Positions 1 through 64,000 of a DNA stretch of 64,000 nucleotides are shown piece after piece. The notes beneath the pieces were generated by a model. That model made no database searches, had not been told where the DNA came from, and saw only the letters and a program-made list of their open reading frames with translations. Source of the DNA: Minisyncoccia bacterium. Lineage in GTDB: Bacteria > Patescibacteriota > Minisyncoccia > UBA6257 > 2-01-FULL-56-20. Position 1 is the first letter of the stretch. Each line of letters begins with the position of its first letter. A program made the position numbers and the translations under genes. The DNA lies in the NCBI GenBank assembly GCA_050008535.1, contig JBEKML010000002.1, positions 24,732-88,731 of the forward strand. The letters are read 5' to 3'.

Positions 1-567
1 CAAGACGGTGGCATACACAAGCCCCAGCGAAAGATTCAGCGCTATCTTTTTGCGGGCGACGCCGAGCGCCCAATGGTAGCCGACGATCCCCGAGGTAAGG
101 GAATGGAGCAGGGTGGCGCCTACGAAGCGGAGTGAATCCATTTGGAATACGCTTGAAATGAAGGCGGTCCCGGAAAAGGCGGCGGGAAGGTTCGAGATCG
201 CGCCTATGTTCTCGAGCGTGGCAAAACCCAGAGCCGCCACGATCAGGTAGATCATCCGGTCAAGAGGGTCGTTAAGGATCGGACTTTTGCCGACCGCGAA
301 GTACGCCGCACCGAATTTCATCAGTTCCTCAATAAGGGCGAACACGAGAAGAGAGAAAATAGAGAGCTCCGCAATGCCCCACCCGGTTGCGGCGTGGTTG
401 AACATCTGCTCAAGGGCGATCGCGAAGAAGCCGAAGGCAACGCCGGCGAAAAAGGCGAGCACAATAAGACGCTTTGGTTCGGGGTGCGGGTCCTCGCTCA
501 AGTAAAAAATAAGCCACGCGAATCCCGGCAGGAGGCCGAAAACGAGCGCAATTACGAGCAGCGGCAT
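1..567 (-). CDS. membrane protein, PrsW-like intramembrane protease family (5' part only; runs off window start)
   Basis: Minus-strand ORF starting at 567 (MPLLVIALVFGLLPGFAWLIFYLSEDPHPEP...), multiple hydrophobic helices, EELMK (EExxK-like) motif; continues past position 1. Confidence 0.45.
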   Translation of the reverse strand, partial: MPLLVIALVFGLLPGFAWLIFYLSEDPHPEPKRLIVLAFFAGVAFGFFAIALEQMFNHAATGWGIAELSIFSLLVFALIEELMKFGAAYFAVGKSPILNDPLDRMIYLIVAALGFATLENIGAISNLPAAFSGTAFISSVFQMDSLRFVGATLLHSLTSGIVGYHWALGVARKKIALNLSLGLVYATVL

Positions 568-571
568 GTTT

Positions 572-2743
572 TTATTTTACCATTCCATCGCCCCGCCATG
601 CCTCTACCATAAGCATCGTTCCCGGACGGAAGATGCCGTAGATCTCTTCTGTCACGAACGGCATGAAGGGATGGAGCATTTTGAGCGATGCCAAGAGCAG
701 ATATTCAAGAAGAGCGTAGGATCCGGCTTTTTGCGCGGCATCTCCGTCGCGCAAAGCGATCTTTTCCGCTTCTACAATTTTGTCCGCAAGCGTGTGCCAG
801 ATATAGTGGTAGAGCTTTTCCGCGGCAAGATGGAATTCAAACGCCTCAAGATGCGCCGTTACTTCTGTTTTGAGCGCATCAAGCGCTTCTATCTCCATGC
901 GCCTCTCAATGGTGAATTTTTCCGGGTCCACGGGCGCTCCCTCCGCTGGTTTGTTCATATTGATGAACCGCGCGATGTTCCATATCTTTGTTGAGAAGTT
1001 CCGGTAGCCCCGGATGCGGTCTTCGGAAAGCTTAATGTCGCTTCCGGCCGAGGCGCCGATCACGAGCGAGAGCCGCGTAGCATCCGCGCCATATTTCTCC
1101 GCCATTGCGAGGGGGTCAATGCCATTGCCGAGCGACTTGGACATTTTCCGCCCCTTTGCATCGCGCACGAGGCCGTGCAAATATACTTCGCGGAAGGGGA
1201 CCGTGCCCATAAGACACGTGGACATAAGGATCATCCGCGCGACCCAGAAGAAGAGAATGTCATAGCCCGTTTCCAACAGTGAGTTCGGGAAATAAGTTTT
1301 AAGGTCTTTCGTTTTGTCCGGCCAACCGAAGACCGAGAACGGCCAGAGTCCGGAGGAAAACCAGGTGTCCAGAGTGTCGGGGTCCTGTGTCCATTTGTCG
1401 CCACGCGGCGGTTCAGTGCCAACGTAAACTTCTTCGCCCTTGTACCACACCGGGATCCGGTGCCCGAACCAGATCTGGCGCGAGATGCACCAGTCGTGCA
1501 AATGATCTATCCAGTTGAAATAGATCTTCCCGAAGCGGTCGGGGGTGATCTTCACGGCGCCGCTCGCTACGGCTTCACGCATGAGCTCTTTTGGTGTTTT
1601 TTCTTCGCCGTCCGCTGCCTTGAATTTTCTCTCGACTGCCACGAACCACTGTTTCAAGATCTGCGGCTCAATGATGCCTCCGCCGCGGTTGTTCGTCGCA
1701 ACGCGGTGGGCGTAATGCTCATCCACTTTTTCTATAAGCCCCTTCTTTTTTAATTTCTGGACGATGAGCGGCCGCGCTTTTTTGATGTGCATTCCGGCGA
1801 ACTCGCCTGCGATGGGGAGTAGCTTTCCGTTCAGATCAATGATTTGTTCCGTATCAAGATGGTGCCGTTCGGCGATCTCGAAGTCCGTCGTGTCGTGCCA
1901 CGGCGTGATGGTCATCACGCCCGTCCCGAACGCCATGTCAATTGACGGATCTTTCACGATCGTCGCCTTCACGGGGCCATTGATCCACTCAAGATCAATC
2001 ATTGCGCCGTGCTGGTATTTCTCGTACCGCTTGTCGTCGGGATGCATCACAACGTACTTGTCGCCGAATTTCGTCTCCGGCCGCGCCGTGGCGATCGTGA
2101 ACGGGCCGTATTTCAAGTAATAAAAAGGAGCCGTTTCTTCAATCCACTCCACTTCGTCATCCGAGACCGTCGTTTGCAACTGCGGATCCCAGTTCACGAT
2201 CCGGTCGCCGCGGTAGATAAGGCCCGTTTCGTACATCTTCTGGAATGCCGCGCGGACGGCGCGCTCGCGCGTGGCGTCGAGCGTATACGTTTCGCGGCTC
2301 CAATCAAGCGACGCACCCATCCGTTTCACCTGCTTCACGATCGTATCGTGGCTCTTTTTTGCGTACTCATGCACGCGCCGCAAAAATTCCTCCCGGCCGA
2401 GATCGTAGCGGCTTTTCTTTTCTTCTTTTGCGATCATTTTTTCCACGCGCGATTGCGTGGCGATCGCCGCATGGTCCGTGCCTGGGACCCAGAGCGTTCG
2501 CTTGCCGCGCATGCGATTCCATCGGACGAGAATATCTTCGATCACAAGCATCGCCGCATGTCCCATATGCAATTCTCCCGTCACATTCGGCGGGGGAAGT
2601 ATTATAGAGAATGGTTCCGCGTCCGCGGCCGTCACGCCTTTTTCCACGCATACATCCGGATTGAAATATCCCGACCGCTCCCATGCGGCCGCAATGCGGG
2701 ACTCCACTTCTTTTATGTCATAGCGCGGTTCCATGGCTGGCAT
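572..2743 (-). CDS. valS: valyl-tRNA synthetase (short form, 723 aa)
   Basis: PPPNVTGELHMGHA (HIGH-type) and KMSKSLGNGIDP (KMSKS) class I motifs in ValRS-typical context. Confidence 0.88.
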   Translation of the reverse strand: MPAMEPRYDIKEVESRIAAAWERSGYFNPDVCVEKGVTAADAEPFSIILPPPNVTGELHMGHAAMLVIEDILVRWNRMRGKRTLWVPGTDHAAIATQSRVEKMIAKEEKKSRYDLGREEFLRRVHEYAKKSHDTIVKQVKRMGASLDWSRETYTLDATRERAVRAAFQKMYETGLIYRGDRIVNWDPQLQTTVSDDEVEWIEETAPFYYLKYGPFTIATARPETKFGDKYVVMHPDDKRYEKYQHGAMIDLEWINGPVKATIVKDPSIDMAFGTGVMTITPWHDTTDFEIAERHHLDTEQIIDLNGKLLPIAGEFAGMHIKKARPLIVQKLKKKGLIEKVDEHYAHRVATNNRGGGIIEPQILKQWFVAVERKFKAADGEEKTPKELMREAVASGAVKITPDRFGKIYFNWIDHLHDWCISRQIWFGHRIPVWYKGEEVYVGTEPPRGDKWTQDPDTLDTWFSSGLWPFSVFGWPDKTKDLKTYFPNSLLETGYDILFFWVARMILMSTCLMGTVPFREVYLHGLVRDAKGRKMSKSLGNGIDPLAMAEKYGADATRLSLVIGASAGSDIKLSEDRIRGYRNFSTKIWNIARFINMNKPAEGAPVDPEKFTIERRMEIEALDALKTEVTAHLEAFEFHLAAEKLYHYIWHTLADKIVEAEKIALRDGDAAQKAGSYALLEYLLLASLKMLHPFMPFVTEEIYGIFRPGTMLMVEAWRGDGMVK

Positions 2744-2855
2744 CGATAATATCTGGATTATAGGGGATTTTTTTGCGGAAGGGAAACTATTTCGCGCCGG
2801 ACAGCGTATACTATATAATAGGTAAACTACAAAGGTCGTTTTAATTTCTCATTTT

Positions 2856-3164
2856 ATGGAAGAACAAAAAGATAAGAAGGTTTGCGGGTGCGGCGGGTGT
2901 ACCTGTATGAGCGGGTGCGGATGTGGGTGCGGGTGCGGTATGAGCGGGTGCGGCCATCGGCATGGCCGGATCATCCTGCGGATCGTGATTGCGATCATCG
3001 TAGTCGTCGTGGCGTTTTCGATCGGCGTAAAGCTCGGCGAACTCCGAGGGGCGTACAATGGTGGCTACTACGGGGAATACGGCCGTGGCTACCGGATGAT
3101 GGGGTACCCGATGATGAATGGTTACTACGGGGCGCCGACGGCAACGTCGACACCGACGAAGTAG
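2856..3164 (+). CDS. small Cys/Gly-rich membrane protein (N-terminal CGCGGCTC..GCGCGCGCG..GCGH cluster, one TM helix, Gly/Tyr-rich tail)
   Basis: 102-aa ORF; repetitive GC codon tract; followed by clean rho-independent terminator at 3185-3217; upstream TATACT/TATAAT box. Confidence 0.5.
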   Translation: MEEQKDKKVCGCGGCTCMSGCGCGCGCGMSGCGHRHGRIILRIVIAIIVVVVAFSIGVKLGELRGAYNGGYYGEYGRGYRMMGYPMMNGYYGAPTATSTPTK

Positions 3165-3184
3165 GCGGGCGAGCAAGGCAAGCC

Positions 3185-3217
3185 AAAAAACCGGAGCTTC
3201 ACGCTCCGGTTTTTTGT
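3185..3217 (+). terminator. rho-independent terminator (ccggagc-ttcac-gctccgg + T7)
   Basis: Perfect 7-bp GC stem followed by TTTTTTG directly after stop of 2856..3164 ORF. Confidence 0.75.
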
Positions 3218-3245
3218 TGCGCCACTGTGTTATATAATAAAGGCA

Positions 3246-4082
3246 ATGGCAGACGAGGCCCCGAAAGCGGCAAAAATAGCGATGGATCCGGTCGGTGCGC
3301 TCTTTACGGGCGCGTGGCGGCGCTATGGAGAGCGTTTCTGGACGCTCGTGTGGATATTTTTCATACCAAGCATCCTCCTTTTATTAGGACGATTGTTTTT
3401 GGAAGGAGGAACGCCGCCGCGGATACTTGTGGGCGGTATTCTTTCATTGATTGGTTCGCTCGTCTCCATCCCGGCTTCACTTGCACTTGTGAACGCTCTC
3501 GCGCACGGGACGGATTTTACGATGTCGTATCGCGTGGGGCTGAAGCTTTTCTGGCCGGCGGTGTGGATATGCATACTAGACGCTCTCGCGGTCGTCGGCG
3601 GGTTTGCGCTTTTGATCGTTCCCGGTATCATCTTGAGCGTCGCGCTTATGTTCGCGAATTACACGCTCGTCGTTGAAGACAAGCGCGGAATGCATGCGCT
3701 CATGCAAAGCAGGGGATACGTAAAAGGATATTGGTGGGCGATCTTGGGGAGGGGTATCCTCCTCGGCGCGATCTTTTTGGGCGTGCTCCTCCTTGTGTAT
3801 CTGCCGCTCGCCCTGCTTCTCGGCAAAACGATCGGCAACGTGATATACCTCGTCCTCCTTTTATGCTTTACGGCGTTCGGCGTTTGCTACTCCTACGAAA
3901 TGTACGCAAATCTAAGGAGGCTCAAAGCGGGCGCAATGGAGGAGGCAGTAAAAGGCAAAAATGGATTTTTGAAGGTCTGCATGGCGGTCGGTGTTCTTGT
4001 TGTCCTCGTTATTCTTTTTCTCGTCGTCATCGGGGTGTTGTGGACTGGCGTGCCACAATCATCAAACGTCATCAAATCGTAA
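3246..4082 (+). CDS. polytopic membrane protein, unknown function
   Basis: 278-aa ORF with ~6 hydrophobic segments; extended -10 (TGTGTTATATAAT) ending 7 nt before ATG (leaderless-type). Confidence 0.6.
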   Translation: MADEAPKAAKIAMDPVGALFTGAWRRYGERFWTLVWIFFIPSILLLLGRLFLEGGTPPRILVGGILSLIGSLVSIPASLALVNALAHGTDFTMSYRVGLKLFWPAVWICILDALAVVGGFALLIVPGIILSVALMFANYTLVVEDKRGMHALMQSRGYVKGYWWAILGRGILLGAIFLGVLLLVYLPLALLLGKTIGNVIYLVLLLCFTAFGVCYSYEMYANLRRLKAGAMEEAVKGKNGFLKVCMAVGVLVVLVILFLVVIGVLWTGVPQSSNVIKS

Positions 4083-5151
4083 GATCTCCCCGGGCCGCAA
4101 GGCGGAATCGTTTCTTTCTAAGATGCGCCAGGTAGCCGGCGGCGCCGATCATTGCGGCGTTGTCCATGTTGTATTTAAAGTCGGGGACGAAAAATCCGGC
4201 GCCCACGAGGCCTGCCGCGCGGGCAAGGGCTTTTCGAAGGTGCTTGTTCGCCGCCACGCCGCCAGAAAGGAGAATTGATTCCGCTCCGCGTTCCTGCGCG
4301 GCCCTCTTTGTTTTTGCGACCAAGACGTCCACTGCCGCCTGCTCGAATCCCGCGGCCACATCCGCTTTTTCCTTCGCACTCGGTGCGCGCTTCATGTCCC
4401 GGAGATAATAGAGGACCGCGGTTTTCAAGCCGGAGAAACTGAAGTCGTAGTTCTTGTCGGTAAGCATCGGCCGCGGGAAGGTGATGGTAAAAGGATTTCC
4501 CCGCGCGGAAAGCTTCTCTATTTCCGGGCCGCCGGGGTAGGGGAGACCGAGCAGCCGCGCCACTTTATCGAATGCTTCGCCCGCCGCGTCGTCGCGCGTT
4601 TCGCCGAGCCGCCGCCATTTTGCGAGAGATTCCACTTCCAAGAGGATCGTGTGTCCGCCTGAAACGATGAGCGCGACGGCGGGGAAGATCACCTTCTGAA
4701 TAAGGGCCGACGAGTAGGCGGTGGACGATCGGGAGGGCAAGAGGAAGCTATAGAGGTGCCCCTCAAGATGGTTTGCGCCGACAAGCGGTTTCTTATGTTT
4801 TTTTGCGAGTTCTTTTGCAAAGCCGATACCCGTCCAGAGCGCCGGTTCGAGTCCGGGGCCGACGGTCACCGTAATAAGATTTATCGAGCGCCACAGGCGC
4901 GCTTCCTGCGCGGATCCCGGCGCTCCAAACATCTTTTTATAGAGCACGGGAAGATTTTTGAGATGTTCGCGCTTCGCGAGGTTCGGCACCACGCCGCCGA
5001 ACGGCCGGTGGATCTTTATCTGCGACGCGACCAGGTTTTTATCTATTATAAAACGCGGCATGGCACCGCCCCGCGCGTGCAAGCCGCCCGTCGCGCGGAG
5101 GAGCGCAATGCCGGTCTCATCACAAGAAGTTTCGATCGCAAGAATTCTCAT
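4072..5151 (-). CDS. tsaD: tRNA N6-adenosine threonylcarbamoyltransferase TsaD (Kae1/YgjD family)
   Basis: MRILAIETSCDETGIALL N-terminus and SGGVAANKHLR motif typical of TsaD. Confidence 0.9.
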   Translation of the reverse strand: MRILAIETSCDETGIALLRATGGLHARGGAMPRFIIDKNLVASQIKIHRPFGGVVPNLAKREHLKNLPVLYKKMFGAPGSAQEARLWRSINLITVTVGPGLEPALWTGIGFAKELAKKHKKPLVGANHLEGHLYSFLLPSRSSTAYSSALIQKVIFPAVALIVSGGHTILLEVESLAKWRRLGETRDDAAGEAFDKVARLLGLPYPGGPEIEKLSARGNPFTITFPRPMLTDKNYDFSFSGLKTAVLYYLRDMKRAPSAKEKADVAAGFEQAAVDVLVAKTKRAAQERGAESILLSGGVAANKHLRKALARAAGLVGAGFFVPDFKYNMDNAAMIGAAGYLAHLRKKRFRLAARGDLTI

Positions 5152-5280
5152 GGTTCTGTTTTTATATCATGCGGCAGGAGGGGACGGACCGCAACCGGCT
5201 ACTTGACAAAATGGACATTTATATGTTAAAATAACAGTAGCGGTAAGCATTCAAAATCCAACGATTTCCAGTGAGGCGAC

Positions 5281-5910
5281 ATGAAAAACATAGTGATGGT
5301 TCTCTTGTTGGCGGCGGCATCGCTGTCCGCCCAACACACGATTTCGGTGTTCGGGCACACGCCCGGAATCGATCTCCGTATCCTCAACGACACAACAGAC
5401 AAAGCTCCGCTCCAACTCACGGTGAACAGCCGTGATGTCCGTGGGTTCCTGCTTCCCGGCATGGACCCGTGGAGAGGCCACTACGGATCAGGCTACGGGG
5501 ACGTCCCGATCGTGATCCGTGCGTGCGCGGCGATCGCGGAACGCACCGTCAATCTTGCCCCGCCACGGTGGGCAGCGGACGAGGGGTTGGTGGGCGGACT
5601 TGCACTGACCAAGGAGTATCTTGCAGGTCAACCATCCGAACCGGACCTGAAGAAACGGGTTGAGCAACTCGAAAAGAAGCTCAGCAAGCGCCTCGGCCAC
5701 AGGGAGATGATCGCAGAGCTTCACGACTGGTTCAATGCCGTGAAGCATCTCGGCATCAACCGCAGTGTCCAAGTTTGCGGGAACCCCGTGACCCTCACGG
5801 CCTTAGTGCATGTCCAATACAACCTGTACGAGCGTCGCACTGTGATGCTCGTGGTCCGTGGAGATCGCAAGCACGGCTACCGGGTGAATGGACCCAGGGA
5901 CGCCTATTAG
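5281..5910 (+). CDS. secreted hypothetical protein (N-terminal signal peptide)
   Basis: MKNIVMVLLLAAASLSAQ signal-like N-terminus; no recognisable family. Confidence 0.5.
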   Translation: MKNIVMVLLLAAASLSAQHTISVFGHTPGIDLRILNDTTDKAPLQLTVNSRDVRGFLLPGMDPWRGHYGSGYGDVPIVIRACAAIAERTVNLAPPRWAADEGLVGGLALTKEYLAGQPSEPDLKKRVEQLEKKLSKRLGHREMIAELHDWFNAVKHLGINRSVQVCGNPVTLTALVHVQYNLYERRTVMLVVRGDRKHGYRVNGPRDAY

Positions 5911-6040
5911 GCAATACGCGCGATCGACCCCAGAAGGCGATCGCGCGAACACTTGAGTTTAGTACTTGGGTAGTAAACTGAAGTGTTCAAGAGGAAATAT
6001 ATAAATAAATATGTGAATGGGCAGCTCGCGGTGTCCACTA

Positions 6041-6069
6041 TTGACAAGCTTATATATCTATGATAATAT
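6041..6069 (+). promoter_or_regulatory. sigma70-like promoter TTGACA-N17-TAATAT (TG-extended) for 6145 gene
   Basis: Consensus -35 at 6041-6046, 17-nt spacer, -10 at 6064-6069 in an AT-rich intergenic stretch; AGGAG SD at 6134-6138. Confidence 0.55.
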
Positions 6070-6144
6070 TTCAATTAGAACGTATCGCGGGCCGATGGTG
6101 AGTAAAACTTACCACGCTACCCAGCGAACGAACAGGAGACTGAC

Positions 6145-6615
6145 ATGTACATATGGTTGACGGCCAAAGGCGAAGAGACGCTTCGGCAACTCAAGACGGA
6201 AGGCAGAATCGGGGAGCTGAAAATCGAGACTCACAGGAACTCGGGCCTGCGATATGTCCCGGTTTCAGACGAGATCACGGATCCGACCGCTACGCTGATC
6301 CCGCAAAGCGTGATTGATCACGTGACGCTGGACGGAAGAATCCAAGAGGATCTCCGGCCGCAAGGAATCTACGTGCGGGGCGGCGCGACGGCGCAGGTGG
6401 AGACCGTAAGGAACGTTGTTGGGGGCTACGGCAACAATTCGCCTATGGTTGATCGCTACCAGATGGTCCGCGTTGTCGCCAAAACCGTGAGGGCGGCGAG
6501 GGCGATTTATTCGAAGGTCCGCTCCGGAGAACTCAAGCCGAAGCACAACTGGACGGCGGGTGCTGACCGCTCGGGGGTCACCGACGCTGCTGGTGCCGAG
6601 ATCGGCGATCAGTAA
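6145..6615 (+). CDS. hypothetical protein
   Basis: 156-aa ORF with strong promoter and AGGAG Shine-Dalgarno 6 nt upstream of ATG; no family recognised. Confidence 0.55.
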   Translation: MYIWLTAKGEETLRQLKTEGRIGELKIETHRNSGLRYVPVSDEITDPTATLIPQSVIDHVTLDGRIQEDLRPQGIYVRGGATAQVETVRNVVGGYGNNSPMVDRYQMVRVVAKTVRAARAIYSKVRSGELKPKHNWTAGADRSGVTDAAGAEIGDQ

Positions 6616-6796
6616 CCGCAAGCAGAAGGGTTAGCTCAGAGGAGCTAACCCTTCCAAATATGAGTTTATAATTATTTGTAATTTCATATTTGGACTGAAT
6701 GTTGGTGTACTACGTCTCCATCAGATCTTCCGGCGACCAGGTGATCTTCTCGCCGTCGACCCACCCCTCCGTTCGATTCCCCGTGAGCGCCAACGG

Positions 6797-6870
6797 CAAG
6801 AAAAATACAGAGGGGCTTTGAAGAGAGCCCTTCTGAGTACTCGATTCAAAGCCCCTCTGTATTTTTCTTG
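6797..6870. repeat. 26-bp-stem hairpin element with conserved loop (GAGCCCTTCTGAGTACTCG), copy 1; abuts 3' end of tRNA-Glu
   Basis: Perfect inverted repeat caagaaaaatacagaggggctttgaa / ttcaaagcccctctgtatttttcttg; loop nearly identical to copy at 14415-14484. Confidence 0.65.
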
Positions 6871-6945
6871 TGGTAGCCCCACCGGGAATCGAACCCGGAT
6901 TTACGCCGTGAAAGGGCGCCGTCCTAGCCATTAGACGATGAGGCC
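6871..6945 (-). tRNA. tRNA-Glu (UUC), CCA encoded
   Basis: Reverse complement GGCCTCATCGTCTAATGGCTAGGACGGCGCCCTTTCACGGCG...TTCGATTCCCGGTGGGGCTACCA folds as cloverleaf; anticodon loop CTTTCAC. Confidence 0.85.
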
Positions 6946-7008
6946 ATCGCAGCAGAGTGCCGCATCCTTGCTATAATATAATAGAGTCGTATATTTTGAA
7001 AGGTCGGT

Positions 7009-7434
7009 TTGCTTCATTCGTTAAAATCTATGCTTTCTGTCTTCTTTTTTTACGGCGGCTTGGGAGTGCTTGCGTTGCGTCTTGCGCTCGGCGTGATTTT
7101 CCTTGCGCATGGGTGGCCGAAGCTTCGGCATCTGCAACAGACGGCAGTTGAGTTCGACGGGCTGGGCTTCAAGCCGGGCAGGTTCTGGGGGACGCTCGTC
7201 GCGCTCCTTGAATCTTTCGGCGGCATCGCGCTTATCCTTGGATTCTACACACAGACCTTCGCGGTGCTTTTCGCGCTCGAGTTTATCGCGATTGTCGTGC
7301 GGAAGCTTATAAAGAAACAGCCGTTCGTCGGCGGCTGGGAGCTTGACCTCCTTGTCCTTACCGCATTCCTCGTGCTCGCCCTGAACGGCGGCGGCGCCTA
7401 CTCGTTTGACCGGGCTTTCTTCCTTGGATGGTAA
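7009..7434 (+). CDS. DoxX-family membrane protein
   Basis: 4 hydrophobic helices, DoxX-like sequence (GGLGVLALRLALGVIFLAHGWPKL); TTG start at 7009 after GAAAGG, alternative ATG at 7030. Confidence 0.7.
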   Translation: MLHSLKSMLSVFFFYGGLGVLALRLALGVIFLAHGWPKLRHLQQTAVEFDGLGFKPGRFWGTLVALLESFGGIALILGFYTQTFAVLFALEFIAIVVRKLIKKQPFVGGWELDLLVLTAFLVLALNGGGAYSFDRAFFLGW

Positions 7435-8957
7435 AACGGTTTTTTGAGATCCTGCCTGGGGCGCTCGCTTGGGCAACGATCATCTTCATGTTTTTGTTTT
7501 CGTGGCTTCTCCCCGCGTGGGTTTCGATTTTCATCATCCTTTTCGACGTCTACTGGCTTTTGAAGACCATCTATCTTTCGCTCCATCTTCGCGCGACGTT
7601 TTCGCAGATGAAGAAAAACATGGCGGTGGATTGGCTTCTGCGCCTAAACGAATCGAAGGGCGTTCCCCGATGGGAAAATATTTATCACCTCGTGATCCTC
7701 CCGATGTATCACGAACCGTACGAAGTGGTGAAAGAGAGCTTTGCGCGCCTTTTTGAAACGCATTATCCGAAAGAAAAATTATTGGTGGTGCTTGCGCTTG
7801 AGGGGCGCGCGGGCAGGGCGGCGGAGGAGGTGGGAGAGCGGATCAAAAAAGAGTTCGGCGGAAAATTTTTCCGCTTTCTTGTAACGACTCATCCTGCGGA
7901 CCTCCCCGGCGAGATCCCAGGCAAGGGATCCAACGAAACCTGGGCGGCGCTGCGGGCGAAGGAAATCCTGCTTGATCCGTTGCACATTCCCGCGGAAAAC
8001 ATTCTTGTTTCGGTCTTTGACGTGGATACGCAGGTCTTTACTGAATATTTCAGCCGGCTCACCTACGTGTTTCTCACAGCGCAGAATCGCTTGCGCGCCA
8101 TCTATCAGCCGATCCCGCTCTTTACGAACAACATCTATGAGGCGCCGGCATTGGCGCGGGTGGTCGCATTCTCCACGACCTTTTGGCAAATGATGCAGCA
8201 AGCGCGCCCGGAACGCCTGACCTCTTTTTCTTCCCAATCCGTGCCGCTCAAGGTATTGCTTGATATCGGATTTTGGCAGAAGGATATTGTCTCAGAGGAT
8301 TCGCGGGTTTTTTGGCAATGCTATTTGCGCTATCACGGCGACTTCCGCGTGGAGCCGCTCTTATATCCCTTGTCCATGGACGCGAACGTGGCGCCCACCT
8401 TTTGGGCTACCATGAAAAATCTTTACAAGCAGCAGCGGCGGTGGGGATGGGGGTGTGAGAACATTCCGTACATGCTTCAGGGGTTCCGGCGCGATCCGCA
8501 GATCCCGTCCGGGAAGAAACGCTACTGGAGGTTCAACGTACTGGAAGGATTCCATTCGTGGGCGACAAATGCACTTATGATCTTTGCCCTGGGGTGGCTT
8601 CCGCTTTTTCTTGGCGGCCGACATTTTACCGATACGCTTCTTTCTTACAACTTGCCGCGGATCACGCGGTTCATCATATCGCTTTCCATGATCGGTATCG
8701 TGAGCTCCGCGATCTTGGGCATCCTTCTTTTGCCGCCAAAAACAAAAGGGCTGCGCGCCCGCAATTATCTTGTCTATTTTTTACAATGGGCCCTTATGCC
8801 TCTTACGCTCATCATCTTCGGCGCCTTCCCCGGGCTTGAAGCGCAGACGCGGCTCATGCTCGGCGGTCGCTTCCGCCTGGGCTTTTGGGTTACGCCCAAG
8901 GGGCGTAACCCAAAAGGGGAAGAGGGACCGGGGAAACATGATAAAATAAAGCAATGA
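7428..8957 (+). CDS. membrane-embedded processive family-2 glycosyltransferase (cellulose/chitin-synthase-like; DxD, SED, QQRRW motifs)
   Basis: N- and C-terminal TM segments, VFDVDT, VSEDSRVFW and KQQRRWGWG motifs. Confidence 0.8.
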   Translation: MVKRFFEILPGALAWATIIFMFLFSWLLPAWVSIFIILFDVYWLLKTIYLSLHLRATFSQMKKNMAVDWLLRLNESKGVPRWENIYHLVILPMYHEPYEVVKESFARLFETHYPKEKLLVVLALEGRAGRAAEEVGERIKKEFGGKFFRFLVTTHPADLPGEIPGKGSNETWAALRAKEILLDPLHIPAENILVSVFDVDTQVFTEYFSRLTYVFLTAQNRLRAIYQPIPLFTNNIYEAPALARVVAFSTTFWQMMQQARPERLTSFSSQSVPLKVLLDIGFWQKDIVSEDSRVFWQCYLRYHGDFRVEPLLYPLSMDANVAPTFWATMKNLYKQQRRWGWGCENIPYMLQGFRRDPQIPSGKKRYWRFNVLEGFHSWATNALMIFALGWLPLFLGGRHFTDTLLSYNLPRITRFIISLSMIGIVSSAILGILLLPPKTKGLRARNYLVYFLQWALMPLTLIIFGAFPGLEAQTRLMLGGRFRLGFWVTPKGRNPKGEEGPGKHDKIKQ

Positions 8958-10093
8958 AAGTCCGCCGGGGGTTTACTATCATTGAACTTCTGATTTTTGC
9001 CGCTATTTTTTCTTCTATCATGGCGGGGCTTATCACCGTGCTTATTACCATGACGCGCGTGCAGAGCCGCCAATCGTCGGCGACCGACGTGGAAACACAG
9101 GGACAATTCTTGCTCCAGCAATTTCAGTATTACATACAAACGGCACGGCTGGTCGATATGGTGCAGGATGCCGCGGCGGGGACGCTCAAGCTCCGGGAGC
9201 TAACCTTGGCACCCGATCCCACCTTCGTTACGCTTGCCACGGGGACAGTATATCTTCAGCAGGGCCTTGGCGGAGCGCTCCAGCCCTTGACCTCGAACAA
9301 GGTGACGGTATCCAACCTTTCGTTTATAAGGCATTACAATCTCAATAGTTCCTCAACGGCGTACGGCGTCGATTCGGCATCGTACTCTTTCACGGTATCA
9401 GCGAATACTTCAAATACTACTCAGCAATATTTCCAAAAGTTCCAATCGTCTGCGGCGGTTACGGCGCCCGTTCCCAAAATTGCCCTTATGCAGCAGACGA
9501 GCACGCTTGTTTACGGAACGAGTACGAACATGGCGGGGACCTATATAGGCAATAATGCCACGGGGAGTTTGCTCGTTGCGGTCGTTGTGAACACTAATCT
9601 CGTTTCTATTTCGATCGGGGACACCGCGGGCAATGCATGGAGCAACATAGCGAGCACGACGTACGCGGCATACAATCAGAAGATCACTATTTTTGCCGCG
9701 GCCAATGCGCGCAACAGCTCGAACACGGTTACGGCAACCCTCGGGGGAAGCGGCGGGTATAATCCTTCACTTTTTCTCTATGAATATCGCAGTGCGTCGA
9801 CCTCTTCTTTGGTCGATGCTTCCTCTACCCAGACGCAGTCAAACGCGACGGCCATATCGAGCGGTCCGGCGACGCCGACCTCGAATGTCGAGCTTGTCTT
9901 CGGCGTGATGTACCTGAACACGTGGCCGGCAACCCCGCCCGTAGCCGGATCGGGGTTCACCATAAAATCCTCCTCAAGCGCGAGCAATACCTTTATTGAA
10001 GATAAAAATGTTTACGTGACTGGCCCTGTGGTTGCCGACTGGGCGCTCTCGCAGGCGGCAAGTTCGTCCGCGACCGTCGTCACGTTCAAGTAA
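8954..10093 (+). CDS. large type IV pilin/pseudopilin-like protein with Ser/Thr-rich C-terminal domain
   Basis: Class III signal MKVRRG|FTIIELLIFAAIF (G-1, F+1, E+5); start overlaps stop of GT2 gene (ATGA). Confidence 0.8.
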   Translation: MKVRRGFTIIELLIFAAIFSSIMAGLITVLITMTRVQSRQSSATDVETQGQFLLQQFQYYIQTARLVDMVQDAAAGTLKLRELTLAPDPTFVTLATGTVYLQQGLGGALQPLTSNKVTVSNLSFIRHYNLNSSSTAYGVDSASYSFTVSANTSNTTQQYFQKFQSSAAVTAPVPKIALMQQTSTLVYGTSTNMAGTYIGNNATGSLLVAVVVNTNLVSISIGDTAGNAWSNIASTTYAAYNQKITIFAAANARNSSNTVTATLGGSGGYNPSLFLYEYRSASTSSLVDASSTQTQSNATAISSGPATPTSNVELVFGVMYLNTWPATPPVAGSGFTIKSSSSASNTFIEDKNVYVTGPVVADWALSQAASSSATVVTFK

Positions 10094-10098
10094 GGCAA

Positions 10099-10254
10099 GC
10101 GCCAGGCCGCAATGGTCTTTGCGGGTACGGGTGTCGGCGTGCTCCAGCGGCACGCCGCACCCTGCTCTCTCGGCGCGGCGACTCCGCGCAGACGCGGAGA
10201 CCAAGCTCGCCGCGCCTCCGAGAGCCCCCGCCAAGACCATTGCGGCCTGGTGCT
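10099..10254. repeat. GC-rich structured palindromic element (28-bp imperfect outer stem enclosing nested hairpins)
   Basis: gcgccaggccgcaatggtctttgcggg ... cccgccaagaccattgcggcctggtgc outer arms; internal stems ggcgtgc/gcacgcc and ctccgcg/cgcggag. Confidence 0.5.
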
Positions 10255-10288
10255 TGCCCCATGTACGATTCTGTAAGATAATCCCAGC

Positions 10289-11149
10289 ATGAAAGATTAT
10301 TCTAAAAAGTTAAAAGAATACGACAAAGAAAAGATCACGCTCATTAAACATCAGTGGGGTCAAAACGCGACTTCTCTCTATAACCAAGTTGTTCAAGCTT
10401 GGGACCATATTCCTTTTGGCAAAAAAATTGCTATTATTTCCTATAAAAAATTTGGGATGAAAAGTGCCCTAACCTTTTTCAAAAAGAACGGCTTAGTATG
10501 TGAGGTTGTGGGCAAAGGACCCGACGGCCTAAGGCTCGTTGAATGCGAAAAGAAGGAACATAACCATTTAAAACCTATAGAAATATCAAATATAGTGAAG
10601 TTTGATTTTCTCGGGAAAAGTTATAAAGCTGACGTTGGAAGCTCCATCTTTTCTAAAACAGGTCTTGATAAAGGAACAAGATTTCTTCTGGAATCATTCT
10701 TTTCTTGGGATATTGATCTCAATGGAAAAGAAGTCGTCGATATGGGAACGGGGTGGGGCGCAATATCTATAATCATCGCCAATGAATTTCCAAAAGCTCG
10801 AATTACCGCATATGAAAAGGATGATGCATCTTTCGAGGCGGCCAAAGAAAATCTTTCAGGATTTTCGCAAGTAAACGTAAAGCAAGTCGATCTTGCTCAA
10901 AATATCAAACGGCAACGTGGGACATTCGATTATATTTTATCCAACCCTCCGTTTCATGTTACCACCGAAGAGAGGCATAGGATTTTTAAATATGCAGATA
11001 GTTTATTAAAAAAGAAGGGTGAGATGATCTTTGTCGTAGAAAATTCTTTTACTAATCGATTTGCCCTCACCGCAAAATCTTTTTTTGACATCCTGCAAGA
11101 AGAGAAAAACGCTGATTATAGTGTACTCAGATGTAGGAAGTTTGATTAG
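10289..11149 (+). CDS. class I SAM-dependent methyltransferase, RsmC/RlmG-like (rRNA guanine-N2 MTase family)
   Basis: DMGTGWGAISI SAM-binding motif and NPPFH catalytic motif; gene visibly A+T-richer than all neighbours. Confidence 0.75.
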   Translation: MKDYSKKLKEYDKEKITLIKHQWGQNATSLYNQVVQAWDHIPFGKKIAIISYKKFGMKSALTFFKKNGLVCEVVGKGPDGLRLVECEKKEHNHLKPIEISNIVKFDFLGKSYKADVGSSIFSKTGLDKGTRFLLESFFSWDIDLNGKEVVDMGTGWGAISIIIANEFPKARITAYEKDDASFEAAKENLSGFSQVNVKQVDLAQNIKRQRGTFDYILSNPPFHVTTEERHRIFKYADSLLKKKGEMIFVVENSFTNRFALTAKSFFDILQEEKNADYSVLRCRKFD

Positions 11150-11320
11150 TGTCTCCGCTTGTGCTTGCGAAACCACGCGGGAGGGCGAGGGAGAAATCCG
11201 CGAGCGAATAGAAAATCCGCCGGGTACCCGGGAGCGGCGACCAGGGTGGCGGATTTTCGTATATGAGCGAGCTGGATTTCCCGAGTCCGAAGCAGGTTTC
11301 GCAAGCACAAGCGGAGACAC
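11149..11320. repeat. GC-rich palindromic element: perfect 26-bp terminal inverted repeat with nested 11-bp stem
   Basis: gtgtctccgcttgtgcttgcgaaacc ... ggtttcgcaagcacaagcggagacac; inner gaaaatccgcc...ggcggattttc; lies between convergent MTase and recG. Confidence 0.55.
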
Positions 11321-11324
11321 TAAC

Positions 11325-13511
11325 TTACTCCAAGTGGATATCTTTCTGGAACTCGGCGAGTTTTGCTTTGAGCGGGAGATAGGTTTTGAGCGAGGGATCG
11401 CTTTGGACGAGCACAAGGGCGGCTTCGCGGCTCGCCTTCACGAGTTCGGGGTCCTGGAGCGCGCCCATCGCAACATCGGGAAGCCCCGTTTGTATTTCGC
11501 CGAAGAATTGGCCGGGACCGCGGAGCGCAAGGTCTTTTTCGGCCAGTTCAAAACCGTTCTTCGCTTCAAGGATCGCTTTGAGCCGCGCATTCGCCGCCTT
11601 CGCATCAGAATCCGCCATGAGGAAGCAATATGATTGATATTCGCCGCGGCCGACGCGCCCGCGGAACTGGTAGAGCTGGGCAAGCCCGAACCGTTCGGCG
11701 CCCTCGATCATCATAATAGAGGCGTTCGGCACGTCCACGCCGACCTCCACGACCGACGTTGCGACCATGATGTCAAATTCCCGCGCCTTGAACTTTTTCA
11801 TGACATCCTCTTTTTCTTTGCCCTTCATCTGGCCGTGGAGCATGGCAATCTTAAGATCGGGAAAAATTTTCGTACGCAATTTTTCGTATTCTTCTTTCAC
11901 CGATTTCATTTCCAGATTTGCAATGGTCCGCTTGTCTATTTTCGCTACGGTATCTGGTTGGCCGTTATTCTGCGCTTCGCTTTTTTCTATCCGCGGGCAG
12001 ATGACGAACACCTGCCGTCCTTCGCCGATCTCTCGTTTCACGAATGCGTAGGTTGCCTGCCGCCCGATCGGCAGGACGATTTTTGTTTCGATGGGCTTCC
12101 GCCCACCCGGGAGTTCGGTGATGAGCGAAAGGTCGAGGTCGCCGAACACCGTGAGCATAAGCGTGCGCGGAATGGGCGTGGCTGACATGCTCAAGAAGTG
12201 GGGGATGAATCCGCCTTTTTTCTTCGCAAGTTCCGCGCGCTGGCGCACGCCGAAGCGGTGTTGTTCATCAATGATGACCAAGCCGAGATTTTTGAACGCC
12301 ACGGTTTTTTCTATAAGCGCGTGCGTGCCAAAAACGATCGCAATCTCGCCTGCGGCCACTTTTTTGCTCATTTCCGGTTTTGTGACGGGCGCCGCGACAT
12401 CATTTTCATAAAACACCGTGGCACCGCTTCCCGTCACGAGTCCGATCGCTGGCTGGTATTCGGCCGGCATCCGGGCGAGCAGTTCCTTCATCGTTTCAAA
12501 ATGCTGGCGCGCAAGGATCTCGGTCGGCGCCATAAATGCCGTCTGGCAGCCGTTCTCCGCTGTCGTCATCGCGGCCACTGCCGCAACGACCGTTTTCCCC
12601 GATCCCACGTCCCCTTGAAGCAGCCGGTTCATCGGCCGCGGTTTTGCGAGGTCCTTCATGATCTCCCATAGCGATTTCTTTTGCGAAACCGTGAGTTCGA
12701 ACGGCAGCGCGGCAAGGATCGTTTTCACTTTTTCTATGTCCGCCGTGATGACGGGCGCTTTCTCCTCTGCGAGTTTGAGCTTCTGTTTCAGATTCACGAT
12801 CTGGAGAAGGAAGAGGTCTTCAAAAGAAAACCGCTTCTGCGCCGCGGCGGCATCCGCGAGCTGCTTCGGGAAATGGATCGTGCGGATCGCCTGGTTGATC
12901 TCCGGGAAATTGAGCTTTGCGAGCGTGGGCTGCGGGATCCATTCTTTGAGCGGGAGCGCGCGCTTGATAATGGACTGCATAATGAAGCGCAGGCCGCGCG
13001 ACGTGAGGCCGCGCGTTTCGGGATAAACGGGAACGAGCCGCGCCGTGTGGGTGGTTTCCCGGGGAGCCGCAGCTTCGTTCCCGCGGAGCACTTCGTACGC
13101 TGGATGGCTCAAGTACCGCTCACCATCGTCCGCAAGAGAAACTTTTCCGGCAAAATTCGCGCGCCTGCCCACTTTCAAAATATTCGCCACGTACGGCTGG
13201 TTGAACCAAATTGCGCGGATCACACCGCTCTCATCCGCGATCATCGCTTCAACAATGCTCATGTGCCTGCGCCAGCTCTGGCTCGCGTGCACCTCTTCAA
13301 TGATGCCTTGGACGGTCGCCTGTTGGCCGGGTTCCAGATCGGCGATGGAATATATTTTTGAGAAATCCTCGTAGCGGGAAGGGAAGTGCCAAAGGAGATC
13401 GCGGATATTTTTAATGCCGAGCTGTTCAAGCCGCCGCAAGAACGCGGACTTCGCGCCAAGCACTTCATACAACGGGGTATCAAGCGCAACCTGCGGCATA
13501 GTTTTGCCCAT
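11325..13511 (-). CDS. recG: ATP-dependent DNA helicase RecG
   Basis: N-terminal wedge region, GDVGSGKT Walker A, DEQHRFG motif II, helicase C-terminal motifs. Confidence 0.9.
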   Translation of the reverse strand: MGKTMPQVALDTPLYEVLGAKSAFLRRLEQLGIKNIRDLLWHFPSRYEDFSKIYSIADLEPGQQATVQGIIEEVHASQSWRRHMSIVEAMIADESGVIRAIWFNQPYVANILKVGRRANFAGKVSLADDGERYLSHPAYEVLRGNEAAAPRETTHTARLVPVYPETRGLTSRGLRFIMQSIIKRALPLKEWIPQPTLAKLNFPEINQAIRTIHFPKQLADAAAAQKRFSFEDLFLLQIVNLKQKLKLAEEKAPVITADIEKVKTILAALPFELTVSQKKSLWEIMKDLAKPRPMNRLLQGDVGSGKTVVAAVAAMTTAENGCQTAFMAPTEILARQHFETMKELLARMPAEYQPAIGLVTGSGATVFYENDVAAPVTKPEMSKKVAAGEIAIVFGTHALIEKTVAFKNLGLVIIDEQHRFGVRQRAELAKKKGGFIPHFLSMSATPIPRTLMLTVFGDLDLSLITELPGGRKPIETKIVLPIGRQATYAFVKREIGEGRQVFVICPRIEKSEAQNNGQPDTVAKIDKRTIANLEMKSVKEEYEKLRTKIFPDLKIAMLHGQMKGKEKEDVMKKFKAREFDIMVATSVVEVGVDVPNASIMMIEGAERFGLAQLYQFRGRVGRGEYQSYCFLMADSDAKAANARLKAILEAKNGFELAEKDLALRGPGQFFGEIQTGLPDVAMGALQDPELVKASREAALVLVQSDPSLKTYLPLKAKLAEFQKDIHLE

Positions 13512-13553
13512 AGTATACCATGCCGTGTATGATTAGGGAAAACACGACGCACG

Positions 13554-14411
13554 ATGGGCATTCTTCTTGCCATAACGGCGCTCTTCTCCTGGGGCTTGGG
13601 AGATTTTCTGATAGAAAAAAGCACGCGGAAGTTCGGCGATTGGATCGCGCTCTTTTATATCACCGCGTTCGGGGCGGTCATCCTCTTTCCGTTCGTCTAC
13701 CGCGACATTATCCCTGCGTTCACGGCGAACAGTTTTATTCTTTGGATAACCAGCCTTGTCATCTTCCTTGCCGCGCTTTTCAATCTTCACGCGTTGCGGG
13801 TGGGGAAGATATCCGTGGTGGAACCGATATTCGCCTTTGAGGTGCCCGTCGCTGGATTTCTGGCCGCTTTTCTCCTTAATGAGCGATTGAGCTTCGCCCA
13901 GATCTTTTTCATCGCAGCGCTCGTCATCGGCATTATCCTCGTTTCCACGCGCTCGTTCAGCCATTTCAAAAACATCCGCACGGAAAAAGGCGTGGGATAT
14001 GCGGTCGTCGGCACGATCGGCTTGGGCATTTCCGGCTTCCTCTACGGTCTCGGTTCGCGGGAAACAAGTCCGCTCATGATCAACTGGGTGAGCAATGCTT
14101 TCATGGCCGTCATCACTTTCTTTTACCTCACCGCGACCGGGAAACTTGCGGGGATCGCGGGGGACTTCAAAGAGAACAAACGCCTGATCCTGAACGTCAG
14201 TTTTTTTGATAACCTCGCGTGGATCACGTTCTCGTATGCGACGCTTTACATCCCCATTGCGATCGCGATGGGCGTGAGCGAGGGATACATTGCCTTCGCG
14301 GGAGGATTAGGGCTGCTTTTCAATAAAGAGAAACTGAAAGTCCACCAGTGGGTCGGCTTCTGCCTTGCCGCGGTGGCCGTCGTCGTGCTCGCGGTGATTA
14401 CAGACAAATAA
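13554..14411 (+). CDS. EamA/DMT-family transporter (10 TM)
   Basis: Two repeated EamA-like halves with ~10 hydrophobic helices. Confidence 0.75.
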   Translation: MGILLAITALFSWGLGDFLIEKSTRKFGDWIALFYITAFGAVILFPFVYRDIIPAFTANSFILWITSLVIFLAALFNLHALRVGKISVVEPIFAFEVPVAGFLAAFLLNERLSFAQIFFIAALVIGIILVSTRSFSHFKNIRTEKGVGYAVVGTIGLGISGFLYGLGSRETSPLMINWVSNAFMAVITFFYLTATGKLAGIAGDFKENKRLILNVSFFDNLAWITFSYATLYIPIAIAMGVSEGYIAFAGGLGLLFNKEKLKVHQWVGFCLAAVAVVVLAVITDK

Positions 14412-14414
14412 AAC

Positions 14415-14484
14415 GCAGCAACGCCAGAGGGTTTTGAAACGAGCCCTTCTTAGTACTCGTTTCAAAACCCTCTGGCGTTGCTGC
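14415..14484. repeat. 27-bp-stem hairpin element with conserved loop (AGCCCTTCTTAGTACT), copy 2; 8 nt from 3' end of tRNA-Lys and just after EamA stop
   Basis: gcagcaacgccagagggttttgaaacg / cgtttcaaaaccctctggcgttgctgc perfect inverted repeat; loop matches copy 1. Confidence 0.65.
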
Positions 14485-14491
14485 TGTCTTG

Positions 14492-14564
14492 TGCCCCCAC
14501 CAGGACTCGAACCTGGAACCTTCTCCTTAAGAGGGAGCAGCTCTGCCAATTGAGCTATAGGGGC
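14492..14564 (-). tRNA. tRNA-Lys (CUU)
   Basis: Reverse complement GCCCCTATAGCTCAATTGGCAGAGC...CTCTTAA...CCAGGTTCGAGTCCTGGTGGGGGCA; anticodon loop CTCTTAA. Confidence 0.8.
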
Positions 14565-14629
14565 GACAATCACTCCCATTTTATGGGGAGCGCGAAAAAA
14601 ATGCAATTACTGCTTCTTCTTTCTTGCTG

Positions 14630-14703
14630 TGCGCCCGTGAGGAGTTGAACCTCAAACCTCGTGGTTCGAAGCCACGCGCTCTATCCAGTTGAGCTACGGG
14701 CGC
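14630..14703 (-). tRNA. tRNA-Arg (UCG)
   Basis: Reverse complement GCGCCCGTAGCTCAACTGGATAGAGCGCGTGGCTTCGAACCACG...GGTTCAACTCCTCACGGGCGCA; anticodon loop CTTCGAA. Confidence 0.8.
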
Positions 14704-14751
14704 AGAGGGGTGAACCGCCCCGCTTCCACTTCCAATGGTACAATGAGTGTT

Positions 14752-15393
14752 ATGAATGTTGCAATCGTCATTTTTGAATTTATCGTTTTGATCTTTTCCG
14801 CGGTGCTGCATGAGATAGCGCACGGTTACGAGGCCGAACGGCTGGGAGATCCCACGGCGCGGAACGCCGGGCGGCTGACGATCAATCCCTTAGTACATCT
14901 TGATCCTTTTGGCTCTGTCCTCCTGCCGCTCCTTTTGTATCTCGCTTCGGGCGGCGCGTTCTTTTTTGCCGTTGCGAAGCCCGTGCCCTATGATCCGCGC
15001 AATCTGAAAGATCCGCGAAGCGGTTCCGCAAAGATCGCGCTTGCGGGGCCGGGCACGAATTTTCTTCTCGCAATCGTCTTCGGCATCGCGATCCGCATTC
15101 TTGCCTATATCCCCGCCGTGCCGGATGCTTTCCTCTCGCTTCTCGCCGTCATCGTATTTATCAATATTCTTCTCGGTATTTTCAATCTGGTGCCCATTCC
15201 GCCACTCGACGGTTCGCGCGTGCTCTTCGCCGCGCTCCCGCAGACGCAGAGAACGTTCCGCGCGATGTATTTCTTGGAGCGCTGGGGATTGGTGCTTGTA
15301 CTCGTTTTTGTGTTCTTCGGATTCGGCGTGCTGATGCCGATGGTGAATTTTCTCTTTCAGCTTTTTACCGGACAGTCGCTCGGGTTATCTTAG
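14752..15393 (+). CDS. site-2 protease family (peptidase M50) membrane metalloprotease
   Basis: HEIAHG zinc motif in TM helix; TGGTACAAT extended -10 ends 7 nt before ATG at 14752 (alternative ATG 14743). Confidence 0.75.
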   Translation: MNVAIVIFEFIVLIFSAVLHEIAHGYEAERLGDPTARNAGRLTINPLVHLDPFGSVLLPLLLYLASGGAFFFAVAKPVPYDPRNLKDPRSGSAKIALAGPGTNFLLAIVFGIAIRILAYIPAVPDAFLSLLAVIVFINILLGIFNLVPIPPLDGSRVLFAALPQTQRTFRAMYFLERWGLVLVLVFVFFGFGVLMPMVNFLFQLFTGQSLGLS

Positions 15394-15449
15394 AAATTTG
15401 ACAGATATTGGGCGCGTGTAGTAGGAATAATTCAGTTGGAGGGGAAGGC

Positions 15450-15989
15450 ATGATCAACATTCCCAACCTGTTGTCCGGCCTGCGGCTGGTTCTTGCCCCG
15501 TTCATCGTCTACGGTATCGCGACGGGACGGAACGCTCTGGCGCTTGTACTTTTCGCGATTGCCGCCATCACAGATCTTCTGGACGGCATGATCGCACGGA
15601 GGTTCAACCTTGCTACGGTTTTCGGGGAGCGGCTGGACCCGATCGCCGACAAAGCGCTCATGAGTAGCATCATTCTCGCGCTGGGATTTTCCGGCGCGGC
15701 GCCGTGGTGGTTCGTCACGATCGTCCTTGGCCGCGACGTCTTGATACTCATTGCGGTTGGGATATTCCTTGTTTTCGCGCAGGCACAGCGATTCCGGCCG
15801 AGCGTGTGGGGCAAGGCATCAACTCTTTTCCAGATCGTGGTCGTGGCGCTGCTTATGTGCGCGAAAGCTTTTCGGTGGACGGGGCTTTCTTCGTTCGTCG
15901 CTGCGGCAATCGTGGCATCGGCGGCGCTCACGGCGTGGAGCGGCATCCACTACGCGTGGCGTGGCGTTGCCATGATCAAAAAGCGCTAA
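15450..15989 (+). CDS. pgsA: CDP-diacylglycerol--glycerol-3-phosphate 3-phosphatidyltransferase (CDP-alcohol phosphatidyltransferase family)
   Basis: DLLDGMIARR...GERLDPIADK CDP-OH_P_transferase signature; GGAGGGG SD 7 nt upstream of ATG. Confidence 0.8.
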   Translation: MINIPNLLSGLRLVLAPFIVYGIATGRNALALVLFAIAAITDLLDGMIARRFNLATVFGERLDPIADKALMSSIILALGFSGAAPWWFVTIVLGRDVLILIAVGIFLVFAQAQRFRPSVWGKASTLFQIVVVALLMCAKAFRWTGLSSFVAAAIVASAALTAWSGIHYAWRGVAMIKKR

Positions 15990-16113
15990 AACAATCCCCT
16001 GGCCGTCTCGGCGGTCGGGGGATTCGCATTGTAAAACCAAGAGGTTTACATTGGCCGCTCGTCCGCGGAGCCGCTCGGAGGTGTTATAATGGGAACACGA
16101 TTTAATTTCTCAA

Positions 16114-16611
16114 ATGGACGTAGTAAGCCATATCTTAATAGGAACGGTTTTGGGATCGGCCTCGGCAGCATCTCCGGGAGATATCGCGACCATAACACTC
16201 TTCTCTTTATTGCCTGATTTGTTTCAAATACCCTTATATCTGCGCGTTGGGGAAGAATACCACCGCTATTTCTGGATATCTCACGATAAAGATTGGCGGG
16301 GCTTCAGGGGGCATCATCCTTTCTGGTCCGACCTATGGGAAATTCCTCATAGCTTGCTTTTTCTCGTTTTTATAATCACTCCTTTTGTGCTCTATTTCCA
16401 TCTCCCGCGCATGGCGATCGCCGCATATTTTTCGCATATTTTTATGGACATCTGGACCCATAAAGGCGAGTGGCGCATGAAGCCGTTTTATCCGTTCCGT
16501 TGGGAGATCAATGGGCTTACCAATATGTGGGCTTGGTCCTGGAGAAAGATGCTTGTTTCGTGGGCCGTCCTTGTAGCGCTTCTGATGATGGTGAACCGCC
16601 TTATAATATGA
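16114..16611 (+). CDS. membrane-bound metal-dependent hydrolase-like protein (YdjM/DUF457-like)
   Basis: MDVVSHILIG N-terminus, His-rich TM protein; extended -10 TGTTATAAT upstream; visibly lower GC. Confidence 0.55.
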   Translation: MDVVSHILIGTVLGSASAASPGDIATITLFSLLPDLFQIPLYLRVGEEYHRYFWISHDKDWRGFRGHHPFWSDLWEIPHSLLFLVFIITPFVLYFHLPRMAIAAYFSHIFMDIWTHKGEWRMKPFYPFRWEINGLTNMWAWSWRKMLVSWAVLVALLMMVNRLII

Positions 16612-16877
16612 ACGATCAGCATTCGCCGATAATCGACAAGCTCATTTATCTCGGGGGCATATTGGGTCCTCTTATGACCCTGCCGCAGCTTCTAAAAATT
16701 TGGATCGGGAAAAATGCCGTGGGCGTTTCCGCGATTTCGTGGTTCGCTTATGCCGTAGGTTCTTCCTTCTGGATCTGGTATGGATTACACCACAAACAAA
16801 AGCCGATCGTTTTTACCTACACCATTTTTCTTGTGATCGAAGTCCTTATTATCATTGGAACTTTCGTTTACGGCTAG
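16610..16877 (+). CDS. SemiSWEET / PQ-loop sugar transporter (3-TM, 89 aa)
   Basis: LGPLMTLPQLLKIW PQ motif in TM1, three hydrophobic helices, typical SemiSWEET size; start overlaps upstream stop (ATATGA). Confidence 0.65.
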
Positions 16878-16915
16878 GCGAGCAAAATGGGCTTCAAAAC
16901 ATATATCTCTTGCGC

Positions 16916-16988
16916 GGTGGACCTGAGGGGAATCGAACCCCTATCTGCCGGATGCAAACCGGCTGCTCTGCCACTAAGCTACAGGCCC
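16916..16988 (-). tRNA. tRNA-Ala (UGC) with G3:U70 identity pair
   Basis: Reverse complement GGGCCTGTAGCTTAGTGGCAGAGCAGCCGGTTTGCATCCGGC...GGGTTCGATTCCCCTCAGGTCCACC; anticodon loop TTTGCAT. Confidence 0.8.
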
Positions 16989-17013
16989 TATCGCTCCGAT
17001 AATAGCGTTTTAT

Positions 17014-17042
17014 TTGACACAAATCAATCTTTCGTCTACTAT
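17014..17042 (+). promoter_or_regulatory. sigma70-like promoter TTGACA-N17-TACTAT upstream of rpsL
   Basis: Consensus -35 and near-consensus -10 with 17-nt spacing, 10 nt before rpsL ATG. Confidence 0.45.
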
Positions 17043-17052
17043 TCTTTAACGT

Positions 17053-17463
17053 ATGCCGACCATCGGACAGCTTATCAAGCGTGGAAGGAAGTCCCAGAAG
17101 GCGAAGACCAAGTCGCCTGCGTTGTCGTACTATTTTAATTCGATCAAGAATCGGCCGGTGGACTCGGGGTCGCCCTTCAAGCGCGGCGTATGCGTGAAGG
17201 TGTTTACGACGACGCCGAAGAAGCCGAACTCGGCCCTGCGGAAAGTGGCGCGCGTGCGGCTCACGAACGGCATGGAGATCACCGCCTATATTCCAGGCGA
17301 GGGGCATGCGTTGCAGGAGCACTCCATTGTGATGGTGCGTGGCGGGCGCGTGAAGGACCTTCCGGGCGTGCGGTACCATGTGGTGCGCGGCGTACTGGAT
17401 ACGACGGGCGTGGAGAACAGGAAACAGCAGCGGTCGAAGTATGGAGCGAAGAGACCCAAATAA
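17053..17463 (+). CDS. rpsL: 30S ribosomal protein S12 (with ~12-residue N-proximal insertion)
   Basis: ...[67 protein letters not shown]... Confidence 0.92.
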
Positions 17464-17466
17464 TCA

Positions 17467-17933
17467 TGAGAAAAAAGCGCGTATATAAAAAGTATCATAA
17501 AGCAGATGCCATGCATGGCCGTGTTGAGCTCGGCCGGTTCATAAATTATGTAATGAAGGACGGGAAAAAGTCCGTGGCCGAACGCGTGGTCTACGGCGCA
17601 CTGGAGAAAGTGAGGGCGGTGACCAAGGAAGACCCGATCGTGGTTTTTGATAAAGCGATTGAAAATGCATCGCCCTTGCTCGAGGTGGCGTCCAAGCGCG
17701 TGGGCGGCGCGAACTACCAGGTACCCCGCGAGGTGCGTCCCGAACGGAGATTTATTTTGGCCGTACGCTGGATCATCGGCGCCGCCCGTTCAAAAAAGGG
17801 AAAACCGATGGCGGAGAAACTCGCAGATGAACTTATCGCCGCCTCAAAGAACGAAGGCGCCGCGATCAAAAAGAAACAGGACACGCACCGGATGGCCGAG
17901 GCGAACCGCGCCTTTGCGCACTTCGCGAGATAA
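17467..17933 (+). CDS. rpsG: 30S ribosomal protein S7
   Basis: MRKKRVYKKYHKADAMHGRVELGRFINYVMKDGKKSVAERVVYGAL... S7 signature; ATG at 17467 (ORF-track start at 17190 is upstream read-through). Confidence 0.9.
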
Positions 17934-17934
17934 G

Positions 17935-18159
17935 ATGTATATCTTTGAGACTTTTTGGGCAATAAGTATCGTTTTTATCGTTGCGGGGACAATTATTTTC
18001 CGCAGGAATCAGCCCGTGGATGGCAAGATAACGTGGGCCAGAGACGCCGGATCATTTTTAATTGCCGCGGGAATAGTGTTGGGCTTTTATACTAGCCTCT
18101 TGTTTCTGCATGAATGTTGGAATGCGTGGGTGGATTTGCGAGCATTTGAATCAAGTTAA
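17935..18159 (+). CDS. small 2-TM membrane protein inserted between rpsG and fusA (hypothetical)
   Basis: 74-aa ORF starting 1 nt after rpsG stop; two hydrophobic helices; A+T-richer codon usage; no homology recognised. Confidence 0.35.
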   Translation: MYIFETFWAISIVFIVAGTIIFRRNQPVDGKITWARDAGSFLIAAGIVLGFYTSLLFLHECWNAWVDLRAFESS

Positions 18160-18173
18160 ATTATCATTAAATC

Positions 18174-20279
18174 ATGCAGAGAGCTTATCCAATTGAAAAA
18201 GTCAGAAATATTGGCATTATAGCGCATATTGACGCCGGAAAAACCACGGTCTCGGAGCGCGTGCTTTTTTACACGGGCGTGAGCCACAAGATCGGCGAGG
18301 TGCATACGGGCGATACGGTGATGGACTGGATGGAGCAGGAGCGCGAGCGTGGCATTACGATCACCTCGGCTGCGACGACCGCGTTCTGGATCCCAACCGA
18401 AAAGAACCACGACAAAAAATTTGAGCATCAGATCAACTTGATCGACACCCCCGGACATATTGACTTCACTGTTGAGGTGAAGCGGTCGCTCCGCGTTCTG
18501 GACGGCGCCGTTGTCGTCTTTGACGGTGTCGCGGGCGTGGAGCCGCAGTCGGAAACGAACTGGCGCTATGCGGACGAATACAACGTGCCGCGCGTCTGCT
18601 TCATCAATAAACTGGATCGCATGGGCGCGAATTTCACGGGCAGCTTCCAGTCGATCCTCGATCGCCTCACAACGCACGCGCTCCCGGTGCAGCTTCCGAT
18701 AGGCTTGGAAGGGGACTTCAAGGGAGTGGTGGACCTTCTGTTGAACAAGGCGTACGCCTTTGAGGGCGAGCACGGCGAAAAGATCGTGGAAATTCCGGTT
18801 CCCGACGACATGAAGGCGGACGTCGCAAAGCACCGCCACGAATTGATTGAGAAAATTGCGGAGAATGACGATCGCGTGATGGCGGCATATTTGGAGGGGA
18901 AGGAGATCGGCATCGACGATCTGCGGAAGACACTCCGCAAAGCGGTCATCGCGAACAAGATCGTGCCGGTCCTTTGCGGGTCGGCGCTCAAGAACAAGGG
19001 CGTGCAGTTCGTCCTTGATGCGGTTGTCGAATATTTGCCTGCGCCGACGGACCTCCCCGCGGTCAAAGGGCACGATCTGAAAACAGGAGAGGAGGTGGAG
19101 CGGCACGCGACCGACGATGAACCGTTCACCGCGCTCGCGTTCAAGATCGCAACCGATCCTTATGTGGGCACGCTCACCTTTTTCAGGAATTATTCGGGCG
19201 TTCTGAAGCGCGGCTCGTACGTTTTGAATTCAGTGAAAAATTCGCAGGAGCGCATCGGCCGCGTGGTTCGTATGCATGCGAATGACCGCGAGGAAGTGGA
19301 AGAGGTCTACGCCGGCGAGATCGCGGCGATCGTCGGCCTCAAGAACACGACGACGGGGGATACGCTTTGCGATCCGAACGCGGCGATTATTTTGGAAAAG
19401 ATCACTTTCCCCGAACCCGTGATCGGCATCCGCATCGAACCGAAAACGAAAGCCGACCAGGAAAAAATGGGCACGGCCCTGCACCGCCTGGCCGAAGAGG
19501 ACCCGACCTTCCGCGTTGCGGGGGATCCCGATACCGGCGAAACGATTATCTCGGGCATGGGTGAATTACACCTGGAGATCATCGTAGACCGCATGAAGCG
19601 CGAATTCGGCGTTGAGGCGAACGTGGGCCGGCCGCAGGTGGCGTACAAAGAAACCGTGACGGGCGAAGCGGAGGCTGAAGGGAAATACATCCGCCAGTCC
19701 GGCGGCCGCGGTCAGTATGGCCATGTCTGGCTTCGCGTGAAAGCGCTTCCGCGCGGAACCGGTTTTGTATTTTTGGACGAGATCAAGGGAGGCGTGATCC
19801 CGCGCGAGTTTATTCCTGCGACCGAGAAAGGCGTGAAGGAAGCGCTTGATAAGGGTATTCTTGCGCACTATCCCGTGACGGACGTGGAGGTGGCTTTGTA
19901 CGACGGTTCGTTCCACGAGGTGGACTCTTCGGAAGCGGCGTTCAAGATCGCAGGATCTATCGCGTTCCAGGAAGCCGCGAAGCGCGCGAAGCCGGTCATT
20001 TTGGAGCCGATCATGAAATTGCAGATCCTTGTTCCGCCGGATTTTCTGGGCGAGGTGACGGGGCAATTGAATGCCAAACGCGGCCGCATTGAAAACCTCG
20101 GCGACCGGCCGAACCTGAAGGTGATTGATGCGAAAGTGCCTCTTTCTGAAATGTTCGGCTACGCGACCGAGCTCCGCTCCATGTCCCAGGGCCGCGGCAG
20201 TTTCACGATGGAATTTGACCACTACGAGCCGACGCCCGCGAACGTGGCGCAGCTCATCATAGAAGGGAAGAAAAGATAG
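18174..20279 (+). CDS. fusA: elongation factor G
   Basis: [15 protein letters not shown]1 motif, full EF-G domain order. Confidence 0.95.
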
Positions 20280-20350
20280 GCTGATACAGTTGCTTTTTTT
20301 CTGAAGAATCCGCATAATGTTTGCGGTTCGTTAAGGTTTTGGAGGACGCA

Positions 20351-21166
20351 ATGAAGCCCTGTTTAGCGTTGTTTTTTGCAATTTTTTTCTTCACGCCGGG
20401 ACTTCTTGCCGAGAAACGACCGGAAGTTCGGAGTGAAGACGGTATTCTTGTTTTCATGAGGGGGATCGCCCTCTCCTACTCTGGCCGCCACGCGGAAGCA
20501 CAGAAGGAATTCGAGGAATACCGCAGGGCGCACCCCGATGACCTTCTGGTTTATCTGCGGATCGGCTACGACCGCTTTCTCGGTAGGCGCTCCGAGGATA
20601 TTTCCCGCGACGAATACCGACGGCTTGTGGACTTCATGAACGAGGCCATTGGAAAGTACGAAAAGATTGGTTGTTCGGGCACCGATCTGAAGTCGCTTGC
20701 CGGCAGCACGCTCGATTGTCCCTACATCGGCGCGGCGCTCTACTCGCTCCGGATGACGCTTGTGGGTAAGAGCGATTCGTGGCGGAAGGTCGGGAAGGAC
20801 AGGGACAGGTTCCTACAGTGCGCGAAACAATCCAGATCGCACCAGGCCTTGTTCCTTCTCGGCGTCTATGAGTACGAGCCGAGCCGGCAGGTATGGCCCA
20901 TCCGGTTTGCGCTTCAGAGGTTTGCCCACGTGCCGACGGACCACGCGCACGCAGTCGCAACGATCTTCCGGTCACTTGAAGGGGAGCCGAGCCCCTTCGC
21001 AGACGACATTTGGTTTTTCGTCTTCGATGCCGAATGCGCCTGCGATGGGATGAGTGGGAAGGCCGACAATGCCTTTGTGGAGAAGTATCCTCTAAAGCAG
21101 GTGTTCGAGTACCTCCACGCGAGATACCCAGGAAACAACAAACTGAAACAGTTCAGAAATAAGTAG
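20351..21166 (+). CDS. secreted hypothetical protein inserted between fusA and tuf
   Basis: GGAGG SD 6 nt upstream of ATG 20351; MKPCLALFFAIFFFTPGLLA signal peptide; own terminator downstream. Confidence 0.55.
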   Translation: MKPCLALFFAIFFFTPGLLAEKRPEVRSEDGILVFMRGIALSYSGRHAEAQKEFEEYRRAHPDDLLVYLRIGYDRFLGRRSEDISRDEYRRLVDFMNEAIGKYEKIGCSGTDLKSLAGSTLDCPYIGAALYSLRMTLVGKSDSWRKVGKDRDRFLQCAKQSRSHQALFLLGVYEYEPSRQVWPIRFALQRFAHVPTDHAHAVATIFRSLEGEPSPFADDIWFFVFDAECACDGMSGKADNAFVEKYPLKQVFEYLHARYPGNNKLKQFRNK

Positions 21167-21167
21167 C

Positions 21168-21208
21168 CCGCCGAAGGAGAGATCTCCTTCGGCGGCGCTT
21201 TCTTTTCC
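21168..21208 (+). terminator. rho-independent terminator (ccgccgaaggaga/tctccttcggcgg + T-rich tail)
   Basis: 13-bp stem immediately after stop of 20351..21166 followed by cgctttcttttcc. Confidence 0.65.
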
Positions 21209-21212
21209 CCAT

Positions 21213-21242
21213 TTGACAAAAACGGCGAAATTGCCCTACAAT
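21213..21242 (+). promoter_or_regulatory. sigma70-like promoter TTGACA-N18-TACAAT for tuf-rpsJ
   Basis: Consensus hexamers between terminator and tuf. Confidence 0.5.
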
Positions 21243-21370
21243 AGCATGGTACGCATCCCTGACCAAGGGTAAAAAACAGGTCGATTGGTTAAGGTTTTCC
21301 ACAGCTTTACAAGCTGTTTTTATTGGAAGGGGAGGCACAATACAAATAAAAATAAAATAAATAAAAACAA

Positions 21371-22570
21371 ATGGCAGAAAAAGAAAAATTTGACCGGTCC
21401 AAGCCGCACGTCAACGTCGGCACGATCGGGCACGTGGATCACGGAAAGACGACCTTGACCGCCGCGATCACACACATTTTGTTCAAAAAGGGTTTGGCGA
21501 AGAAAGAAGAGGGCGTTGATCAGATCGACAACGCGCCGGAAGAGAAAGCGCGCGGCATTACGATCGCGCTGCACCACTCGGAATATTCTTCCGAGAAGCG
21601 CCACTATGCGCACATTGACGCGCCGGGGCATGCGGACTACATCAAAAATATGATCACGGGTGCCGCCCAGATGGACGGTGCGATCCTCGTGGTCGCCGCG
21701 ACCGACGGCCCGATGCCGCAGACGCGGGAGCACATTCTTTTGGCATACCAGGTGGGTGTGCCGAAGATCGTTGTATTCTTGAACAAGTGCGACCAGGTGG
21801 ACGATCCGGAGCTCATTGACCTCGTGGAATCCGAAGTGCGCGAGCTTTTGAAGAAGTATCACTTTGACGGTGATAACGCCCCCGTGATCCGCGGTTCGGC
21901 GCTGAAAGCATTGAACGTGACTTCCGTCGACGATCCCGATGCAAAGCCGATACTGGACCTCGTGAAGGCGTTGGACGACTATATTCCTACGCCGGTCCGC
22001 GAAGTCGACAAGCCGTTCCTTATGCCGATCGAAGACATCTTCTCGATCGAGGGCCGCGGCACGGTCGTGACCGGCCGCGTGGAGCGTGGAAAGGTGAAAG
22101 TGAACGAAGAAGTGGAGATCGTTGGATTGAAACCGACGACAAAGACGGTCGTTACGGGCATTGAAATGTTCAACAAGCTTTTGGACGAAGGCATTGCGGG
22201 CGACAATATCGGCGCCCTGCTCCGTGGCTTGAAGAAAGAAGACGTGGAGCGCGGCCAGGTGATCGCAAAGCCCGGCACGGTGACGCCCCACTCCGAATTT
22301 TCCGCCGAGGTGTACGTGCTTTCCAAAGAGGAAGGCGGACGCCACTCGCCGTTCTTTACCGGTTACAAGCCGCAGTTCTATATCCGCACGACCGACGTGA
22401 CGGGCGAAGTGACCTTGCCCACGGGAACCGAAATGGTGATGCCTGGCGACACCGTGACGATCACCGTGAAGCTTATCTCACCGGTTGCGCTTGAGGACAA
22501 ACAGCGCTTTGCCATCCGCGAGGGCGGCAAGACCGTTGGTGCGGGTGCGGTTACGAAGATCGTAAAATAA
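21371..22570 (+). CDS. tuf: elongation factor Tu
   Basis: [44 protein letters not shown] motifs. Confidence 0.97.
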
Positions 22571-22572
22571 TC

Positions 22573-22902
22573 ATGGCAAAAAAGGAATCGGAAACACCGC
22601 AAAAAGTCCGGTTGAGGATAAAGTCCTACGACCACAAGTTGATTGATAATTCGGCACGCCAGATCATTGAGGCGGCCGAGCGGAACGATGCGAAGGTGGT
22701 CGGTCCGATTCCCTTGCCGACGGAGATCAAACACTACACCGTGAACCGTTCCACGTTCGTCCATAAGGACTCGCGCGAACAGTTCGAACTCCGGGTGCAC
22801 AAGCGCCTAGTGGAGATCCTGAACCCCAGCCAGAAGATTATTGAATCGCTTTCTAATCTGAATCTTCCGGCAGGCGTGGATGTGGAAGTGAAAATGGTAT
22901 AG
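22573..22902 (+). CDS. rpsJ: 30S ribosomal protein S10
   Basis: [71 protein letters not shown]. Confidence 0.92.
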
Positions 22903-22924
22903 AAGCGGTCTGAAAGAAATTGCA

Positions 22925-22950
22925 AAAACCGCCCGCAAGGGCGGTTTTTG
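22925..22950 (+). terminator. rho-independent terminator after rpsJ (aaaaaccgcccgcaagggcggttttt)
   Basis: Perfect 7-bp GC stem + T5, bidirectional A/T flanks. Confidence 0.75.
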
Positions 22951-22958
22951 ATTTGGCC

Positions 22959-22986
22959 TTGACGCTTCGCCCCGTTTTGCTATACT
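22959..22986 (+). promoter_or_regulatory. sigma70-like promoter TTGACG-N16-TATACT for rplC operon
   Basis: Hexamers at 22959-22964 and 22981-22986. Confidence 0.5.
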
Positions 22987-23152
22987 CTCCTCAAGGTTTC
23001 CTCGGACGTTTTATGCCAATATTTACCTATCTCGGAAGACGAATTTCGTTATTTCTGAGCGATCCCGTGTAAAACACGGGTTCATGGGTTAGATTGCGTA
23101 AGGGTCCGGGGGCAGCCCGGATTTTTTAATCCGCAAGACATTATTCAAAGCG
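22987..23152 (+). promoter_or_regulatory. structured 5' leader of rplC operon with terminator-like hairpin (gggtccgggggcagcccgga + T6): candidate L4-type attenuator
   Basis: ~165-nt untranslated leader with hairpins cccgtgtaaaacacggg and tccgggggcagcccgga followed by TTTTTT 25 nt before rplC ATG. Confidence 0.35.
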
Positions 23153-23710
23153 ATGTCCTTCATTCTTGGAAAAAAAGTGAAAATGACGCAGATCTGGAAG
23201 GATGGGAAAGTGGTCCCCGTGACCGTGGTTCGCGCGGAAGCGAATGCGGTGACGACCATTCGGACCAAAGAGAAGGACGGATACGAAGCCGTCCAGGTTT
23301 CGCTTGGGAAGACAAAGCACGAATTCCGCAATCGCGCGGCGCATCCGATTGAAATGGGGAAGTTCAAAGCAGGGGATGCGGTGACCGTCGATGCGTTCAA
23401 AGAGGGCGAGAAAGTTTTGGTGAGCGGGATCACGAAGGGCCGCGGATTCCAGGGCGTTGTGAAACGGCACGGCTTCAGCGGGGGGCCGAAGACGCACGGC
23501 CAAAAGAACCGTTTCCGCGCGCCGGGGTCCATCGGTTCCACCGCGTTTCAGCGTGTGGTGCCCGGCCGCCGCATGGCGGGGCATATGGGTACGGACCGCG
23601 TGACGATAAAGAATTTGGTCGTTGCCGAGATTGATAAGGAAAAAAATCTGATCTTTTTGCGCGGCGCGGTGCCGGGCGCGCGCGGCGGCCTGCTCGAGAT
23701 CAGAAAATAA
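23153..23710 (+). CDS. rplC: 50S ribosomal protein L3
   Basis: L3 signature (KVKMTQIWKDGKVVPVTVV...GITKGRGFQGVVKRHGF). Confidence 0.92.
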   Translation: MSFILGKKVKMTQIWKDGKVVPVTVVRAEANAVTTIRTKEKDGYEAVQVSLGKTKHEFRNRAAHPIEMGKFKAGDAVTVDAFKEGEKVLVSGITKGRGFQGVVKRHGFSGGPKTHGQKNRFRAPGSIGSTAFQRVVPGRRMAGHMGTDRVTIKNLVVAEIDKEKNLIFLRGAVPGARGGLLEIRK

Positions 23711-23714
23711 GAAA

Positions 23715-24359
23715 ATGAACGCCGACGTCTACAATTTGAAGAACGAAAAAGTGGGGACGGTGGAATTGCCGGAGAGCGTTTTCGGCGCGCGCTGGAACCC
23801 GGTTTTGATAAAACAGGTTTTGGAGGCGCAACAGGCGAATGCGCGCGACCCGTGGGCGCACGCGAAGGATCGCAGCGAAGTGCGTGGCGGCGGCAGAAAG
23901 CCGTGGCGCCAGAAGGGGACCGGCCGCGCGCGGCACGGTTCCATCCGGTCACCCTTGTGGGTGGGCGGCGGTAAGGCGCACGGACCGCGCAAGGAACGCG
24001 ATTATTCCCAAAAAGTGAACAAGAAAATGAAACACTCGGCGCTTTTCTCCGCGCTTTCGCGGAAGATGAAAGACGGCGAGGTGAAGGTATTTGAAAATTT
24101 TGCGCTTTCGGCCCCAAAGACGAAAATACTGGCATCGGTGCTCGCCGCGCTTTTGAATATGAAGAAGACCGCGAAACGGTACGACGTGCTGCTTGTGGAA
24201 AACGCAGCGAACAAGAACTTGTTCCGCGCTTCCTCCAATTTGCAGAAAGCAAAGGCGGTTGACGCCGCATCGCTCAATGTTCTGGATGTGTTGAATTACA
24301 AAAACCTTTTCCTTGATAAAGAAGCGATTGCCCTGATCGAGAAACATTACAAAGGATAA
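23715..24359 (+). CDS. rplD: 50S ribosomal protein L4
   Basis: L4 signature (RGGGRKPWRQKGTGRARHGSIRSPLWVGGGKAHGP). Confidence 0.92.
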   Translation: MNADVYNLKNEKVGTVELPESVFGARWNPVLIKQVLEAQQANARDPWAHAKDRSEVRGGGRKPWRQKGTGRARHGSIRSPLWVGGGKAHGPRKERDYSQKVNKKMKHSALFSALSRKMKDGEVKVFENFALSAPKTKILASVLAALLNMKKTAKRYDVLLVENAANKNLFRASSNLQKAKAVDAASLNVLDVLNYKNLFLDKEAIALIEKHYKG

Positions 24360-24363
24360 AATC

Positions 24364-24642
24364 ATGACCAGCGTCTTTCTTATTAAAAAACCCTGGGTGA
24401 CGGAAAAATCCACCGAACTCTCCGCGCTCGGTAAGTATGTTTTCATTGTGGAGCCCGGAGCGACAAAGCAAGAGATCAAAAAGGCGGTGAAGGCGGTCTA
24501 TAAAGTGGATGCGGTCGCCGTGAATGTCGTGAATCGTCCGGCAAAACGGAAGCGGTTCGGCGCAAACATCAAGGGAGCGCAGAAGGGATACCGGAAAGCG
24601 ATCGTCACCCTGAAGGCCGGCCAAAAAATAGACATCCAATAA
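24364..24642 (+). CDS. rplW: 50S ribosomal protein L23
   Basis: L23 signature (KPWVTEKSTELSALGKYVFIVEPGATKQEIKKAVKAVYKVDAVAVNVVN). Confidence 0.9.
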   Translation: MTSVFLIKKPWVTEKSTELSALGKYVFIVEPGATKQEIKKAVKAVYKVDAVAVNVVNRPAKRKRFGANIKGAQKGYRKAIVTLKAGQKIDIQ

Positions 24643-24643
24643 T

Positions 24644-25468
24644 ATGAAGATATATAAACCAACCACGCCATCGCGGCGCAGTATGACGGGCTCCGATTAT
24701 CGGGGGCTCTCCGGCGTGCGCCCGTGGAAGCCGCTCCTTACACAATTAAAATCCAATGCCGGCCGCAACTCGCAGGGCCGCATCACCGTGCGCCACCAGG
24801 GCGGCGGGAACAAGAAACGGTACCGCATGATTGATTTCAAACAGGATCGTTTGGGCGTAAAGGCGCTTGTGGAGACCCTGGAATACGATCCGTACCGCAC
24901 GGCGTTCATTGCGCGCGTGAAATATGCGGATGGGAACCGCGCCTATGTTTTGGCGCCGGAAGGCATGAAGGTAGGCACGGAGATCATGACGGCGGAATCG
25001 GCGCCGCTCGCGATCGGCAATCGCATGAAATTAAAGAACATTCCGGTTGGCTACCAGGTGCACAATATAGAGCTTTCTCCCGGCCGCGGCGGACAGCTCG
25101 CGCGCTCGGCGGGTTCGTATGCGGAAGTGCTTGCGAATGCCGATGGCTACACCGATCTGAAGCTTTCTTCGGGCGAAGTGCGGCGCGTGCTTTGGAATGG
25201 GCTTGCAACCATTGGCCAGCTCTCGAACGCCGAATGGAACCTGGTTTCGATCGGGAAAGCAGGCCGCTCGCGGTGGCTTGGCATCCGGCCGACCGTCCGC
25301 GGCAAGGCAATGAATCCGGTGGATCACCCGTACGGCGGCGGCGAAGGTAGCCAGCCGCGCGGCACGAGAAAGCCGAAGACCCTGTGGGGGAAGATAACCG
25401 GCGGCCACAAGACCCGCAATCGAAAGAAACGGTCGAGTAAATTCATTCTCCAGCGGAGGAAGAAATAA
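24644..25468 (+). CDS. rplB: 50S ribosomal protein L2
   Basis: L2 signature (GRNSQGRITVRHQGGGNKKRYRMIDF...VDHPYGGGEG). Confidence 0.95.
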   Translation: MKIYKPTTPSRRSMTGSDYRGLSGVRPWKPLLTQLKSNAGRNSQGRITVRHQGGGNKKRYRMIDFKQDRLGVKALVETLEYDPYRTAFIARVKYADGNRAYVLAPEGMKVGTEIMTAESAPLAIGNRMKLKNIPVGYQVHNIELSPGRGGQLARSAGSYAEVLANADGYTDLKLSSGEVRRVLWNGLATIGQLSNAEWNLVSIGKAGRSRWLGIRPTVRGKAMNPVDHPYGGGEGSQPRGTRKPKTLWGKITGGHKTRNRKKRSSKFILQRRKK

Positions 25469-25480
25469 ATCATTACTCTT

Positions 25481-25819
25481 ATGTCACGCTCCCTCAAAAA
25501 AGGCCCTTACGTTGACGCACGGCTTTTGAAGAAAATTGCAAAAATAAAACCGGAGAGCGCGTCGGTCATAAAGACCTGGTCGCGGGCTTCGGAGATAGCG
25601 CCAGAAATGGTAGGCTATACGTTCGGCGTGCACAACGGAAAGATCTTCATTGAAGTGAAGATCGCCGAAGAAATGGTAGGGCACCGTTTGGGCGAATTTT
25701 CGCCGACGCGAAAGTTCACGAGGCACGGCGGCAAGATACAGAAGGAATTGGAGATCAAAGCCGCAGAAACGCAGAAAGCCCAGGCCGCTGCGGCAAAGAC
25801 GGAACCGGCAAAAAAATAA
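25481..25819 (+). CDS. rpsS: 30S ribosomal protein S19 (C-terminal Ala/Lys-rich extension)
   Basis: [19 protein letters not shown]...[12 protein letters not shown]...[18 protein letters not shown]. Confidence 0.92.
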
Positions 25820-25822
25820 ACC

Positions 25823-26344
25823 ATGGAACAACAGATCGCAAAATTGAACTATTTGAAGATCGCGCCGCGGAAAGTGCGAAGCGTGGCAGATCTGGTGAAG
25901 GGGCTTTCGGCGAACGATGCCGAAGCGCAACTTTTAGTGCAGCGTCGCCGCCCGGCAAAGCCGCTTTTGAAACTTTTGCGTTCTGCGGTGGCAAACGCCA
26001 AAAGCAACAAGCGGTGGAATCCCGACCATCTTTTCATTGCGGACCTCCGCGTTGACCAGGGGCCGATGATCAAGCGGTTCCTGCCCCGTGCGCGCGGTTC
26101 GGCATCGCCGATCCAGAAAAAAATGAGCAACGTGACGCTGGTCTTGGGCTTGAACGAGAACCTCACGCCGAAATACAAGATCGTCGTACCGAAGAAGGTG
26201 AAATTGCCGCCGGGCAGCGAGAAACCCGCGAAGAACAAGCGGGTGAAGCCGGAAGTAAAACCCAAAGAAGAGACCAGCGAAAAAAAGAAAGGCGGCGGAT
26301 TCTTCAAGCGGATGTTCAATCCAAAATCAAGAGCATCTAAATAA
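25823..26344 (+). CDS. rplV: 50S ribosomal protein L22 (long Lys-rich C-terminal extension)
   Basis: L22 core (LKIAPRKVRSVADLVKGLSANDAEAQL) plus ~60-aa basic tail. Confidence 0.88.
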   Translation: MEQQIAKLNYLKIAPRKVRSVADLVKGLSANDAEAQLLVQRRRPAKPLLKLLRSAVANAKSNKRWNPDHLFIADLRVDQGPMIKRFLPRARGSASPIQKKMSNVTLVLGLNENLTPKYKIVVPKKVKLPPGSEKPAKNKRVKPEVKPKEETSEKKKGGGFFKRMFNPKSRASK

Positions 26345-26346
26345 CC

Positions 26347-27027
26347 ATGGGACAGAAAATACATCCAATTTCATTTCGGTTGGGGATCACGAAGAACTGG
26401 CCAGTGCGCTGGTTCATTAAGGGCAGCTATGCAAAATATCTGGAGGAGGACGAAGCGATCCGGAAAGTGATCAAGAAAAAGATCGGTCTCGCGGGCATTT
26501 CCGCGGTGGAGATCGAACGCACGCAGAGCACCCTCCGCGTGTTCGTGAAGGCGGCCCGGCCGGGGCTTGTGATCGGCCGCGGCGGGAAGGGGGTGGAAGA
26601 GCTGAACAAGGCGATCGCCGATGCGATCCGGAAGGTGCGCAAGAACAAAGCGCCAGTGGTGCTTTCGGTGAACGTTGAGGAGTTGAAGCGTTCGGAGATC
26701 TCGGCGCCGTACGTGGCCCAGCAGATCGCCTGGGACCTTGAAAAGCGGATGTCCTTCCGCCGCACCATGAAGAAATATCTTGAACAAGTGGCGCAAAACA
26801 AGGACGCGAAAGGGGTAAAAATATTCTTGGGCGGCCGGTTGGACGGGAACGAGATCGCGCGCCACGAATGGCTCTCGCGCGGTTCGCTGCCGCTCCAGAC
26901 CCTGCGCGCCGACATTGATTACGGGAAAGCGACCGCCTACACTACCTATGGCACGATCGGCATCCGCGTCTGGATCTATAAAGGAGAAATATTCAACAAG
27001 AAAAAACAGGACGAGAGCAACCAATAA
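26347..27027 (+). CDS. rpsC: 30S ribosomal protein S3
   Basis: [25 protein letters not shown] domain, [31 protein letters not shown]. Confidence 0.95.
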
Positions 27028-27029
27028 CC

Positions 27030-27440
27030 ATGCTTATCCCTAAAAAAGTCAAACATCGTAAATGGCAAAAGGGGCGCTCGCGGAGCCGCCAAGTCGAAAC
27101 GCGCGGGCTTGGCCTTGCCTACGGCGAGTACGGTATAAAGGCGCTCGAGGCGACGTGGCTCACGTCGCGCCAGATCGAGGCGGCGCGGAAGGCCATCACG
27201 AACTTCATGAAACGCAGTGGACGGGTGTGGATCCGCGTTTTTCCCGACAAGCCGGTCACGCTCCGGCCGCCCGAGACCACGATGGGCGGCGGCAAGGGGA
27301 GCGTGGACCATTATGTATTCCCCGTGCGTCCGGGCCGCGTACTTTTTGAAGTTGACGGCGTTCCAGAGGAGACCGCGCGGGAAGCGCTCCGTCTTGCCTC
27401 TTTCAAATTGCCGGTCAAGACCAGAGTTATCAAAAAATAA
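27030..27440 (+). CDS. rplP: 50S ribosomal protein L16
   Basis: [19 protein letters not shown]...[19 protein letters not shown]. Confidence 0.93.
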
Positions 27441-27442
27441 CC

Positions 27443-27649
27443 ATGAAAAAGAAAGACGTCCAGGAATTAAAACATCGGCCGATCGAAGAACTTGTCCACC
27501 TCATCACGGATGCCAACGAGAAACTGCGGGCGCTCAAATTCGATCTTGCTGCCGGCAAGGTCAAGGACATCACCGAGATCAAGGAGCTCAAGAAAAAAGT
27601 CGCAAGAATAAAAACCTTCATCCATGAACGCGCAAACGAAACAAAATAA
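27443..27649 (+). CDS. rpmC: 50S ribosomal protein L29
   Basis: 68-aa helical protein, [51 protein letters not shown]. Confidence 0.85.
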
Positions 27650-27884
27650 AAAACGAAGGATCGCGGGCGTCGTCGTTTCCGACAAGATGCAGAAGACGCG
27701 CGTCGTTGCCGTTGACCGCCTGAAAAAGCATCCGAAGTACCTTAAATATTACCGCGTGACGACGAAATTCAAGGCGCACGACGAGAACAACGAATATAAA
27801 AAAGGCGACAAGGTGGTGATCGAAGAAACGAGGCCGCTCTCGCGGGAGAAGCGGTGGAAGATCGTCGGAAAAGTTTCAAAATAA
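27624..27884 (+). CDS. rpsQ: 30S ribosomal protein S17
   Basis: [71 protein letters not shown]; overlaps rpmC by 26 nt. Confidence 0.9.
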
Positions 27885-27887
27885 CCC

Positions 27888-28256
27888 ATGATCCAGGAAC
27901 GCTCCATATTAAAAGTGGCAGACAACTCCGGCGCAAAAACGGTCCGTTGTTTTCGGATCCTCGGCGGCACGCGTCACCGCTATGCGGGCGTTGGCGACGT
28001 CATCGTTACGTCCGTGCAGGCGGCGGAGCCGCGGAAGAGCGTGAAGAAAAAGGATGTGGTCAAAGTGCTTGTCGTCCGCACCAAAAATGCGATCCACCGC
28101 CGCGACGGTTCCTATGTCCGCTTTGACGAAAATGCGGTCGTTCTGATCGATGCCAAAAAAGAACCGATTGCGACCCGCATTTTCGGCCCGCTCCCGCGCG
28201 AACTTAAGGAAAAAGGGTACGAAAAATTAATGACGATGGCGGAAGAGATCGTCTAA
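27888..28256 (+). CDS. rplN: 50S ribosomal protein L14
   Basis: MIQERSILKVADNSGAKTVRCFRILGG... Confidence 0.95.
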   Translation: MIQERSILKVADNSGAKTVRCFRILGGTRHRYAGVGDVIVTSVQAAEPRKSVKKKDVVKVLVVRTKNAIHRRDGSYVRFDENAVVLIDAKKEPIATRIFGPLPRELKEKGYEKLMTMAEEIV

Positions 28257-28269
28257 ATTATTTATTGCC

Positions 28270-28575
28270 ATGAACATAAAAAAGGGAGATCAAGTAAAAA
28301 TAATGAGCGGCATGGATCGCGGGAAGATCGGGACCGTTTTACATGCGCTTCCCGACGAAGGACGAGTGGTCATCGAAGGGTTGAACGTGTTCAAGAAGCG
28401 TTCACGCCCGAAAAAGCAGGGACAAAAAGGGGAAACGGTGCTTGTGCCCCGTCCGATGCCGGTCTCGAAGGTGATGCTCGTCTGCTCGAACTGTAAGAAT
28501 CCGACGCGCGCGGGCTTCCATATGGACGGTCCGCGAAAGGTTCGTTACTGCAAGAAATGCAAAGTTAACACCTAA
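28270..28575 (+). CDS. rplX: 50S ribosomal protein L24 (KOW domain + C-terminal Cys4 zinc-ribbon)
   Basis: KKGDQVKIMSGMDRGKIGTV KOW motif; CSNCKN...CKKCK. Confidence 0.9.
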   Translation: MNIKKGDQVKIMSGMDRGKIGTVLHALPDEGRVVIEGLNVFKKRSRPKKQGQKGETVLVPRPMPVSKVMLVCSNCKNPTRAGFHMDGPRKVRYCKKCKVNT

Positions 28576-28577
28576 CC

Positions 28578-29069
28578 ATGGACAAGAAGAAAATTAAAGC
28601 ATTTTTAGAGAAGATCGTGGTTGATGCGGGTGTCGGCCGCTTAAGCCAGACGCCGAATTTTGAGGAAAAAGCGCTGGCGCAGGTTTCGCGCGACCTCGCT
28701 TTGATCACCGGCCAGAAGCCGCAGGTGCGGAAGGCGAAGAAATCCATCGCCGGATTCAAGGTGCGCGAAGGGCAGATCGTGGGGCTTCGGGTAACGCTCC
28801 GCAGCGATAAAATGGTTGATTTTTTTGGGCGATTGATTACCATAGTATTGCCTCGCGTGAGAGACTTCAATGGTCTGGATCTCAGGAACATCGACCAGGG
28901 CGGCGCGCTGAATGCGGGCATTCGGGAACAGTTCGTCTTTCCGGAGATCGCGCCGGAAGAATCGCCGGTTTCCTTCTCTCTCGGGATCGCCCTGGTGCCC
29001 CGGAGGAAGAATCGCGCACAAGCGCTCCAAACTTTTCGAACGCTCGGCGTTCCCTTAAAGAAGCAATAA
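28578..29069 (+). CDS. rplE: 50S ribosomal protein L5
   Basis: L5 signature ([33 protein letters not shown]...FVFPEI). Confidence 0.93.
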
Positions 29070-29070
29070 C

Positions 29071-29256
29071 ATGGCAAAAGAATCCGTCATTGCACGCAGC
29101 AAAAAGCAGCCGAAGTTTTCCTCCCGCATCGTGCGGCGCTGTTTCCGTTGCGGTCGCAAGCGCGGGTATATGCGCACCTTCGGCATCTGCCGGATCTGTT
29201 TTCGCGAGATGGCGACCAACCAGGAAATTCCGGGAATAAAAAAAGCAAGCTGGTAA
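29071..29256 (+). CDS. rpsN: 30S ribosomal protein S14 type Z (zinc-binding)
   Basis: 61 aa, [24 protein letters not shown] Cys4 motif. Confidence 0.93.
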
Positions 29257-29269
29257 CCACAATGTACTA

Positions 29270-29642
29270 CCATTTTTTGTCGGAAATCAAAAATGCAATG
29301 CAGGCGCACAAGGAGAAGCTTGCCCTTCCTTTTTCCAAAATGGATTTTGCGGTCTTGAAATTGCTTGTGGAAGCGGGCTATCTGAAAAGCGTGGAGCGGG
29401 AGACGATCGGCAAAAGGAGCATGGTGGTGGTCCGCTTATCGTACCGCGACAAAAAGAGCGCTATGAACGATTTCAAGATCATAAGCAAGCCAAGCCGGCA
29501 CCAGTATATGGATTATCGCAGTTTGCGCCGCGTGAAACAGGGGTATGGCATTGGCGTCCTCTCGACCTCAAGGGGGATCATGACCGAAAGAGAAGCCAAA
29601 AAGAACAAGGTCGGCGGAGAATATCTGTTCGAGATCTGGTAA
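29270..29642 (+). CDS. rpsH: 30S ribosomal protein S8
   Basis: S8-like (LKLLVEAGYLKSVE...GIGVLSTSRGIMTEREAKKNKVGGEYLFEIW); ATG at 29270. Confidence 0.9.
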
Positions 29643-29644
29643 CT

Positions 29645-30172
29645 ATGAGCAGACTGGTCAAAAAACCGATAAAAATAGTGAGCGGGGTGACCGTGCGCAT
29701 TGACGGCGGTTTTTTGACGGTGAAGGGGCCGAAGGGCGAAGAAAGGGTGAAGATCGCGCCCACGGTCACGGCAAAAATAGAAGGAGAAAATCTTTGGATG
29801 AGCGGGGCCGACGCAGGAACAACCTGGGCGCTCGCAAGGAATGCCGTGCAGGGAGTGACGGAAGGTTTTTTGAAGATATTGGAAGTTGAAGGCGTGGGTT
29901 ATCGCGCGGTGCTTGAGGGGAAAGACCTCATATTTTATCTTGGCTACGCAGAGCCGGTCCGCATGAAAATTCCCGAAGGCGCCTCCGTTACGCTCGAGAA
30001 GAGTACGATTAAGGTAGCGGGTCTTAATAAGGACCTGGTGGGCCGGGTGGCCGCAGAGATCCGTGCCCTGAAGAAGCCGGAACCATATAAGGGGAAAGGT
30101 ATTCATTATCGGGGGGAGGTGATCCAAAGGAAAGTCGGAAAGAAGGCTGCCGCGACAGGGACGGCTGCCTAA
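29645..30172 (+). CDS. rplF: 50S ribosomal protein L6
   Basis: MSRLVKKPIKIVSGVTVRIDGGFLTVKGPKGE... Confidence 0.93.
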   Translation: MSRLVKKPIKIVSGVTVRIDGGFLTVKGPKGEERVKIAPTVTAKIEGENLWMSGADAGTTWALARNAVQGVTEGFLKILEVEGVGYRAVLEGKDLIFYLGYAEPVRMKIPEGASVTLEKSTIKVAGLNKDLVGRVAAEIRALKKPEPYKGKGIHYRGEVIQRKVGKKAAATGTAA

Positions 30173-30186
30173 TTACTACAAAGACC

Positions 30187-30549
30187 ATGAACGCAAGAAA
30201 GAAACTTAATCAAAAGAGAATACGCCGCGCGGCGCGGGTAAGCGCCCGTCTTTACGGCACCGCTTCGGTGCCTCGGTTGGTCGTAAGCCGCAGTAATCGC
30301 TATGTGTACGCCCAGCTTGTTGATGACGTAAAAAATCATACTATTGTGGCCGTTTCAAGCTTTGGCAAGGGTGGGGCGGCAGTGAAGGGGACGAAGAGCG
30401 TGCAGGCGTTCGCCACCGGCGAGGCGCTTGCCAAAAAAGCGCTGGAGAAGGGGATTGCGCGTGTTGTTTTTGACCGCCGATCGTCGAAATTCCATGGGAG
30501 AATACAACAATTTGCCGAAGGGGCGAAAAAAGGAGGGCTGAAGATGTAA
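30187..30549 (+). CDS. rplR: 50S ribosomal protein L18
   Basis: RLVVSRSNRYVYAQLVDDVKNHTIVAVSS... Confidence 0.92.
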   Translation: MNARKKLNQKRIRRAARVSARLYGTASVPRLVVSRSNRYVYAQLVDDVKNHTIVAVSSFGKGGAAVKGTKSVQAFATGEALAKKALEKGIARVVFDRRSSKFHGRIQQFAEGAKKGGLKM

Positions 30550-30556
30550 TACTTTT

Positions 30557-31048
30557 ATGCCACAACCACAACAGCATAACCGGCGGCCGGATCGCGGCCC
30601 AAAGATCGTAAAAAAAGAGGAATTCAAAGAGCGCGTGCTTGACATGCGCCGCGTGACACGCGTCGTGGCCGGAGGCAAACGCTTCCGTTTCCGCTGCACG
30701 ATTGTCCTGGGTGACGAGCGGGGCCGCGTCGGCATCGGCGTTGCAAAGGGATTGGATGTCCAGCAGGCGGTTGCGAAGGCAAAGACCGATGCGAAGAAGA
30801 ATATTATGACGGTCAACTTGAAGGATGGCCGCACTATCGCGCACGAAGTGATCGCGAAATACAGCGCGGCGAAGGTGCTGGTAAAGCCCGCGAGCCCCGG
30901 GCATGGTCTCCGGGCAGGCGGCGCCGTCCGCTTTGTGCTTTCTTTTGCGGGTATCAAGGACGCGACAGCGAAGTGCCTGGGGCGGACACCGAACAAGCTC
31001 ACGAACGCCATGGCGACCATTGAAGCACTCAAAAAACTGAAAGCCTAA
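30557..31048 (+). CDS. rpsE: 30S ribosomal protein S5
   Basis: RVTRVVAGGKRFRFRCTIVLGDERGRVGIGVAKGLDVQQAVAKA... Confidence 0.93.
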   Translation: MPQPQQHNRRPDRGPKIVKKEEFKERVLDMRRVTRVVAGGKRFRFRCTIVLGDERGRVGIGVAKGLDVQQAVAKAKTDAKKNIMTVNLKDGRTIAHEVIAKYSAAKVLVKPASPGHGLRAGGAVRFVLSFAGIKDATAKCLGRTPNKLTNAMATIEALKKLKA

Positions 31049-31049
31049 C

Positions 31050-31487
31050 ATGCAGCTCCACGAAATTCCTTCAATTAAAAAGAAGACACAGCGGATCGGG
31101 CGAAGCGGCAAGCGCGGCAGTTATTCCGGCCGCGGCGTGAAGGGGCAGAAATCCCGCGCCGGGCGGCGGCTCTATCCCGCCGAGCGCGATCTGATCATGC
31201 GGCTGCCGAAGCGCCGCGGTTTCAGGAATATTCCAAAAACCGAGAAGAACACGGTTCTTAATCTGGGAGATCTTTCCCTGAAGATCAAATCGTTTACACG
31301 GGGGAAAGGGCCTCTCTCGCTCAATCAAGAATTACTTAAGGTTGCCGGTCTCGTGGGAAAAAACTTCAAGGGTGAGATAAAGCTGCTTGGCGGCGGGGAG
31401 ATCGCTTTCCCTGTGGACGTGCAGGGCCTTAAGGTTTCCAAAAGCGCGAAAATAAAAATTGAAAAAGCAGGCGGGAGCGTGAAATAA
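31050..31487 (+). CDS. rplO: 50S ribosomal protein L15 (immediately follows rpsE; no rpmD/L30 between)
   Basis: RIGRSGKRGSYSGRGVKGQKSRAG...; 1-nt gap after rpsE. Confidence 0.9.
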   Translation: MQLHEIPSIKKKTQRIGRSGKRGSYSGRGVKGQKSRAGRRLYPAERDLIMRLPKRRGFRNIPKTEKNTVLNLGDLSLKIKSFTRGKGPLSLNQELLKVAGLVGKNFKGEIKLLGGGEIAFPVDVQGLKVSKSAKIKIEKAGGSVK

Positions 31488-31490
31488 TTT

Positions 31491-32768
31491 TTGCCCATGA
31501 ACCGGTTCCTTCAAATCTTCAAAGTCAAAGACCTGCGCAACAAGATATTGATCGTTGCGGGGCTGCTCGTCGCGTACCGCGTGTTCGCGGCGATCCCGAT
31601 CCCGGGCGTGGATGCCGCGCGGCTCGCGACCTATTTCAATTCCAACCAGCTCTTCGGCTTTTTGAACTTCTTTTCCGGCGGCGGCTTGTCCAATCTTTCA
31701 GTGATGATGCTGGGAGTCGGTCCCTATATCACGGCGACGATCATCATGCAGCTTTTGACCATCATCTTTCCGAAGTTCAAAGAAATGTACTACGAAGAGG
31801 GCGCGCGCGGCCAGGCGAAGTTCAACCAATATTCGCGGCTCTTAACGGTGCCGCTCGCTATTGTGAACGGCTACGGTTTTTTGACTCTTCTCATTTCGCA
31901 GGGCGTGATCGACCGGCCGGCCGCGTTCGCGTTCGTGACGAACGTGATCGTGATCGCGTGCGGCTCCATGATCGCACTGTGGCTGGGAGAACTTATTACG
32001 GAACAGAAGGTGGGGAACGGGGTTTCGCTCATCATCTTGGCCGGTATTCTTGCCCGCATACCGTCCTTCGTCGGAACCGCCGTCGTTTCGTACACGCCGA
32101 CGTTGCTCACGACCTATTTGGGCTTCGCGGTGGTAGCCGTGTTCTTGATCGCGGGCATCGTTTATTTGAATGAGGGCGAGCGGAAGATCCCTGTGGCCTA
32201 TGCGCGGCGCGTGCGCGGGAATAAGATGTACGGCGGCGCGCAGAGCTACCTGCCGCTCAAGGTGAACCAGGCGGGCATGATCCCGTTGATCTTCGCGATT
32301 TCGGTCTTGCTTTTTCCGCAGTTCGCGGCCTGGATCGTTTCTATCTTTTCGCCGACGTGGGGATTGAAGGTCAACGCCTTCGCGGCGGCCTTCGTCAGTA
32401 ATCAGCTTTGGTACGGCATCTTCTATTTCTTGCTGGTCTTTGTATTCACGTATTTCTATACCTCTATTACGTTCAATCCCGAGGAAGTGGCGAAAAACTT
32501 GCAGCGGAGCGGCGGGTTCGTGCCGGGCATCCGTCCAGGCGAGAGTACGGAGAAGTTCTTCGGGAGCATCGTGAATCGCATCACGTTCTGGGGAGCGATT
32601 TTCCTCGGTCTTGTGGCGATTTTGCCGATCATCGTGCAGGCCGTTACGGGTGTCGCGGTTTTGACGATCAGCGGCACGGCAATTTTGATCGTGGTCGCGG
32701 TGGCTTTGGAGACGATGAGGCAGGTGGATTCGCAATTGACCGTTCGCGAGTATGAGGGGATAGAATAG
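31491..32768 (+). CDS. secY: preprotein translocase subunit SecY
   Basis: 10-TM protein with SecY signature. Confidence 0.95.
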   Translation: MPMNRFLQIFKVKDLRNKILIVAGLLVAYRVFAAIPIPGVDAARLATYFNSNQLFGFLNFFSGGGLSNLSVMMLGVGPYITATIIMQLLTIIFPKFKEMYYEEGARGQAKFNQYSRLLTVPLAIVNGYGFLTLLISQGVIDRPAAFAFVTNVIVIACGSMIALWLGELITEQKVGNGVSLIILAGILARIPSFVGTAVVSYTPTLLTTYLGFAVVAVFLIAGIVYLNEGERKIPVAYARRVRGNKMYGGAQSYLPLKVNQAGMIPLIFAISVLLFPQFAAWIVSIFSPTWGLKVNAFAAAFVSNQLWYGIFYFLLVFVFTYFYTSITFNPEEVAKNLQRSGGFVPGIRPGESTEKFFGSIVNRITFWGAIFLGLVAILPIIVQAVTGVAVLTISGTAILIVVAVALETMRQVDSQLTVREYEGIE

Positions 32769-32789
32769 GCCTGCGCCATGAGGTTTGCA

Positions 32790-32822
32790 AGACCGCCTCG
32801 CAGGGGGCGGTTTTGAATTTCC
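32790..32822 (+). terminator. rho-independent terminator after secY (ccgcctcgcagggggcgg + TTTTGAATTT)
   Basis: GC stem-loop followed by T-rich tract. Confidence 0.65.
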
Positions 32823-32841
32823 TCCGGTTTTTTGTTACAAT
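32813..32841 (+). promoter_or_regulatory. promoter TTGAAT-N17-TACAAT for leaderless adk mRNA
   Basis: -10 ends 6 nt before adk ATG (32848), so TSS coincides with start codon; -35 overlaps terminator tail. Confidence 0.5.
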
Positions 32842-32847
32842 CACTTC

Positions 32848-33525
32848 ATGAGAAAAATCGTTGTGGTCTTGTATGGGCCGCCGGGGGCGGGGAAGGGGAC
32901 GCAGGCAAATCTTTTGGCTACCAAATTGGGCAGCATTCACTTTGATACGGGGAAATTTTGTGAGTCGGTGGTGCATGATCCGGGGCGCCAAAAAGAAAAG
33001 GTGATTCAGCGGGAGCGGAAGCTGTTTGAAAGCGGGAAGTGGATGACGCCGAGCTTTGTAACACGCGAGGTTGTGAAACAGATCAAGCAGGTGGCTGCGG
33101 CGAACATGGGAATTATTTTCAGTGGTTCGCCGCGGACGATATATGAGGCGGAGCGGGAATTTCCTGCTTTGGAAAAAGCATACGGCAAGAAGAATATCTT
33201 TGTATTTTCTCTTGAAATTCCTGCGGAGTTTTCCTTGCGCAGGAACGGCGGGCGCATGGTGTGCCCCGTCTGCGGTTATTTCCTCCTTGTGGCGTTTTAC
33301 CCTAAAGTAAAGGCAAAGTGGTGCCCCGTTTGTGGAAGTCCTCTTTATCGACGGAGCTTGGATACGCCGGAGACCACCAAGCGCCGTCTTCGTGAGCACA
33401 ACGAGCGGACATTGCCGGTTCTTGATTTTGCGAAAAAGCGTGGCTACAAGATATTTCACATTGACGGCCGTCCCGCACCATACAAAGTGATGGGGCGCAT
33501 CTATGCTCATATTAAAAACGTCTGA
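32848..33525 (+). CDS. adk: adenylate kinase (zinc-ribbon lid type)
   Basis: GPPGAGKGTQ P-loop; CPVCG...CPVCG Cys4 lid. Confidence 0.93.
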   Translation: MRKIVVVLYGPPGAGKGTQANLLATKLGSIHFDTGKFCESVVHDPGRQKEKVIQRERKLFESGKWMTPSFVTREVVKQIKQVAAANMGIIFSGSPRTIYEAEREFPALEKAYGKKNIFVFSLEIPAEFSLRRNGGRMVCPVCGYFLLVAFYPKVKAKWCPVCGSPLYRRSLDTPETTKRRLREHNERTLPVLDFAKKRGYKIFHIDGRPAPYKVMGRIYAHIKNV

Positions 33526-34264
33526 AGAAATAGGGGTTATGGCGGAGGGCGGGCGGCGGCTTGCGGCGGTGCTTGCGCGGCTTGCGGAGGAAACGCGCGC
33601 GGGCGTCACTACGAAATCGCTTGATCGCCTGGCCTATCAATTGATCCATAAATCCGGCGCGAAGCCGGCGTTCTTGCATTATCGCCCTGCGGGCGCGCAG
33701 CGGGCGTATCCCTATTCCTTATGCGCTTCAGTGAACAGCGTTGTTGTGCACGGCCAGCCGTCGGAATACGTGATCAAAGACGGGGATCTTATAAAGCTTG
33801 ACCTCGGCCTTTTGTACAAAGGATTTTATTCGGATGCAGCGCTTACGGTGGGGGTAGGAAAGATCAGCAAGGAAGCGAAGCGACTTATGACAACAACGGA
33901 AGAAGCGCTCCGCGCGGCGATTGCGGAGACCAAGGTTGGAAAAACGCTTGGCGACATTGGATATGTGATTACGAAAGGAGCGAAAAAAAGCGGGTATGTT
34001 GTGGCTGAAGGACTTACGGGACACGGCATCGGCCGCACGCTTCACGAAGACCCGACCGTTTGGAATGTTGGGCAGAAGGGCGGCGGTGAGGAATTGCGCG
34101 AGGGCGTGGTCCTTGCCATAGAGCCGATGTTTGCGGCGGGCAAGCCCGCCCTGCGGCAGCTGCGCGATGAAAGCTGGGCGACGGCCGATGGCTCGCTTTC
34201 GGCGCATTTTGAGCACACCGTGGCGGTCACAAAGAACGGCCCCTTGGTCTTAACCTTTTTATAA
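33503..34264 (+). CDS. map: methionine aminopeptidase type I
   Basis: MetAP pita-bread fold motifs (VVHG, D..K.D.G, HGIG, EPM). Confidence 0.92.
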   Translation: MLILKTSEEIGVMAEGGRRLAAVLARLAEETRAGVTTKSLDRLAYQLIHKSGAKPAFLHYRPAGAQRAYPYSLCASVNSVVVHGQPSEYVIKDGDLIKLDLGLLYKGFYSDAALTVGVGKISKEAKRLMTTTEEALRAAIAETKVGKTLGDIGYVITKGAKKSGYVVAEGLTGHGIGRTLHEDPTVWNVGQKGGGEELREGVVLAIEPMFAAGKPALRQLRDESWATADGSLSAHFEHTVAVTKNGPLVLTFL

Positions 34265-34266
34265 TC

Positions 34267-35010
34267 ATGGCAAAACCATATCTCTCCATCATCATTCCGG
34301 CCTATAACGAGGCGGAACGGGTTCCTGCGACACTTTTAGACATAGATAGGCATTTGGCGAGCGCGCCATATTCCTACGAAATTTTGGTGGTGAACGACGG
34401 CTCAAAAGATAATACGGCAGAGGTCGTGCGGAACATGACGAAAGCAGTGAAGAACTTGAAGCTGATCGATAATGTTGAAAACAAAGGGAAGGGCGGCGTG
34501 GTGCGGCAGGGGATGCTGCTTGCGAATGGCGCGATCCGGCTTTTCACCGACGCCGACAATTCCACGTCAATTGACCAGTTTGACCAGATGATACCCTTCT
34601 TCAAGGAGGGATACGAAGTGGTGATCGGCTCGCGGGCGGTCGCGGGGGCAAAGCTTGATCCGCCGGAGCCGCTCTATAAACAAATCCCCGGGAAAATGGG
34701 GAATCTTTTCATACAGCTTTTACTGCTACCGGGATTATGGGATACGCAGTGCGGATTCAAAGCGTTTACGGAAGAAGCGGCAAGGAAAGTGTTTGAAGGG
34801 TCGCGCATAGCGGGGTGGGGGTTTGATGTGGAGACCCTTTCGCTCGCCAAAAAAGCAGGATACCGGATCAAAGAGGTCCCCGTGCACTGGGTGAACGATA
34901 TCCGTTCCCACGTGAAGGCATCAGCCTATGTGAAGGTACTATGGGAGACCATCGCCATCCGCTGGTGGCTCTGGACAGGAGCATACAAAGAGAGTATCCT
35001 TAGGAACTAA
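34267..35010 (+). CDS. family-2 glycosyltransferase, dolichyl/polyprenyl-phosphate sugar transferase-like (DPM1/GtrB-like)
   Basis: LSIIIPAYNEAERVPATL...VNDGSKDNT...TDADNS motifs. Confidence 0.8.
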   Translation: MAKPYLSIIIPAYNEAERVPATLLDIDRHLASAPYSYEILVVNDGSKDNTAEVVRNMTKAVKNLKLIDNVENKGKGGVVRQGMLLANGAIRLFTDADNSTSIDQFDQMIPFFKEGYEVVIGSRAVAGAKLDPPEPLYKQIPGKMGNLFIQLLLLPGLWDTQCGFKAFTEEAARKVFEGSRIAGWGFDVETLSLAKKAGYRIKEVPVHWVNDIRSHVKASAYVKVLWETIAIRWWLWTGAYKESILRN

Positions 35011-35468
35011 TGGCCAAACAATATCTTACGAAGGAGCGGCTCGAAGAGCTCACAGTGGAACTCGCAACGCTAAAAAATAAAAAGCGGGTTGAGGTGGCGG
35101 AGCGGTTGAAGCAGGCGAAAGAATACGGCGACCTTTCGGAGAATTCCGAATACGTGGAGGCGCGCGAAGAGCAGGCGAGCGTTGAGATGCGGATCGCCGA
35201 GCTCGAAGACCTCTTGAAGGAGGCGGTGACGATCAAAAAATTGGAGGGCGGCGATACGGTTACGGTCGGTTCTACCGTGGTGGTTCGCAAAGGCGAAAAA
35301 ACAATGAGCTACACGATCATGGGTTCGCACGAGGCGAAACCGGAAGAAGGCAAGATATCCGACGAATCGCCGCTCGGAAGGGCGTTTTTGAAGAAAAAGG
35401 CAGGGGAGACGGTTGAGGTTACGACGCCGGCGGGGATTGCGACGTTTGAGATTTTGAAGATAGAATAG
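35010..35468 (+). CDS. greA: transcription elongation factor GreA
   Basis: N-terminal coiled coil with EYGDLSENSEY acidic tip, C-terminal FKBP-like domain. Confidence 0.9.
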   Translation: MAKQYLTKERLEELTVELATLKNKKRVEVAERLKQAKEYGDLSENSEYVEAREEQASVEMRIAELEDLLKEAVTIKKLEGGDTVTVGSTVVVRKGEKTMSYTIMGSHEAKPEEGKISDESPLGRAFLKKKAGETVEVTTPAGIATFEILKIE

Positions 35469-35543
35469 TGCTGATTTTTATGAAAAAGGGGAGCGTGCGT
35501 CGCGCACACGCCCCCCTCCGGCGCGGGACAGGGTTTTCCCCCG

Positions 35544-35930
35544 TCACGCCCCGCTGCCGTTGCTGGGCTGACAGCCACAATACCAGCACTGCACGGTGCC
35601 AGGGGGTGCCTCGGGGTTGACCGACGGCACCATCCACCCGACGTTCAACGCCGGGACGGCCGCGCATTTTCGTGCGCACGGCTCGAGCGAGAGTCGCTCA
35701 CGGATGTGCTGGAACATTCTCACAGCGGCTTTCTCTCCGTTGCCCACCCTGGCGAGCGCATAGAGATTCAACAAGGCATAGCGGTTGTGCGGGCCAATCT
35801 TGGGATCGAGAGGAAACGCCCGCCGACGGAACTCGGTTCTGGGAGTTTCGCCTAGGGGTATCGGAACTAACGCCCCCCTTCTTACTGCAATATCGAACCG
35901 AACATGAGGAATTGATCGCATCCTCATCAC
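35544..35930 (-). CDS. hypothetical protein with C-terminal Cys-rich tail (weak call)
   Basis: 128-aa ORF in 536-nt gap between greA and lysS; ends ...TVQCWYCGCQPSNGSGA; could be a high-GC chance ORF. Confidence 0.3.
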   Translation of the reverse strand: MMRMRSIPHVRFDIAVRRGALVPIPLGETPRTEFRRRAFPLDPKIGPHNRYALLNLYALARVGNGEKAAVRMFQHIRERLSLEPCARKCAAVPALNVGWMVPSVNPEAPPGTVQCWYCGCQPSNGSGA

Positions 35931-36004
35931 CTCCTTTGGCTACCTAAGATATAGAATACGGCGATGAAAATGTCAATTTTCGTAATACTAAACGTGATGG
36001 TATC

Positions 36005-37477
36005 ATGAGGGGGATGCTTGAAGAGATAATCAAGGAGCGGCGGAAAAAATTAGAACTGATCCGTAAGGCGGGGATTGATCCGTATCCGGCGCGGGTGCCG
36101 CGGAGCCATGCGATCGGCGAGGCGTTGGACGGTTTTGCGAAGCTTGCCGAGGCGGGCAAAACGGTTTCGCTTGCGGGGCGGCTGCGGAGCATGCGTGACC
36201 AGGGAAAGATCATCTTCGCGGACCTTGCGGACGAAAGCGGGCAGATCCAGATCGTGCTGAAAGATGATGTCTTGAAGGATGTGAAAGGCCTGGAATTTTG
36301 GCGGTCGGTTTTGGACCTCGGCGATTTTGTTTCGGCGACGGGCGTTCTTTTTGAAACGAAGCGGGGCGAGAAAAGCTTGGAGGTGCGGGGATTGCAAATG
36401 GCGGCGAAAAGCTTGCTCCCGTTGCCGGACAAGTGGGCGGGGCTTGAGGACGAAGATATCCGCCTGCGCAAGCGCTATTTGGATTTGATCGCGACGCCGG
36501 AACTGCGTGAGCTTTTCCATAAAAAAACGATTTTTTGGGAGACATTTCGCGCGGTATTCAAGAAAGAAGGATTTTTGGAAGTGGAAACGCCGGTTTTAGA
36601 AGCTCTACCGGGCGGCGCGGAAGCGGAGCCGTTCAGGACGCACCACAACACACTTGACGAAGATTTTTATCTGCGCATCTCGCTTGAACTGCCATTGAAG
36701 CGCTTGCTTGTGGGTGGTTTTGACAAGGTCTTTGAGATCGGCCGCATCTTCCGCAACGAAGGCATTGACCGCGAGCACCTGCAGGATTACACGCAGCTCG
36801 AGTTCTATGCCGCGTACAGCGACTACAACGACATCATGGACCTTACCGAGCGGGCGTATAAGAAGGTTATCGAGAAAACCTGCGGTGGATTCGTCACGGA
36901 GCGCGATGGGAAAAAGATCGACTGGTCAAAAAAATGGAAAAAGGTGGATTATGTGGAGCTGTGGAAAAAAGCGAACGGCATGGATCCGACGGAGGCGACC
37001 CCTGATGAATTATTTAAGAAGGCGAAGGAGTTGAAATTGGAGCCGGCAAAAAATTTCGGCAAAGGGCGGCTTATCGACCTTATTTATAAAAAGACCGTGC
37101 GGCCGCATTTGGTGGAACCATGTTTCTTGGTAGATCCGCCGGTGGAAGTAGAACCGCTTGCAAAACGGAAGCCCGGGAATCCGAAGGTGGTGGAACGGTT
37201 CCAGGTGATGGCGGCGGGCACGGAGCTCGGCAAAGGCTTTTCGGAATTGAATGACCCGCTTGACCAGCGCGCGCGGTTTGAGGAGCAGATGAAGCTGCGC
37301 GAGGCGGGGGATAAAGAAGCACAATTTCTGGACGAGGATTTTCTGGAAGCGCTTGCCTGCGGCATGCCGCCCGCCGGCGGCTTCGGCGTTTCCGAACGGC
37401 TCTTTGCGGTCCTTATGGACCGCCCCATGCGCGAATGCGTGTTCTTCCCCCTCATGCGGGGAAAGAAGGGGAAGTAA
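36005..37477 (+). CDS. lysS: lysyl-tRNA synthetase (class II)
   Basis: N-terminal OB anticodon-binding domain, class II motifs 1-3 (FRNEG, GGFGVSERL). Confidence 0.93.
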   Translation: MRGMLEEIIKERRKKLELIRKAGIDPYPARVPRSHAIGEALDGFAKLAEAGKTVSLAGRLRSMRDQGKIIFADLADESGQIQIVLKDDVLKDVKGLEFWRSVLDLGDFVSATGVLFETKRGEKSLEVRGLQMAAKSLLPLPDKWAGLEDEDIRLRKRYLDLIATPELRELFHKKTIFWETFRAVFKKEGFLEVETPVLEALPGGAEAEPFRTHHNTLDEDFYLRISLELPLKRLLVGGFDKVFEIGRIFRNEGIDREHLQDYTQLEFYAAYSDYNDIMDLTERAYKKVIEKTCGGFVTERDGKKIDWSKKWKKVDYVELWKKANGMDPTEATPDELFKKAKELKLEPAKNFGKGRLIDLIYKKTVRPHLVEPCFLVDPPVEVEPLAKRKPGNPKVVERFQVMAAGTELGKGFSELNDPLDQRARFEEQMKLREAGDKEAQFLDEDFLEALACGMPPAGGFGVSERLFAVLMDRPMRECVFFPLMRGKKGK

Positions 37478-37480
37478 GGT

Positions 37481-37882
37481 ATGAGAACCGTGATGGTTTT
37501 CGGGACATTCGACGGTATCCACGATGGCCACCGGGCTTTTTTGCGGCAGGCGCGGGAGCACGGCGACCATCTGATCGTGGCGGTCGCGCAAGATGCAGTC
37601 GTGGAACAATTAAAAAAACGCCCGCCGCAGAGGAACATTCAGGAACGGATAGGCGCACTCGCGGACGAGGCGCTTGCAGACCAGGTGGTCGCCGGAGACA
37701 CGGAGATTGGGACATATGCCGTTGTAAAGCGCTATCGGCCGGATGTGATCGCCCTCGGCTACGACCAGACGGCGCTTAAAAAAGACATCGAACAACACCT
37801 CTCTGATTTTGGATGGTATGTGGAAATGGTCACGCTCCGCCCGCACAAGCCGGAAATTCACCACACAAGCCTGCTGAAATAA
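37481..37882 (+). CDS. cytidylyltransferase-like nucleotidyltransferase (TagD / RfaE-domain-II family)
   Basis: FGTFDGIHDGHRAFLRQAREHGDHLIVAV matches (H/T)xGH nucleotidyltransferase signature, ~130 aa like TagD. Confidence 0.7.
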   Translation: MRTVMVFGTFDGIHDGHRAFLRQAREHGDHLIVAVAQDAVVEQLKKRPPQRNIQERIGALADEALADQVVAGDTEIGTYAVVKRYRPDVIALGYDQTALKKDIEQHLSDFGWYVEMVTLRPHKPEIHHTSLLK

Positions 37883-37891
37883 GCATGGCTC

Positions 37892-40800
37892 TTATCCGAG
37901 CCGCTTTGCGGCGTCGCAGATAAACTTGACCTCGCCGTCGCGCGGGGAAATATGGCCCTGCACGATCACGGGCGCGTTTTCGGCCCATACGGACGAGGTT
38001 TTCTCAAGGACGCTATTGAAGACCACGACTTCAAGCGGTTTCTGGGAAGCATCCTCGATGGTCGCAAAGATCATTGGTTGGCCGTTCTTTGTGAGGATCT
38101 TCCGCATTTTCGTCACAACGCCCGCCGCGCGCACGATAAGCCGTTCGTTCGTGACGGACATAAGCTCTGCGATCGGTCGCACGCCGGCATTCTTCAGTTT
38201 TTCCGCAAATGCCGCCAAAGGATGTTCCGAAAGATAGAACCCGATCAGCTCTTTTTCCCAGGCAAGCTTTTCGGCATTCGTCGCCGGCGGCGCGGGTTTG
38301 AGTTTCAAGGACGCCGCGGGCATGGTATCGCCAAAAAGCGATCCGCCATTCTGCATGCCTGTGCCACGCCGCGCCGCATTCGTGAAACGCAGGATGTCAT
38401 CCATGTTCGCGAGCGCTTGATTGCGTTCAATGCCAAGCGATTCAAATGCACCGGCCTTCACCAAACTTTCCAGCGATTTTTTGTTCAGGTCCTTGTGCTG
38501 GATGCGCATCAGGACGTCCTCAAAATTCTTGAACGGCCCGCGCCGTGTCCGTTCTTCAATGATGGCCTTCGTGATCTCCGTGCCGACGTTTTTCACCGCT
38601 TCAAGGCCAAACCGGATCTTTTCGCCTTCCGGCGTGAAGGCGACGAAGCTTTTGTTGATGTCGGGCGGGAGGATATCGATGCCGGATTGCTTCGCTTCTT
38701 GGATAAGGAACGAGATGCGCTCAATATCGCTTACCTCGGCGTTCAGGAGCGCCGCCATGAATTCTTCCGGATAGTGCGCTTTAAGATACGCTGTTTGGTA
38801 GCCGATCAGGGCGTAGCACGCAGCGTGCGATTTATTGAACCCGTAGCGCGCGAAGGGCGGAAAGAGCTCCCAAATGGCTTTTGCGGTGCGTTCCGGGATG
38901 CCGTTTTTGATCATGCCCTGCGTGAGCTTCACGCTTTGTTCGTCAAGCAGGGATTTTATCTTTTTCCCGATCGCTTTGCGGAGCGTATCGGCTTCGGGGA
39001 GCGTATAGCCGCCGAGGTCGCGGGCAATTTGCATCATCTGCTCCTGGTAGACGCCGATGCCATAGGTATTTTTCAAAATCGGCTCGAGCTTCGGATGGAG
39101 ATAGGTGATCTTTTCCTCGCCGTGCTTGCGCTTGATGAAAGAAGGAATAAGTTCCATGGGGCCCGGCCGGAAGAGCGCCACAAGCGCGATCAGGTCTTCA
39201 AGGACCGTAGGGCCGATGTCTTTCATGTAGCGCCGCATGCCGCTTGACTCAAACTGGAATACGCCCGTCGTGTCCGCTTTTTGAAGCAGCGCGAATGTTT
39301 TTTTGTCGTCCAATGGGATCTGGGAAATATTCACTGTTTCACCGTGGAGTTCCTTCACGAGGCGGACAGCATCTTCGATGATGGTCAGATTTTTGAGGCC
39401 CAAGAGGTCGATCTTCAGGAGGCCGAGGTCTTCCACGGCGTGCATTTCAAATTGCGTGATGATGATATCTTTTTCCTGCGGGGCGAATTGCACCGGCACA
39501 CGCTCAGTCAGGAGCTCCTTCGCGATCACGGTGCCGCAGGCGTGGACCGACGCGTGGCGTGCGACGCCCTCCAGGTGCCGCGCGGTGTCTATCAGTTTTT
39601 TTGCGTCGGGGTTCGCATCGTAGAGCGCTTTCAGTTCGGCGACTTTTTTCAGGCATTCATCGAGCCATCCTTCCTTCATGCCTTGCGTAGGATTGAAGGG
39701 GATGAGTTTCGCGATCTGGTCACAGAAAGCGTATGAATACCCCATCGCGCGGCCGGCGTCGCGGATCGCGGCGCGCGCCGCCATCGTCCCGAAGGTGATG
39801 ATGCGCGCTACGTGGTCCTCGCCGTACTTTTCGCGCGCATAGGCAAGCACTTCATCGCGCCGCGTGTCGGCAAAATCAATATCAATATCCGGCATCTGGA
39901 TACGCTCCGGGTTCAGGAACCGCTCGAAGAGCAGGCCATAGGTGAGGGGATTAATGTCCGTGATGCCGAGCACGTACGAGATCAAACTGCCCGCCGCCGA
40001 TCCTCTTCCGGGCCCCACGGCTATGCCATGCATTTTTGCCCAGGTAATAAGGTCCTGGACGATCAGAAAATAATCGGCGAAACCCGTTTTTTCGATGACG
40101 CCGAATTCATATTCCAGCCGATCGCGCACTTCTTTGGTTTGCGCCGCGGGAGGGAACCGTTCTGGCAGTCCCTCCTCCATGAGTTCGCGGAGGTAGGCGT
40201 TCGCGGTTTTCCCGTCGGGCTTCGGAAAGTCCGGCAGGAGCACCTTTCCGAGCTCCAGGTCAACATTGCAGCGTGCGGCGATCTCCGCCGTGCGCTCCAC
40301 GGCTTCGGCGCCGCCCGGGATCGCGGCGAATTTTTCCATCATTGCTTCTGGTGAGAGCACTGAAAAATCATCCTCCTTCATGGTCAGGCGGTCGTCGTCG
40401 GCAAGCCTGTTGCCGGTCTGGACGGCCAGGAGCACGTCGTGATATTCGTTGTCTTCGGAGTGGAGATAGTGGCTGTCTTGCGTTGCGACGAGCGGGATGC
40501 CGGTCGCAACGGAGAGCGCCACAAGCGGCGCTTCTATTTTTTCCGATTCGGGAACGTGCGGATGCTTTTGAATTTCCAAAAAATAATTTTCTTTGCCGAA
40601 AATGGACCGGTATTCCTCCGCGATCTTTTTTGCTTCTTCCGTCCGTCCCGCGGAGAGCGCCTGGCCGATCTCGCCGCCGAGGCATGCTGAAAGTGCGATC
40701 AATCCTTCGTGGTGCTCGCGGAGGAGATCTTTGTCCACGCGCGGGCGGTAATAAAACCCCTCAAGGTGAGCCTTGGAGACGAGCTTGATCAGATTTTTCC

Positions 40801-41089
40801 ATCCCGTTTCGTTCTCGCAGAGGAGGATAAGGTGATAGTATTTTTCGCTGGTCTCTTTTGAGAACCGATCGCGCGGCGCGACGTAGGTTTCCACGCCGAT
40901 GATCGGTCTTATGCCGTTCTTTTTCGCGGATTTATAAAACTCAACGACGCCGTAGAGCACGCCGTGATCGGTCAAGGCGACCGCATCCATGCCGAGCTCT
41001 TTTACGCGCTTTACGAGCGGATCTATCTTTGAAAGGCCGTCAAGGAGGGAATAGTGGGAATGCGTATGAAGGTGGACGAATTTAGGCAT
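37892..41089 (-). CDS. dnaE: DNA polymerase III alpha subunit
   Basis: N-terminal PHP domain (VHLHTHSHYSLLDG), polymerase core, C-terminal OB domain; 1065 aa. Confidence 0.95.
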   Translation of the reverse strand: MPKFVHLHTHSHYSLLDGLSKIDPLVKRVKELGMDAVALTDHGVLYGVVEFYKSAKKNGIRPIIGVETYVAPRDRFSKETSEKYYHLILLCENETGWKNLIKLVSKAHLEGFYYRPRVDKDLLREHHEGLIALSACLGGEIGQALSAGRTEEAKKIAEEYRSIFGKENYFLEIQKHPHVPESEKIEAPLVALSVATGIPLVATQDSHYLHSEDNEYHDVLLAVQTGNRLADDDRLTMKEDDFSVLSPEAMMEKFAAIPGGAEAVERTAEIAARCNVDLELGKVLLPDFPKPDGKTANAYLRELMEEGLPERFPPAAQTKEVRDRLEYEFGVIEKTGFADYFLIVQDLITWAKMHGIAVGPGRGSAAGSLISYVLGITDINPLTYGLLFERFLNPERIQMPDIDIDFADTRRDEVLAYAREKYGEDHVARIITFGTMAARAAIRDAGRAMGYSYAFCDQIAKLIPFNPTQGMKEGWLDECLKKVAELKALYDANPDAKKLIDTARHLEGVARHASVHACGTVIAKELLTERVPVQFAPQEKDIIITQFEMHAVEDLGLLKIDLLGLKNLTIIEDAVRLVKELHGETVNISQIPLDDKKTFALLQKADTTGVFQFESSGMRRYMKDIGPTVLEDLIALVALFRPGPMELIPSFIKRKHGEEKITYLHPKLEPILKNTYGIGVYQEQMMQIARDLGGYTLPEADTLRKAIGKKIKSLLDEQSVKLTQGMIKNGIPERTAKAIWELFPPFARYGFNKSHAACYALIGYQTAYLKAHYPEEFMAALLNAEVSDIERISFLIQEAKQSGIDILPPDINKSFVAFTPEGEKIRFGLEAVKNVGTEITKAIIEERTRRGPFKNFEDVLMRIQHKDLNKKSLESLVKAGAFESLGIERNQALANMDDILRFTNAARRGTGMQNGGSLFGDTMPAASLKLKPAPPATNAEKLAWEKELIGFYLSEHPLAAFAEKLKNAGVRPIAELMSVTNERLIVRAAGVVTKMRKILTKNGQPMIFATIEDASQKPLEVVVFNSVLEKTSSVWAENAPVIVQGHISPRDGEVKFICDAAKRLG

Positions 41090-41256
41090 AGGTGTTCTTT
41101 GTGTTGCCCCCGCAAGCGAGGATGCAGAACATTGAATTGCTCTTAAATGATACTAAAAAATTCATGAAAAAGACAGGGGCTATGTTGCTGCACGGCCCTA
41201 CCGTCATGTTTACAGAATGTTTATCGTCATATAATATAGGGGAGCCGCAAGGGACC

Positions 41257-41328
41257 GCCGGAGTAGCTCAATGGCAGAGCAGCGCTTTTGTAAAGCGAAG
41301 GTTGGAGGTTCGACTCCTCTCTCCGGCT
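41257..41328 (+). tRNA. tRNA-Thr (UGU)
   Basis: GCCGGAGTAGCTCAATGGCAGAGCAGCGCTTTTGTAAAGCGAAGGTTGGAGGTTCGACTCCTCTCTCCGGCT; anticodon loop TTTGTAA; TTTACA-N17-TAATAT promoter upstream. Confidence 0.8.
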
Positions 41329-41337
41329 CAATAAAAA

Positions 41338-41739
41338 TCAGAACCGGTTGCTATCAAGCAGTTCTTTGAAGTAGGCATCCAAGTTTTCCAGTTTTTTGAT
41401 TTCTTCTATTATGAACCAGCCGTATTCTGTGTGGTCGTCGTTCAGTTTTGGCTGTCCGTCAATATTTCCCGAATACGTTAATCTTACAACATGTCTGCCG
41501 GGGACTCGCAAAATGTCTTGGGCGGCCACGAGCTTTGGCGTTTCGGTCAGGTCCAGGTTTACTTCCTCTTTGATCTCGCGTTTTAGATTGAGAAGAAGCG
41601 GCGTACCGGGGATGATCCTGCCGCCAACGATGTCCCATTTTGCTCCGACCTCCGGATATTTTTCCGACGAGCGCCGTACTAAAAGATATTTTCCATCTTT
41701 ATTTTTGAGAAATGCTTTGACGCCGACTTGTAGTTCCAT
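41338..41739 (-). CDS. NUDIX hydrolase
   Basis: MELQVGVKAFL...GGRIIPG...REIKEEVNL Nudix-box-like; start chosen at Met 41739 so as not to overlap tRNA-Thr(GGU). Confidence 0.65.
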   Translation of the reverse strand: MELQVGVKAFLKNKDGKYLLVRRSSEKYPEVGAKWDIVGGRIIPGTPLLLNLKREIKEEVNLDLTETPKLVAAQDILRVPGRHVVRLTYSGNIDGQPKLNDDHTEYGWFIIEEIKKLENLDAYFKELLDSNRF

Positions 41740-41792
41740 GGAACCATTGTACCACTGGACTTTTTGGTTGAAAAACTTACTATATCTATAGT

Positions 41793-41865
41793 GCCGATGT
41801 AGCTCAGCTGGTAGAGCAACTCCATGGTAAGGAGTAGGTCGCCGGTTCAAATCCGGCCATCGGCT
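41793..41865 (+). tRNA. tRNA-Thr (GGU)
   Basis: GCCGATGTAGCTCAGCTGGTAGAGCAACTCCATGGTAAGGAGTAGGTCGCCGGTTCAAATCCGGCCATCGGCT; anticodon loop ATGGTAA. Confidence 0.85.
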
Positions 41866-41920
41866 CAAGAAGGGGAAAGGGCTTGATTAATGCCGTTCGG
41901 CGGGATATACTGTCTTCCAT

Positions 41921-42100
41921 ATGGCAAAAGTTAAATGGGCCGACAAATTGATCACTCTCCGCTGTTCCGTCTGCAAGCGGCGGAATTATTATACGACGAA
42001 GAACAAGAAAACCGTTGAGCGGAAAATAGAATTCAAGAAGTTCTGCAAGTGGTGCCGGAAGGCTACGTTACACAAGGAAGCGCGCATCACCGGGAAATAG
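41921..42100 (+). CDS. rpmG: 50S ribosomal protein L33 (zinc-ribbon)
   Basis: MAKVKWADKLITLRCSVCKRRNYYTTKNKKTVERKIEFKKFCKWCRKATLHKEARITGK; not in ORF track (59 aa); TTGATT-N17-TATACT promoter upstream. Confidence 0.85.
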   Translation: MAKVKWADKLITLRCSVCKRRNYYTTKNKKTVERKIEFKKFCKWCRKATLHKEARITGK

Positions 42101-42115
42101 TACAATATTCGTGAG

Positions 42116-42186
42116 GGGGGCATCGTTCAGTGGCAGGACAGCGGTCTCCAAAACCGCCAACCTGGGTTCGATTCCTAGTGCCCCCG
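42116..42186 (+). tRNA. tRNA-Trp (CCA)
   Basis: GGGGGCATCGTTCAGTGGCAGGACAGCGGTCTCCAAAACCGCCAACCTGGGTTCGATTCCTAGTGCCCCCG; anticodon loop CTCCAAA. Confidence 0.85.
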
Positions 42187-42201
42187 CAGTATACTTAGGT
42201 T

Positions 42202-42894
42202 ATGGGCATAGAAAACTTAGGGAATCTCGGCCATTGGATAAGAGATTATTTGCACGCTATTCATAAACAGAGCCTGGCTTTTATTTACAGAAAGCCGCCC
42301 CGGCATTATCTTGAACACATTATTGATGGCAAAAAGCCGGTTATTCTTATCCCGGGAATATTTGAAAAATGGCACTTTTTGAAAGCCGTCGCCGATCCAT
42401 TGTCTTTGCTGGGACATCCAATTTACGTGTTAGAGCGCATGGGGTACAACACGCGGGAAATTCCCCATTCGGCCAAGCTCATCCGGGAGCTTATTGAAGA
42501 AAGGAATCTGAGGCACGTTGTCATTGTTGCCCACAGCAAAGGCGGCCTCATCGGAAAATATGTTTTGGCGTTTTACAATCAAGACAAAAGAGTCGAGAAA
42601 GTTATTGCCATCGCAACGCCGTTCAAGGGGAGCGCTATGGCAACATTCATTCCCGGAAAAGCGGCGGAAGAACTTTCTCCGCGCAGTAAAATTATCGAAA
42701 CGCTATCCGAAAGGAAGGAGGTGAACCACAAGATCACCTCTGTTTTTGGTGTCTTTGATAATCATGTTTGGCCGGAATCCAGCTGCTCTCTCGAGGGAGC
42801 GAAAAATATTCAAGTCGAAGTACGCGGCCACCACAAAATCCTTTTTGACAAAAAAGTGAGAGAGATTGTGGTGTCCGAAATAGAAACCGCTTAG
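42202..42894 (+). CDS. alpha/beta-hydrolase, lipase/esterase-like (AHSKGG nucleophile elbow)
   Basis: GxSxG-type motif VAHSKGGLIG; visibly A+T-richer than flanks. Confidence 0.7.
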   Translation: MGIENLGNLGHWIRDYLHAIHKQSLAFIYRKPPRHYLEHIIDGKKPVILIPGIFEKWHFLKAVADPLSLLGHPIYVLERMGYNTREIPHSAKLIRELIEERNLRHVVIVAHSKGGLIGKYVLAFYNQDKRVEKVIAIATPFKGSAMATFIPGKAAEELSPRSKIIETLSERKEVNHKITSVFGVFDNHVWPESSCSLEGAKNIQVEVRGHHKILFDKKVREIVVSEIETA

Positions 42895-42897
42895 GGG

Positions 42898-45800
42898 CTA
42901 CGGGATCTCTATCCGATTGGATCCTGATACATTGACGCTCGTCGTGACATTCACGCTATTTAATGGTCCCGCGCCTCCTCCCTGGCACGAAAGATTGTAC
43001 GTCGCGGCTTGCGTCGGGGAGACCGACAAGGTTCCTCCTGCCGGGTTCACTGAAGTGCCGTTTATGGCGCATGAAACAGTGTTTGTGCAGCTCCACGAGA
43101 GTACTGATGATTGCGGCGGGACGATCAGCGTGGGGCTTGCGGAGAAGGTGCAACTCGGCGCAATAACGGTGATCAATACGGAGTCCGAGGCGCCGCAGGC
43201 ATCCGTCGCTGTTAGTTGGTATAAACCTGGCTGGGAATATGAGACGGACCACGAATCACCGGCACCCATAGACCATGATGGGTCCGTAGGCCCCGTCGAG
43301 GTCCATGAAAAGTCCCCACAGCCTCCTGAAGCGGTAGCGGTCACGATGCTGCCCACGGGCACGGTGGTGGCAGGAGTTATGGAAATAGAAGGAGGAGAGG
43401 GTGCGTTTACCGTTATTGGCGTGGCTCCTGATTTTGTCGGGTCCTGAACGCTCGTCGCTTTTATAACGGCCTGCATGGATCCCGCAGCCAGCGCGACCCT
43501 GGCGGGCAGCCACAGTTCTTTCGCGGCGCTTATGCTTGCGGGTGCGGTATAGACGCCGCTTGCGTTAATTGATCCGCCGCCACTCGCGACCGACCAGGTT
43601 ACCGCAGAACTGTAACTGCCAGTGCCGCTAACAGTCGCTGAGCACATCGAGGTTCCTTCGAGCGGGACCGAAGTCGGGCTACAGGAGACGGAGACGGAGC
43701 CTATTGTGGACGCGGGCGGCGCCGAAGAGACGGAAATATTGCACGTTTTCGAGCTCGCGCCGCTTGTCACCGTCGCTGAATAATCGCCGGATGTGTTGTA
43801 GGTCGTCTGGAAGAAAGATCCATTCCAGGTGGAGGGGCTCGCCCCGCTTGAGGTCCAGCTGTAGGTGCCGTTCCCGCCGCCGGCACTGAAGGAAACCATG
43901 TCGCCCGTCGCCGAGGATTGATCCGCAGGGCTGCAGGTGAGTGCCACCGGAGTAGGTGTGACCGAAAGGGTTGCACTGTCCGAGGCGCTCCCGCCGGGGC
44001 CGGTGCAGGTCAGGGTGTAGGTATGCGTGCCGACCGTTGAAGGAGAGATCACTCCTTGCTGGTTTGAACCCACCGATTGCGCACCCGACCAATCGCTCTC
44101 TGCGGGGGAGGCGGAGGCGGTACAAGCGGTTGCGTTCGTGGTGGTCCAGAAAAGCGAGGCCGATTGCCCCACAGTGATGGGAGAAGGAGAGACCGAAAGG
44201 GAAACGGCGGGGGTCGTGCCGGTGCTCACGGTAAAGTCAACGTCGTTGGACTGGACGTTCGGCGAAGAAAATTGCGCCCACTCCGTCCAGGAACCAATGG
44301 TTCGTCCCGAAGCCTAGAGCGGAGCAGTTGGTCGGTCCATTATGAGTGGCGCAGAACGAAAAGGGCGTATTGGGGATATTTGAAGTAAGGTTGAGCGTCC
44401 ATGCCTGTCCGACTGTGAAATTACCGCTTGTGCCGCCGTTGATAGTGAGCGATGCGGTCGCGGCCGGGCTTACTACAAGGGTTGCGTTACTCGAGGCGCT
44501 CCCGCCGGGGCCGGTGCAGGTCAGGGTGTAGGTGTAGCTGCCCGTGGCGGCGGGGGAGACCGAGGTGGAGCCGCTCGTTGATCGCGAACCGGACCAGGCA
44601 TTCGACGCGGTGCAGGCGGTTGTGTTCGCGCTTGACCAGGTGAGCGTTGCCGATTGCCCGGCGTTGATGGAGGAAGGAGAGACCGAAAGGGAAACGGCGG
44701 GTTGTCGTTTCGCCCTTAAAAGCGATGCTGGCAACGTATGTCCCTGCAGTACTGGGAGGAGTTGTAGATATCGTCACATTACTCGATAGCCCCTGGTTAA
44801 TTGGCGAAATATTGGATAAAGAAGTGGACAAAGAAGATTCCTGAATCCATCCGCTCGAGGGCCCGCTTATATAGGTTACGTTCGCGCTTAAGCCGCCCAA
44901 AGTTGATCCTTGTGTGCCGCTATTCGTGATCGTTACCTGCCCGCTTGTATCGGATGGACTCAAAGAAAGTGATTCGGGGCTTACCGCCATTTTTGCTAAG
45001 GGATCCCACGAAATAATAAAATTGGCGGTGAGTTGGGAAGGGGAAAGTGTTAAGGTGTCCGCCGGGGAAATACTTACCGCATTTGCGGTTGGGATCGAGG
45101 AAAGAACATTCTTCAAAAGAGCGAACGAACTTGGCGTGTGGGTATCGTGCAAAGCAACATCCCGGTTTTCTATTGAGTGCAATGTATACTGGGTTTGATC
45201 AGATGGCGTAGCGGCGTTTGCTGGCAGGGTATACTGGTCATTATTTGCCCTCAGGCCAGTGTAAGTTCCTTGATAAGCATTGTCGCAGGAACCACCGTGC
45301 CCGGAACAGGGATCGTTGCCGGTGGGAAAAGCTGTGAAGTGCCAACTTGCAGGTACCGACAGATCGGTTTTGGAGTTCTTCGAAGAAACGGTGATCGTTC
45401 CATTTGTGCCGCCGACCGGGTCACATGTGCCGGGCGTTGAACCGGGGGTGTACGTTATGCCGCCCGTGAGGCCCGTAGCTGCCGTGTAGCAATAGGTTGC
45501 ACTCTGGGCATCTACCCAAGCTGACCCGCCGCCCCATTTCCCCGAACCGTTTGGCTTACATGCATTTATTACCGTAACAACGAGCTGATCGCCGGGATTT
45601 ACAACTGCGCTCCCGCTGCCGCCATTCCCACTGCCCGCCCCTCCGCAGCCGGAACCGGCAACATCGTCCGGGCCGCACGTGCAACCATTATAAGAATAAT
45701 AAAAGGTCCCGATTTGTGCGGATCCATTATCATCAAACGCAGCAACGCCAACATCTGCGGTGGTATTTGGATAAATGCGAATATTTACATAACCGCCTGG

Positions 45801-46085
45801 ATCGAGCCATGTCCCGGCGGGGATGCCTACCTGCGTGGCCGTTTCGGTCCATCCCGCAGGCAATGAATCTCCCCCCGCAGAATGGCACGTTTCCCCGCCC
45901 TTGCTGTATCCTCCCCAGTAGAAAAGTGAACAAGTGGAATTCCACATATTGGCGTGACTTACGAATCCGCACATCGTAGCCCCGTCGGAGCATGTCGCCA
46001 ATGCCGCGAAGGAAATTGACGGCGAAACAAGCGCAAGGGTGAATGACGCGACTGTCAAAATAAAAATGGTTTTCTGTGGTTTCAT
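42898..46085 (-). pseudogene. giant secreted Ig-like-repeat surface protein, fragmented into three consecutive ORFs (46085-44487, 44734-44237, 44229-42898)
   Basis: Signal peptide at 46085 end; frame change between ...AFKGETTT and QPAVSLSVSPSS (~44715) and stop/restart at 44237/44229, both at boundaries of a repeated TTPAVSLSVSPS...YTLTCTGPGGSAS module; Big_2-like segment in last ORF. Confidence 0.5.
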
Positions 46086-46088
46086 TGT

Positions 46089-46910
46089 TTATGAATTGGG
46101 TACTTTTGAACTCACAATAATGTTTGTCTGCCCTTTCGCTTCTCCTTGGATCTGAACGTTTATCTGCTCCTTCGTTGAACTATTTTCCGCGAAGATGGTT
46201 GCAAGCGCGGAGGTGTTCGTCTTGGTCATGATCTGCCATGACGCGCCGGAGAAGAGACCAAGGTATTGGTTATAAAGTGTGCTTACCGATTCGCTGCTTT
46301 GGTATATCGCAGCGGTCGTGTGAACACCACTTGCGGGATCGGGATTGTCGCTTGAACTTAAAATTTTCGCCGAAGGATCAACGACAAGCTTTCTGGGGAA
46401 TCCTGTTACGAGCGTACCTTGCTGAACGGTCAGATGAGCGAATTGAGGCGTCGCGGTTCCCGCAATCCCCGTCCCGTAACTTACGGTGACCTGCGACCCC
46501 GACCCCTGGACGACGATTGCAACGCTCACCACGGAGGAAGCATTCTCCGCGTAGAGGCCCCGGGAGTTTTTATATTCCGTGACTTTGTTTGTGATCGGCC
46601 AGCCATTCGCTGGAAGGTATGCAAGATATTCATTATAGATGTCCGCGACAGAACTGGAGGAATTGAACGAAACGGTATACTGGTTCGTGCTCGTGCTGTA
46701 GTTTATACTATAACTTTGCGAAATGCGCGCGAGGGAATCAAGAACGAGCTCTTTCGGAAATCCGGGCGTGAGTTGGCCGCTCGGCGCAAAAGCGGGCGTG
46801 CCCATTGGCACCGGCCGCGTTGACGAGAAATACCACCAAAAAGCAAGAAGTATGACGATTACGACAGCGATCGCAATAAAGACAATTCGTGCTCGCTTGT
46901 CCATTTCCAT
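46089..46910 (-). CDS. membrane-anchored protein with internally duplicated domain
   Basis: N-terminal TM helix; two homologous halves (FPKELVLD...YNEYLAYL...GWPI / FPRKLVVD...YNQYLGLF...SWQI); 4 nt upstream of adhesin start. Confidence 0.6.
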   Translation of the reverse strand: MEMDKRARIVFIAIAVVIVILLAFWWYFSSTRPVPMGTPAFAPSGQLTPGFPKELVLDSLARISQSYSINYSTSTNQYTVSFNSSSSVADIYNEYLAYLPANGWPITNKVTEYKNSRGLYAENASSVVSVAIVVQGSGSQVTVSYGTGIAGTATPQFAHLTVQQGTLVTGFPRKLVVDPSAKILSSSDNPDPASGVHTTAAIYQSSESVSTLYNQYLGLFSGASWQIMTKTNTSALATIFAENSSTKEQINVQIQGEAKGQTNIIVSSKVPNS

Positions 46911-47024
46911 TAGACTTATTATACCAAATCCTCCAAAAAAGAAATAGTGTGGATAGAAAACGGCCCCAGCAGCGCACAGTGCGCACCGCTGGGGCCGAAG
47001 TTGGTTTGGTTCCCGCCAGGGAAC

Positions 47025-48980
47025 CTAGAAGAGCGTAACGGTCAGCGACACCGGTTGTGAGGTCGTGCCGCCGGGACCCTTGCATTTCAGGGTCCCTTTG
47101 AGGGTCATTGGAGGCGTCCAGAGAGGTACCGCAATCGTCACGGAGTTGTTGACGGGTTGCTTGCCCTCGATGTCGCCCGACGCAACGCAGGAATCTGCAT
47201 CGGTCGTTTTCCACGTGATGGTCGCTGTCTCTCCTGCGCGAACTTTCTCGGGGGAGACGGAAAGGGTGATCGTCGGCTTTGGCGAAGCGGATTCTGATCC
47301 GACATCCGCGGGAGCGTCATCAGTAGGGTTCCTCGCGATGAAGATCATATTCCCATCAGAGCCGGGACGGGGACGACGGGAAACGTTTGCCATCTGCCCG
47401 CTACTGCCGCCACCGCTCATCAGAAGCGCTTGGCACTCGTTCGCCGCACACGCATACATCTGTGTGCCATCGGGCGAGACACCAAACCCAACTGCGAGCA
47501 GGTTGCTCGTTACTGACAGGTTCGTGGCCGTACCGGTCTTCGCGTCCACCGAGATGAACCGCGAGAGGCCGGCGACGGGGTCGGCGATAGCAACAAGAAT
47601 ACTGCCGTGCGTTTCGTCCGCTGCGATCCGGATAGGGGACAGTCCATCCCCCAGGATCGCACGGAGATCCACACGCTTGGTCTCCTTCATCGTCGCGATG
47701 TCAAAGATGACCAGTTGCTTGTCGGGCTGGGCAAGGAACGCCCCAGTGCCGACCGCGGGTCCCGAATTGAAGGCGGCGAGTTGCCATCCGCCAGCAGTCG
47801 CGCTGGCATCGGCTCCTACCTGGGTGATCCCGGGGAGGAACAGAAATCCCTTGGTGCTCATGTCGGGAACCGAGATTCGCCAAAGGGTTGAATCCCCGCG
47901 CGAGTAGACGATAGCATCCAGCTCTTTGCCGAGTTGCGCCATCGTGAGCGACCACGGATAGCTGCCGACCGACGTTGAGATCATCGATGGCGTGTCTTGG
48001 GCTAGATCAAAACTCGATACTAGCCCATCTTTGGGTTGAGTGACGCAGGCATAACCACTTCTGGCCGCTACGGCCATGGTCTGCTTACCATTGTATGCCG
48101 TGTGCACTCCGCTGGCGTTCGTCCAATCAACCACCATACTGCCAGCGCCCGCGCGTACGATTGACTTCGTTGTTTCGTCGTATGCTATGCCGCTGCCCCC
48201 TTCCGTCAAAAACCCATTCGGGGTCACGGTGGTTCCCGGGCCGACCAGGAATTTCCAGATATGCTGTTGCTTGTCGTCGGTGAGTGTTCCCTGTTGCAGT
48301 TGGAATAGCTTTCCTGACGAATCAAGCGCGAGTGTGTTCTGGTTCCCCTGGTAGCCGAAACTCATCGAGTTCGAGGTGCCTGCCGGACACTTCACTGACC
48401 AGCGGTAGAACTGCGGCGGCGACCAGCTAAAACTGAGGGTCACCCAGATTTTGTTGGGGGCCGTTCCTTCCAAGAGGGTCAGATCCACCCATGGATCTGC
48501 CAGGTGCAGCACGCACCCTGCGGCGAACCCAGACCCGTTGATCTGGATATTGCCGATGACCGATCCCCCGTCATCAAGATAGACCACATTCGGCGTGATC
48601 GAACTGATTACTGGGACCGGTGGCGTCACCGTGAGTGTCATTGAGGCGCTCTTTGTCGGGTCTTGCGTGGATGTCGCTGTTACCACGACCGTCATTGACG
48701 TCGTCGTGGACGGGGGGGTGAACAGCCCGCTTCCGGTGATCGTGCCCGCGCTCGCGGACCATGTCACCGCGGAACTGTAATTCCCCGTACCCGTTACTGA
48801 CGCCGAACATTGGGATGTCGCACCGCTTACGATCGTCGCCGGTGAGCACGTGATGCCCACCGATGTGATGGTAATGGGCGTGGGGGTGACTCCGCCGCTG
48901 GAACTTCCACCACCACTGGGGCAACCCGTCCCTGCCACGATGGCAAGGACGAGGATAGTCCAAAGAACACTCGTTTTCAT
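47025..48980 (-). CDS. lipoprotein-like surface protein: Big_2 Ig-like domain + beta-propeller-like region + C-terminal Ig-like domain
   Basis: Signal + LAIVAGTGC lipobox-like Cys; ITCSPATIVSGATSQCSASVTGTGNYSSAVTWSAS Big_2 motif; C-terminal domain resembles adhesin repeat. Confidence 0.65.
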   Translation of the reverse strand: MKTSVLWTILVLAIVAGTGCPSGGGSSSGGVTPTPITITSVGITCSPATIVSGATSQCSASVTGTGNYSSAVTWSASAGTITGSGLFTPPSTTTSMTVVVTATSTQDPTKSASMTLTVTPPVPVISSITPNVVYLDDGGSVIGNIQINGSGFAAGCVLHLADPWVDLTLLEGTAPNKIWVTLSFSWSPPQFYRWSVKCPAGTSNSMSFGYQGNQNTLALDSSGKLFQLQQGTLTDDKQQHIWKFLVGPGTTVTPNGFLTEGGSGIAYDETTKSIVRAGAGSMVVDWTNASGVHTAYNGKQTMAVAARSGYACVTQPKDGLVSSFDLAQDTPSMISTSVGSYPWSLTMAQLGKELDAIVYSRGDSTLWRISVPDMSTKGFLFLPGITQVGADASATAGGWQLAAFNSGPAVGTGAFLAQPDKQLVIFDIATMKETKRVDLRAILGDGLSPIRIAADETHGSILVAIADPVAGLSRFISVDAKTGTATNLSVTSNLLAVGFGVSPDGTQMYACAANECQALLMSGGGSSGQMANVSRRPRPGSDGNMIFIARNPTDDAPADVGSESASPKPTITLSVSPEKVRAGETATITWKTTDADSCVASGDIEGKQPVNNSVTIAVPLWTPPMTLKGTLKCKGPGGTTSQPVSLTVTLF

Positions 48981-49179
48981 TATTTGTCCGTCCTTTCAAG
49001 TGGCAGGGGCTTGATGTCCCTGCTTCTAACCACAATTATACTACATACAACCCTATCTTGTCAAATCGGCAAAAATGTGTGAATATGTGGGCAAAACTTG
49101 AACTCGCAAACGCACGCGCTTCTTTTCAAACCCCGTGGAATCTGCTAGATTTTCATTGGAGCGCAGGCGTTACGGGCGC

Positions 49180-49251
49180 GCCGGAGTAGCTCAATGGCAG
49201 AGCAATGCTTTCGTAAAGCAGAGGTTGGAGGTTCGACTCCTCTCTCCGGCT
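49180..49251 (+). tRNA. tRNA-Thr (CGU)
   Basis: Identical to tRNA-Thr(UGU) at 41257 except anticodon arm (...GAGCAATGCTTTCGTAAAGCAGAGG...); anticodon loop TTCGTAA. Confidence 0.8.
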
Positions 49252-49259
49252 CCACTATA

Positions 49260-49622
49260 ATGAAGATAATGCGAGGAAGAGATGTTTCGAGCGGTAGTCT
49301 TTTTGGCGAATCGGGGCCGGGAGAAGGAGGCCCTTTGGCGCCAGGGTACCACTTCAACGAGGGGGGAGAAATAATTGATGATAAGGGGGATGTCTATAAC
49401 GGTGACTATACGCTGAAGCGCAAGGCGCTCGATCCGTATTTCGAAAAGGCGCTTAACTCGGTTCGCGAGAATCTTCAGAACGAAGGAAGAAATGAGCCGG
49501 AAGAATTTGTGAGACAACTTGCCCGCATAGAAGCGGCGCAAGCGAGGGCGGAAGATAAGAGAAAAGAAAAGGAACAGAAACGCGCGGAAAGGGCAAGAGC
49601 GCGGGAAGCGAAGCAGAATTAA
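49260..49622 (+). CDS. hypothetical protein with Lys/Glu/Arg-rich C-terminal tail
   Basis: 120-aa ORF starting 9 nt after tRNA; ORF-track start 49194 lies inside the tRNA. Confidence 0.45.
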   Translation: MKIMRGRDVSSGSLFGESGPGEGGPLAPGYHFNEGGEIIDDKGDVYNGDYTLKRKALDPYFEKALNSVRENLQNEGRNEPEEFVRQLARIEAAQARAEDKRKEKEQKRAERARAREAKQN

Positions 49623-49630
49623 AGATAACC

Positions 49631-50702
49631 ATGAAAGAAATCGAGAACCTTGAAGCATTGCAGTCCGAAGCCCGCCGGCTGGGCGGGCGTCTTTGACCTT
49701 GCGGCAAAAGAAAAAAGAATAGGGGAGTTGGAGGCGGAGATGGCGTCCACAGTGTTTTGGAAAAATCGCGAGGCGGCGGATGAAAAGATCCGCGAACTCG
49801 GCATTCTCAATGACGTCGTAAAACGCTACCGTGAAATTGAGAGCGGCATCGCCGCGCTTGAACGCGGACGCACGGCGGGCGCGGGCGCCGACTCCGGTGC
49901 CGCCGGCAATCTTGACGAAGGAACATTCTACGAGCTTAAAAAGAAATTCAGGGACTTTGAACTGAAGCAGCTTTTCACGGGACGGTACGATGCGCAAGCG
50001 GCGGTGCTTTCTATCTATCCGGGCGCGGGCGGCGAGGATGCGGAAGATTGGGCGCGGATGCTCGGCCTCATGTATGAAAATTACGCGAAGCGGCGCGGAT
50101 GGAAAATACGGGTGGTCGACGACAATATCCGTTCGCGCACGATCGAAATAAAAGGGGAGCATGCCTATGGGTATCTAAAAAAAGAATCCGGCGTGCACCG
50201 GCTCGTGCGCATCTCCCCGTTCTCGCCGAAAAAACTGCGGCATACTTCATTCGCGCTTATTGAAGTAGTTCCCGACCTGCCGCCGCTTGAAGAGTCAAAA
50301 TTGCAGATCCCCGAAAAGGACCTGAAAGTTGAATTTTATCGTTCGGGCGGTCCCGGCGGACAGAACGTGAACAAGGTGGAAACGGCCGTGCGCGTGGTGC
50401 ATGTGCCGACCGGACTCGCCGTGAGCTCGCAGGCGCAGCGGTCACAGGCCCAGAACCGCGAATATGCGCTGAAACTTCTGAAAGCGAAACTTTTCCACCT
50501 CATGGAAAAAGAAAAAGTGAGCGAGATCAGCGCCCTGCGTGTGAAGGTGAAGCCGGAATGGGGGAACCAGATCCGTTCCTACGTATTAAACCCCTATCAA
50601 TTGGTAAAAGACCACCGCACCGAAGTAGAAACAGCGAAGGTAGAAGGTGTTTTGGCGGGCGATCTGGACCTTTTCATTGAAGCGGAACTGGAAATGTTAT
50701 AG
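49631..50702 (+). CDS. prfB: peptide chain release factor 2 with programmed +1 frameshift (frame 0: 49631-49693, shift at CTT TGA C 49691-49697, frame +1 to 50702)
   Basis: Frame-0 MKEIENLEALQSEARRLGGRL then in-frame TGA at 49694; +1 frame continues DLAAKEKRIGEL...SGGPGGQNVNKVETAVR (GGQ motif); GGGCGGG upstream of CTTTGAC. Confidence 0.9.
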
Positions 50703-50725
50703 AATATGAACAAAAGGCAAATTTC

Positions 50726-51415
50726 ATGATCGTTTTTCAGGGAGTTTCAAAACATTATGGCAACGGGATGCCAAGCGTTGCGCTTGAAGATGTGACGTTC
50801 CAGGTTGATCCCGGGGAGTTTGTGTCCCTCGCGGGGAGATCGGGCGCGGGGAAATCAACCGTCATCAAGCTTCTGATCGGCGAGGAAAAACCTTCCAAGG
50901 GACGGGTGTTTTTCGGCCAATACGAGGTGAACAAGCTTGAAGACAAGGATTTGCCTGCTTTCCGCCGGCACATCGGCGTGGTATTCCAGGATTTCCGGCT
51001 TCTCCCTATGAAAAACGCTTACGAGAACGTAGCATTCGCGCTTGAAGTGGCGGGGCGGCCCCAGCGGGAGATCGCGGAACTCGTTCCCCAAGTTCTGGAT
51101 ATGGTCGGCTTAGGCGATAAAATGAAGAATTTCCCAAGCGAGCTTTCAGGCGGCGAACGGCAACGGGTTGCGATCGCGCGCGCGATGGTCCATCGGCCGG
51201 AGGTTGTGATCGCGGATGAGCCGACGGGCAACCTTGATCCGTTCCATACATTCGAGATCGTAAAGCTTTTGGAGAAGATCAATCAGCTGGGCACGACCGT
51301 TGTCCTTGCGACGCACGACAAGGAAGTAATCAACAGTTTGGAACGGCGGGTGATCACGCTGGACCGCGGCAGGGTCATCCGCGACGAGGCAAAAGGAAAG
51401 TATGTTTTAATATAA
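50726..51415 (+). CDS. ftsE: cell division ATP-binding protein FtsE
   Basis: ABC ATPase with GRSGAGKST Walker [15 protein letters not shown] signature, short FtsE length. Confidence 0.88.
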
Positions 51416-51417
51416 CC

Positions 51418-52329
51418 ATGTTCACCGTTGTCTCGCGCATTTTCCAATTTGGGTTCAAGAATTTCTGGCGGAACGGCTGGCTTTCCACGGCGACCGTGGC
51501 GATCATGACGCTTGCGCTCCTTGTGTTCGTGTCGCTCATCATGTTCGGGGTGGTCACTGACCGGGCGGCGGCCTCCATCCAGGATAAGATAGACATCAGC
51601 GCCTATTTCAGCACGAACACTTCCGAAGACCAGATTTTGAATATCAAGCAGTCGCTTGAAGGATTGCCCGAGGTGCAGAGCGTGCAATACATTTCCCGCG
51701 ACCAGGCGCTCGAGATCTTCAAACAGAACCACGCGAACGATCCGACGGTGAGCCAGGCGATCAACGAATTGAACACGAATCCTCTTGAAGCGTCGCTCAA
51801 TGTCAAGGCAAAAGACCCGAGCCAGTATGCGGCGATCGCCCAACACTTGAGTTCGCCGGACATCGCGCAATATCTTGATGGGCAGCCGAGCTATTACGAC
51901 AATCAGAGCGTCATTGACCGCCTGGCAAAGATCGTGAAAGGGGTGGAAACCGGCGGCTTGGTCGTCACCTTCTTTCTTGCGCTCATCGCCGGACTTGTTG
52001 TTTTCAATACCGTCCGCCTTGCGATCTATTCCAACCGCGACGAGATCGGGGTCATGCGCGTCGTCGGCGCTTCCAATAGTTTGGTGCGGGGACCGTACGT
52101 GGTGGAAGGCATGATCTGCGGCACGATCGCGGCCGTGATCAGTTTGATCATCGCGGCGCCGGTGCTCTATGTCGTTTCGCCTTATCTCAATATTTTCATC
52201 CCCAACCTCAACATTTTTGAATATTTCTCCGCGCACATTGTCCGCCTGTTCGTTTACGAGCTGCTCTTCGGGATAATAATCGGTGCTTTCTCGGGTTTCA
52301 TTGCCGTGAAGCGGTACCTGAAGAACTAA
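51418..52329 (+). CDS. ftsX: cell division permease FtsX
   Basis: 4-TM FtsX topology with large periplasmic loop; follows ftsE. Confidence 0.85.
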   Translation: MFTVVSRIFQFGFKNFWRNGWLSTATVAIMTLALLVFVSLIMFGVVTDRAAASIQDKIDISAYFSTNTSEDQILNIKQSLEGLPEVQSVQYISRDQALEIFKQNHANDPTVSQAINELNTNPLEASLNVKAKDPSQYAAIAQHLSSPDIAQYLDGQPSYYDNQSVIDRLAKIVKGVETGGLVVTFFLALIAGLVVFNTVRLAIYSNRDEIGVMRVVGASNSLVRGPYVVEGMICGTIAAVISLIIAAPVLYVVSPYLNIFIPNLNIFEYFSAHIVRLFVYELLFGIIIGAFSGFIAVKRYLKN

Positions 52330-52332
52330 AGG

Positions 52333-52875
52333 CTAAAACCGCATATCGTACCAATCCAATCCGTAGATTTCTTGGATGAGGATTCTCTCGCCCTTGGCCC
52401 ACGTCCGATTTTTTTCTAGGCCGAGCAGTGTCACGCCCTCTTTTACGTGTTCTTCGCTTTTGCCCTCTATTTCCAAATACGGTGGCATTTTGGGGTAGAG
52501 GTCTATTTCAAAGACCCAATCTTTCAGCGCGAACGACGTTCGTTCTTTGTCCTGGTGCGCATATTTTTCAAGTCCGATCATCAAAAAAAGATCGGCTAGT
52601 TTCTCCGGCTCTGCGACCGTAAAATTTATTTCCTTATGCGTCCGTGCGGTGCCCAGGATGTCCGACTTTCCCTTCCACGTGACCTCATGTTTTCCGGCGC
52701 TATTGGAACGGATGCGCAAAAACCATGGATCTTTTCCCTCCTTCACTCCTATCGTCCGATACCAATCCACCCGCAAAACGGTTTCCTGTGTTTTTTGGGC
52801 CCCAAGCGCCGCGAGTTTTTCCTTTACCGCATCGGCGTCGATGTCCAGAACTGTCGTTTCGGTTTCGTGTGCCAT
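52333..52875 (-). CDS. CYTH-domain protein (triphosphate tunnel metalloenzyme family), paralog 1, degenerate N-terminal ExExK (ETETT)
   Basis: LRIRSNSAGK, YLEIEGKSEE motifs shared with paralogs 2 and 3. Confidence 0.65.
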   Translation of the reverse strand: MAHETETTVLDIDADAVKEKLAALGAQKTQETVLRVDWYRTIGVKEGKDPWFLRIRSNSAGKHEVTWKGKSDILGTARTHKEINFTVAEPEKLADLFLMIGLEKYAHQDKERTSFALKDWVFEIDLYPKMPPYLEIEGKSEEHVKEGVTLLGLEKNRTWAKGERILIQEIYGLDWYDMRF

Positions 52876-52953
52876 TTCGTCTTGTGTTGCTATTTTAACA
52901 AGTTTATACTTGAAGTAAAATCTTTACTTTTGCGGTCGGTATATAATAAATCC

Positions 52954-53469
52954 ATGGAGGAAATTGAATTGACGTATCTTGCGCGGGCGCTGCCTCCGGG
53001 CATTCTAAGTGCTCCGCGCAAAGAAATGCTTGATATTTATATTCCCGCGTCGGCGGAGCATCCTGATCTGCGGATACGGAGGGTCGGCGAAAAGTGCGAG
53101 ATCACCAAAAAGCGGCCGATCAAAGATGGGGATGCCTCCCATCAAATGGAAAACACCATTCCGCTCACGAAAGAAGAATACGAAGAGATGAGCCAGCTGA
53201 AAGGGAAGCGGACCAGAAAAACCCGCTACTATTACGAAGAAGGCGGAGCGCGGTATGAAGTTGATATATTTCGGGACGATCTTGCAGGGCTTGTGCTTGT
53301 TGATATTGAATTTGATTCACTGGAAAAGAAAAAGAGTTTTCATCCGCCAGCATGGTGCCTTGCGGAGGTGACGCAGGAGAAATTCCTTGCGGGCGGGATG
53401 GTTTGCGGGAAGCGGTATGCGGACATTGAGCCGCAGCTCGCCAAGTTCAACTATAAAAAGATCCTGTGA
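52954..53469 (+). CDS. CYTH-domain protein, paralog 2 (EIELT in place of ExExK)
   Basis: LRIRRVGEK, VDIEFDSLEKK; TATAAT ends 6 nt before ATG (leaderless-type). Confidence 0.65.
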   Translation: MEEIELTYLARALPPGILSAPRKEMLDIYIPASAEHPDLRIRRVGEKCEITKKRPIKDGDASHQMENTIPLTKEEYEEMSQLKGKRTRKTRYYYEEGGARYEVDIFRDDLAGLVLVDIEFDSLEKKKSFHPPAWCLAEVTQEKFLAGGMVCGKRYADIEPQLAKFNYKKIL

Positions 53470-53624
53470 AAAATTACGCAAAGGTAGGCAACCGCGCCGG
53501 ACGGCCCGCGTACCGCACCGCCTCGCAATTTCGATACAAGAAACAGGCAACCGTTTTAAAAACCAAAGCGGCAGAACGTAAACGGTTCAAACCCGGCCGC
53601 GGATGAATTTGATATACTCAACGG

Positions 53625-54215
53625 ATGAATATTGAATACGAAGCGAAGTTCTTAGACGTTGACAAGGATGAAATCAGGGGGCGTCTAAGGAATGCGGGAG
53701 CTGACCTCGTGCGGCCTGAATACCTGCAAAAAAGAATCCCGTTTCATCTTCCTAAAAACAAACGCTCAAAAGACGCCTGGCTTCGCGTTCGAGACGAGGG
53801 TGACAAAATAACCCTAAGCCTGAAAGTAGTAGACGGCGAAAAGATAGAAAACCAAAAGGAAATTTGCCTTAATGTCAGCAGTTTTGACGACGCCGTAAAA
53901 CTACTTGAAGCTATCGGTTGTGAACCGAAATCGTATCAGGAAACAAAGCGAGAGCTGTGGAAACTTGACGGAGTTGATATTACTATCGACGAATGGCCTT
54001 TTCTTGAGCCGTTCGTTGAAGTTGAAGGCTCGTCGGAGGAAGTAGTGAAAAGAGTTTCAGAAAAGATCGGATTCAATTATACTGACGCTCTCTTCTGCGC
54101 TGTCGGCAAGCTGTATCAAATGAAATACCATATTCATCCGGACGAAATAAACACTGCGTCAAAAATAGTTTTTGATATGGAAAATCCGTTTAGACGGCCT
54201 TCGGCCGGGTTCTAA
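53625..54215 (+). CDS. CYTH-domain protein, paralog 3 (canonical EYEAKFL ExExK motif)
   Basis: IEYEAKFLDVD, LRVRDEGDK, FVEVEGSSEE; TATACT ends 6 nt before ATG. Confidence 0.7.
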   Translation: MNIEYEAKFLDVDKDEIRGRLRNAGADLVRPEYLQKRIPFHLPKNKRSKDAWLRVRDEGDKITLSLKVVDGEKIENQKEICLNVSSFDDAVKLLEAIGCEPKSYQETKRELWKLDGVDITIDEWPFLEPFVEVEGSSEEVVKRVSEKIGFNYTDALFCAVGKLYQMKYHIHPDEINTASKIVFDMENPFRRPSAGF

Positions 54216-54261
54216 CGTTATCCATACCCGAAAAGGCAATTTCGTGTTATTATCTCCTCGT

Positions 54262-55020
54262 ATGCCGCAAATTTCCCTTCGCGCGGAAGAGATTTTTCAC
54301 ATCGGGAGCTTCCCGGTGACGAACGCAGTCCTTTTATCCACGATCGTACTGGTACTCCTTGCGGTGTTCGCCGTAGCGCTGCGGCGGAAACTTTCCTTCA
54401 TACCGGGCATGGTCCAGAACGTGATGGAGCTTATTATAGAGGGGGCGCTCTCGCTCATGGACTCGGTGCTTGGCAACCGGAAAACCTCCGAAAAATATAT
54501 GCCGATCGTTTTTACGGTATTCCTTTTCGTCCTGTGCTCCAATTGGCTCGGCCTGTTCCCGGGCGTGAGTTCGGTCGTAGTGCGTGAGGGAGCGGAAAGC
54601 GTGCCGCTCCTGCGCTCTCCCGCGAGCGACCTGAACTTCACCTTGGCGCTCGCCTTGATCGTGGTCACCTTCGTGAATGCGTTCGGCGTGGCGGCGGTCG
54701 GCCTGCGGAAGCGCCTCTCGGTATTCTTCAATTTCAAGGGGCCGATAGATTTTTTCATCGGCATCCTTGAACTTATCTCGGAATTTGCTAAAATTATCTC
54801 GTTCTCGTTCCGTCTCTTCGGGAACGTATTCGCGGGCGAGGTGCTCCTGGCCATCATGTCGTTCCTCGTGCCATACCTCGTGCCGCTCCCTTTTATGTTC
54901 CTGGAAATCTTCGTGGGGTTCATTCAGGCATTCATCTTCGGGATGCTCACGCTGGTCTTCGTCGCTATGGCGGTGGCCGAGCATGGCCACGAGGAAATAG
55001 AAACAGCAAAGGTCGGTTAA
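54262..55020 (+). CDS. atpB: ATP synthase F0 subunit a
   Basis: RLFGNVFAGE motif with essential Arg; 5-6 TM; ATG at 54262 (ORF-track start 54172 is upstream extension). Confidence 0.9.
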   Translation: MPQISLRAEEIFHIGSFPVTNAVLLSTIVLVLLAVFAVALRRKLSFIPGMVQNVMELIIEGALSLMDSVLGNRKTSEKYMPIVFTVFLFVLCSNWLGLFPGVSSVVVREGAESVPLLRSPASDLNFTLALALIVVTFVNAFGVAAVGLRKRLSVFFNFKGPIDFFIGILELISEFAKIISFSFRLFGNVFAGEVLLAIMSFLVPYLVPLPFMFLEIFVGFIQAFIFGMLTLVFVAMAVAEHGHEEIETAKVG

Positions 55021-55047
55021 ATCTTTATTAAAAACACATTAAAAGAA

Positions 55048-55278
55048 ATGGATATCAATAGCATTCGGTTACTCGCTACGTTCGGCGCCATCGGCATGGG
55101 CACCGTGGTCCCCGCGCTTGCGATCGGTTTGATCGGTGCGAAGGCGGTGGAAGCGATCGGGCGGAATCCCGAGGCGGCTTCCAAGGTGCAGACGATGGCA
55201 ATTTTGGCCATCGCTTTCGCGGAAGCCATCGCGATCTACGCGCTCGTCATCGCGCTCATCATTAAATTCGTACAATAA
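55048..55278 (+). CDS. atpE: ATP synthase F0 subunit c
   Basis: 76-aa hairpin proteolipid with conserved carboxylate (AFAEAIAIYALVIA). Confidence 0.92.
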   Translation: MDINSIRLLATFGAIGMGTVVPALAIGLIGAKAVEAIGRNPEAASKVQTMAILAIAFAEAIAIYALVIALIIKFVQ

Positions 55279-55289
55279 ATTATTGAGTC

Positions 55290-55793
55290 ATGCAGCAGCT
55301 TTTCGATCAATTGGGCATAGATTGGCACCTGCTTTTGAGCCAGGCGGTCAATTTTTTCTTGCTGCTCGTTGTGCTGCGGATTTTCGTGTATAAACCGCTC
55401 TTGAAGCTTTTGCATGACCGGCGCAGGAGGATTGAAGAGGGACTCGTGAAGGCCGACGAGGCGGACAAACGCCTTCTTGAGGTTGAAGAGATCGGGAAGG
55501 GGAAGATAAAAGAAGCGGAAATGCAGGCGGTGGGTATTCTAAGGAAGACCGAGGGCGACGCGAAGGAGCTTGAGGCGCGGCTGCTCGCGGAGGCGAAACG
55601 GAAGGAGGCGGAGGAACTTGCGAACGCTGCGGTAAGGCTCAAGGCGCAGGAAGCGGACTCGCGGCGGGCAACAGAGAAGGAAGCGGCCGCGATGGTGAAG
55701 CGGGCGATTGCAAAAACGGTAGAGCTTTCGCCGGAAAAAATAGACGACGCCCTGATCGCGAAAGCGGTGAAGGAGGCGGGACAAAGCGCATGA
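55290..55793 (+). CDS. atpF: ATP synthase F0 subunit b
   Basis: N-terminal TM then long charged coiled coil. Confidence 0.88.
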   Translation: MQQLFDQLGIDWHLLLSQAVNFFLLLVVLRIFVYKPLLKLLHDRRRRIEEGLVKADEADKRLLEVEEIGKGKIKEAEMQAVGILRKTEGDAKELEARLLAEAKRKEAEELANAAVRLKAQEADSRRATEKEAAAMVKRAIAKTVELSPEKIDDALIAKAVKEAGQSA

Positions 55794-56176
55794 AGTATCC
55801 AGCGCACATATATGCAAAAGCGCTTGCGGAAGCGATTACGGCGCCCGGAGCGGGCGGCGACGTCATCGCAAAGAACTTTCAGGCGCTCCTTCTGCGGAAC
55901 GGGGACGAAGCTCATGCGCGGAAGATCGTGGAGGAAGCGGCGCGGTTCGTCCGCGGGAAGCACGGAATACGGAAGGTAACGATCGAATCGGCGCGGAAAC
56001 TCGGTGCGGCGCAGCGCAAGATCGTCGCCGTGCTCACGAAGCCGGGCGACATCGTTGAATCGCGGATCGACCCGGAGCTCGTGGCGGGGATCCGGCTCAT
56101 CGTGAACGACGAACTGCAGTTTGATGGATCACTTAAGGGGAAGCTGGACAAGATTTTTGAAATATCTCATCTCTAA
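55790..56176 (+). CDS. atpH: ATP synthase F1 delta subunit (short, 128 aa)
   Basis: Position between atpF and atpA; OSCP-like C-terminal motif. Confidence 0.75.
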
Positions 56177-57702
56177 TGGCATATGAAATCATAGAAAAAT
56201 TAAAAAGGGAGATCGAAGGATACAAAGAAAAGCCCGAATGGGCCGAGGTCGGCCGCGTGCTTGAAGTGGGCGACGGCATCGTGAAGATCACCGGCTTGCG
56301 GAACGCCGTGAGCCAGGAAATTTTGACGATCGAGACGCCGAAAGGCGCCCGCGCGGCGCTGGCGTTGAGCCTTGAAGAAGAATCCATAGGCGCTTTGGTC
56401 CTTGACGATTATTTGGCGATAGAGGTCGGCAATACCGTGAAGCGTACGGGCAAAGTGCTTTCGCTGCCGGTGGGCGAGGAGCTTATCGGCCGTGTCGTTG
56501 ACCCCTTGGGCAATCCGCTGGACGGCAAGGGCCCCATTTTCAAAACCGGCGTGGAGCCGCAACGGAATCCGTTGGAAGCCAAGGCGCCCTCCGTTTTGGA
56601 GCGCGAATCGGTGAATACGCCTTTACACACCGGCCTCAAGGCCATTGATTCCATGATTCCGATTGGCCGCGGCCAGCGCGAACTTATCATCGGCGACCGA
56701 CAGACCGGGAAGACCGCGGTGGCCCTGGACGCCATTTTAAATCAATTGAACGACGGCGGCCGGCGGACGCCTGTCTGTATTTATGTTGCGATCGGGCAGA
56801 AGGAATCCAAGATCGTAAGGATCGCGGAGACGCTCAAAAAGTTTGACGCATTGAAATACAGCATCATTGTTTCGGCATCCGCATCGTCCCCGGCGGCCTT
56901 GTGGTACTTGGCGCCGTATGCCGGCTGCGCGATCGGTGAATATTTCCGCGACAAAGGCAAGGATGCGCTTGTGATCTACGACGATCTTTCGAAGCACGCA
57001 TGGGCTTACCGGCAGATCTCGCTTTTGCTCCGGCGCCCGCCGGGCCGCGAGGCATATCCGGGCGACATTTTCTATCTGCACTCGCGTTTGCTTGAACGCG
57101 CCGCAAAGCTTTCCAAAGAAAAAGGCGGCGGATCCCTGACTGCGCTCCCGATCGTGGAAACGCAGCTCGGCGACGTTACGGCCTATATTCCGACGAACAT
57201 CATCTCCATCACGGACGGGCAGATCTATCTGGAAAGCGACTTGTTCTACCAGGGCCTGCGTCCGGCATTGAACGTCGGTATTTCCGTGTCGCGCGTGGGT
57301 TCCGCCGCACAGACGAAGGCGATGAAAAAAGTGGCAGGCAAGCTGCGCCTTGCGCACGCGCAGTTCCGCGAGCTGCAGGCATTCGTCCAGTTCGCGACGG
57401 ACGTTGACGAAACGACGAAGAAGCGCATCGCGCAGGGGCAGAAGATCAACGAGGTCCTGAAGCAGGACGACCTCGCGCCGCTGCCGGTGGAAAAACAGGT
57501 CTGCATCTTCTACGCGGTCCTTAATAATTATTTTGAAAGCGTGGAAGTGGCCGACATCAAAAAGACCGAGGCCGGGCTTTTGGAATATCTGGGGCGGCTC
57601 CACGAGAAAGATATCCTTGCGCCCATCCGCGAGACGGGGGAGTTCACAGAGGCGGTGGAAAATAAACTAAAAGAGGCCGTCGCCCGATTTTTGGAGAAAT
57701 AA
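56176..57702 (+). CDS. atpA: ATP synthase F1 alpha subunit
   Basis: GDRQTGKTA Walker A, full alpha-subunit domains. Confidence 0.97.
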
Positions 57703-57713
57703 AATGAAATAGC

Positions 57714-58649
57714 ATGGAATCCGCGCAAAATCTCAGGCGACGCATAAAGAGCGTCCAAAATATCGGGCAGATCACAAAGGCGATGGAGCTCGTGGCGGCC
57801 ACAAAGATGCGCCGCGCGCAGGAATCCGCGCTCACTTCGCGGCCGTATTCCTATACCGCGCTTGAACTTTTGGGGATCCTCTCCGATCTGAAAGAGGTGC
57901 CGCTTCCGGAAATTTTGCGTGCGCGGCCCGTCACGAAAAAACTGTTCCTCCTCATGACCTCCGATAAAGGCCTTGCGGGTTCATTCAACAGTGCGGTGAT
58001 CCGCAAATTCGAACAGTATGTGAAAGAGGAACATCTTGACATGCAAGACCCGCGCTATTCGTTCATCGCGGTCGGCCAGAAGGCCAAGAATTATCTTGAA
58101 CGGCGGAAGCTTCCGGTCGTTGCGGCTTTCACGCGCGTTGGCGACTTTATGAAGCCGGCGGAGGCGGAACCTATCGCGAATTTTCTGATCAACGGCTACA
58201 CGAAGCACGAATTTGACGGCGCGGTCGCGTTCTTCACCACGTTCGTCACTGCCCTGCGGCAGGACGCCGTTGCGCGCGAATTTTTGCCGGTGAACTACGA
58301 GATGATCAAGCGTTCCATTGAAGACACCATCCCGCGCGCCGGCCGCTATTCCAATTATGCGAAGGCGGAGTCGTTCTTTGAAACGCGCGAGCGGGATTAT
58401 TTGATAGAACCCTCGCCCGCGGAAGTGCTTGCGGAACTCGCGCCCACGCTTTTGAAGACCCGCATCTATCACATGATCCTTGAGGCGAACGCATCGGAGC
58501 ACTCCGCGCGCCGCGTGGCCATGAAGAACGCTTCGGAGAATGCAAGCGACCTTTCGGGGAATTTGAATATGGAATATAATAAGTCGCGCCAGGCGGCGAT
58601 CACGCGTGAGCTGATCGAGGTCACATCGGGTGCGCAGGCGCTCAATTAA
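57714..58649 (+). CDS. atpG: ATP synthase F1 gamma subunit
   Basis: IKSVQNIGQITKAMELVAATKMRRAQ N-terminus; ITRELIEVTSGAQAL C-terminus. Confidence 0.93.
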   Translation: MESAQNLRRRIKSVQNIGQITKAMELVAATKMRRAQESALTSRPYSYTALELLGILSDLKEVPLPEILRARPVTKKLFLLMTSDKGLAGSFNSAVIRKFEQYVKEEHLDMQDPRYSFIAVGQKAKNYLERRKLPVVAAFTRVGDFMKPAEAEPIANFLINGYTKHEFDGAVAFFTTFVTALRQDAVAREFLPVNYEMIKRSIEDTIPRAGRYSNYAKAESFFETRERDYLIEPSPAEVLAELAPTLLKTRIYHMILEANASEHSARRVAMKNASENASDLSGNLNMEYNKSRQAAITRELIEVTSGAQALN

Positions 58650-58652
58650 TAA

Positions 58653-60041
<1,389 letters not shown>

Positions 60042-60052
60042 TTTTCACTCAC

Positions 60053-60304
60053 ATGACCCTCGGCGTTTACTCATTGCAAAAAGTGCTCTACCAGGGCGAA
60101 GCGTCCCTGGTGAATTGCGCGACAAGGAACGGCGAGATCACGATCCTTGATCATCACCGGCCGCTTATTTCCGTTCTCGCGCGCGGCACGATGAAAATCG
60201 TTGACAAAGAGCAAAAAGAACATTATATTCCGGTAAGCTCCGGGTTTTTAGAAGTGCGGAGCGGGAACGAAGCAAGATTTCTTGTTGAGGAGGAAAAAGC
60301 TTGA
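60053..60304 (+). CDS. atpC: ATP synthase F1 epsilon subunit (short, beta-sandwich only)
   Basis: Position after atpD; epsilon N-domain-like sequence. Confidence 0.8.
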   Translation: MTLGVYSLQKVLYQGEASLVNCATRNGEITILDHHRPLISVLARGTMKIVDKEQKEHYIPVSSGFLEVRSGNEARFLVEEEKA

Positions 60305-60324
60305 CGGCAACTTTAGTTTCGAGC

Positions 60325-60735
60325 ATGACAAAGATTCTGGATTTCCGATCGCCGCAAGAGCATTACCACAACCAAGAAGCATTCCTCTGGTGCCCCGATC
60401 AGCGGTTCGAGGATGTCCGGCATGCATTTGCGAAAGCAGGCAACTTTACCAAGCCGGATCCCATTCTCATACCGGGCGGGGTGAAAGCGCTCGTTGCGCC
60501 GAAGGATCCCCGCGACCGGGAGTTCATCCTGGAACAGATAGAGGTCCTCATGGGGCACGGTTTTACCACGCTCTACGCCATGGCGCACATGAACTGCGCC
60601 GCATGCGGCGGGAACACCGACCGGGCGTTCTACGAAGAGATGCTCAAAACCGCGGGCGAGATCATCCGCGCTCGCATCCCGAACCTCAACGTGCGGCTCA
60701 TCTTCGCCGACTACGACGGGTTATACGAGGTGTAA
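60325..60735 (+). CDS. hypothetical protein with CxDxR ... HxxCxxCGG motifs (beta-carbonic-anhydrase-like metal site?) at end of atp operon
   Basis: LWCPDQRF and HMNCAACGG; ATG 60325 (TTG 60301 would overlap atpC stop); followed by terminator. Confidence 0.35.
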   Translation: MTKILDFRSPQEHYHNQEAFLWCPDQRFEDVRHAFAKAGNFTKPDPILIPGGVKALVAPKDPRDREFILEQIEVLMGHGFTTLYAMAHMNCAACGGNTDRAFYEEMLKTAGEIIRARIPNLNVRLIFADYDGLYEV

Positions 60736-60756
60736 GCAATCACTGCAATTATCGTT

Positions 60757-60796
60757 CACAGGTTGGGGAAATTTTCCCAACCTGTTTCGTTTTTCG
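60757..60796 (+). terminator. rho-independent terminator closing atp operon (acaggttggggaaattttcccaacctgt + TTTCGTTTTT)
   Basis: 11-bp stem, T-rich tail. Confidence 0.75.
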
Positions 60797-60809
60797 GTAT
60801 ACTATAACT

Positions 60810-61319
60810 ATGCCCGCCCAAAAAATCTCTCTTGAACACGCAAAACAAGACAAATTGTTCTATTTTGTTGCGAATGTTTTGGTCTATCGTCCAAGCGACG
60901 GCCGGTGCCTTATTCTGAAGCGGGATGAGCGGGAAAAAGTGCATCCGGGGAAATGGGCGACGCCTGGCGGGAAGCTGGAATGGAACGACATGGACCTTGC
61001 GCGTCCCACGCGCATGAACGGCGACGTGGTCGATTTCGAGAACGCGGTGGAAAATTTGATCGCCCGCGAAACAAAGGAAGAAGCGGGGATTGAGATCCTG
61101 TCGGAACTGAAATACATCAACAGCAATGCCTTTGTGCGGCCGGACGGGATCCCGGTGGTGCTCGTGAAATTCGCGGCGGAATATAAAAGCGGCGAGGTGA
61201 AACCGGAAGAGGGGTCCTTTACGGAATATGCCTGGGTGAATGCGGAGGAAGTGAAAAAATATGATTGCATAGAAGGCATACCGGAGGAGGTTCGCCGCGC
61301 CATAGCATTATTTTCATGA
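60810..61319 (+). CDS. NUDIX hydrolase
   Basis: GGKLEW...ENLIARETKEEAGI Nudix box; TATACT ends 6 nt before ATG; ORF-track N-terminal extension from 60282 discarded. Confidence 0.75.
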   Translation: MPAQKISLEHAKQDKLFYFVANVLVYRPSDGRCLILKRDEREKVHPGKWATPGGKLEWNDMDLARPTRMNGDVVDFENAVENLIARETKEEAGIEILSELKYINSNAFVRPDGIPVVLVKFAAEYKSGEVKPEEGSFTEYAWVNAEEVKKYDCIEGIPEEVRRAIALFS

Positions 61320-61567
61320 AAACATTCATGGAAAAGGTGTACACGGTCGTGGCGAAGATCCCGCGCGGGAAGACGATGACGTACCGCGAGGTCGCGCGGC
61401 GGGCGGGGAATCCGCGCGCCTATCGCGCGGCAGGGAATATTCTCAATAAAAACCGGAGTCCGTTAGTGCCGTGCCATCGCGTGGTGCGCTCGGACGGCGA
61501 TCCGGGCGGCTTTGCGCGGGGACGCAAAAAGAAGATAATGATATTGAAGCGCGAAGGCGCGATCTAA
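61316..61567 (+). CDS. methylated-DNA--protein-cysteine methyltransferase (MGMT/Ogt DNA-binding catalytic domain, stand-alone)
   Basis: IPRGKTMTYREVARRAGNPRAYRAAGNILNKNRSPLVPCHRVV; PCHR active-site Cys present. Confidence 0.8.
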   Translation: MKTFMEKVYTVVAKIPRGKTMTYREVARRAGNPRAYRAAGNILNKNRSPLVPCHRVVRSDGDPGGFARGRKKKIMILKREGAI

Positions 61568-61569
61568 AA

Positions 61570-62028
61570 ATGAACGCACTCAAGCTTTTGAAGATCATCG
61601 TTATAGCATTCGCGATTATCATCGTGGTTCTTTTGGGGGTGTTGATTTTCGTGAAGCCCGTGCAGGGGCCCGGGCCCGACGAATTCCCCGTTGCTGTTTC
61701 TCACGACGGTCGCCTGGTGGTTATGCAACCGCGGCCGGGCACCTTTATCGCTTCGCCCGTCGCCTTGCATGGTTCCGTGACCGGCGGCGGATGGTTTTTT
61801 GAAGCCGTATTCCCCGTGAAAGTTTTGGATGGCGATGGGACGGTGCTCGGGCAGGGCCAGGCGCAGGCAGAGAGCGACTGGATGACGACCGGCACGGTGC
61901 CTTTTTCCGCGAGCATATCGTTCAGTGCGCCGCGCTATGCGACCGGCACCGTCGTGTTCACGCAAGATACCCCTCGCGCTTTGACGCAGAACGGCGAGAA
62001 ACTCAGCGTGCCCGTGAGGTTTAGATAA
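61570..62028 (+). CDS. membrane-anchored protein with Ig-like (Gmad2-like) domain
   Basis: N-terminal TM helix; GSVTGGGWFFEAVFPVKVLDGDGTVLGQGQAQAESDWMTTGTVPFSASISF. Confidence 0.55.
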   Translation: MNALKLLKIIVIAFAIIIVVLLGVLIFVKPVQGPGPDEFPVAVSHDGRLVVMQPRPGTFIASPVALHGSVTGGGWFFEAVFPVKVLDGDGTVLGQGQAQAESDWMTTGTVPFSASISFSAPRYATGTVVFTQDTPRALTQNGEKLSVPVRFR

Positions 62029-62032
62029 AGCC

Positions 62033-62060
62033 GTGCCACCCGGGAGGGGGTGGCACATAA
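62033..62060. terminator. bidirectional terminator hairpin between convergent genes (gtgccaccc-ggga-gggggtggcac)
   Basis: 9-bp GC stem between 61570..62028(+) and 62074..62637(-). Confidence 0.55.
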
Positions 62061-62073
62061 ATGGAGCGAAACT

Positions 62074-62637
62074 TCAGACAAGCACGATTTCCGAAGCGCG
62101 TTGCACGACTTCGGGAATGGAGTTGTAGATGGTGAAAGAGGGCACGCCGAGTGCGCGCTTGAAATTCTCCTGGATCTGGTTCAGTCCGGGGAAGTCCGGC
62201 TCTGCGCCGATGACGAGGCGGATCGCTTTGTCGTGCATCATTCGTCCGCGCCATTCACCGAGCTCGCCACGGGTATCCCTTGCATATGATTGTCCGTCCG
62301 TGCGGGGACACGTCTTGCTTTCACAAGGGAGCCAGAAAATGATACAGCTCCGTAGACATGGAGACTGTGCGGCGACAGCGAGATAGTGCCGTTCCCACAG
62401 CAGCTGCCGCGAGAAGAACTCGCCCCCAGACAACTGACGCGCGACGAGAGGGTGATTGTTTTCGTACCGGCAGGGGATCGCGGCGACGAAATTGTCTTCA
62501 CCGAGGCGCTCCGCGAGCGCTTGATACATGGTATGCTGCCAATCTCCTCCGCCGAGAACCGGGCCAGCGAGGAAGAAGAAAGGTTGCGATACGACCTCAT
62601 CGGATCTAATGAGTGTTTTGGGCAAGATTACACTCAT
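62074..62637 (-). CDS. nucleoside 2-deoxyribosyltransferase-like protein
   Basis: PFFFLAGPVLGGGDW resembles YLAGP(F) motif of NDT/Rcl-type folds. Confidence 0.45.
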   Translation of the reverse strand: MSVILPKTLIRSDEVVSQPFFFLAGPVLGGGDWQHTMYQALAERLGEDNFVAAIPCRYENNHPLVARQLSGGEFFSRQLLWERHYLAVAAQSPCLRSCIIFWLPCESKTCPRTDGQSYARDTRGELGEWRGRMMHDKAIRLVIGAEPDFPGLNQIQENFKRALGVPSFTIYNSIPEVVQRASEIVLV

Positions 62638-62748
62638 GCCTACCTCCCTTTTTGATAGTTGCTGCGGGTAATATACCTATAAGAATGGGAAATGTCCAAT
62701 TGTAGAAGTGTATACTATATAAAAGGCCGAGAGCCGATATTTACCTCC

Positions 62749-62901
62749 ATGAAACATTATATTTGTACCGGGGAATGTGCGGGGGCTTCGGAAAAACCGG
62801 GCGTATGCCAATCGCAGATGTGCTCCAAGCACGGCCAGCCGCTTAGCGAGTGCGAGTGCCCCGACGGGAAGCACGGGAAGAAGGACGAGAAGAAAAAATA
62901 G
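62749..62901 (+). CDS. small Cys-rich protein (7 Cys in 50 aa)
   Basis: MKHYICTGECAGASEKPGVCQSQMCSKHGQPLSECECPDGKHGKKDEKKK; TATACT box upstream; 3' end overlaps 3' end of convergent Mpg ORF by 59 nt. Confidence 0.4.
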   Translation: MKHYICTGECAGASEKPGVCQSQMCSKHGQPLSECECPDGKHGKKDEKKK

Positions 62902-63451
62902 GCAGTCGGAGCGCGAAGTTATATTTTTTGTTTGCCCATAGAGGTCCGGCGTAGTCCACGCCGATGCGCTTCCGGGCGATGATCGCTGAAGGGGGGATTT
63001 TTACGCCTCGGTCCTCAAACCAGAGGCCGTTCTTTTTTAAAGTGTACATGCCATTTTGTGCGCTGCCGATGCGCAAAAATTTCGTGAGGCGCGCGGGGCC
63101 TTGGACGTATTCCGCCTTGCCCGTACGTGGGTCTTTATAGATGCCTGCGCGGAGAAGCACCGCGGCGGGGTAGCCATGCGGCCCCGTCACGATGTTTGCG
63201 AGCCAGTGCATACCGTAGGTGAAATAAACATAGAATTTGCCCGCCCTGCCGAACATCGGCCGGTTCCGCAGCGTGAGCCCGCGGCTCGCGTGGGAGGCCT
63301 TATCGCACGGCCCGTCATAGGCCTCTACTTCGGTGATCATGAGTGCAAGCGTCCGCCCGCGCCACCGCCGCACGAGATATTTCCCAAGAAGCCCGCGCGC
63401 GACCACAACGGTCGGCCGATCAAAGAATGTCATGGCGAATGCCTTTTTCAT
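62843..63451 (-). CDS. DNA-3-methyladenine glycosylase (Mpg/AAG family)
   Basis: EVEAYDGPCDKASHASRGLTLRNRPMFGRAGKFYVYFTYGMHWLANIV signature; start at Met 63451 (or 63433). Confidence 0.8.
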   Translation of the reverse strand: MKKAFAMTFFDRPTVVVARGLLGKYLVRRWRGRTLALMITEVEAYDGPCDKASHASRGLTLRNRPMFGRAGKFYVYFTYGMHWLANIVTGPHGYPAAVLLRAGIYKDPRTGKAEYVQGPARLTKFLRIGSAQNGMYTLKKNGLWFEDRGVKIPPSAIIARKRIGVDYAGPLWANKKYNFALRLPIFSSRPSSRASRRGTRTR

Positions 63452-63487
63452 GTAGTATCTTATACATGGTATTATGGGAGAAACAAA

Positions 63488-64000
63488 ATGAATAATCCAT
63501 TCCAAAACGCGCAGATACAGCTTTCCCGGGCGGCGGCTATAAAGTCTTTCCCCGAGGACTTTCTTGTTCGCTTAAGGTCGCCGGAGCGCGAGATAAAGGT
63601 CTTTATCCCGCTCAAGATGGACGACGGCAGCACAAAAATTTTCGAGGGGTACCGCGTTCAGTACTCAAATGCGCGCGGACCCTACAAGGGCGGCATCCGC
63701 TATCATCCCGCTACGGACGTTGACGAAGTTCGCGCGTTGGCATTTTGGATGACAATAAAGTGCGCGGTCGCGGGAATACCGATGGGCGGCGCAAAAGGAG
63801 GAATAACCGTGGACCCGAAGAAACTTTCAAAGAGCGAGCTCGAACAACTTTCCCGCGGGTGGGTTCGCATGCTCTATCCCGTTTTGGGCCCCCAGGTTGA
63901 TGTTCCTGCGCCGGACGTCAATACGACGCCCGAAATAATGGTGTGGATGGCCGACGAATACGAGCGCCTCACCGGAGATAAAAGTTGGGCGACCTTTACC
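63488..64000 (+). CDS. glutamate dehydrogenase (Glu/Leu/Phe/Val dehydrogenase family), 5' part; continues beyond window
   Basis: KGGIRYHP...KCAVAGIPMGGAKGG signature; open to window end (absent from ORF track). Confidence 0.8.
   Translation, partial: MNNPFQNAQIQLSRAAAIKSFPEDFLVRLRSPEREIKVFIPLKMDDGSTKIFEGYRVQYSNARGPYKGGIRYHPATDVDEVRALAFWMTIKCAVAGIPMGGAKGGITVDPKKLSKSELEQLSRGWVRMLYPVLGPQVDVPAPDVNTTPEIMVWMADEYERLTGDKSWATFT

Follow-up and report, generated by a model that had tools for sequence, protein, structure and literature searches.

The window analysed here, a 64-kb stretch of DNA from a Minisyncoccia (CPR/Paceibacteria) MAG, contains a locus at which a methyltransferase gene and recG are transcribed towards each other. 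On the plus strand a pilin-like gene (8954..10093; 379 aa, with an N-terminal methylation motif) is directly followed, after its stop codon, by a left-hand palindromic element (10094..10258) and then by a gene for a small-domain (MTS) SAM methyltransferase of the RsmC/RlmG type (10289..11149; 286 aa). The recG helicase gene (11325..13511) lies on the minus strand, and its stop codon is 175 nt from that of the methyltransferase gene. A promoter-like site, a consensus match only (TTGCCC-17-GATAAT, 10254..10282, plus strand), precedes the methyltransferase gene, with its -35 hexamer overlapping the end of the left-hand element. The -10 hexamer is separated from the ATG by 6 nt, and the mRNA may thus be leaderless. 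The methyltransferase is predicted to be an rRNA-type (RsmC/RlmG-like) enzyme and not a DNA methyltransferase. The foreign composition ascribed to its gene by the initial annotation of this DNA is borne out by a GC content of 37%, against 54.5% in the window, and the gene was probably acquired by lateral transfer.

Between the methyltransferase and recG, where the initial annotation had placed a perfect 26-bp inverted repeat, lies a palindrome of 178 bp (11146-11323). The repeat is genuine and longer than was noted, its arms (11146..11174 and 11295..11323) being 29 bp in length, 100% complementary and separated by 120 nt. The arms start TTAGTGTC, and the three bases that extend the 26-bp repeat (TTA/TAA) overlap the methyltransferase stop codon (TAG, 11147-11149), which marks the left border of the element. 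The right arm abuts the recG stop codon (11325-11327, minus strand), stopping 1 nt short of it. As the left arm overlaps one stop codon and the right arm ends one nucleotide before the other, the palindrome occupies the entire gap between the two convergent genes. At this copy, the copying of functional sequence into an arm is hinted at only by an overlap of 4 nt (TTAG/CTAA) with the stop codon, which may be due to chance. An identical palindrome is internal to seven contigs that encode the same methyltransferase or recG protein and derive from assemblies of separate samples; two shorter contigs break off within it, again with identical sequence. An assembly artefact is thus excluded. In the window the 26-mer matches at these two sites only, even with up to three mismatches allowed, and none of 100 shuffled controls gave any match. 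As RNA the palindrome is predicted to fold into a rod, with no three-way junction, at -112 kcal/mol (z = -11.8) for the plus strand and -103 kcal/mol (z = -11.7) for the minus strand; as DNA, with DNA parameters, it folds at -63.5 kcal/mol (z = -10.9).

The interior holds a second stem, as had been described, formed by 11 perfect base pairs (GAAAATCCGCC, 11211-11221, with GGCGGATTTTC, 11248-11258) around an apical loop of 26 nt. This inner hairpin (11211..11258) and the outer arms have exactly the same axis of symmetry, at 11234.5. The octamer GGGTACCC (11222-11229), which had been given as the centre, is not the centre; it sits at the 5' edge of the apical loop, inside an off-centre palindrome, CCGGGTACCCGG (11220-11231, axis 11225.5). 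The inner hairpin has an energy of -26 kcal/mol on either strand, is GC-rich and has A- and U-tract flanks on both strands, with AUUUUC as the tail on each; in these features it looks like a bidirectional terminator. The U-tract has only four U's, a simple consensus terminator scan did not call the hairpin, and no U-tract follows the outer stem. Between inner and outer stems lie two middle segments of 36 nt each (11175..11210, starting ACGCGGGAGGGC, and 11259..11294, ending CCCGAGTCCGAAGCA), which are not complementary in register and pair in part only (GGGAGAAATCC with GGATTTCCC). Both ACGCGGGAGGGC and CCCGAGTCCGAAGCA are junction motifs common to this copy and an element of a relative, L094:2436-2577, to which we return below. 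It may be observed that an apical loop of 26 nt and outer arms of 29 bp far exceed the needs of termination.

The left-hand element, also claimed in the initial annotation, exists and has 32-bp arms that are 94% complementary and enclose 101 nt (z = -13.6), with a three-way junction in its fold. It belongs to a covarying family, termed here B1, with other members at the 3' ends of genes and tRNAs in relatives. The B1 layout consists of a long outer stem, AC, a hairpin (P2), UC, a helix (P3, CUCU...GAGA) with an apical hairpin, and CG. Double compensatory changes are seen in 17 of the 26 pairs, and G-U occurs in only 2 of 197 cells, a strictness of Watson-Crick pairing that would be expected from copying at the DNA level or from a function exerted on both strands. 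A covariance model (R1) built from five B1 elements and run with filters off matches the left-hand element at 43 bits. The right-hand element (11146-11323) was considered as a further B1 member and rejected, since it forms a rod and R1 gives no match to it with filters off. On present sequence comparison the two elements are of different types, unrelated in sequence and in architecture.

Comparison of orthologous loci shows how variable this interval is. The methyltransferase gene is absent from this position in all relatives examined (about 170 recG loci), and in most of them the pilin-like gene converges directly on recG. Nothing else lies between these two genes in most relatives, whereas L094 and L017 have three other ORFs there, of which no remnants were found in the window; the recG of L017 contains a gap of 100 N, which leaves only the pilin-proximal part of its interval usable. 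A recG-based search of metagenome contigs yielded few close relatives, the best with 75% identity. In L094, which lacks the methyltransferase, a probable ortholog of the left-hand element, of the same B1 type, stands directly after the pilin-like stop codon. It follows that the two elements at our locus are unlikely to be the ends of one cassette.

Hairpins of similar kind are frequent in the clade, and their position is consistent. Long perfect inverted repeats in close relatives are nearly all found immediately downstream of stop codons or of tRNA 3' ends, many loci of more distant Paceibacteria have a perfect palindrome after recG, and the only three intergenic folds in the window at or below -0.6 kcal/mol per nt are all at 3' ends. 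The spacer between recG and the pilin-like gene contains a hairpin with a 32-bp stem in L096 and one with 29-bp arms (97% complementary) in L179, and nothing in L050, L009, L177, L178 and L180. The closest relatives, L094 and L095, have a plain recG terminator hairpin (AAAACGCCCGCC...GCGGCGGGCG), which the inner hairpin of the window resembles. The 3' end of fusA is occupied in L178 by an ordinary A/T-flanked hairpin, in L096 by a B1 element and in L094 by the element L094:2436-2577. Several genomes have more than one copy of a type: three hairpins of a type A, which retain a conserved 12-nt loop, in L096, two B1 elements in L010 and two similar hairpins in L179. Related cores at non-orthologous sites and several copies per genome imply that dispersal of some kind exists. 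Conserved cores at non-orthologous sites need such dispersal, and template switching alone is not an obvious source of it.

What is conserved in these elements is the core. Conservation in related elements peaks there and falls outward, and the arms are unlike in every related copy, yet perfect or nearly so. The element most similar to the palindrome of the window is L094:2436-2577, at a different locus (the fusA 3' end). The two form a candidate pair, B2, both members of which lie at gene 3' ends and have in common the motifs rYGCGrGAGGGC and CCCGA...AGC(C)A as well as the arm ends ...AACC / GGTT... Their similarity is modest (z = 2.5 for the interior alignment and p of about 0.06 for the arms), and the proposed homology rests mainly on two junction motifs noticed post hoc. 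A regular expression for these motifs, run over 1.9 Mb, gave no third member, the other matches being coding-sequence noise not flanked by palindromes. A clue to the origin of the arms is provided by L094:13777-14004, whose distal arm is complementary to 21 of the last 27 coding nucleotides of the pilin-like gene (P about 4e-7). The same coding end is conserved in the window, which makes the gene the source from which the arm was copied. Beside the left-hand element of the window no inverted copy of the 3' end of the pilin gene was found by eye.

The initial annotation had offered three readings of the palindrome: a MITE-like element, an integration scar or a strong bidirectional terminator. 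In the first of these the 26-29-bp arms would be the terminal inverted repeats of a non-autonomous transposon (MITE) that inserted at a TA beside the incoming methyltransferase gene and is recognised by a transposase encoded elsewhere in the genome. A non-coding element of 178 bp with perfect terminal repeats has the appearance of a MITE, a TA adjoins each end of the 26-bp arms, related cores recur at non-orthologous sites in several copies per genome (L096, L010, L179), and the nearest relative of the palindrome is at another locus. However, TA is itself palindromic and the repeat extends one base beyond it, so that the dinucleotide is no evidence of a target-site duplication; a search for such a duplication found no consistent one, and none of six related elements checked is flanked by direct repeats. 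No further copy of the arm exists in the window, in 180 fetched loci (1.9 Mb) or in viral contigs, the arms differ among all related elements, and a decay of conservation from the core outward is the opposite of what transposase-bound ends would show. Domains of a transposase, an integrase or a reverse transcriptase were not found in the approximately 56 ORFs of the window, several of which have no Pfam match. With a single arm site, core-out decay and no transposase in the window, a MITE in the classical sense is unlikely; in a loose sense the term is apt, because this type of element forms dispersed families in the clade. The second reading takes the two palindromes for att- or attC-like junctions of a cassette that brought in the foreign methyltransferase gene, as would fit a low-GC segment (about 10259-11149) bounded exactly by both of them, the lack of this gene at the locus in all relatives examined and the varying gene content of the pilin-recG interval. 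This reading is weakened by the finding that the left-hand element has a same-type counterpart in L094, where there is no methyltransferase, and that it is unrelated to the right-hand one, which R1 misses. The methyltransferase homologs point the same way, the closest (73% identical) having neither arm in its flanks of 71 and 26 nt and another (51% identical) lying in an operon without a long palindrome. The end GTTAGTG departs from GTTRRRY, the stem has no extrahelical bases and the window encodes no recognisable integrase, while the chance that two of four long palindromes would flank one gene is roughly 0.03 to 0.17, as estimated from the slot count, and thus not very small. A scar of integration is accordingly very improbable.

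Two further explanations concern what the structure might do. The palindrome could encode a structured non-coding RNA, either small and rod-like or derived from a 3' UTR and processed out of the long duplex, with termination incidental. The very low folding energy of both strands agrees with this, and the covariation of B1 over its three-way junction and the 12-nt loop of type A suggest structures that are recognised. Against it, an Rfam search of the window gave only tRNAs above gathering thresholds and, even at E <= 10 across 9900-11500, no credible match; strict Watson-Crick pairing almost free of G-U would be unusual for selection at the RNA level alone; no promoter-like site was found for the palindrome itself; and one weak homolog is known, with the interior poorly conserved. 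We regard an RNA gene as quite unlikely, though not as improbable as an integration scar. The least probable of the explanations considered is a role at the DNA level, in which a cruciform or a single-strand hairpin would serve as a site for protein binding, recombination or replication. Perfect Watson-Crick arms, concentric inner and outer stems and a strong single-stranded DNA fold (z = -10.9) are what such a site might have, and the adjoining interval is a hotspot of gene-content change. On the other hand, related elements consistently lie at the 3' ends of transcripts, which suggests a role linked to transcription, and a long non-palindromic spacer, here of 120 nt, makes extrusion of a cruciform by the outer arms kinetically unfavourable.

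The bidirectional terminator is the best fit of the three original readings, since the palindrome lies between convergent stop codons, its inner hairpin has A/U flanks on both strands and relatives have plain terminator hairpins at equivalent sites; the initial annotation is thereby upheld in part. The palindrome is best explained, from the sequences compared, as a member of a class of long-stem palindromic modules found at gene and tRNA 3' ends in the Minisyncoccia/Paceibacteria (CPR) clade. On balance, and with confidence only somewhat better than even, we favour a bidirectional terminator-like hairpin module in which template switching makes the arms perfect or keeps them so. Transcription arriving from either side would copy one outer arm first and would then meet the central GC-rich hairpin (GAAAAUCCGCC...GGCGGAUUUUC), which is the same on both strands, and terminate or pause there. 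A transcript that reads through would fold into the full rod, closed by 29 perfect base pairs, which could block 3' exonucleases or be cleaved by a double-strand-specific RNase and so insulate the methyltransferase from recG. The outer arms would be locus-specific sequence, with no transposase-binding ends, generated by intrastrand template switching in the course of replication, in which one flank is rewritten as the reverse complement of the opposite one; the process can homogenise a palindrome as well as lengthen it. The low-GC methyltransferase gene would be a separate arrival, at a variable position flanked by recG and by the 3' element that belongs to the pilin-like gene. The comparisons establish the anatomy and position of the palindrome, its family context, the lack of the methyltransferase in relatives and the inversely copied coding end in an element of L094; it is the termination and insulation by the palindrome and the template switching at this particular copy that we infer. 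Creation, homogenisation and expansion of inverted-repeat arms by template switching are documented processes (PMC8794818, PMC13100816).

A broader proposal can be put forward tentatively, and we think it more doubtful than the terminator-like module itself. The CPR clade may carry portable 3'-end modules, so far undescribed, with conserved structured cores (the type-A hairpin with its 12-nt loop, the B1 three-way junction or the B2 rod) that disperse to new gene and tRNA ends, where long arms of strict Watson-Crick pairing grow by inverted copying of the flank, even into coding sequence; such modules would act as strong bidirectional terminators in very compact genomes and would also give rise to fragile spots through which foreign genes, this methyltransferase among them, come in or are exchanged. 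To our knowledge, the ending of transcription and the insulation of convergent genes have hardly been studied in CPR/Patescibacteria, and a literature search on these subjects found nothing. Were long palindromic modules the terminators of CPR bacteria, they could be used in gene and operon prediction. They would also help to explain why, among the phyla surveyed, those of the CPR have the greatest density of perfect inverted repeats (PMC13155455). Arms copied from adjoining coding sequence would constitute a clear bacterial case of palindrome growth through template switching. For the locus itself there is a practical correction, namely that the repeat is no evidence for a transposon or for a restriction-modification island.

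Among known systems, bidirectional intrinsic (Rho-independent) terminators likewise lie between convergent stop codons and have a GC-rich hairpin with A- and U-tracts, giving a hairpin and U-tail on both strands, and relatives of our host hold ordinary hairpins of this kind at equivalent positions. The palindrome differs from them in its 178 nt, an outer stem of 29 bp with no U-tract, a 26-nt loop, a tail of four U's and the lack of a call by the terminator scan. REP/BIME, ERIC/IRU, Correia (CREE/NEMIS) and RUP/BOX elements are dispersed palindromic intergenic repeats, some of which are terminators or targets of RNase III; in these families the ends, or the sequence as a whole, are conserved, often together with a tag (REP) or a TA duplication (Correia). 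The modules described here are similarly small, non-coding and palindromic, occupy transcribed intergenic DNA at gene ends, recur by type at several loci and, at orthologous sites, are present in some relatives and absent from others. In contrast to those families, their ends are copy-specific and the core alone is conserved, and the window has no RAYT or other transposase. The REP tag (PMC3733652) is GTAG/CGTC at one end of a palindrome of 20-40 bp, present in high copy and accompanied by a RAYT gene. A REP/RAYT reading was rejected, the arms having no GTAG/CGTC tag, the window holding a single copy and no Y1 transposase domain having been found in it. The attC sites of integrons have R''/R' core sites (RYYYAAC...GTTRRRY), an imperfect stem with extrahelical bases and an integron integrase nearby. 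This reading was likewise set aside, as the ends CACTAAC/GTTAGTG depart from the consensus at 2 of 7 positions, the stem has no imperfection and no integrase was found in the window; nor is a GTT core present in the left-hand element. A retron (msr-msd), whose flanking inverted repeats a1/a2 adjoin a reverse transcriptase gene, was also discounted, since recG and a methyltransferase are the neighbours here and a domain of that enzyme was not found in the window.

Parallels exist also for the arms and for the setting. Hairpins formed by template switching (PMC8794818, PMC13100816) resemble the modules in having perfect, G-U-free and copy-specific arms, and the arm in L094 that inverts a coding 3' end is of the same nature. 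Those cases are mostly short stems in eukaryotic rRNA, miRNA precursors and promoters, whereas the modules here have arms of 25-32 bp (a degraded 68 in one relative), stand at bacterial gene ends and possess conserved cores. The repetitive hairpin-forming elements of organelle genomes, for example the RHE of sponge mitochondria (PMC2800124), belong to an unrelated host and have no sequence relationship to the modules, yet they too are described as hairpin modules spreading into what little intergenic DNA a compact genome has.

The palindrome between the RsmC/RlmG-like methyltransferase (MTase) gene (10289-11149, plus strand) and recG (11325-13511, minus strand) is a perfect 29-bp inverted repeat, with arms at 11146-11174 and 11295-11323 and 120 nt between them. 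The initial annotation had recognised a perfect 26-bp repeat around a space of about this size; the repeat is real, and its arms are 3 bp longer. The MTase stop codon (TAG, 11147-11149) falls inside the left arm, and that of recG begins one base past the end of the right arm. As the arms reach both stop codons, the palindrome fills the entire 175-nt gap separating the two convergent genes. It is predicted to fold into a long rod, at -112 kcal/mol on the plus strand (z = -11.8), -103 kcal/mol on the minus strand (z = -11.7) and -63.5 kcal/mol with DNA parameters (z = -10.9). The 11-bp inner stem described earlier is present (11211-11221 / 11248-11258) and concentric with the outer arms (axis 11234.5), and the two 36-nt segments between inner and outer stems are of equal length with no in-register complementarity. 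That stem had been placed around GGGTACCC, which proves to be off-centre (11222-11229), at the 5′ edge of a 26-nt apical loop, where it is contained in the palindrome CCGGGTACCCGG. The same sequence occurs internally in seven contigs assembled from separate samples, which rules out an assembly artefact; two shorter contigs terminate within it.

No other copy of the 26-bp arm was found in the 64-kb window with up to three mismatches allowed, and shuffles gave none. The closest relative in our data lies in L094 (2436-2577; L-numbers denote related loci, 1.9 Mb in all), 18 nt past the fusA stop codon, with perfect 25-bp arms and a 92-nt interior. Both carry rYGCGrGAGGGC and CCCGA...AGC(C)A at their junctions, and both have the same arm ends (...AACC / GGTT...); their arms are ~65% alike, each difference being compensated on the opposite arm. 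Taken whole, they are only modestly similar (interior z = 2.5, arms p ~0.06), and no third member was found in the 1.9 Mb; the pair is a probable family, B2, that is not proven.

The palindrome on the other side of the MTase gene (10094-10258) begins straight after the stop codon of a pilin-like gene, and its 32-bp arms show 94% complementarity (z = -13.6). Its interior and the elements of four relatives align as a three-way junction, type B1, made up of an outer stem, AC, hairpin P2, UC, helix P3 (CUCU...GAGA) with an apical hairpin, and CG. A covariance model of this core found eight members, in which 89% of cells are paired, both sides have changed in 17 of 26 pairs and G-U accounts for only 2 of 197 cells. 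Of the five covariation measures, shuffles reached only the number of further pair types, and every measure dropped sharply in all slid controls. Even with filters off the model gave no match to 11146-11323, so the two palindromes flanking the MTase gene are different elements and not the ends of one cassette. The chance that two of four long palindromes flank one gene, given ~70 intergenic slots, is ~0.03 to 0.17 depending on the count. One B1 member, L094:13777-14004, lies in the same orientation directly 3′ of the orthologous pilin-like gene in a locus without the MTase gene. Common ancestry with the left-hand element is likely but not certain, since L017 has no B1 element at the post-pilin position. 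The left-hand element is probably older.

The MTase gene encodes a small MTS domain whose best curated matches are RsmC and RlmG, 16S/23S rRNA m2G methyltransferases, all far under equivalog cut-offs. The protein is no DNA methyltransferase, and a restriction partner is absent. The gene is compositionally foreign, with a GC content of 37% where its neighbours have 54-56% and the window as a whole 54.5%; the initial description of a bracketed foreign gene holds for its composition, while the brackets are unrelated to each other. A Pfam scan of ~56 ORFs across the window, several of which had no match, returned housekeeping functions (aminoacyl-tRNA synthetases, TsaD, ribosomal proteins, SecY, DnaE, ATP synthase) and detected no transposase, integrase or reverse transcriptase domain. 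At 10254-10282, TTGCCC-17-GATAAT matches a sigma-70-like promoter: the left palindrome's end supplies part of the -35 hexamer, and the -10 hexamer stops 6 nt short of the MTase ATG, a position that suggests a leaderless mRNA. Elsewhere, several imperfect inverted repeats (18-30-nt arms, 70-83% complementary) cluster at 1945-2472 within the gene for a class I aminoacyl-tRNA synthetase (minus strand, 572-2743), and probably reflect GC-rich coding sequence, not an element.

Judging by the public names of identical proteins, the window comes from a Minisyncoccia MAG of the CPR/Patescibacteria. Relatives conserve the order DoxX, glycosyltransferase, pilin-like gene and convergent recG, and a comparison of loci with and without the MTase gene found it in the pilin-recG interval of none of the ~170 related recG loci examined. 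The spacer is occupied by a hairpin with a 32-bp stem in L096 (recG 79% identical to that of the window) and by one with 29-bp arms in L179 (78%). The interval is a gene-content hotspot in this clade, with nothing in it in most relatives: it holds the MTase gene here (10094-11323) and three other ORFs, one with a sigma-70 region 4, in L094 (12206-14004; 86%) and L017 (2350-3742; 83%), and is empty, with genes 12-41 nt apart or overlapping, in L180, L177, L178, L009 and L050 (81%, 77%, 76%, 74% and 72%). The missing gene and the variable content of relatives' intervals show the MTase gene to be a lineage-specific insertion. L017, a GTDB representative contig, carries 100 N inside recG (~2250-2350) with no C-terminus detectable beyond the gap, which is either a scaffold gap, a masked stretch or perhaps a misjoin; because of this break the locus was used only in part. 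The nearest MTase homolog (L089, 73% identical) has neither palindrome in 71 and 26 nt of flank, and a 51%-identical homolog lies inside an operon without a long palindrome.

Palindromes of this kind were surveyed in the window and the 1.9 Mb of related loci as perfect inverted repeats with stems of at least 18 bp and loops of at most 220 nt, for which chance predicts ~0.003 per Mb. In distant Paceibacteria, palindromes of 18-26 bp with 0-5-nt loops are common, many directly after recG. These post-recG examples lie ~10-70 nt downstream with perfect arms of 18-26 bp (L135:2603-2654, L109:2450-2493, L149:7406-7441, L158:2040-2075, L166:2179-2226, L154:8366-8414 and L123:12142-12229, the last with a 46-nt loop where most others have 0-5 nt), and their stems far exceed those of ordinary terminators. 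At L029:2880-3343, also from distant Paceibacteria, the palindrome TGTTTCACGTGAAACA recurs at least four times in ~360 bp, perhaps as an operator or origin-like array.

The elements are bigger and more elaborate in close relatives (recG at least ~68% identical), where nearly all lie just 3′ of a stop codon or tRNA 3′ end and several overlap the final 3-6 nt of the tRNA. Beside B1 and a group of rods (e.g., L094:2436-2577 and L094:5762-5923) stands type A, with a perfect or nearly perfect 25-32-bp stem, a conserved 12-nt loop TACTnnGAAGGG, a conserved inner stem (GGnTTTGRAnnGAG / CTCnnTYCAAAnCC) and an outer 10-14 bp that is unlike in every copy. Type A hairpins have no Rfam match; they occur twice in the window (6797-6870 and 14415-14484, both minus strand), three times in L096 (8312-8387, 12136-12211 and 15396-15471) and once in L095 (3767-3828), either 3-7 nt past or overlapping tRNA 3′ ends or between convergent genes. 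Orthologous 3′ ends carry different element types in different genomes: fusA is followed by an ordinary A/T-flanked hairpin in L178, B1 in L096, a rod in L094 and nothing in the window, and tRNA-Ala by a rod in L094 and type A in L096. Only three intergenic regions of the window fold at -0.6 kcal/mol per nt or below, namely the two flanking the MTase gene and the type A hairpin after EamA/tRNA-Lys. From these placements we argue that the modules may work, or are at least tolerated, as transcript 3′-end structures. Independently, a published survey reports that CPR phyla have the top density of perfect inverted repeats among all phyla, and that bacterial inverted repeats peak just past stop codons (PMC13155455). 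In L179, two hairpins at unrelated loci of one genome (3820-3903 and 8081-8157), one of them filling the recG/pilin spacer, have 29-31-bp arms that are ~80% similar (AAGGAAGCC(C)ACnnnnTTTTGGC) and form a dispersed palindromic family with conserved arms.

Arms are specific to each copy yet perfect or nearly so, with conservation that peaks in the core and falls outward. Those of L094:13777-14004 take in the final 27 coding nucleotides of the pilin-like gene, and the slightly decayed distal arm complements 21 of these 27 (P ~4e-7). The window has conserved this stretch of the gene, which indicates that the arm was copied from the gene and not the reverse; this inverted copy of the gene end is direct evidence of palindromes growing by copying their own flank. 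Replication template switching is documented to create, homogenise and lengthen inverted-repeat arms (PMC8794818, PMC13100816). The right-hand element offers a single comparable trace, the 4-nt overlap of its arms with the MTase stop codon. Pairing that is strictly Watson-Crick, with next to no G-U in this element or the B1 family, points toward DNA-level copying or a need for function on two strands.

We lean slightly toward reading the right-hand element, which has a single, weak homolog, as one of a clade-specific class of palindromic modules, terminator-like in both directions, whose arms template switching would produce or maintain, and as a neighbour, not a component, of an rRNA-type MTase gene acquired by lateral transfer. 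The element's perfect terminal repeats recall a classical MITE, an unlikely identity because core-high, outward-decaying conservation is the opposite of the pattern in transposase-bound terminal repeats. An integration scar would suit the neighbouring foreign gene, and with a different element on that gene's other side we regard it as highly improbable. The strong predicted fold could belong to an independent structured RNA gene, a reading we find distinctly doubtful. The concentric stems would also allow a DNA-level cruciform site, which we rate as very remote. The terminator-like module that we favour has at its centre a GC-rich 11-bp hairpin of -26 kcal/mol with an AUUUUC tail on both strands, which in its predicted form looks like an intrinsic terminator for both directions. 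In L094 and L095, the closest relatives, a plain terminator hairpin (GCCCGCC...GGCGGGC, with an A-tract ahead) follows recG, and the inner hairpin of the window element bears a loose likeness to it.

Follow-up and report, generated by a model that had tools for sequence, protein, structure and literature searches.

A probable flexible surface-protein slot downstream of tRNA-Trp in a Patescibacteria genome from peat

Do two nearly identical tRNA-Thr genes bracket an island that was inserted into the genome of a Minisyncoccia bacterium? The DNA analysed, a stretch of 64,000 nucleotides referred to here as the window, belongs to a peat-derived genome of the Patescibacteria (CPR; Minisyncoccia/Paceibacterota), its DnaE homologues at 74-90% identity being named Minisyncoccia or Paceibacterota. 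The original prediction described a tRNA-bracketed inserted island, of which an accessory and variable interval after tRNA-Trp was upheld, while the bracket and the displacement of secE-nusG-rplKA were not; nor was there support for a recent arrival or for mobility genes in the window. The interval after tRNA-Trp is probably best regarded as a flexible surface-protein slot at a synteny breakpoint, in which the tRNA-Thr pair is not involved.

The tRNA-Thr pair and the conserved left block

The tRNA-Thr(UGU) gene (plus strand, 41257-41329 by ARAGORN and 41257-41328 by Rfam) and the tRNA-Thr(CGU) gene (plus strand, 49180-49254 by ARAGORN and 49180-49251 by Rfam) differ at five positions, all within the anticodon stem-loop, in accordance with the predicted identity outside the anticodon arm. 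The genes expected between them were also all present, namely a NUDIX hydrolase (41338-41745, minus strand; PF00293, E 5e-14), tRNA-Thr(GGU) (41793-41866, plus strand; ARAGORN and Rfam), rpmG encoding ribosomal protein L33 (41921-42100, plus strand; PF00471, E 3e-19) and tRNA-Trp(CCA) (42116-42187, plus strand; ARAGORN and Rfam). The two tRNA-Thr genes do not mark an island boundary, however, because they are isoacceptor paralogues sharing a backbone, as they are in the related locus L012; they were accordingly rejected as att repeats, and play no part in the turnover of the slot.

The order tRNA-Thr(UGU)-(slot)-tRNA-Thr(GGU)-rpmG-tRNA-Trp is kept across about 78 Patescibacteria loci, rpmG is 59-95% identical in 80 related loci, and most relatives have tRNA-Thr(UGU) beside DnaE and ahead of rpmG. 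This block is a conserved core cluster, not an island border. The position between tRNA-Thr(UGU) and tRNA-Thr(GGU) is small and variable across relatives: the NUDIX gene of the window, which has atypical codon usage and low GC, is 86% identical in L018 and 72-73% identical in L007 and L017, while other relatives carry a different NUDIX gene, a methyltransferase, a LAGLIDADG-like ORF or nothing.

The lack of secE-nusG-rplKA after tRNA-Trp had been taken as a sign of insertion. The absence itself was confirmed, as tblastn with E. coli probes that do recover these genes in control loci found no NusG, L11 or L1 in the whole 64 kb of the window. Insertion as its cause was contradicted, since secE-nusG-rplKA directly follow tRNA-Trp in 0 of 78 related Patescibacteria loci and their absence is therefore lineage-wide; the synteny comparison returned the same gene order without secE-nusG in the relatives, against the prediction on this point. 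In L073 and L080 nusG/rplK lie approximately 6.5 kb further on, past prfB-ftsEX, and the canonical rpmG-tRNA-Trp-secE-nusG-rplKA order was found in two non-Patescibacteria controls, L085 and L092.

Different cargo between shared flanks in related species

The variable part comprises only the 6,992-nt interval (42188-49179) from tRNA-Trp, its left border, to tRNA-Thr(CGU)/prfB on the right. The right-border tRNA-Thr(CGU) is linked to prfB and lies directly upstream of it in L012 and L019 also; it is followed in the window by a small conserved ORF of 119 aa (49263-49622, plus strand, by ORF call), which has no match in Pfam and for which a homologue of 31-42% identity lies between tRNA-Thr(CGU) and prfB in L019, and then by prfB, encoding RF2 (49631-50702, plus strand), with PCRF and RF-1 domains and, as read from its sequence, a CTT TGA C +1 frameshift site. 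This gene, 75-78% identical in L012 and L019, starts a conserved prfB-ftsE-ftsX-atp flank.

Both flanks, rpmG-tRNA-Trp and tRNA-Thr(CGU)-prfB-ftsE, are common to the window, L012 and L019, while the cargo is unrelated. The window holds 7.0 kb with a hydrolase and surface genes; L012 (DnaE 85%, prfB 75% and ftsE 91% identical) holds 3.3 kb with a 365-aa ORF, an AttH-domain protein and a SIMPL-domain protein; and L019 (rpmG 88%, prfB 78% and ftsE 90% identical) holds 6.6 kb with an fn3/PG_binding protein, a PLD-like protein, a methyltransferase and a peptidase A4. This three-way comparison bears out the prediction of accessory genes after tRNA-Trp, and shows that the genes in the slot are exchanged from one species to another between flanks that persist, the genomes compared being different species (DnaE 81-90% amino-acid identity). 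The more distant L073, L080, L087 and L088 have rpmG-tRNA-Trp, then one to five genes, then prfB-ftsEX, and in other relatives tRNA-Trp is abutted by different conserved blocks, either rplJ-rplL-tRNA-Val-mraZ or a tRNA-Glu/Lys/Arg/Ala block.

The sister species L018 (DnaE 87-91% identical) carries the surface genes at the same site and in the same order and orientation, at 29-79% identity; they are consequently not recent, and the set is older than the divergence from L018 and changes much more rapidly than core genes. The right flank in L018 is an ABC ATPase, not tRNA-Thr(CGU)-prfB, so that even the closest species departs from the frame of the slot.

The first cargo gene (42202-42894, plus strand) begins 14 nt past tRNA-Trp and, as predicted, is lipase-like and low in GC (0.456 vs 0.545 for the window); Pfam assigns it to the alpha/beta hydrolases, with Abhydrolase_1, PGAP1, LCAT and lipase-like matches. 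Its 957 homologues are 54-77% identical, and the organism names given by the sources are all Patescibacteria lineages. The family is thus common in the Patescibacteria and the gene CPR-typical, so that it is not foreign to the phylum, and in relatives its homologues occupy unrelated gene contexts, none of them within 10 kb of rpmG in any other locus compared. Low GC is limited to this hydrolase and the NUDIX gene, and a predicted GC anomaly holds for the former but not for the interval as a whole (0.554). Tetranucleotide usage deviates more strongly in the 41-49 kb region than elsewhere in the window (z up to 3.9), and the codon-usage check agreed with the prediction in that all cargo genes are atypical in synonymous codons (z -7 for the hydrolase); other accessory ORFs in the window are likewise atypical, and the cause may be a low level of expression or an uncommon amino-acid content, not foreign origin.

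Surface-protein genes and their strain variants

In the rest of the interval the window shows minus-strand ORFs of 443, 165/532, 273 and 651 aa. The predicted number of three genes was only partly confirmed: in the near-identical contigs L001, L002 and L096, 42898-46085 is one gene for a secreted multi-Ig protein of 1,100 aa, S1100, whereas in the window it is broken into three ORFs (44487-46085, 44237-44734 and 42898-44229) for lack of 47 nt near 44301 and of 68 nt near 44701. In the L001 sequence S1100 has a signal peptide followed by a Cys-rich N-terminal region, two-Cys Ig modules at aa 486-563, 665-749 and 1016-1089, and weak PKD and BiPBP_C matches; its homologue in L018 is 48-54% identical. 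S273 (46089-46910), without a match in Pfam, is a 273-aa protein in which an N-terminal membrane anchor and two repeats of about 110 aa can be read, the first repeat being 79% identical (tblastn segment) to a 151-aa ORF in the corresponding position of L018, and 71% over a 147-codon alignment.

S651 (47025-48980) is a probable lipoprotein of 651 aa, its signal peptide ending in the lipobox-like motif AGTGC, and is composed of a Big_2-like Ig domain, an IPT-like domain, a beta-propeller and a PKD-like two-Cys module (aa 569-650). Its AlphaFold2 model (pLDDT 84) finds as best PDB match 1L0Q (E 7e-13), the YVTN beta-propeller and PKD of an archaeal S-layer protein, and this predicted resemblance supports a surface-protein fold and suggests an S-layer or adhesin-like design. 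The syntenic L018 gene is only 29% identical to S651, while proteins on contigs of 61-64% GC that do not look like CPR, one of which carries RT-Cas1 and an acyl-CoA dehydrogenase, are 38-40% identical over the full length, and contigs of up to 3.65 Mb encode proteins with domains that match the N-terminal Ig domain at 50-66% identity.

The prediction of a single operon of three secreted proteins sharing Big_2 and a novel module was only partly sustained. The genes are of secreted type, but S651 looks monocistronic, as it is bracketed by a sigma-70 consensus promoter (TTGACA-18-TATAAT, 49064 to 49035, 12/12 consensus matches) and, just after its stop, an inverted repeat resembling an intrinsic terminator (46997 to 46961; 17-bp stem with 13 GC pairs, T tract); S273 and S1100 follow behind it, 3 nt apart. 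The cargo is best read as two surface-protein transcription units, S651 and then S273 with S1100. Even at E<=5, none of these proteins receives a Big_2 match from Pfam, although the equivalent N-terminal Ig domain of homologues is precomputed as PF02368, and S273 is without Big_2. The two-Cys module, of about 80 aa, is real, with three copies in S1100, one in S651 and none in S273, but it is a widespread PKD-like Ig repeat, not curated by Pfam, and not novel.

Strain variants of these genes are recombination mosaics. L001 equals the window over 44702-47961, differs by 31 SNPs over the 120 nt that follow and then diverges, the N-terminal half of S651 being polymorphic between strains from 47962 onwards, while L097 is identical over S1100 codons 1-300 with flanking blocks at dS 0.13-0.36. 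In the L097 comparison dN/dS is 0.08-0.37 (0.08 for S273), and values below 0.4 give no sign of diversifying selection at the whole-gene level.

Origin of the variable interval

A mis-joining of contigs at Ig-module repeats or at the near-identical tRNA-Thr genes is very improbable. The 47 nt and 68 nt lacking from the window are found in all other contigs, both at repeat-rich positions, and many contigs, from several samples, stop near 44301 or 47961; faulty assembly could account for the two frame-breaking indels in S1100, and suspicion is confined to these indels. The 32.2-44.3 kb region is reproduced at 99.96-100% identity by independent assemblies from several samples (ENA ERZ27250059; JGI 3300038451, 3300018005 and 3300018018), L001 and L096 extend the join through 44.7-48.0 kb, L018 independently has the same gene order past tRNA-Trp, and the right flank is identical in kind in L012 and L019; coverage of the 48.1-49.2 kb join, from the S651 5′ end to tRNA-Thr(CGU), was 0 among the other contigs retrieved. 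Distinctly doubtful, too, is an element that integrated at tRNA-Trp or between the tRNA-Thr repeats, brought the cargo, displaced secE-nusG-rplKA and lost its integrase. The start of the cargo close to tRNA-Trp, its atypical composition and its absence from most relatives would agree with such an event, as would the tyrosine integrase adjoining S651-family genes in the non-CPR contig L100; moreover, the gene directly at the 3′ end of tRNA-Trp encodes a large serine recombinase in L010, L029 and L041, accompanied in L010 by a type I restriction-modification system, and the site can therefore receive integrative elements. Against this, the proposed search for integrase remnants and att repeats found in the window neither an integrase or remnant, nor a second copy of the tRNA-Trp 3′ end, nor any tRNA-derived repeat, and these would have almost no hiding place as intergenic space within the segment totals about 330 nt. 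With the tRNA-Thr paralogues alike in L012, secE-nusG absent at this position from all 78 loci, surface genes that are old and a hydrolase typical of CPR, recent integration into a tRNA site is largely refuted.

A purely vertical history, in which a rearrangement breakpoint holds resident surface genes that evolve fast and a hydrolase of housekeeping type that was relocated there, with neither horizontal input nor cassette exchange, is less easily dismissed but still unlikely. It is favoured by the same-site genes in L018, the CPR-wide hydrolase family, the lack of mobility genes, the low dN/dS and the many different conserved blocks at tRNA-Trp, which indicate repeated rearrangement. The unrelated cargo between the kept flanks of L012 and L019, however, needs gain and loss and not rearrangement alone, and the closer similarity of S651 to proteins of non-CPR-looking contigs than to the syntenic L018 gene, together with the similarity of its N-terminal Ig domain to proteins of very long contigs and the mosaic strain contigs, also argues against it. 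A flexible surface-protein slot thus remains the preferred reading, and it resembles the replacement flexible islands that are flanked by tRNA genes and carry surface structures (PMC10872708). Replacement islands in the classical sense are a matter of strains within a single species, whereas different species are compared here, and plain rearrangement with gene loss and gain could for that reason give the same picture.

Homologous recombination or gene replacement across the conserved flanks would be the main route of turnover in the slot, with a contribution from chromosomal rearrangement and, occasionally, the integration of serine-recombinase elements at tRNA-Trp. Judged from sequence and predicted structure, S651, S273 and S1100 may form part of the exposed cell surface, where such proteins could serve in attachment to a host or substrate, or in phage evasion.

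The interval beside tRNA-Trp and its flanks

The 6,992-nt interval between tRNA-Trp and tRNA-Thr(CGU) (42188-49179) is best viewed as a flexible slot whose content varies with the species and which sits where synteny breaks, past the conserved rpmG-tRNA-Trp cluster in a genome of the Paceibacteria. To its left, beyond dnaE (37892-41089, minus strand), are found tRNA-Thr(UGU) (41257-41329 by ARAGORN; Rfam places its end at 41328, as originally predicted), a minus-strand NUDIX gene (41338-41745, Pfam), tRNA-Thr(GGU) (41793-41866, ARAGORN), rpmG (41921-42100, Pfam) and tRNA-Trp (42116-42187, ARAGORN). The slot itself contains an alpha/beta hydrolase gene with lipase-like sub-hits in Pfam (42202-42894) and minus-strand ORFs of 443, 165/532, 273 and 651 aa that tile 42898-48980 almost without gaps, after which follow tRNA-Thr(CGU) (49180-49254 by ARAGORN, Rfam giving exactly the end first predicted), a 119-aa ORF, prfB, ftsE and ftsX. 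The four tRNAs were the sole Rfam matches in 40.5-50.5 kb. ARAGORN, Rfam and Pfam bear out the predicted places of the tRNAs, the NUDIX gene, rpmG and the lipase-like hydrolase, and the observation that gave rise to this analysis is largely real. The str, S10 and spc ribosomal operons and the ATP synthase genes also lie within the window. Homologues of its DnaE at 74-90% identity are named Minisyncoccia, Paceibacterota or Patescibacteria, which indicates that the organism is a CPR bacterium, and contigs bearing the exact proteins of the window derive from peat metagenomes; the source metagenomes are JGI 3300018005, 3300018018, 3300038451 and 3300038417 and ENA ERZ27250059 and ERZ27250144.

The prfB gene has a programmed +1 frameshift, the ORF from ATG 49631 stopping at the CTT TGA C site (49691-49697) and the +1 frame continuing as a 350-aa RF2 ORF. 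The 119-aa ORF (49263-49622) between tRNA-Thr(CGU) and prfB has a C-terminus rich in Lys, Arg and Glu and no family match, and a counterpart that is 31-42% identical occupies the same place in L019, a relative with the same flanks. Between ftsX and atpB there are two CYTH-domain genes (52333-52875, minus strand; 53625-54215, plus strand) separated by one ORF; in L012, a second relative with the same flanks, atpB comes directly after ftsX, and the stretch 52333-54215 of the window represents a further small, low-GC variable slot.

The hydrolase gene does have the low GC content originally remarked upon (0.456 versus 0.545 for the window), but this was rejected as evidence of foreign origin, as family members with 54-77% identity are frequent among Patescibacteria. 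Of its 957 homologues the best 120 are 53-77% identical, apart from one 99% near-self match, and those named among these 120 belong to Minisyncoccia, Sungiibacteriota, Niyogibacteria, Moranbacteria, Liptonbacteria and others; in two relatives the gene resides in unrelated neighbourhoods. The suggested check of GC and codon usage had a divided outcome: the mean GC of 42188-49179 is not low (0.554, on par with the 0.545 of the genome), whereas the tetranucleotide distance from the window mean is highest across 41-49 kb (z up to 3.9) and atypical synonymous codons relative to 22 housekeeping genes are used by the hydrolase, by the NUDIX gene and by the genes or ORF pieces of the three surface proteins (S443 and S532, which are pieces of the 1,100-aa S1100, the 273-aa S273 and the 651-aa S651), with dLL values of -0.17 to -0.35 as compared to +0.05 to -0.15 in the reference set. 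Equal or greater codon deviation occurs in other accessory ORFs of the window, such as the methyltransferase gene at 10289-11149, and the composition test is confounded by the Ser/Thr/Gly-rich makeup of the cargo; the atypical codon usage shows accessory status and not necessarily foreign origin. The methyltransferase just mentioned, an MTS/PrmA-like SAM methyltransferase with a GC of 0.37 versus 0.545 and the most deviant codon usage of the window (z -15), makes a stronger case for having been acquired horizontally in recent times than does any part of the flagged region.

Synteny among relatives and the case for a mobile element

The canonical bacterial cluster reads tRNA-Thr/Tyr/(Gly)/Thr-tuf-rpmG-tRNA-Trp-secE-nusG-rplKAJL. 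The window has tRNA-Thr, tRNA-Thr, rpmG and tRNA-Trp in this canonical order, while tuf, unlike in the canonical cluster, is located elsewhere, in the str operon (21371-22570). Marker genes and tRNAs were mapped on all compared loci, namely those of six relatives centred on DnaE and, from GTDB species representatives, 80 centred on rpmG and extended by 10 kb on either side. The order tRNA-Thr(UGU)-(tRNA-Tyr)-tRNA-Thr(GGU)-rpmG-tRNA-Trp, in which tRNA-Tyr is optional, is kept throughout, with small variable slots in this left block that are empty or contain a different NUDIX gene in either orientation, a methyltransferase or LAGLIDADG-like ORFs. The original prediction had read the missing secE-nusG-rplKA as a sign of insertion at the tRNA; however, these genes directly follow tRNA-Trp in none of 78 Patescibacteria loci, the window included in this respect, and rplJL or prfB-ftsEX are instead present downstream at a variable distance. 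In tblastn searches for nusG, rplK and rplA with E. coli NusG, L11 and L1 as probes, the canonical rpmG-nusG-rplK-rplA arrangement was encountered solely in the non-Patescibacteria loci L085 (Omnitrophota) and L092 (Coriobacteriaceae), nusG/rplK were located 6.5-7.5 kb downstream, past prfB-ftsEX, in L073 and L080, and no match was obtained in the window or the remaining loci, a distribution which establishes the absence of secE-nusG after tRNA-Trp as a lineage trait. Genes of ~130/180/135/224 aa after tRNA-Trp in L088, and cluster c15, were rejected as secE-nusG-rplK-rplA, since Pfam returned MliC, unknown proteins and PCMT.

Downstream of tRNA-Trp, many loci have rplJ-rplL-tRNA-Val-mraZ at 1.1-8.8 kb, others prfB-ftsE-ftsX at 1.4-7.7 kb, and still others tRNA-Glu/Lys/Arg/Ala blocks. 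L012 and L019 possess the full frame of the window, tRNA-Trp...tRNA-Thr(CGU)-prfB-ftsE(-ftsX-atp), with prfB 75-78% and ftsE 90-91% identical, and no homology was detected by tblastn among the cargoes of the window, L012 and L019. The closest relative retrieved with sequence over the site, the sister species L018 (DnaE 87-91%, NUDIX 86%, rpmG 90%), has surface genes after tRNA-Trp in the same order and orientation as the window, specifying homologues of S1100 (48-54%), S273 (79% by tblastn, over the aligned first repeat) and S651 (29%), while another gene takes the place of the hydrolase and the right flank differs.

Several further features of these loci were recorded. The block tRNA-Glu(UUC)...tRNA-Lys(CUU)-tRNA-Arg(UCG)...tRNA-Ala(UGC), which lies at 6871-16988 in the window, ~25-35 kb upstream of rpmG, is situated directly downstream of tRNA-Trp in L017, L027 and L030-L032, and its displacement speaks for extensive rearrangement in which tRNA genes served as breakpoints. 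One family of ORFs, ~200-230 aa long, combines an N-terminal HTH with a G-x-Y-W-G/C-E-G-type motif like that of LAGLIDADG homing endonucleases. It has no significant Pfam match and is located in the short spacers between tRNA-Thr, rpmG and tRNA-Trp in L007, L012, L014-L016, L018, L019, L022, L025, L037, L042, L048, L067, L068 and L088, twice in some loci; the window has none. The DnaE ORF of L018 (3690-8270) encodes 1,526 aa as compared to 1,065 aa in the window, and its two insertions, of ~154 and 433 aa, are probably inteins.

The start codon of the hydrolase gene is 14 nt past tRNA-Trp, which places the cargo directly adjacent to the 3′ end of the tRNA. A search for att-like direct repeats of this end, as proposed for an inserted island, revealed none in the window: a 27-nt probe allowing up to 3 mismatches matched just the tRNA itself, a fuzzy search with probes of 16-45 nt found no copy, and a repeat scan of 41000-49700 returned no repeats other than the tRNA-Thr pair and Ig repeats inside genes. 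The tRNA-Thr(UGU)/tRNA-Thr(CGU) pair, which had been taken to bracket the island, is the only long direct repeat (88 nt, 88% identity) and is indeed identical outside the anticodon arm, with all five in-gene differences in the anticodon stem-loop. These genes were nevertheless rejected as att repeats, as their identity spans the whole tRNA bar the anticodon arm and ends with the genes, and as the UGU and CGU isoacceptors share their backbone in L012 as well; the pair therefore reflects paralogy and not att duplication. With regard to integrase remnants, no integrase or recombinase Pfam family was present in any ORF of the window, and tblastn with the serine recombinases of relatives gave no match to the window below E 0.1 apart from one of 19 aa (E 0.005), from an L041 ORF, which is an antisense reading of tRNA-Trp. 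In the relatives L010, L029 and L041 tRNA-Trp is met at its 3′ end by the gene of a large serine recombinase of 561-631 aa (L010, 6541-8253; L029, 9963-11648; L041, 10233-12128), the 3′ end of which adjoins or overlaps that of the tRNA, and in L010 the recombinase is followed by small ORFs and a type I restriction-modification system (HsdR/S/M). The same tRNA-Trp is thus a target of serine-recombinase elements in relatives; a second copy of its 3′ end was absent from the 8-10 kb fetched for these three loci.

The predicted surface proteins, their alleles and their relatives

Upstream of the S651 gene there is a perfect TTGACA-18-TATAAT promoter (49064->49035, minus strand), from which a high abundance of S651 would be expected, and downstream of it a terminator whose stem measures 17 bp (46997->46961); the S273 gene and S1100 are just 3 nt apart. 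The minus-strand operon of three proteins that had been proposed consequently stands as three genes, though probably in two transcription units. Six contigs from other samples are 99.96-100% identical to the window (32.2 kb to 44301), and four of the six stop at that point. A segment of 47 nt at ~44301, one of 68 nt at ~44701, or both, are missing in the window and present in L001, L002 (in part) and L096, near-identical contigs of other samples, and in the strain variant L097; when both are restored, 42898-46085 becomes a single 1,100-aa gene, S1100. Its broken frame in the window may represent either a real pseudogene variant or a collapse at repeats. Assemblies of several samples end at the same positions inside surface genes (~44301 and ~47961; ends of L003-L006 and L096, the last beginning exactly at 47961), and these shared breaks together with the 47- and 68-nt gaps point to repeat-driven assembly fragility or genuine strain polymorphism. 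The sole join of the window for which no second contig was retrieved lies at 48.0-49.3 kb.

L001 equals the window over 44702-47961, and divergence begins abruptly at 47962, the next 120 nt containing 31 SNPs before the sequences part, within the N-terminal half of S651; a full-length S651 variant, P0122, is 75% identical. L097 is ~95% identical overall but mosaic, with zero differences over S1100 codons 1-300 (900 nt), a dS of 0.19 in S273 and of 0.13-0.36 in S1100 codons 300-600. Its dN/dS relative to the window is 0.08-0.37 at the level of genes and blocks, with no sign of positive selection on the surface genes at that level, and the mosaic pattern marks homologous recombination among diverged alleles that are subject to purifying selection.

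S651 has a lipoprotein-like signal peptide ending in AGTGC. An AlphaFold2 model built from 30 homologues (mean pLDDT 84) comprises two N-terminal beta-sandwiches, a propeller of ~300 aa, a disordered linker and a C-terminal beta-sandwich, and its top Foldseek match is PDB 1L0Q (E 7e-13, TM 0.55 relative to the target), a Methanosarcina mazei S-layer protein with tandem YVTN beta-propeller and PKD domains; the Leptospira antigen Lp49 (3BWS) ranks fifth. S651 is accordingly predicted to have a beta-propeller followed by a PKD-like domain, an extracytoplasmic fold like that of 1L0Q-like S-layer proteins, although sequence identity to 1L0Q and 3BWS is just 11-17%, Pfam detected no YVTN repeat in it, and, unlike these two, it has an added N-terminal lipoprotein signal, a Big_2-like Ig domain and an IPT-like domain. 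S1100, in its L001 sequence, consists of a signal peptide, a Cys-rich N-terminal region of ~300 aa for which no matches were found, and a string of Ig-like domains, three of which are copies of a module of ~80 aa with an invariant Trp and two Cys; the C-terminus of S651 is a fourth copy. S273 has an N-terminal membrane anchor and two repeats of ~110 aa.

The module and Big_2 had been claimed as common to all three proteins and the module as novel. The module is repeated and is present in S1100 and S651, whereas S273 has no Pfam family match. Its copies match Pfam below threshold only (PKD, E 1.6e-3; K319L-like_PKD, E 2.7e-4), it has no match among PDB sequences and it forms a beta-sandwich in the predicted S651 structure; the sole above-threshold PKD match in the window (S443 aa 97-155, 25.9 bits versus a cut-off of 23.5) is a separate domain. 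It is not novel, however, as 19,286 representative proteins, some containing as many as 47 copies, matched a profile of the four copies at E<=1e-3, and four multi-copy examples have no Pfam family above the curated cut-off but a marginal DUF5979 (26.8 versus 25 bits). The module is widespread yet uncurated, and does not constitute new biology. Big_2 (PF02368) was not matched in Pfam, even at E<=5, in S651, S273, S1100 or their L018 homologues; other proteins nonetheless have domains annotated PF02368 or PF26182 that share 50-66% identity with the N-terminal Ig domain of S651, which is hence Big_2-like at sub-threshold level. A metagenome scan with S273 yielded two short contigs of the same population only and no new synteny, and L020 was rejected as a further carrier of the operon, having no more than a Big_2-like fragment and a stretch that matches one S273 repeat at 38%.

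Outside its own species, S651 has its nearest full-length relatives in P0124 and P0126, both of the same four-domain architecture. P0124 is 40% identical over 92% of its length, and its contig, of 64% GC, was binned as Bryobacteraceae in a SPRUCE peat MAG from the same project as the window; P0126 is 38% identical, and its contig, of 61% GC, also encodes RT-Cas1, a tyrosine integrase and an acyl-CoA dehydrogenase. Neither contig is CPR-like. The domains of 50-66% identity to the N-terminal Ig domain of S651 belong to secreted phosphoesterases on contigs of up to 3.65 Mb. A further homologue, P0129, is on a CPR-like contig of 47% GC with a DGR reverse transcriptase and pilins. As P0124 and P0126 (38-40%) are much nearer to S651 than the syntenic L018 gene (29%), cross-phylum exchange of the S651 gene or its modules is plausible but unproven, the sequence comparison being limited by binning and few taxon labels. 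It appears decidedly improbable that the tRNA-Trp slot of Paceibacteria is a clade-wide exchange point at which surface genes and Ig modules cross phyla; if true, such gene flow might reveal which organism is the physical host or partner of this uncultured episymbiont. Parts of a diversity-generating retroelement (RVT_1 reverse transcriptase and bAvd, L095 568-1955) were noted on a 214-kb contig of 47% GC, at a distance of ~6 kb from a gene of the S651 family; the window has no such element.

Comparison with known islands and meaning for the organism

Replacement-type flexible genomic islands (fGIs) have been described in aquatic archaea and in free-living aquatic bacteria, some of them tRNA-flanked, as is Methylophilaceae fGI-1, which lies between tRNA-Ser and tRNA-Arg (PMC10872708); the cell-wall island of Haloquadratum (PMC4535781) is another example. 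The slot resembles these in its fixed position between conserved flanks that include tRNA genes, in the non-homologous gene sets of related genomes (window, L012, L019), in a cargo that, judged by sequence, appears predominantly to be exposed cell envelope, in the lack of integrases and tRNA-end repeats, and in mosaic alleles as a sign of homologous recombination. It differs in that variation is seen between species (DnaE 81-90%) and as allelic mosaics within the population, with no whole-cassette strain swaps, in that surface proteins take the place of glycosyltransferase and polysaccharide genes, and in that the frame itself is broken by rearrangement in several relatives; within the species, the indirect signs of variation are the contig breaks at ~44301 and ~47961 in several samples and the allelic variants of 95% and 75%. 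With classical, integrase-borne tRNA genomic islands (Juhas et al. 2009, PMC2704930) and with additive fGIs, one of which has tRNA-Lys 3′ repeats (PMC10872708), the slot shares a location directly 3′ of a tRNA gene, a composition atypical in tetranucleotides and codons though not in mean GC, patchy distribution and the recombinase-bearing elements at the same tRNA-Trp in relatives. Unlike them it has no integrase, direct repeats of the tRNA 3′ end or mobility genes, and the recombinases of the relatives are large serine recombinases and not tyrosine integrases. Of the tRNA-bracketed island originally proposed there remains a variable slot beside tRNA-Trp, without the bracket and without an insertion-caused loss of secE-nusG. 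In the lineage of the window and in the sister species the slot is occupied by a set of genes for probable surface proteins, joined in the window by a relocated hydrolase of CPR type.

None of the findings at this locus overturns current understanding. They include a warning for annotation, as near-identical isoacceptor tRNAs and a "missing" secE-nusG can mimic an island bracket, yet both are lineage-wide, and the two-Cys module, which is present in >19,000 protein clusters, at up to 47 copies in one protein, and for which no Pfam family reaches its cut-off, merits curation. The cargo displays surface traits, namely a signal peptide, lipobox or membrane anchor, Ig/PKD-like repeats and an S-layer-like predicted fold, which suggest a function at the cell surface; the hydrolase is without an obvious signal peptide. 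The locus provides a defined, strongly promoted set of surface proteins of an uncultured CPR bacterium, with an S-layer-like lipoprotein and a giant multi-Ig protein, and the slot in which their genes lie changes its content from species to species and undergoes recombination among strains. In episymbiotic Patescibacteria, proteins of this kind are obvious candidates for attaching the cell to its host or for serving phages as receptors.

Follow-up and report, generated by a model that had tools for sequence, protein, structure and literature searches.

Two absent segments divide one surface-protein gene of a Saccharibacteria-like bacterium into three apparent reading frames

Are three adjacent open reading frames (ORFs) three genes, or a single gene that has been broken, is switched or recoded, or was misassembled? 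This question is raised by the 64,000-nt stretch of DNA analysed here (the window), in which three consecutive minus-strand ORFs occupy 46085..44487, 44734..44237 and 44229..42898 and have products of 532, 165 and 443 aa. Exact-product look-ups of the three ORFs found none on record, unlike the flanking proteins, which are on record on 7–15 contigs, and none of the other window genes that we checked appears broken. A literature search returned nothing specific.

The three ORFs are a single gene

A sequence-only reading of this locus had taken the three ORFs for one ~1060-aa secreted Ig-like-repeat protein with a signal peptide on the first ORF only. Both points held: the signal-peptide-like N-terminus was read by eye on ORF1 only, and we identified an ENA contig (L006) that carries the gene as an intact 1,100-aa ORF with no interruption. 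Across the window's 3,188 nt, L006 has zero substitutions, and the only difference is two segments that are absent from the window. A 1,444-aa Saccharibacteria ortholog (P0001) covers the ORF1 and ORF3 pieces; its residues 296–544 are homologous to the 5' piece, and its C-terminus is collinear with, and 54% identical to, the 3' piece. This 54%-identical ortholog was the sole find of our GTDB genome scans, and the 95-aa linker region returned nothing in a word-index search of proteins. The three ORFs (46085..42898) are a single gene whose coding path runs through three different frames, and the product is a secreted ~1,100-aa surface protein with Ig-like domains from a Saccharibacteria-like bacterium.

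All three pieces of the gene have been under purifying selection. In the native frame, dN/dS was 0.39 for the 5' piece and 0.17 for the middle piece (both versus L002) and 0.16 for the 3' piece (versus L004, with zero indels in 1,380 nt), while off-frame controls gave 1.0–2.4. These values of 0.16–0.39 between strains, the lack of extra stops or indels and the zero substitutions relative to the intact allele led us to reject an established (old) pseudogene.

Two frame-shifting losses define the apparent ORFs

Relative to the intact allele, the gene in the window consists of three minus-strand pieces: a 5' piece (44702..46085; allele positions 1–1384), a middle piece (44302..44701; allele positions 1453–1852) and a 3' piece (42898..44301; allele positions 1900–3303, including the stop codon). 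Break 1, between 44702 and 44701, lacks 68 nt (ATGTAAACGG...CCTCGGCT, encoding NVNGTPYVPTPPPVTVTFTVSSA), and break 2, between 44302 and 44301, lacks 47 nt (CCAACGGAAGCGGCAACTGGACGCTCTCGGGAAGTTTTGATAACTCG), across which the protein of the intact allele has GFGTTNGSGNWTLSGSFDNSTIGSW. Each loss is 3n+2 nt long and therefore shifts the frame, equivalent to +1 – which is why three ORFs appear. ORF1 continues past break 1 into an out-of-frame tail (44487..44700, minus strand; RRFPFGLSF...RERLE, then a stop) and ORF2 continues past break 2 into another (44237..44300, minus strand; ...HWFLDGVGAIFFAERPVQRR, then a stop); neither tail is native protein.

The missing segments are unique coding sequence. 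No microhomology was found at the ends of break 1 or break 2 (junctions ACGACAA/CCCGCC and GGGACGA/ACCATT, respectively), and TRF detected no simple repeat or homopolymer at 44302 or 44702. On its right, break 1 is bordered by the exact first base of a repeated module (module 1), where a 29-nt exact repeat also starts. Break 2 lies 90 nt upstream of the second copy of the module, within an unrelated 88-aa domain, and was predicted independently by the profile of that domain: alignments stop at profile position 44 and resume at 63, with positions 2–44 matched in the middle-piece frame and ~45–62 unmatched in the window. P0001 has diverged too far for a tblastn search with it to locate break 2.

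These positions refine the earlier account, which had put a frame change at ~44715 (close to break 1), a stop/restart at 44237/44229, both breaks exactly at repeat boundaries and small indels at the junctions. The stop/restart is not the lesion: the downstream frame at break 2 is open from 44313 onward, and the GTG at 44229 is simply the first start-like codon in a frame already open. The repeat-boundary claim stands for break 1 and fails for break 2, and in place of small indels there are 68- and 47-nt deletions relative to an otherwise identical allele.

We considered several local mechanisms for the breaks. Break 2 can alternatively be read as the loss of 48 nt between direct repeats of 6 nt (CGACCA), with one extra A; we rejected clean direct-repeat slippage because these repeats predict a 48-nt loss that stays in frame, and the extra A is present in the window. 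For break 2 we likewise rejected a 1-nt indel in a run of ATTTTC and a frame change at CGT TGA C, given its location as a 47-nt loss at 44302/44301. For break 1, hairpin-mediated deletion was rejected, as only a weak bulged 8-bp stem, offset from the ends, was found by eye.

A string of beta-sandwich domains with a putatively recombining 537-nt unit

The predicted protein would start with a signal peptide and a Cys-rich N-terminal region and continue as a string of beta-sandwich domains, made up of PKD/Ig-like modules, an undescribed 88-aa domain and a Big_2-like domain. The 5' piece contains the signal-peptide-like N-terminus (~46005–46085, by eye), the Cys-rich region and a beta-rich domain ending ...IAFKGETT. 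The middle piece contains PKD/Ig-like module 1 (44465–44701) and the first half of the 88-aa domain (44315–44449). The second half of that domain (44227–44304) opens the 3' piece and is followed by module 2 (43954–44211), a PKD domain, the Big_2-like domain, more Ig-like domains and a C-terminus that resembles the module. We recognised no anchor to the cell wall or membrane in the protein, which may serve as an adhesin or S-layer protein.

As the earlier reading had noticed, the module is repeated at the DNA level. Its two copies are 81–86% identical, with exact stretches of 29 nt (44673..44701 and 44183..44211, minus strand, at the starts of modules 1 and 2) and 42 nt (44492..44533, minus strand, in the YTLTCTGPGGSAS region of module 1, and its counterpart at 43981–44022). 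Slippage does not account for the difference between the upstream contexts of modules 1 and 2, which are simply distinct sequences.

The module (79–86 aa) is a PKD/Ig-like β-sandwich, as judged from structure prediction: AlphaFold2 modelled seven strands at a pLDDT of 95.9, and the best Foldseek matches to the model were PKD domains (1l0q, TM 0.76, rmsd 1.8 Å; also 4tn9, 4jrw and 1b4r). Against Pfam PKD families the module scores 17–18 bits, below threshold, and it has its own conserved pattern (L..W....NA..C.ASG.WSG......YTLTC.G.GG). The separate PKD domain at ORF3 residues 110–168 matched PF00801 at 25.0 bits, and at 23.0 bits when scored in the full-length protein, against a gathering cut-off of 23.5 bits. 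A PDB sequence search with the intact protein found no match. The PKD surface and S-layer proteins with which this one can be compared include the Methanosarcina surface-layer protein (1l0q), the PKD-like domains of the ColG collagenase (4tn9 and 4jrw) and the Deinococcus HPI S-layer (8cka). Like them, it is secreted and has many such domains, with a modelled module fold that matches PKD; unlike the PKD families, its module is sub-threshold in Pfam and has a pattern of its own.

Module 1 and the 88-aa domain together form a 537-nt unit bounded by the 29-nt exact repeat. Within strains, the two modules show concerted evolution at their 5' ends. The contig ends of seven assemblies fit a loop, two full units are spanned by no contig, and L007 carries a loop-closing join – a junction consistent with in-frame duplication of the 537-nt unit. 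The copy number of the unit probably varies.

The lesions are probably an assembly or finishing artefact

We compared the window with the public contigs. The 5' piece is 100% identical to L006, L013, L003, L014, L017 and L019, the middle piece to L006 and L007, and the 3' piece to L006–L011. Window positions 1–44301 match JGI contig Ga0427963_0000376 and 44702–64000 match Ga0427963_0000164; these two contigs, from a single metagenome, agree with the window over 63,600 nt at 100%, with no mismatches and no gaps. Both terminate inside this gene, where they overlap on allele positions 1453–1579, and each holds, on its side, the segment that the window lacks. The window's only two differences from public contigs fall within this stretch. 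General sequencing error was rejected on the zero mismatches over 63.6 kb relative to Illumina-type contigs, and given zero substitutions over that length, ordinary mutation is very unlikely to account for two independent deletions inside 520 nt.

The deleted state is particular to the window's assembly among those fetched. The deleted junction 30-mers (AGGGCGAAACGACAACCCGCCGTTTCCCTT for break 1, TAGGCTTCGGGACGAACCATTGGTTCCTGG for break 2) occurred in 0/30 fetched loci, and the intact junction 30-mers (AGGGCGAAACGACAAATGTAAACGGCACTC, ACGGTGTCCTCGGCTCCCGCCGTTTCCCTT, TAGGCTTCGGGACGACCAACGGAAGCGGCA, AGTTTTGATAACTCGACCATTGGTTCCTGG) are present in other contigs: those of break 1 in six distinct contigs from six assemblies and those of break 2 in two to four contigs (L006 and L007, with the right-hand 30-mer also in L008 and L010). 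Every other fetched assembly that reaches the sites has the gene intact.

We infer from these comparisons that the lesions are probably technical rather than biological, an assembly or finishing artefact at the repeat. The 537-nt unit, its ends marked by the 29-nt exact repeat, makes a loop in assembly graphs, and nearly all other short-read assemblies are broken there; the 68- and 47-nt pieces would have been lost while the window's assembly was carried through, or finished across, the repeat structure. The 29-nt repeat and the k of the assembler together determine where at least nine contig ends from seven assemblies lie: the ends of independent assemblies fall at 1453+k−1 and 2018−k+1, with equal offsets on both sides per assembly (127/127 and 123/123; 141 for a contig named k141). 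Likewise, neither deletion has microhomology at its ends, a pattern that fits pieces joined end to end and does not fit replication slippage. De Bruijn assemblers normally emit no junctions that are missing from the reads, so the artefact would have to have entered after assembly, during scaffolding, gap closing, polishing or manual finishing.

Several observations stand against an artefact. Break 2 sits 90 nt from the repeat, where it matches no clear graph-branch coordinate, and it is interior to one JGI contig rather than at a contig end. We found no simple scheme of k-mer or trimming arithmetic that gives 68 and 47 nt; fixed k-mer overlap trimming was set aside as unproven, with the resumption after break 2 fitting k=119 and the left edges fitting nothing. 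Real repeat-associated deletions would cluster here too. The locus resembles repeat-induced short-read misjoins in that contig ends cluster at the 29-nt repeat positions, and differs from them in that break 2 is off the repeat edge and no procedure yielding losses of 68 and 47 nt was found.

On the artefact reading, the locus is mainly a quality flag: it is best annotated as a single gene whose reference is the intact 1,100-aa form, and should not be entered among pseudogenes or phase-variable loci, or as three hypothetical proteins. The large multi-domain surface proteins of Saccharibacteria and other CPR bacteria are candidates for host attachment. The present one shows gene conversion between its modules and probably varies in the number of its units, which short-read assemblies systematically collapse or break on.

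Real deletions are a possible but unlikely explanation

Of the three explanations offered by the sequence-only reading, assembly error and a pseudogene are both still live; slippage-driven phase variation between repeats fails on the lack of repeats and microhomology. In its surviving form the pseudogene explanation, which we consider possible though unlikely, is a very recent genuine double deletion, giving a loss-of-function allele in the sequenced population or in a dominant clone. Either a single complex event or two events in the unstable repeat region would have produced the deletions, perhaps where selection favoured the loss of a surface antigen or receptor; ORF1 would then make a truncated secreted product, and the downstream pieces would be silent.

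Loss-of-function variation often strikes surface proteins, and here the lesions are clean and lie in high-quality neighbouring sequence. The region bears signs of true recombination (the concerted 5' ends of the modules and the 537-nt in-frame duplication-type junction), the end of break 1 is a repeat boundary, and break 2 can be described as a loss between CGACCA repeats with an added A. Real deletions would nevertheless require two frame-breaking losses with zero substitutions, relative to the intact allele, in the gene and its 63.6 kb of flanks. Neither loss was found in any other fetched assembly, break 1 lacks microhomology, and relaxed selection was not seen; moreover, once the first lesion exists, a second inactivating lesion has no selective value. 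Were the deletions real, such a protein would have been inactivated very recently in a population that is strikingly clonal.

A narrower form of this explanation, which we consider improbable, gives both deletions a joint origin: a single complex event of recombination or repair in a tandem array of the 537-nt unit that varies in copy number. If it were true, the surface protein would vary in length, through unit gain or loss and gene conversion between modules, and also in expression, through out-of-frame scars, within one otherwise clonal environmental population. Repeat number changes by homologous recombination in the alpha C and Rib proteins of group B Streptococcus and in staphylococcal Aap and SasG. 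The present gene is similar in that its two modules show evidence of homogenisation within strains, and in that a graph loop and a junction that would fit an in-frame duplication of the 537-nt unit occur in several metagenomes; it differs in that the modules are only 81–86% identical with another domain between them, and in that the window's lesions are out of frame, in unique sequence and not of unit length.

Switching, recoding and separate genes

It is very improbable that the breaks are functional, whether as on/off phase variation by slippage or recombination or as programmed +1 frameshifting that restores the full-length protein. Both shifts have the same (+1) direction, the genome uses a programmed +1 frameshift in prfB (release factor 2), and the frame-0 stop context at 44237 (CGT TGA C) is loosely prfB-like. 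The prfB frameshift site itself (CTT TGA C, 49691–49697) is genuine, lies 5 kb away in the window and served as a positive control. Unlike prfB, the breaks in this gene have no shifty codon or stop at their true positions (ACA ACC CGC and ACG AAC CAT), are not conserved in homologs and stem from missing DNA; the homologs, close and distant, are in a single frame, including the intact in-frame allele on L006, and we rejected programmed frameshifting. A frameshifted product would in any case still be short of 23 and 16 beta-strand residues from two domains. Phase variation was also rejected: neither site has a simple repeat or homopolymer, slippage is unable to regenerate missing unique sequence, and the deleted state is absent from the other fetched contigs. 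The missing 68 and 47 nt are unique and lack flanking microhomology, so the change is not reversible.

That the ORFs are separate genes, each translated independently, has a negligible probability: each is long (165–532 aa) with a start-like codon, but the identical sequence is one ORF in L006, the tails of ORF1 and ORF2 are out-of-frame read-through, the signal peptide is on ORF1 only, and the break points cut folded domains. The refuting condition set by the sequence-only reading, a ribosome-binding context for each ORF and homologs that exist as separate genes, does not hold: the start codons are TTG for ORF2 and GTG for ORF3, both in a G+C-rich context, whereas in 27/27 confident genes checked an A/T-rich leader precedes an ATG start. 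UGA recoding (code 25) was rejected as well: the ORFs lie in different frames, and the genome has an RF2 with a UGA-dependent frameshift site.

Three open reading frames in one gene

Three minus-strand ORFs lie within 46085..42898: ORF1 (46085..44487, 532 aa), ORF2 (44734..44237, 165 aa) and ORF3 (44229..42898, 443 aa). Three-frame translation gives a single coding path with two frame changes, each equivalent to +1, and a signal-peptide-like N-terminus (MKPQKTIFILTVASFTLALVSPSISFA, judged by eye) is present in ORF1 only. Several lines of sequence comparison show that the three ORFs are one gene. P0001, a 1,444-aa protein from an uncultured Candidatus Saccharibacteria MAG, matches ORF1 residues 212-461 at 48% identity and, in the same polypeptide, the whole of ORF3 at 54%, and its locus has NUDIX and dnaE neighbours in common with the window – the title of this ortholog's genome and synteny being the sole basis for a Saccharibacteria assignment.

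The decisive evidence came from contigs on which the identical flanking hydrolase is encoded: one of them, ENA contig k141_566997 (L006; 60.7 kb), carries an unbroken 1,100-aa ORF. Relative to the window's 3,188 nt, L006 has no substitutions and exactly two additional segments: 68 nt after 44702 (break 1, 44702|44701), coding for NVNGTPYVPTPPPVTVTFTVSSA, and 47 nt after 44302 (break 2, 44302|44301), where the intact protein reads GFGTTNGSGNWTLSGSFDNSTIGSW across the site. Because each length is 3n+2, their absence puts the window's gene into three frames. The break 1 site is also uninterrupted in two JGI contigs (L002 and L003).

Position and nature of the breaks

A ~250-nt module is present twice in the gene (module 1, 44465-44701; module 2, 43954-44211; minus strand), at a spacing of 490-511 nt. 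The copies are 81-86% identical and share exact repeats of 29 nt (44673-44701 and 44183-44211) and 42 nt (44492-44533 and 43981-44022). The sequence-only reading had proposed small indels at module boundaries, but at 68 and 47 nt neither break is small. The boundary claim holds for break 1, which falls at the first base of both module 1 and the 29-nt repeat, but not for break 2, which is located in another domain, of 88 aa, 90 nt upstream of module 2. Nor is the second break at the stop and restart at 44237/44229, as had been thought, since the downstream frame is already open from 44313. A profile of the 88-aa domain, built from 68 copies in 33 proteins, matched the window at positions 2-44 in one frame and 63-87 in the next; from this gap we expected 40-odd nt to be missing near 44300, as L006 then confirmed. 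Microhomology at the deletion ends is absent from both breaks. Break 2 has an alternative description, in which 48 nt were lost between CGACCA repeats and a single A was gained. Comparison of strains that are 94-96% identical showed each piece to be under purifying selection in its own frame (dN/dS 0.39, 0.17 and 0.16 for the three pieces, versus 1.0-2.4 for off-frame controls), with no indels over 1,380 nt in the 3' piece. Other window genes that we checked appear intact.

Other assemblies and the repeat loop

Window positions 1-44301 are 100% identical to JGI contig Ga0427963_0000376 (L020, L024, L007) and positions 44702-64000 to Ga0427963_0000164 (L013, L028), a combined 63,600 nt free of mismatches and gaps. 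Both contigs terminate within the gene and overlap at positions 1453-1579 of the intact L006 allele; the segments absent from the window are found in them (68 nt in L013, 47 nt in L007). Intact junction 30-mers occur in six distinct contigs from six assemblies for break 1 and in two to four contigs for break 2; no fetched locus contains either of the window's junction 30-mers. The three ORF products have no database record; flanking proteins are recorded on 7-15 contigs.

Contig ends in seven assemblies, together with the L007 tail, outline a graph loop at allele positions 1453-2018 (window 44183-44701). The contigs of independent assemblies end at allele positions 1453+k-1 and 2018-k+1, with an equal offset on both sides within one assembly (127/127 in 3300038451 and 123/123 in 3300018018; 141 for the contig named k141 and 30 for Logan unitigs). 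The 29-nt repeat alone cannot make branches at such k. The cause is visible at the L007 end (8548-8645): the 98 nt usually found in front of module 2 continue, via the 29-nt repeat, into module-1-specific sequence, as expected if a 537-nt in-frame unit (179 aa) made up of module 1 and the 88-aa domain were tandemly duplicated in some or all genomes, which is probably the case. If so, the 1,100-aa 'intact' form, L006 included, may be a collapsed single-unit version.

The module 5' ends (window 44640-44701 and 44150-44211, compared with L002 and L004) carry shared strain-specific substitutions – GTTTCCCTT in each window module, GTCTCGAT in each module of the L002/L004 strain – a pattern that indicates gene conversion (concerted evolution) between the two modules.

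Origin of the lesions

We consider it fairly likely that the lesions are an artefact of assembling or finishing across the loop, which would have been introduced in a manual join or while the assembly was being scaffolded, gap-closed or polished. Ordinary mutation is a very improbable source of two independent blunt deletions within 520 nt when 63.6 kb carry not one substitution. An artefact is further favoured because a second inactivating lesion gains nothing, because this is the sole stretch where other assemblies break, and because one edge is a repeat boundary. Counting against it, break 2 falls within one JGI contig and not at a contig end. The main rival, that a single complex recombination event or other recent change really inactivated the allele very lately, seems less likely: it is at odds with both the idle second lesion and the pairing of two blunt deletions with otherwise unchanged sequence.

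The remaining candidates were rejected. Separate genes would start with TTG or GTG in a G+C-rich context, whereas the 27 confident genes checked in the window all have ATG starts that follow an A/T-rich 'ataac(c)' leader (no Shine-Dalgarno motif was found at these 27 starts). Programmed frameshifting is contradicted by in-frame homologs and by break points without a shift site, in contrast to the genuine site in prfB. Slippage phase variation fails because a search around both breaks found no simple-sequence repeat near either and the change is irreversible.

Domain composition

A structure model based on 46 aligned module sequences (two from the window, 44 from hit proteins) predicts that the repeated module is a seven-strand beta-sandwich (pLDDT 95.9). 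Its nearest solved folds are surface-protein PKD domains (1l0q, TM 0.76, rmsd 1.8 Å; 4tn9; 4jrw; 1b4r), and the S-layer Ig-like domain 8cka is also among the closest. Pfam support for PKD is borderline: one other domain scores 25.0 bits, above the cut-off of 23.5, and the module itself reaches 17-18 bits. The description as an Ig-like repeat secreted protein is supported; of the proposed 'giant adhesin', 'adhesin' is inferred and 'giant' is a generous word for a protein of 1,100 aa.

The 88-aa domain (44227-44449, minus strand; proteins P0108-P0140) follows the pattern LTINGxxxGxFxVGQxWTL...C...GxTDxNGNWxxSGxF....GSWxEWxxF....SNxIxFTV. It occurs 68 times in 33 proteins, in up to six tandem copies, has no significant match in Pfam, and appears to represent an undescribed extracellular domain family. 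Relative to P0001, the Big_2-like domain carries an in-frame 18-aa insert near SAAKELWLPARVALAAGS (43480-43540, minus strand), which strain L004 (96% identical) also has. Similar short E-[IT]-x-P-like C-terminal tails end the window protein (…SGSNRIEIP), P0001 (…GVHETNP) and P0109 (…SWKEIPP), following a module-like last domain in the homologs; the tail could be a sorting signal or a coincidence.

Neighbouring genes and population

Two genes upstream (46089-48980, minus strand) appear to belong to a cluster of surface-protein genes. The 651-aa product of one resembles the broken gene in its Big_2-like domain (44% identity) and PKD-like module (36%); the 273-aa protein encoded between that gene and the broken one has only a weak AF_1845 match. 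The prfB gene for release factor 2 (49631-50702, plus strand) contains a canonical programmed +1 frameshift site, CTT TGA C, at 49691-49697, so only its downstream 350-aa part is listed as an ORF; the site shows UGA to be a stop codon in this genome. The window dnaE (37892-41089, minus strand) encodes 1,065 aa without inteins, whereas that of the Saccharibacteria relative (L001, 11757-16166) encodes 1,469 aa with intein and LAGLIDADG domains. Comparing L007, L011-L015, L017-L020, L024, L028 and L031 with the whole window, we found its sequence at 100% identity in eight metagenome assemblies (JGI, ENA, Logan), with matching stretches as long as 20.7 kb in a fetched locus; by this measure the environmental population is unusually clonal.
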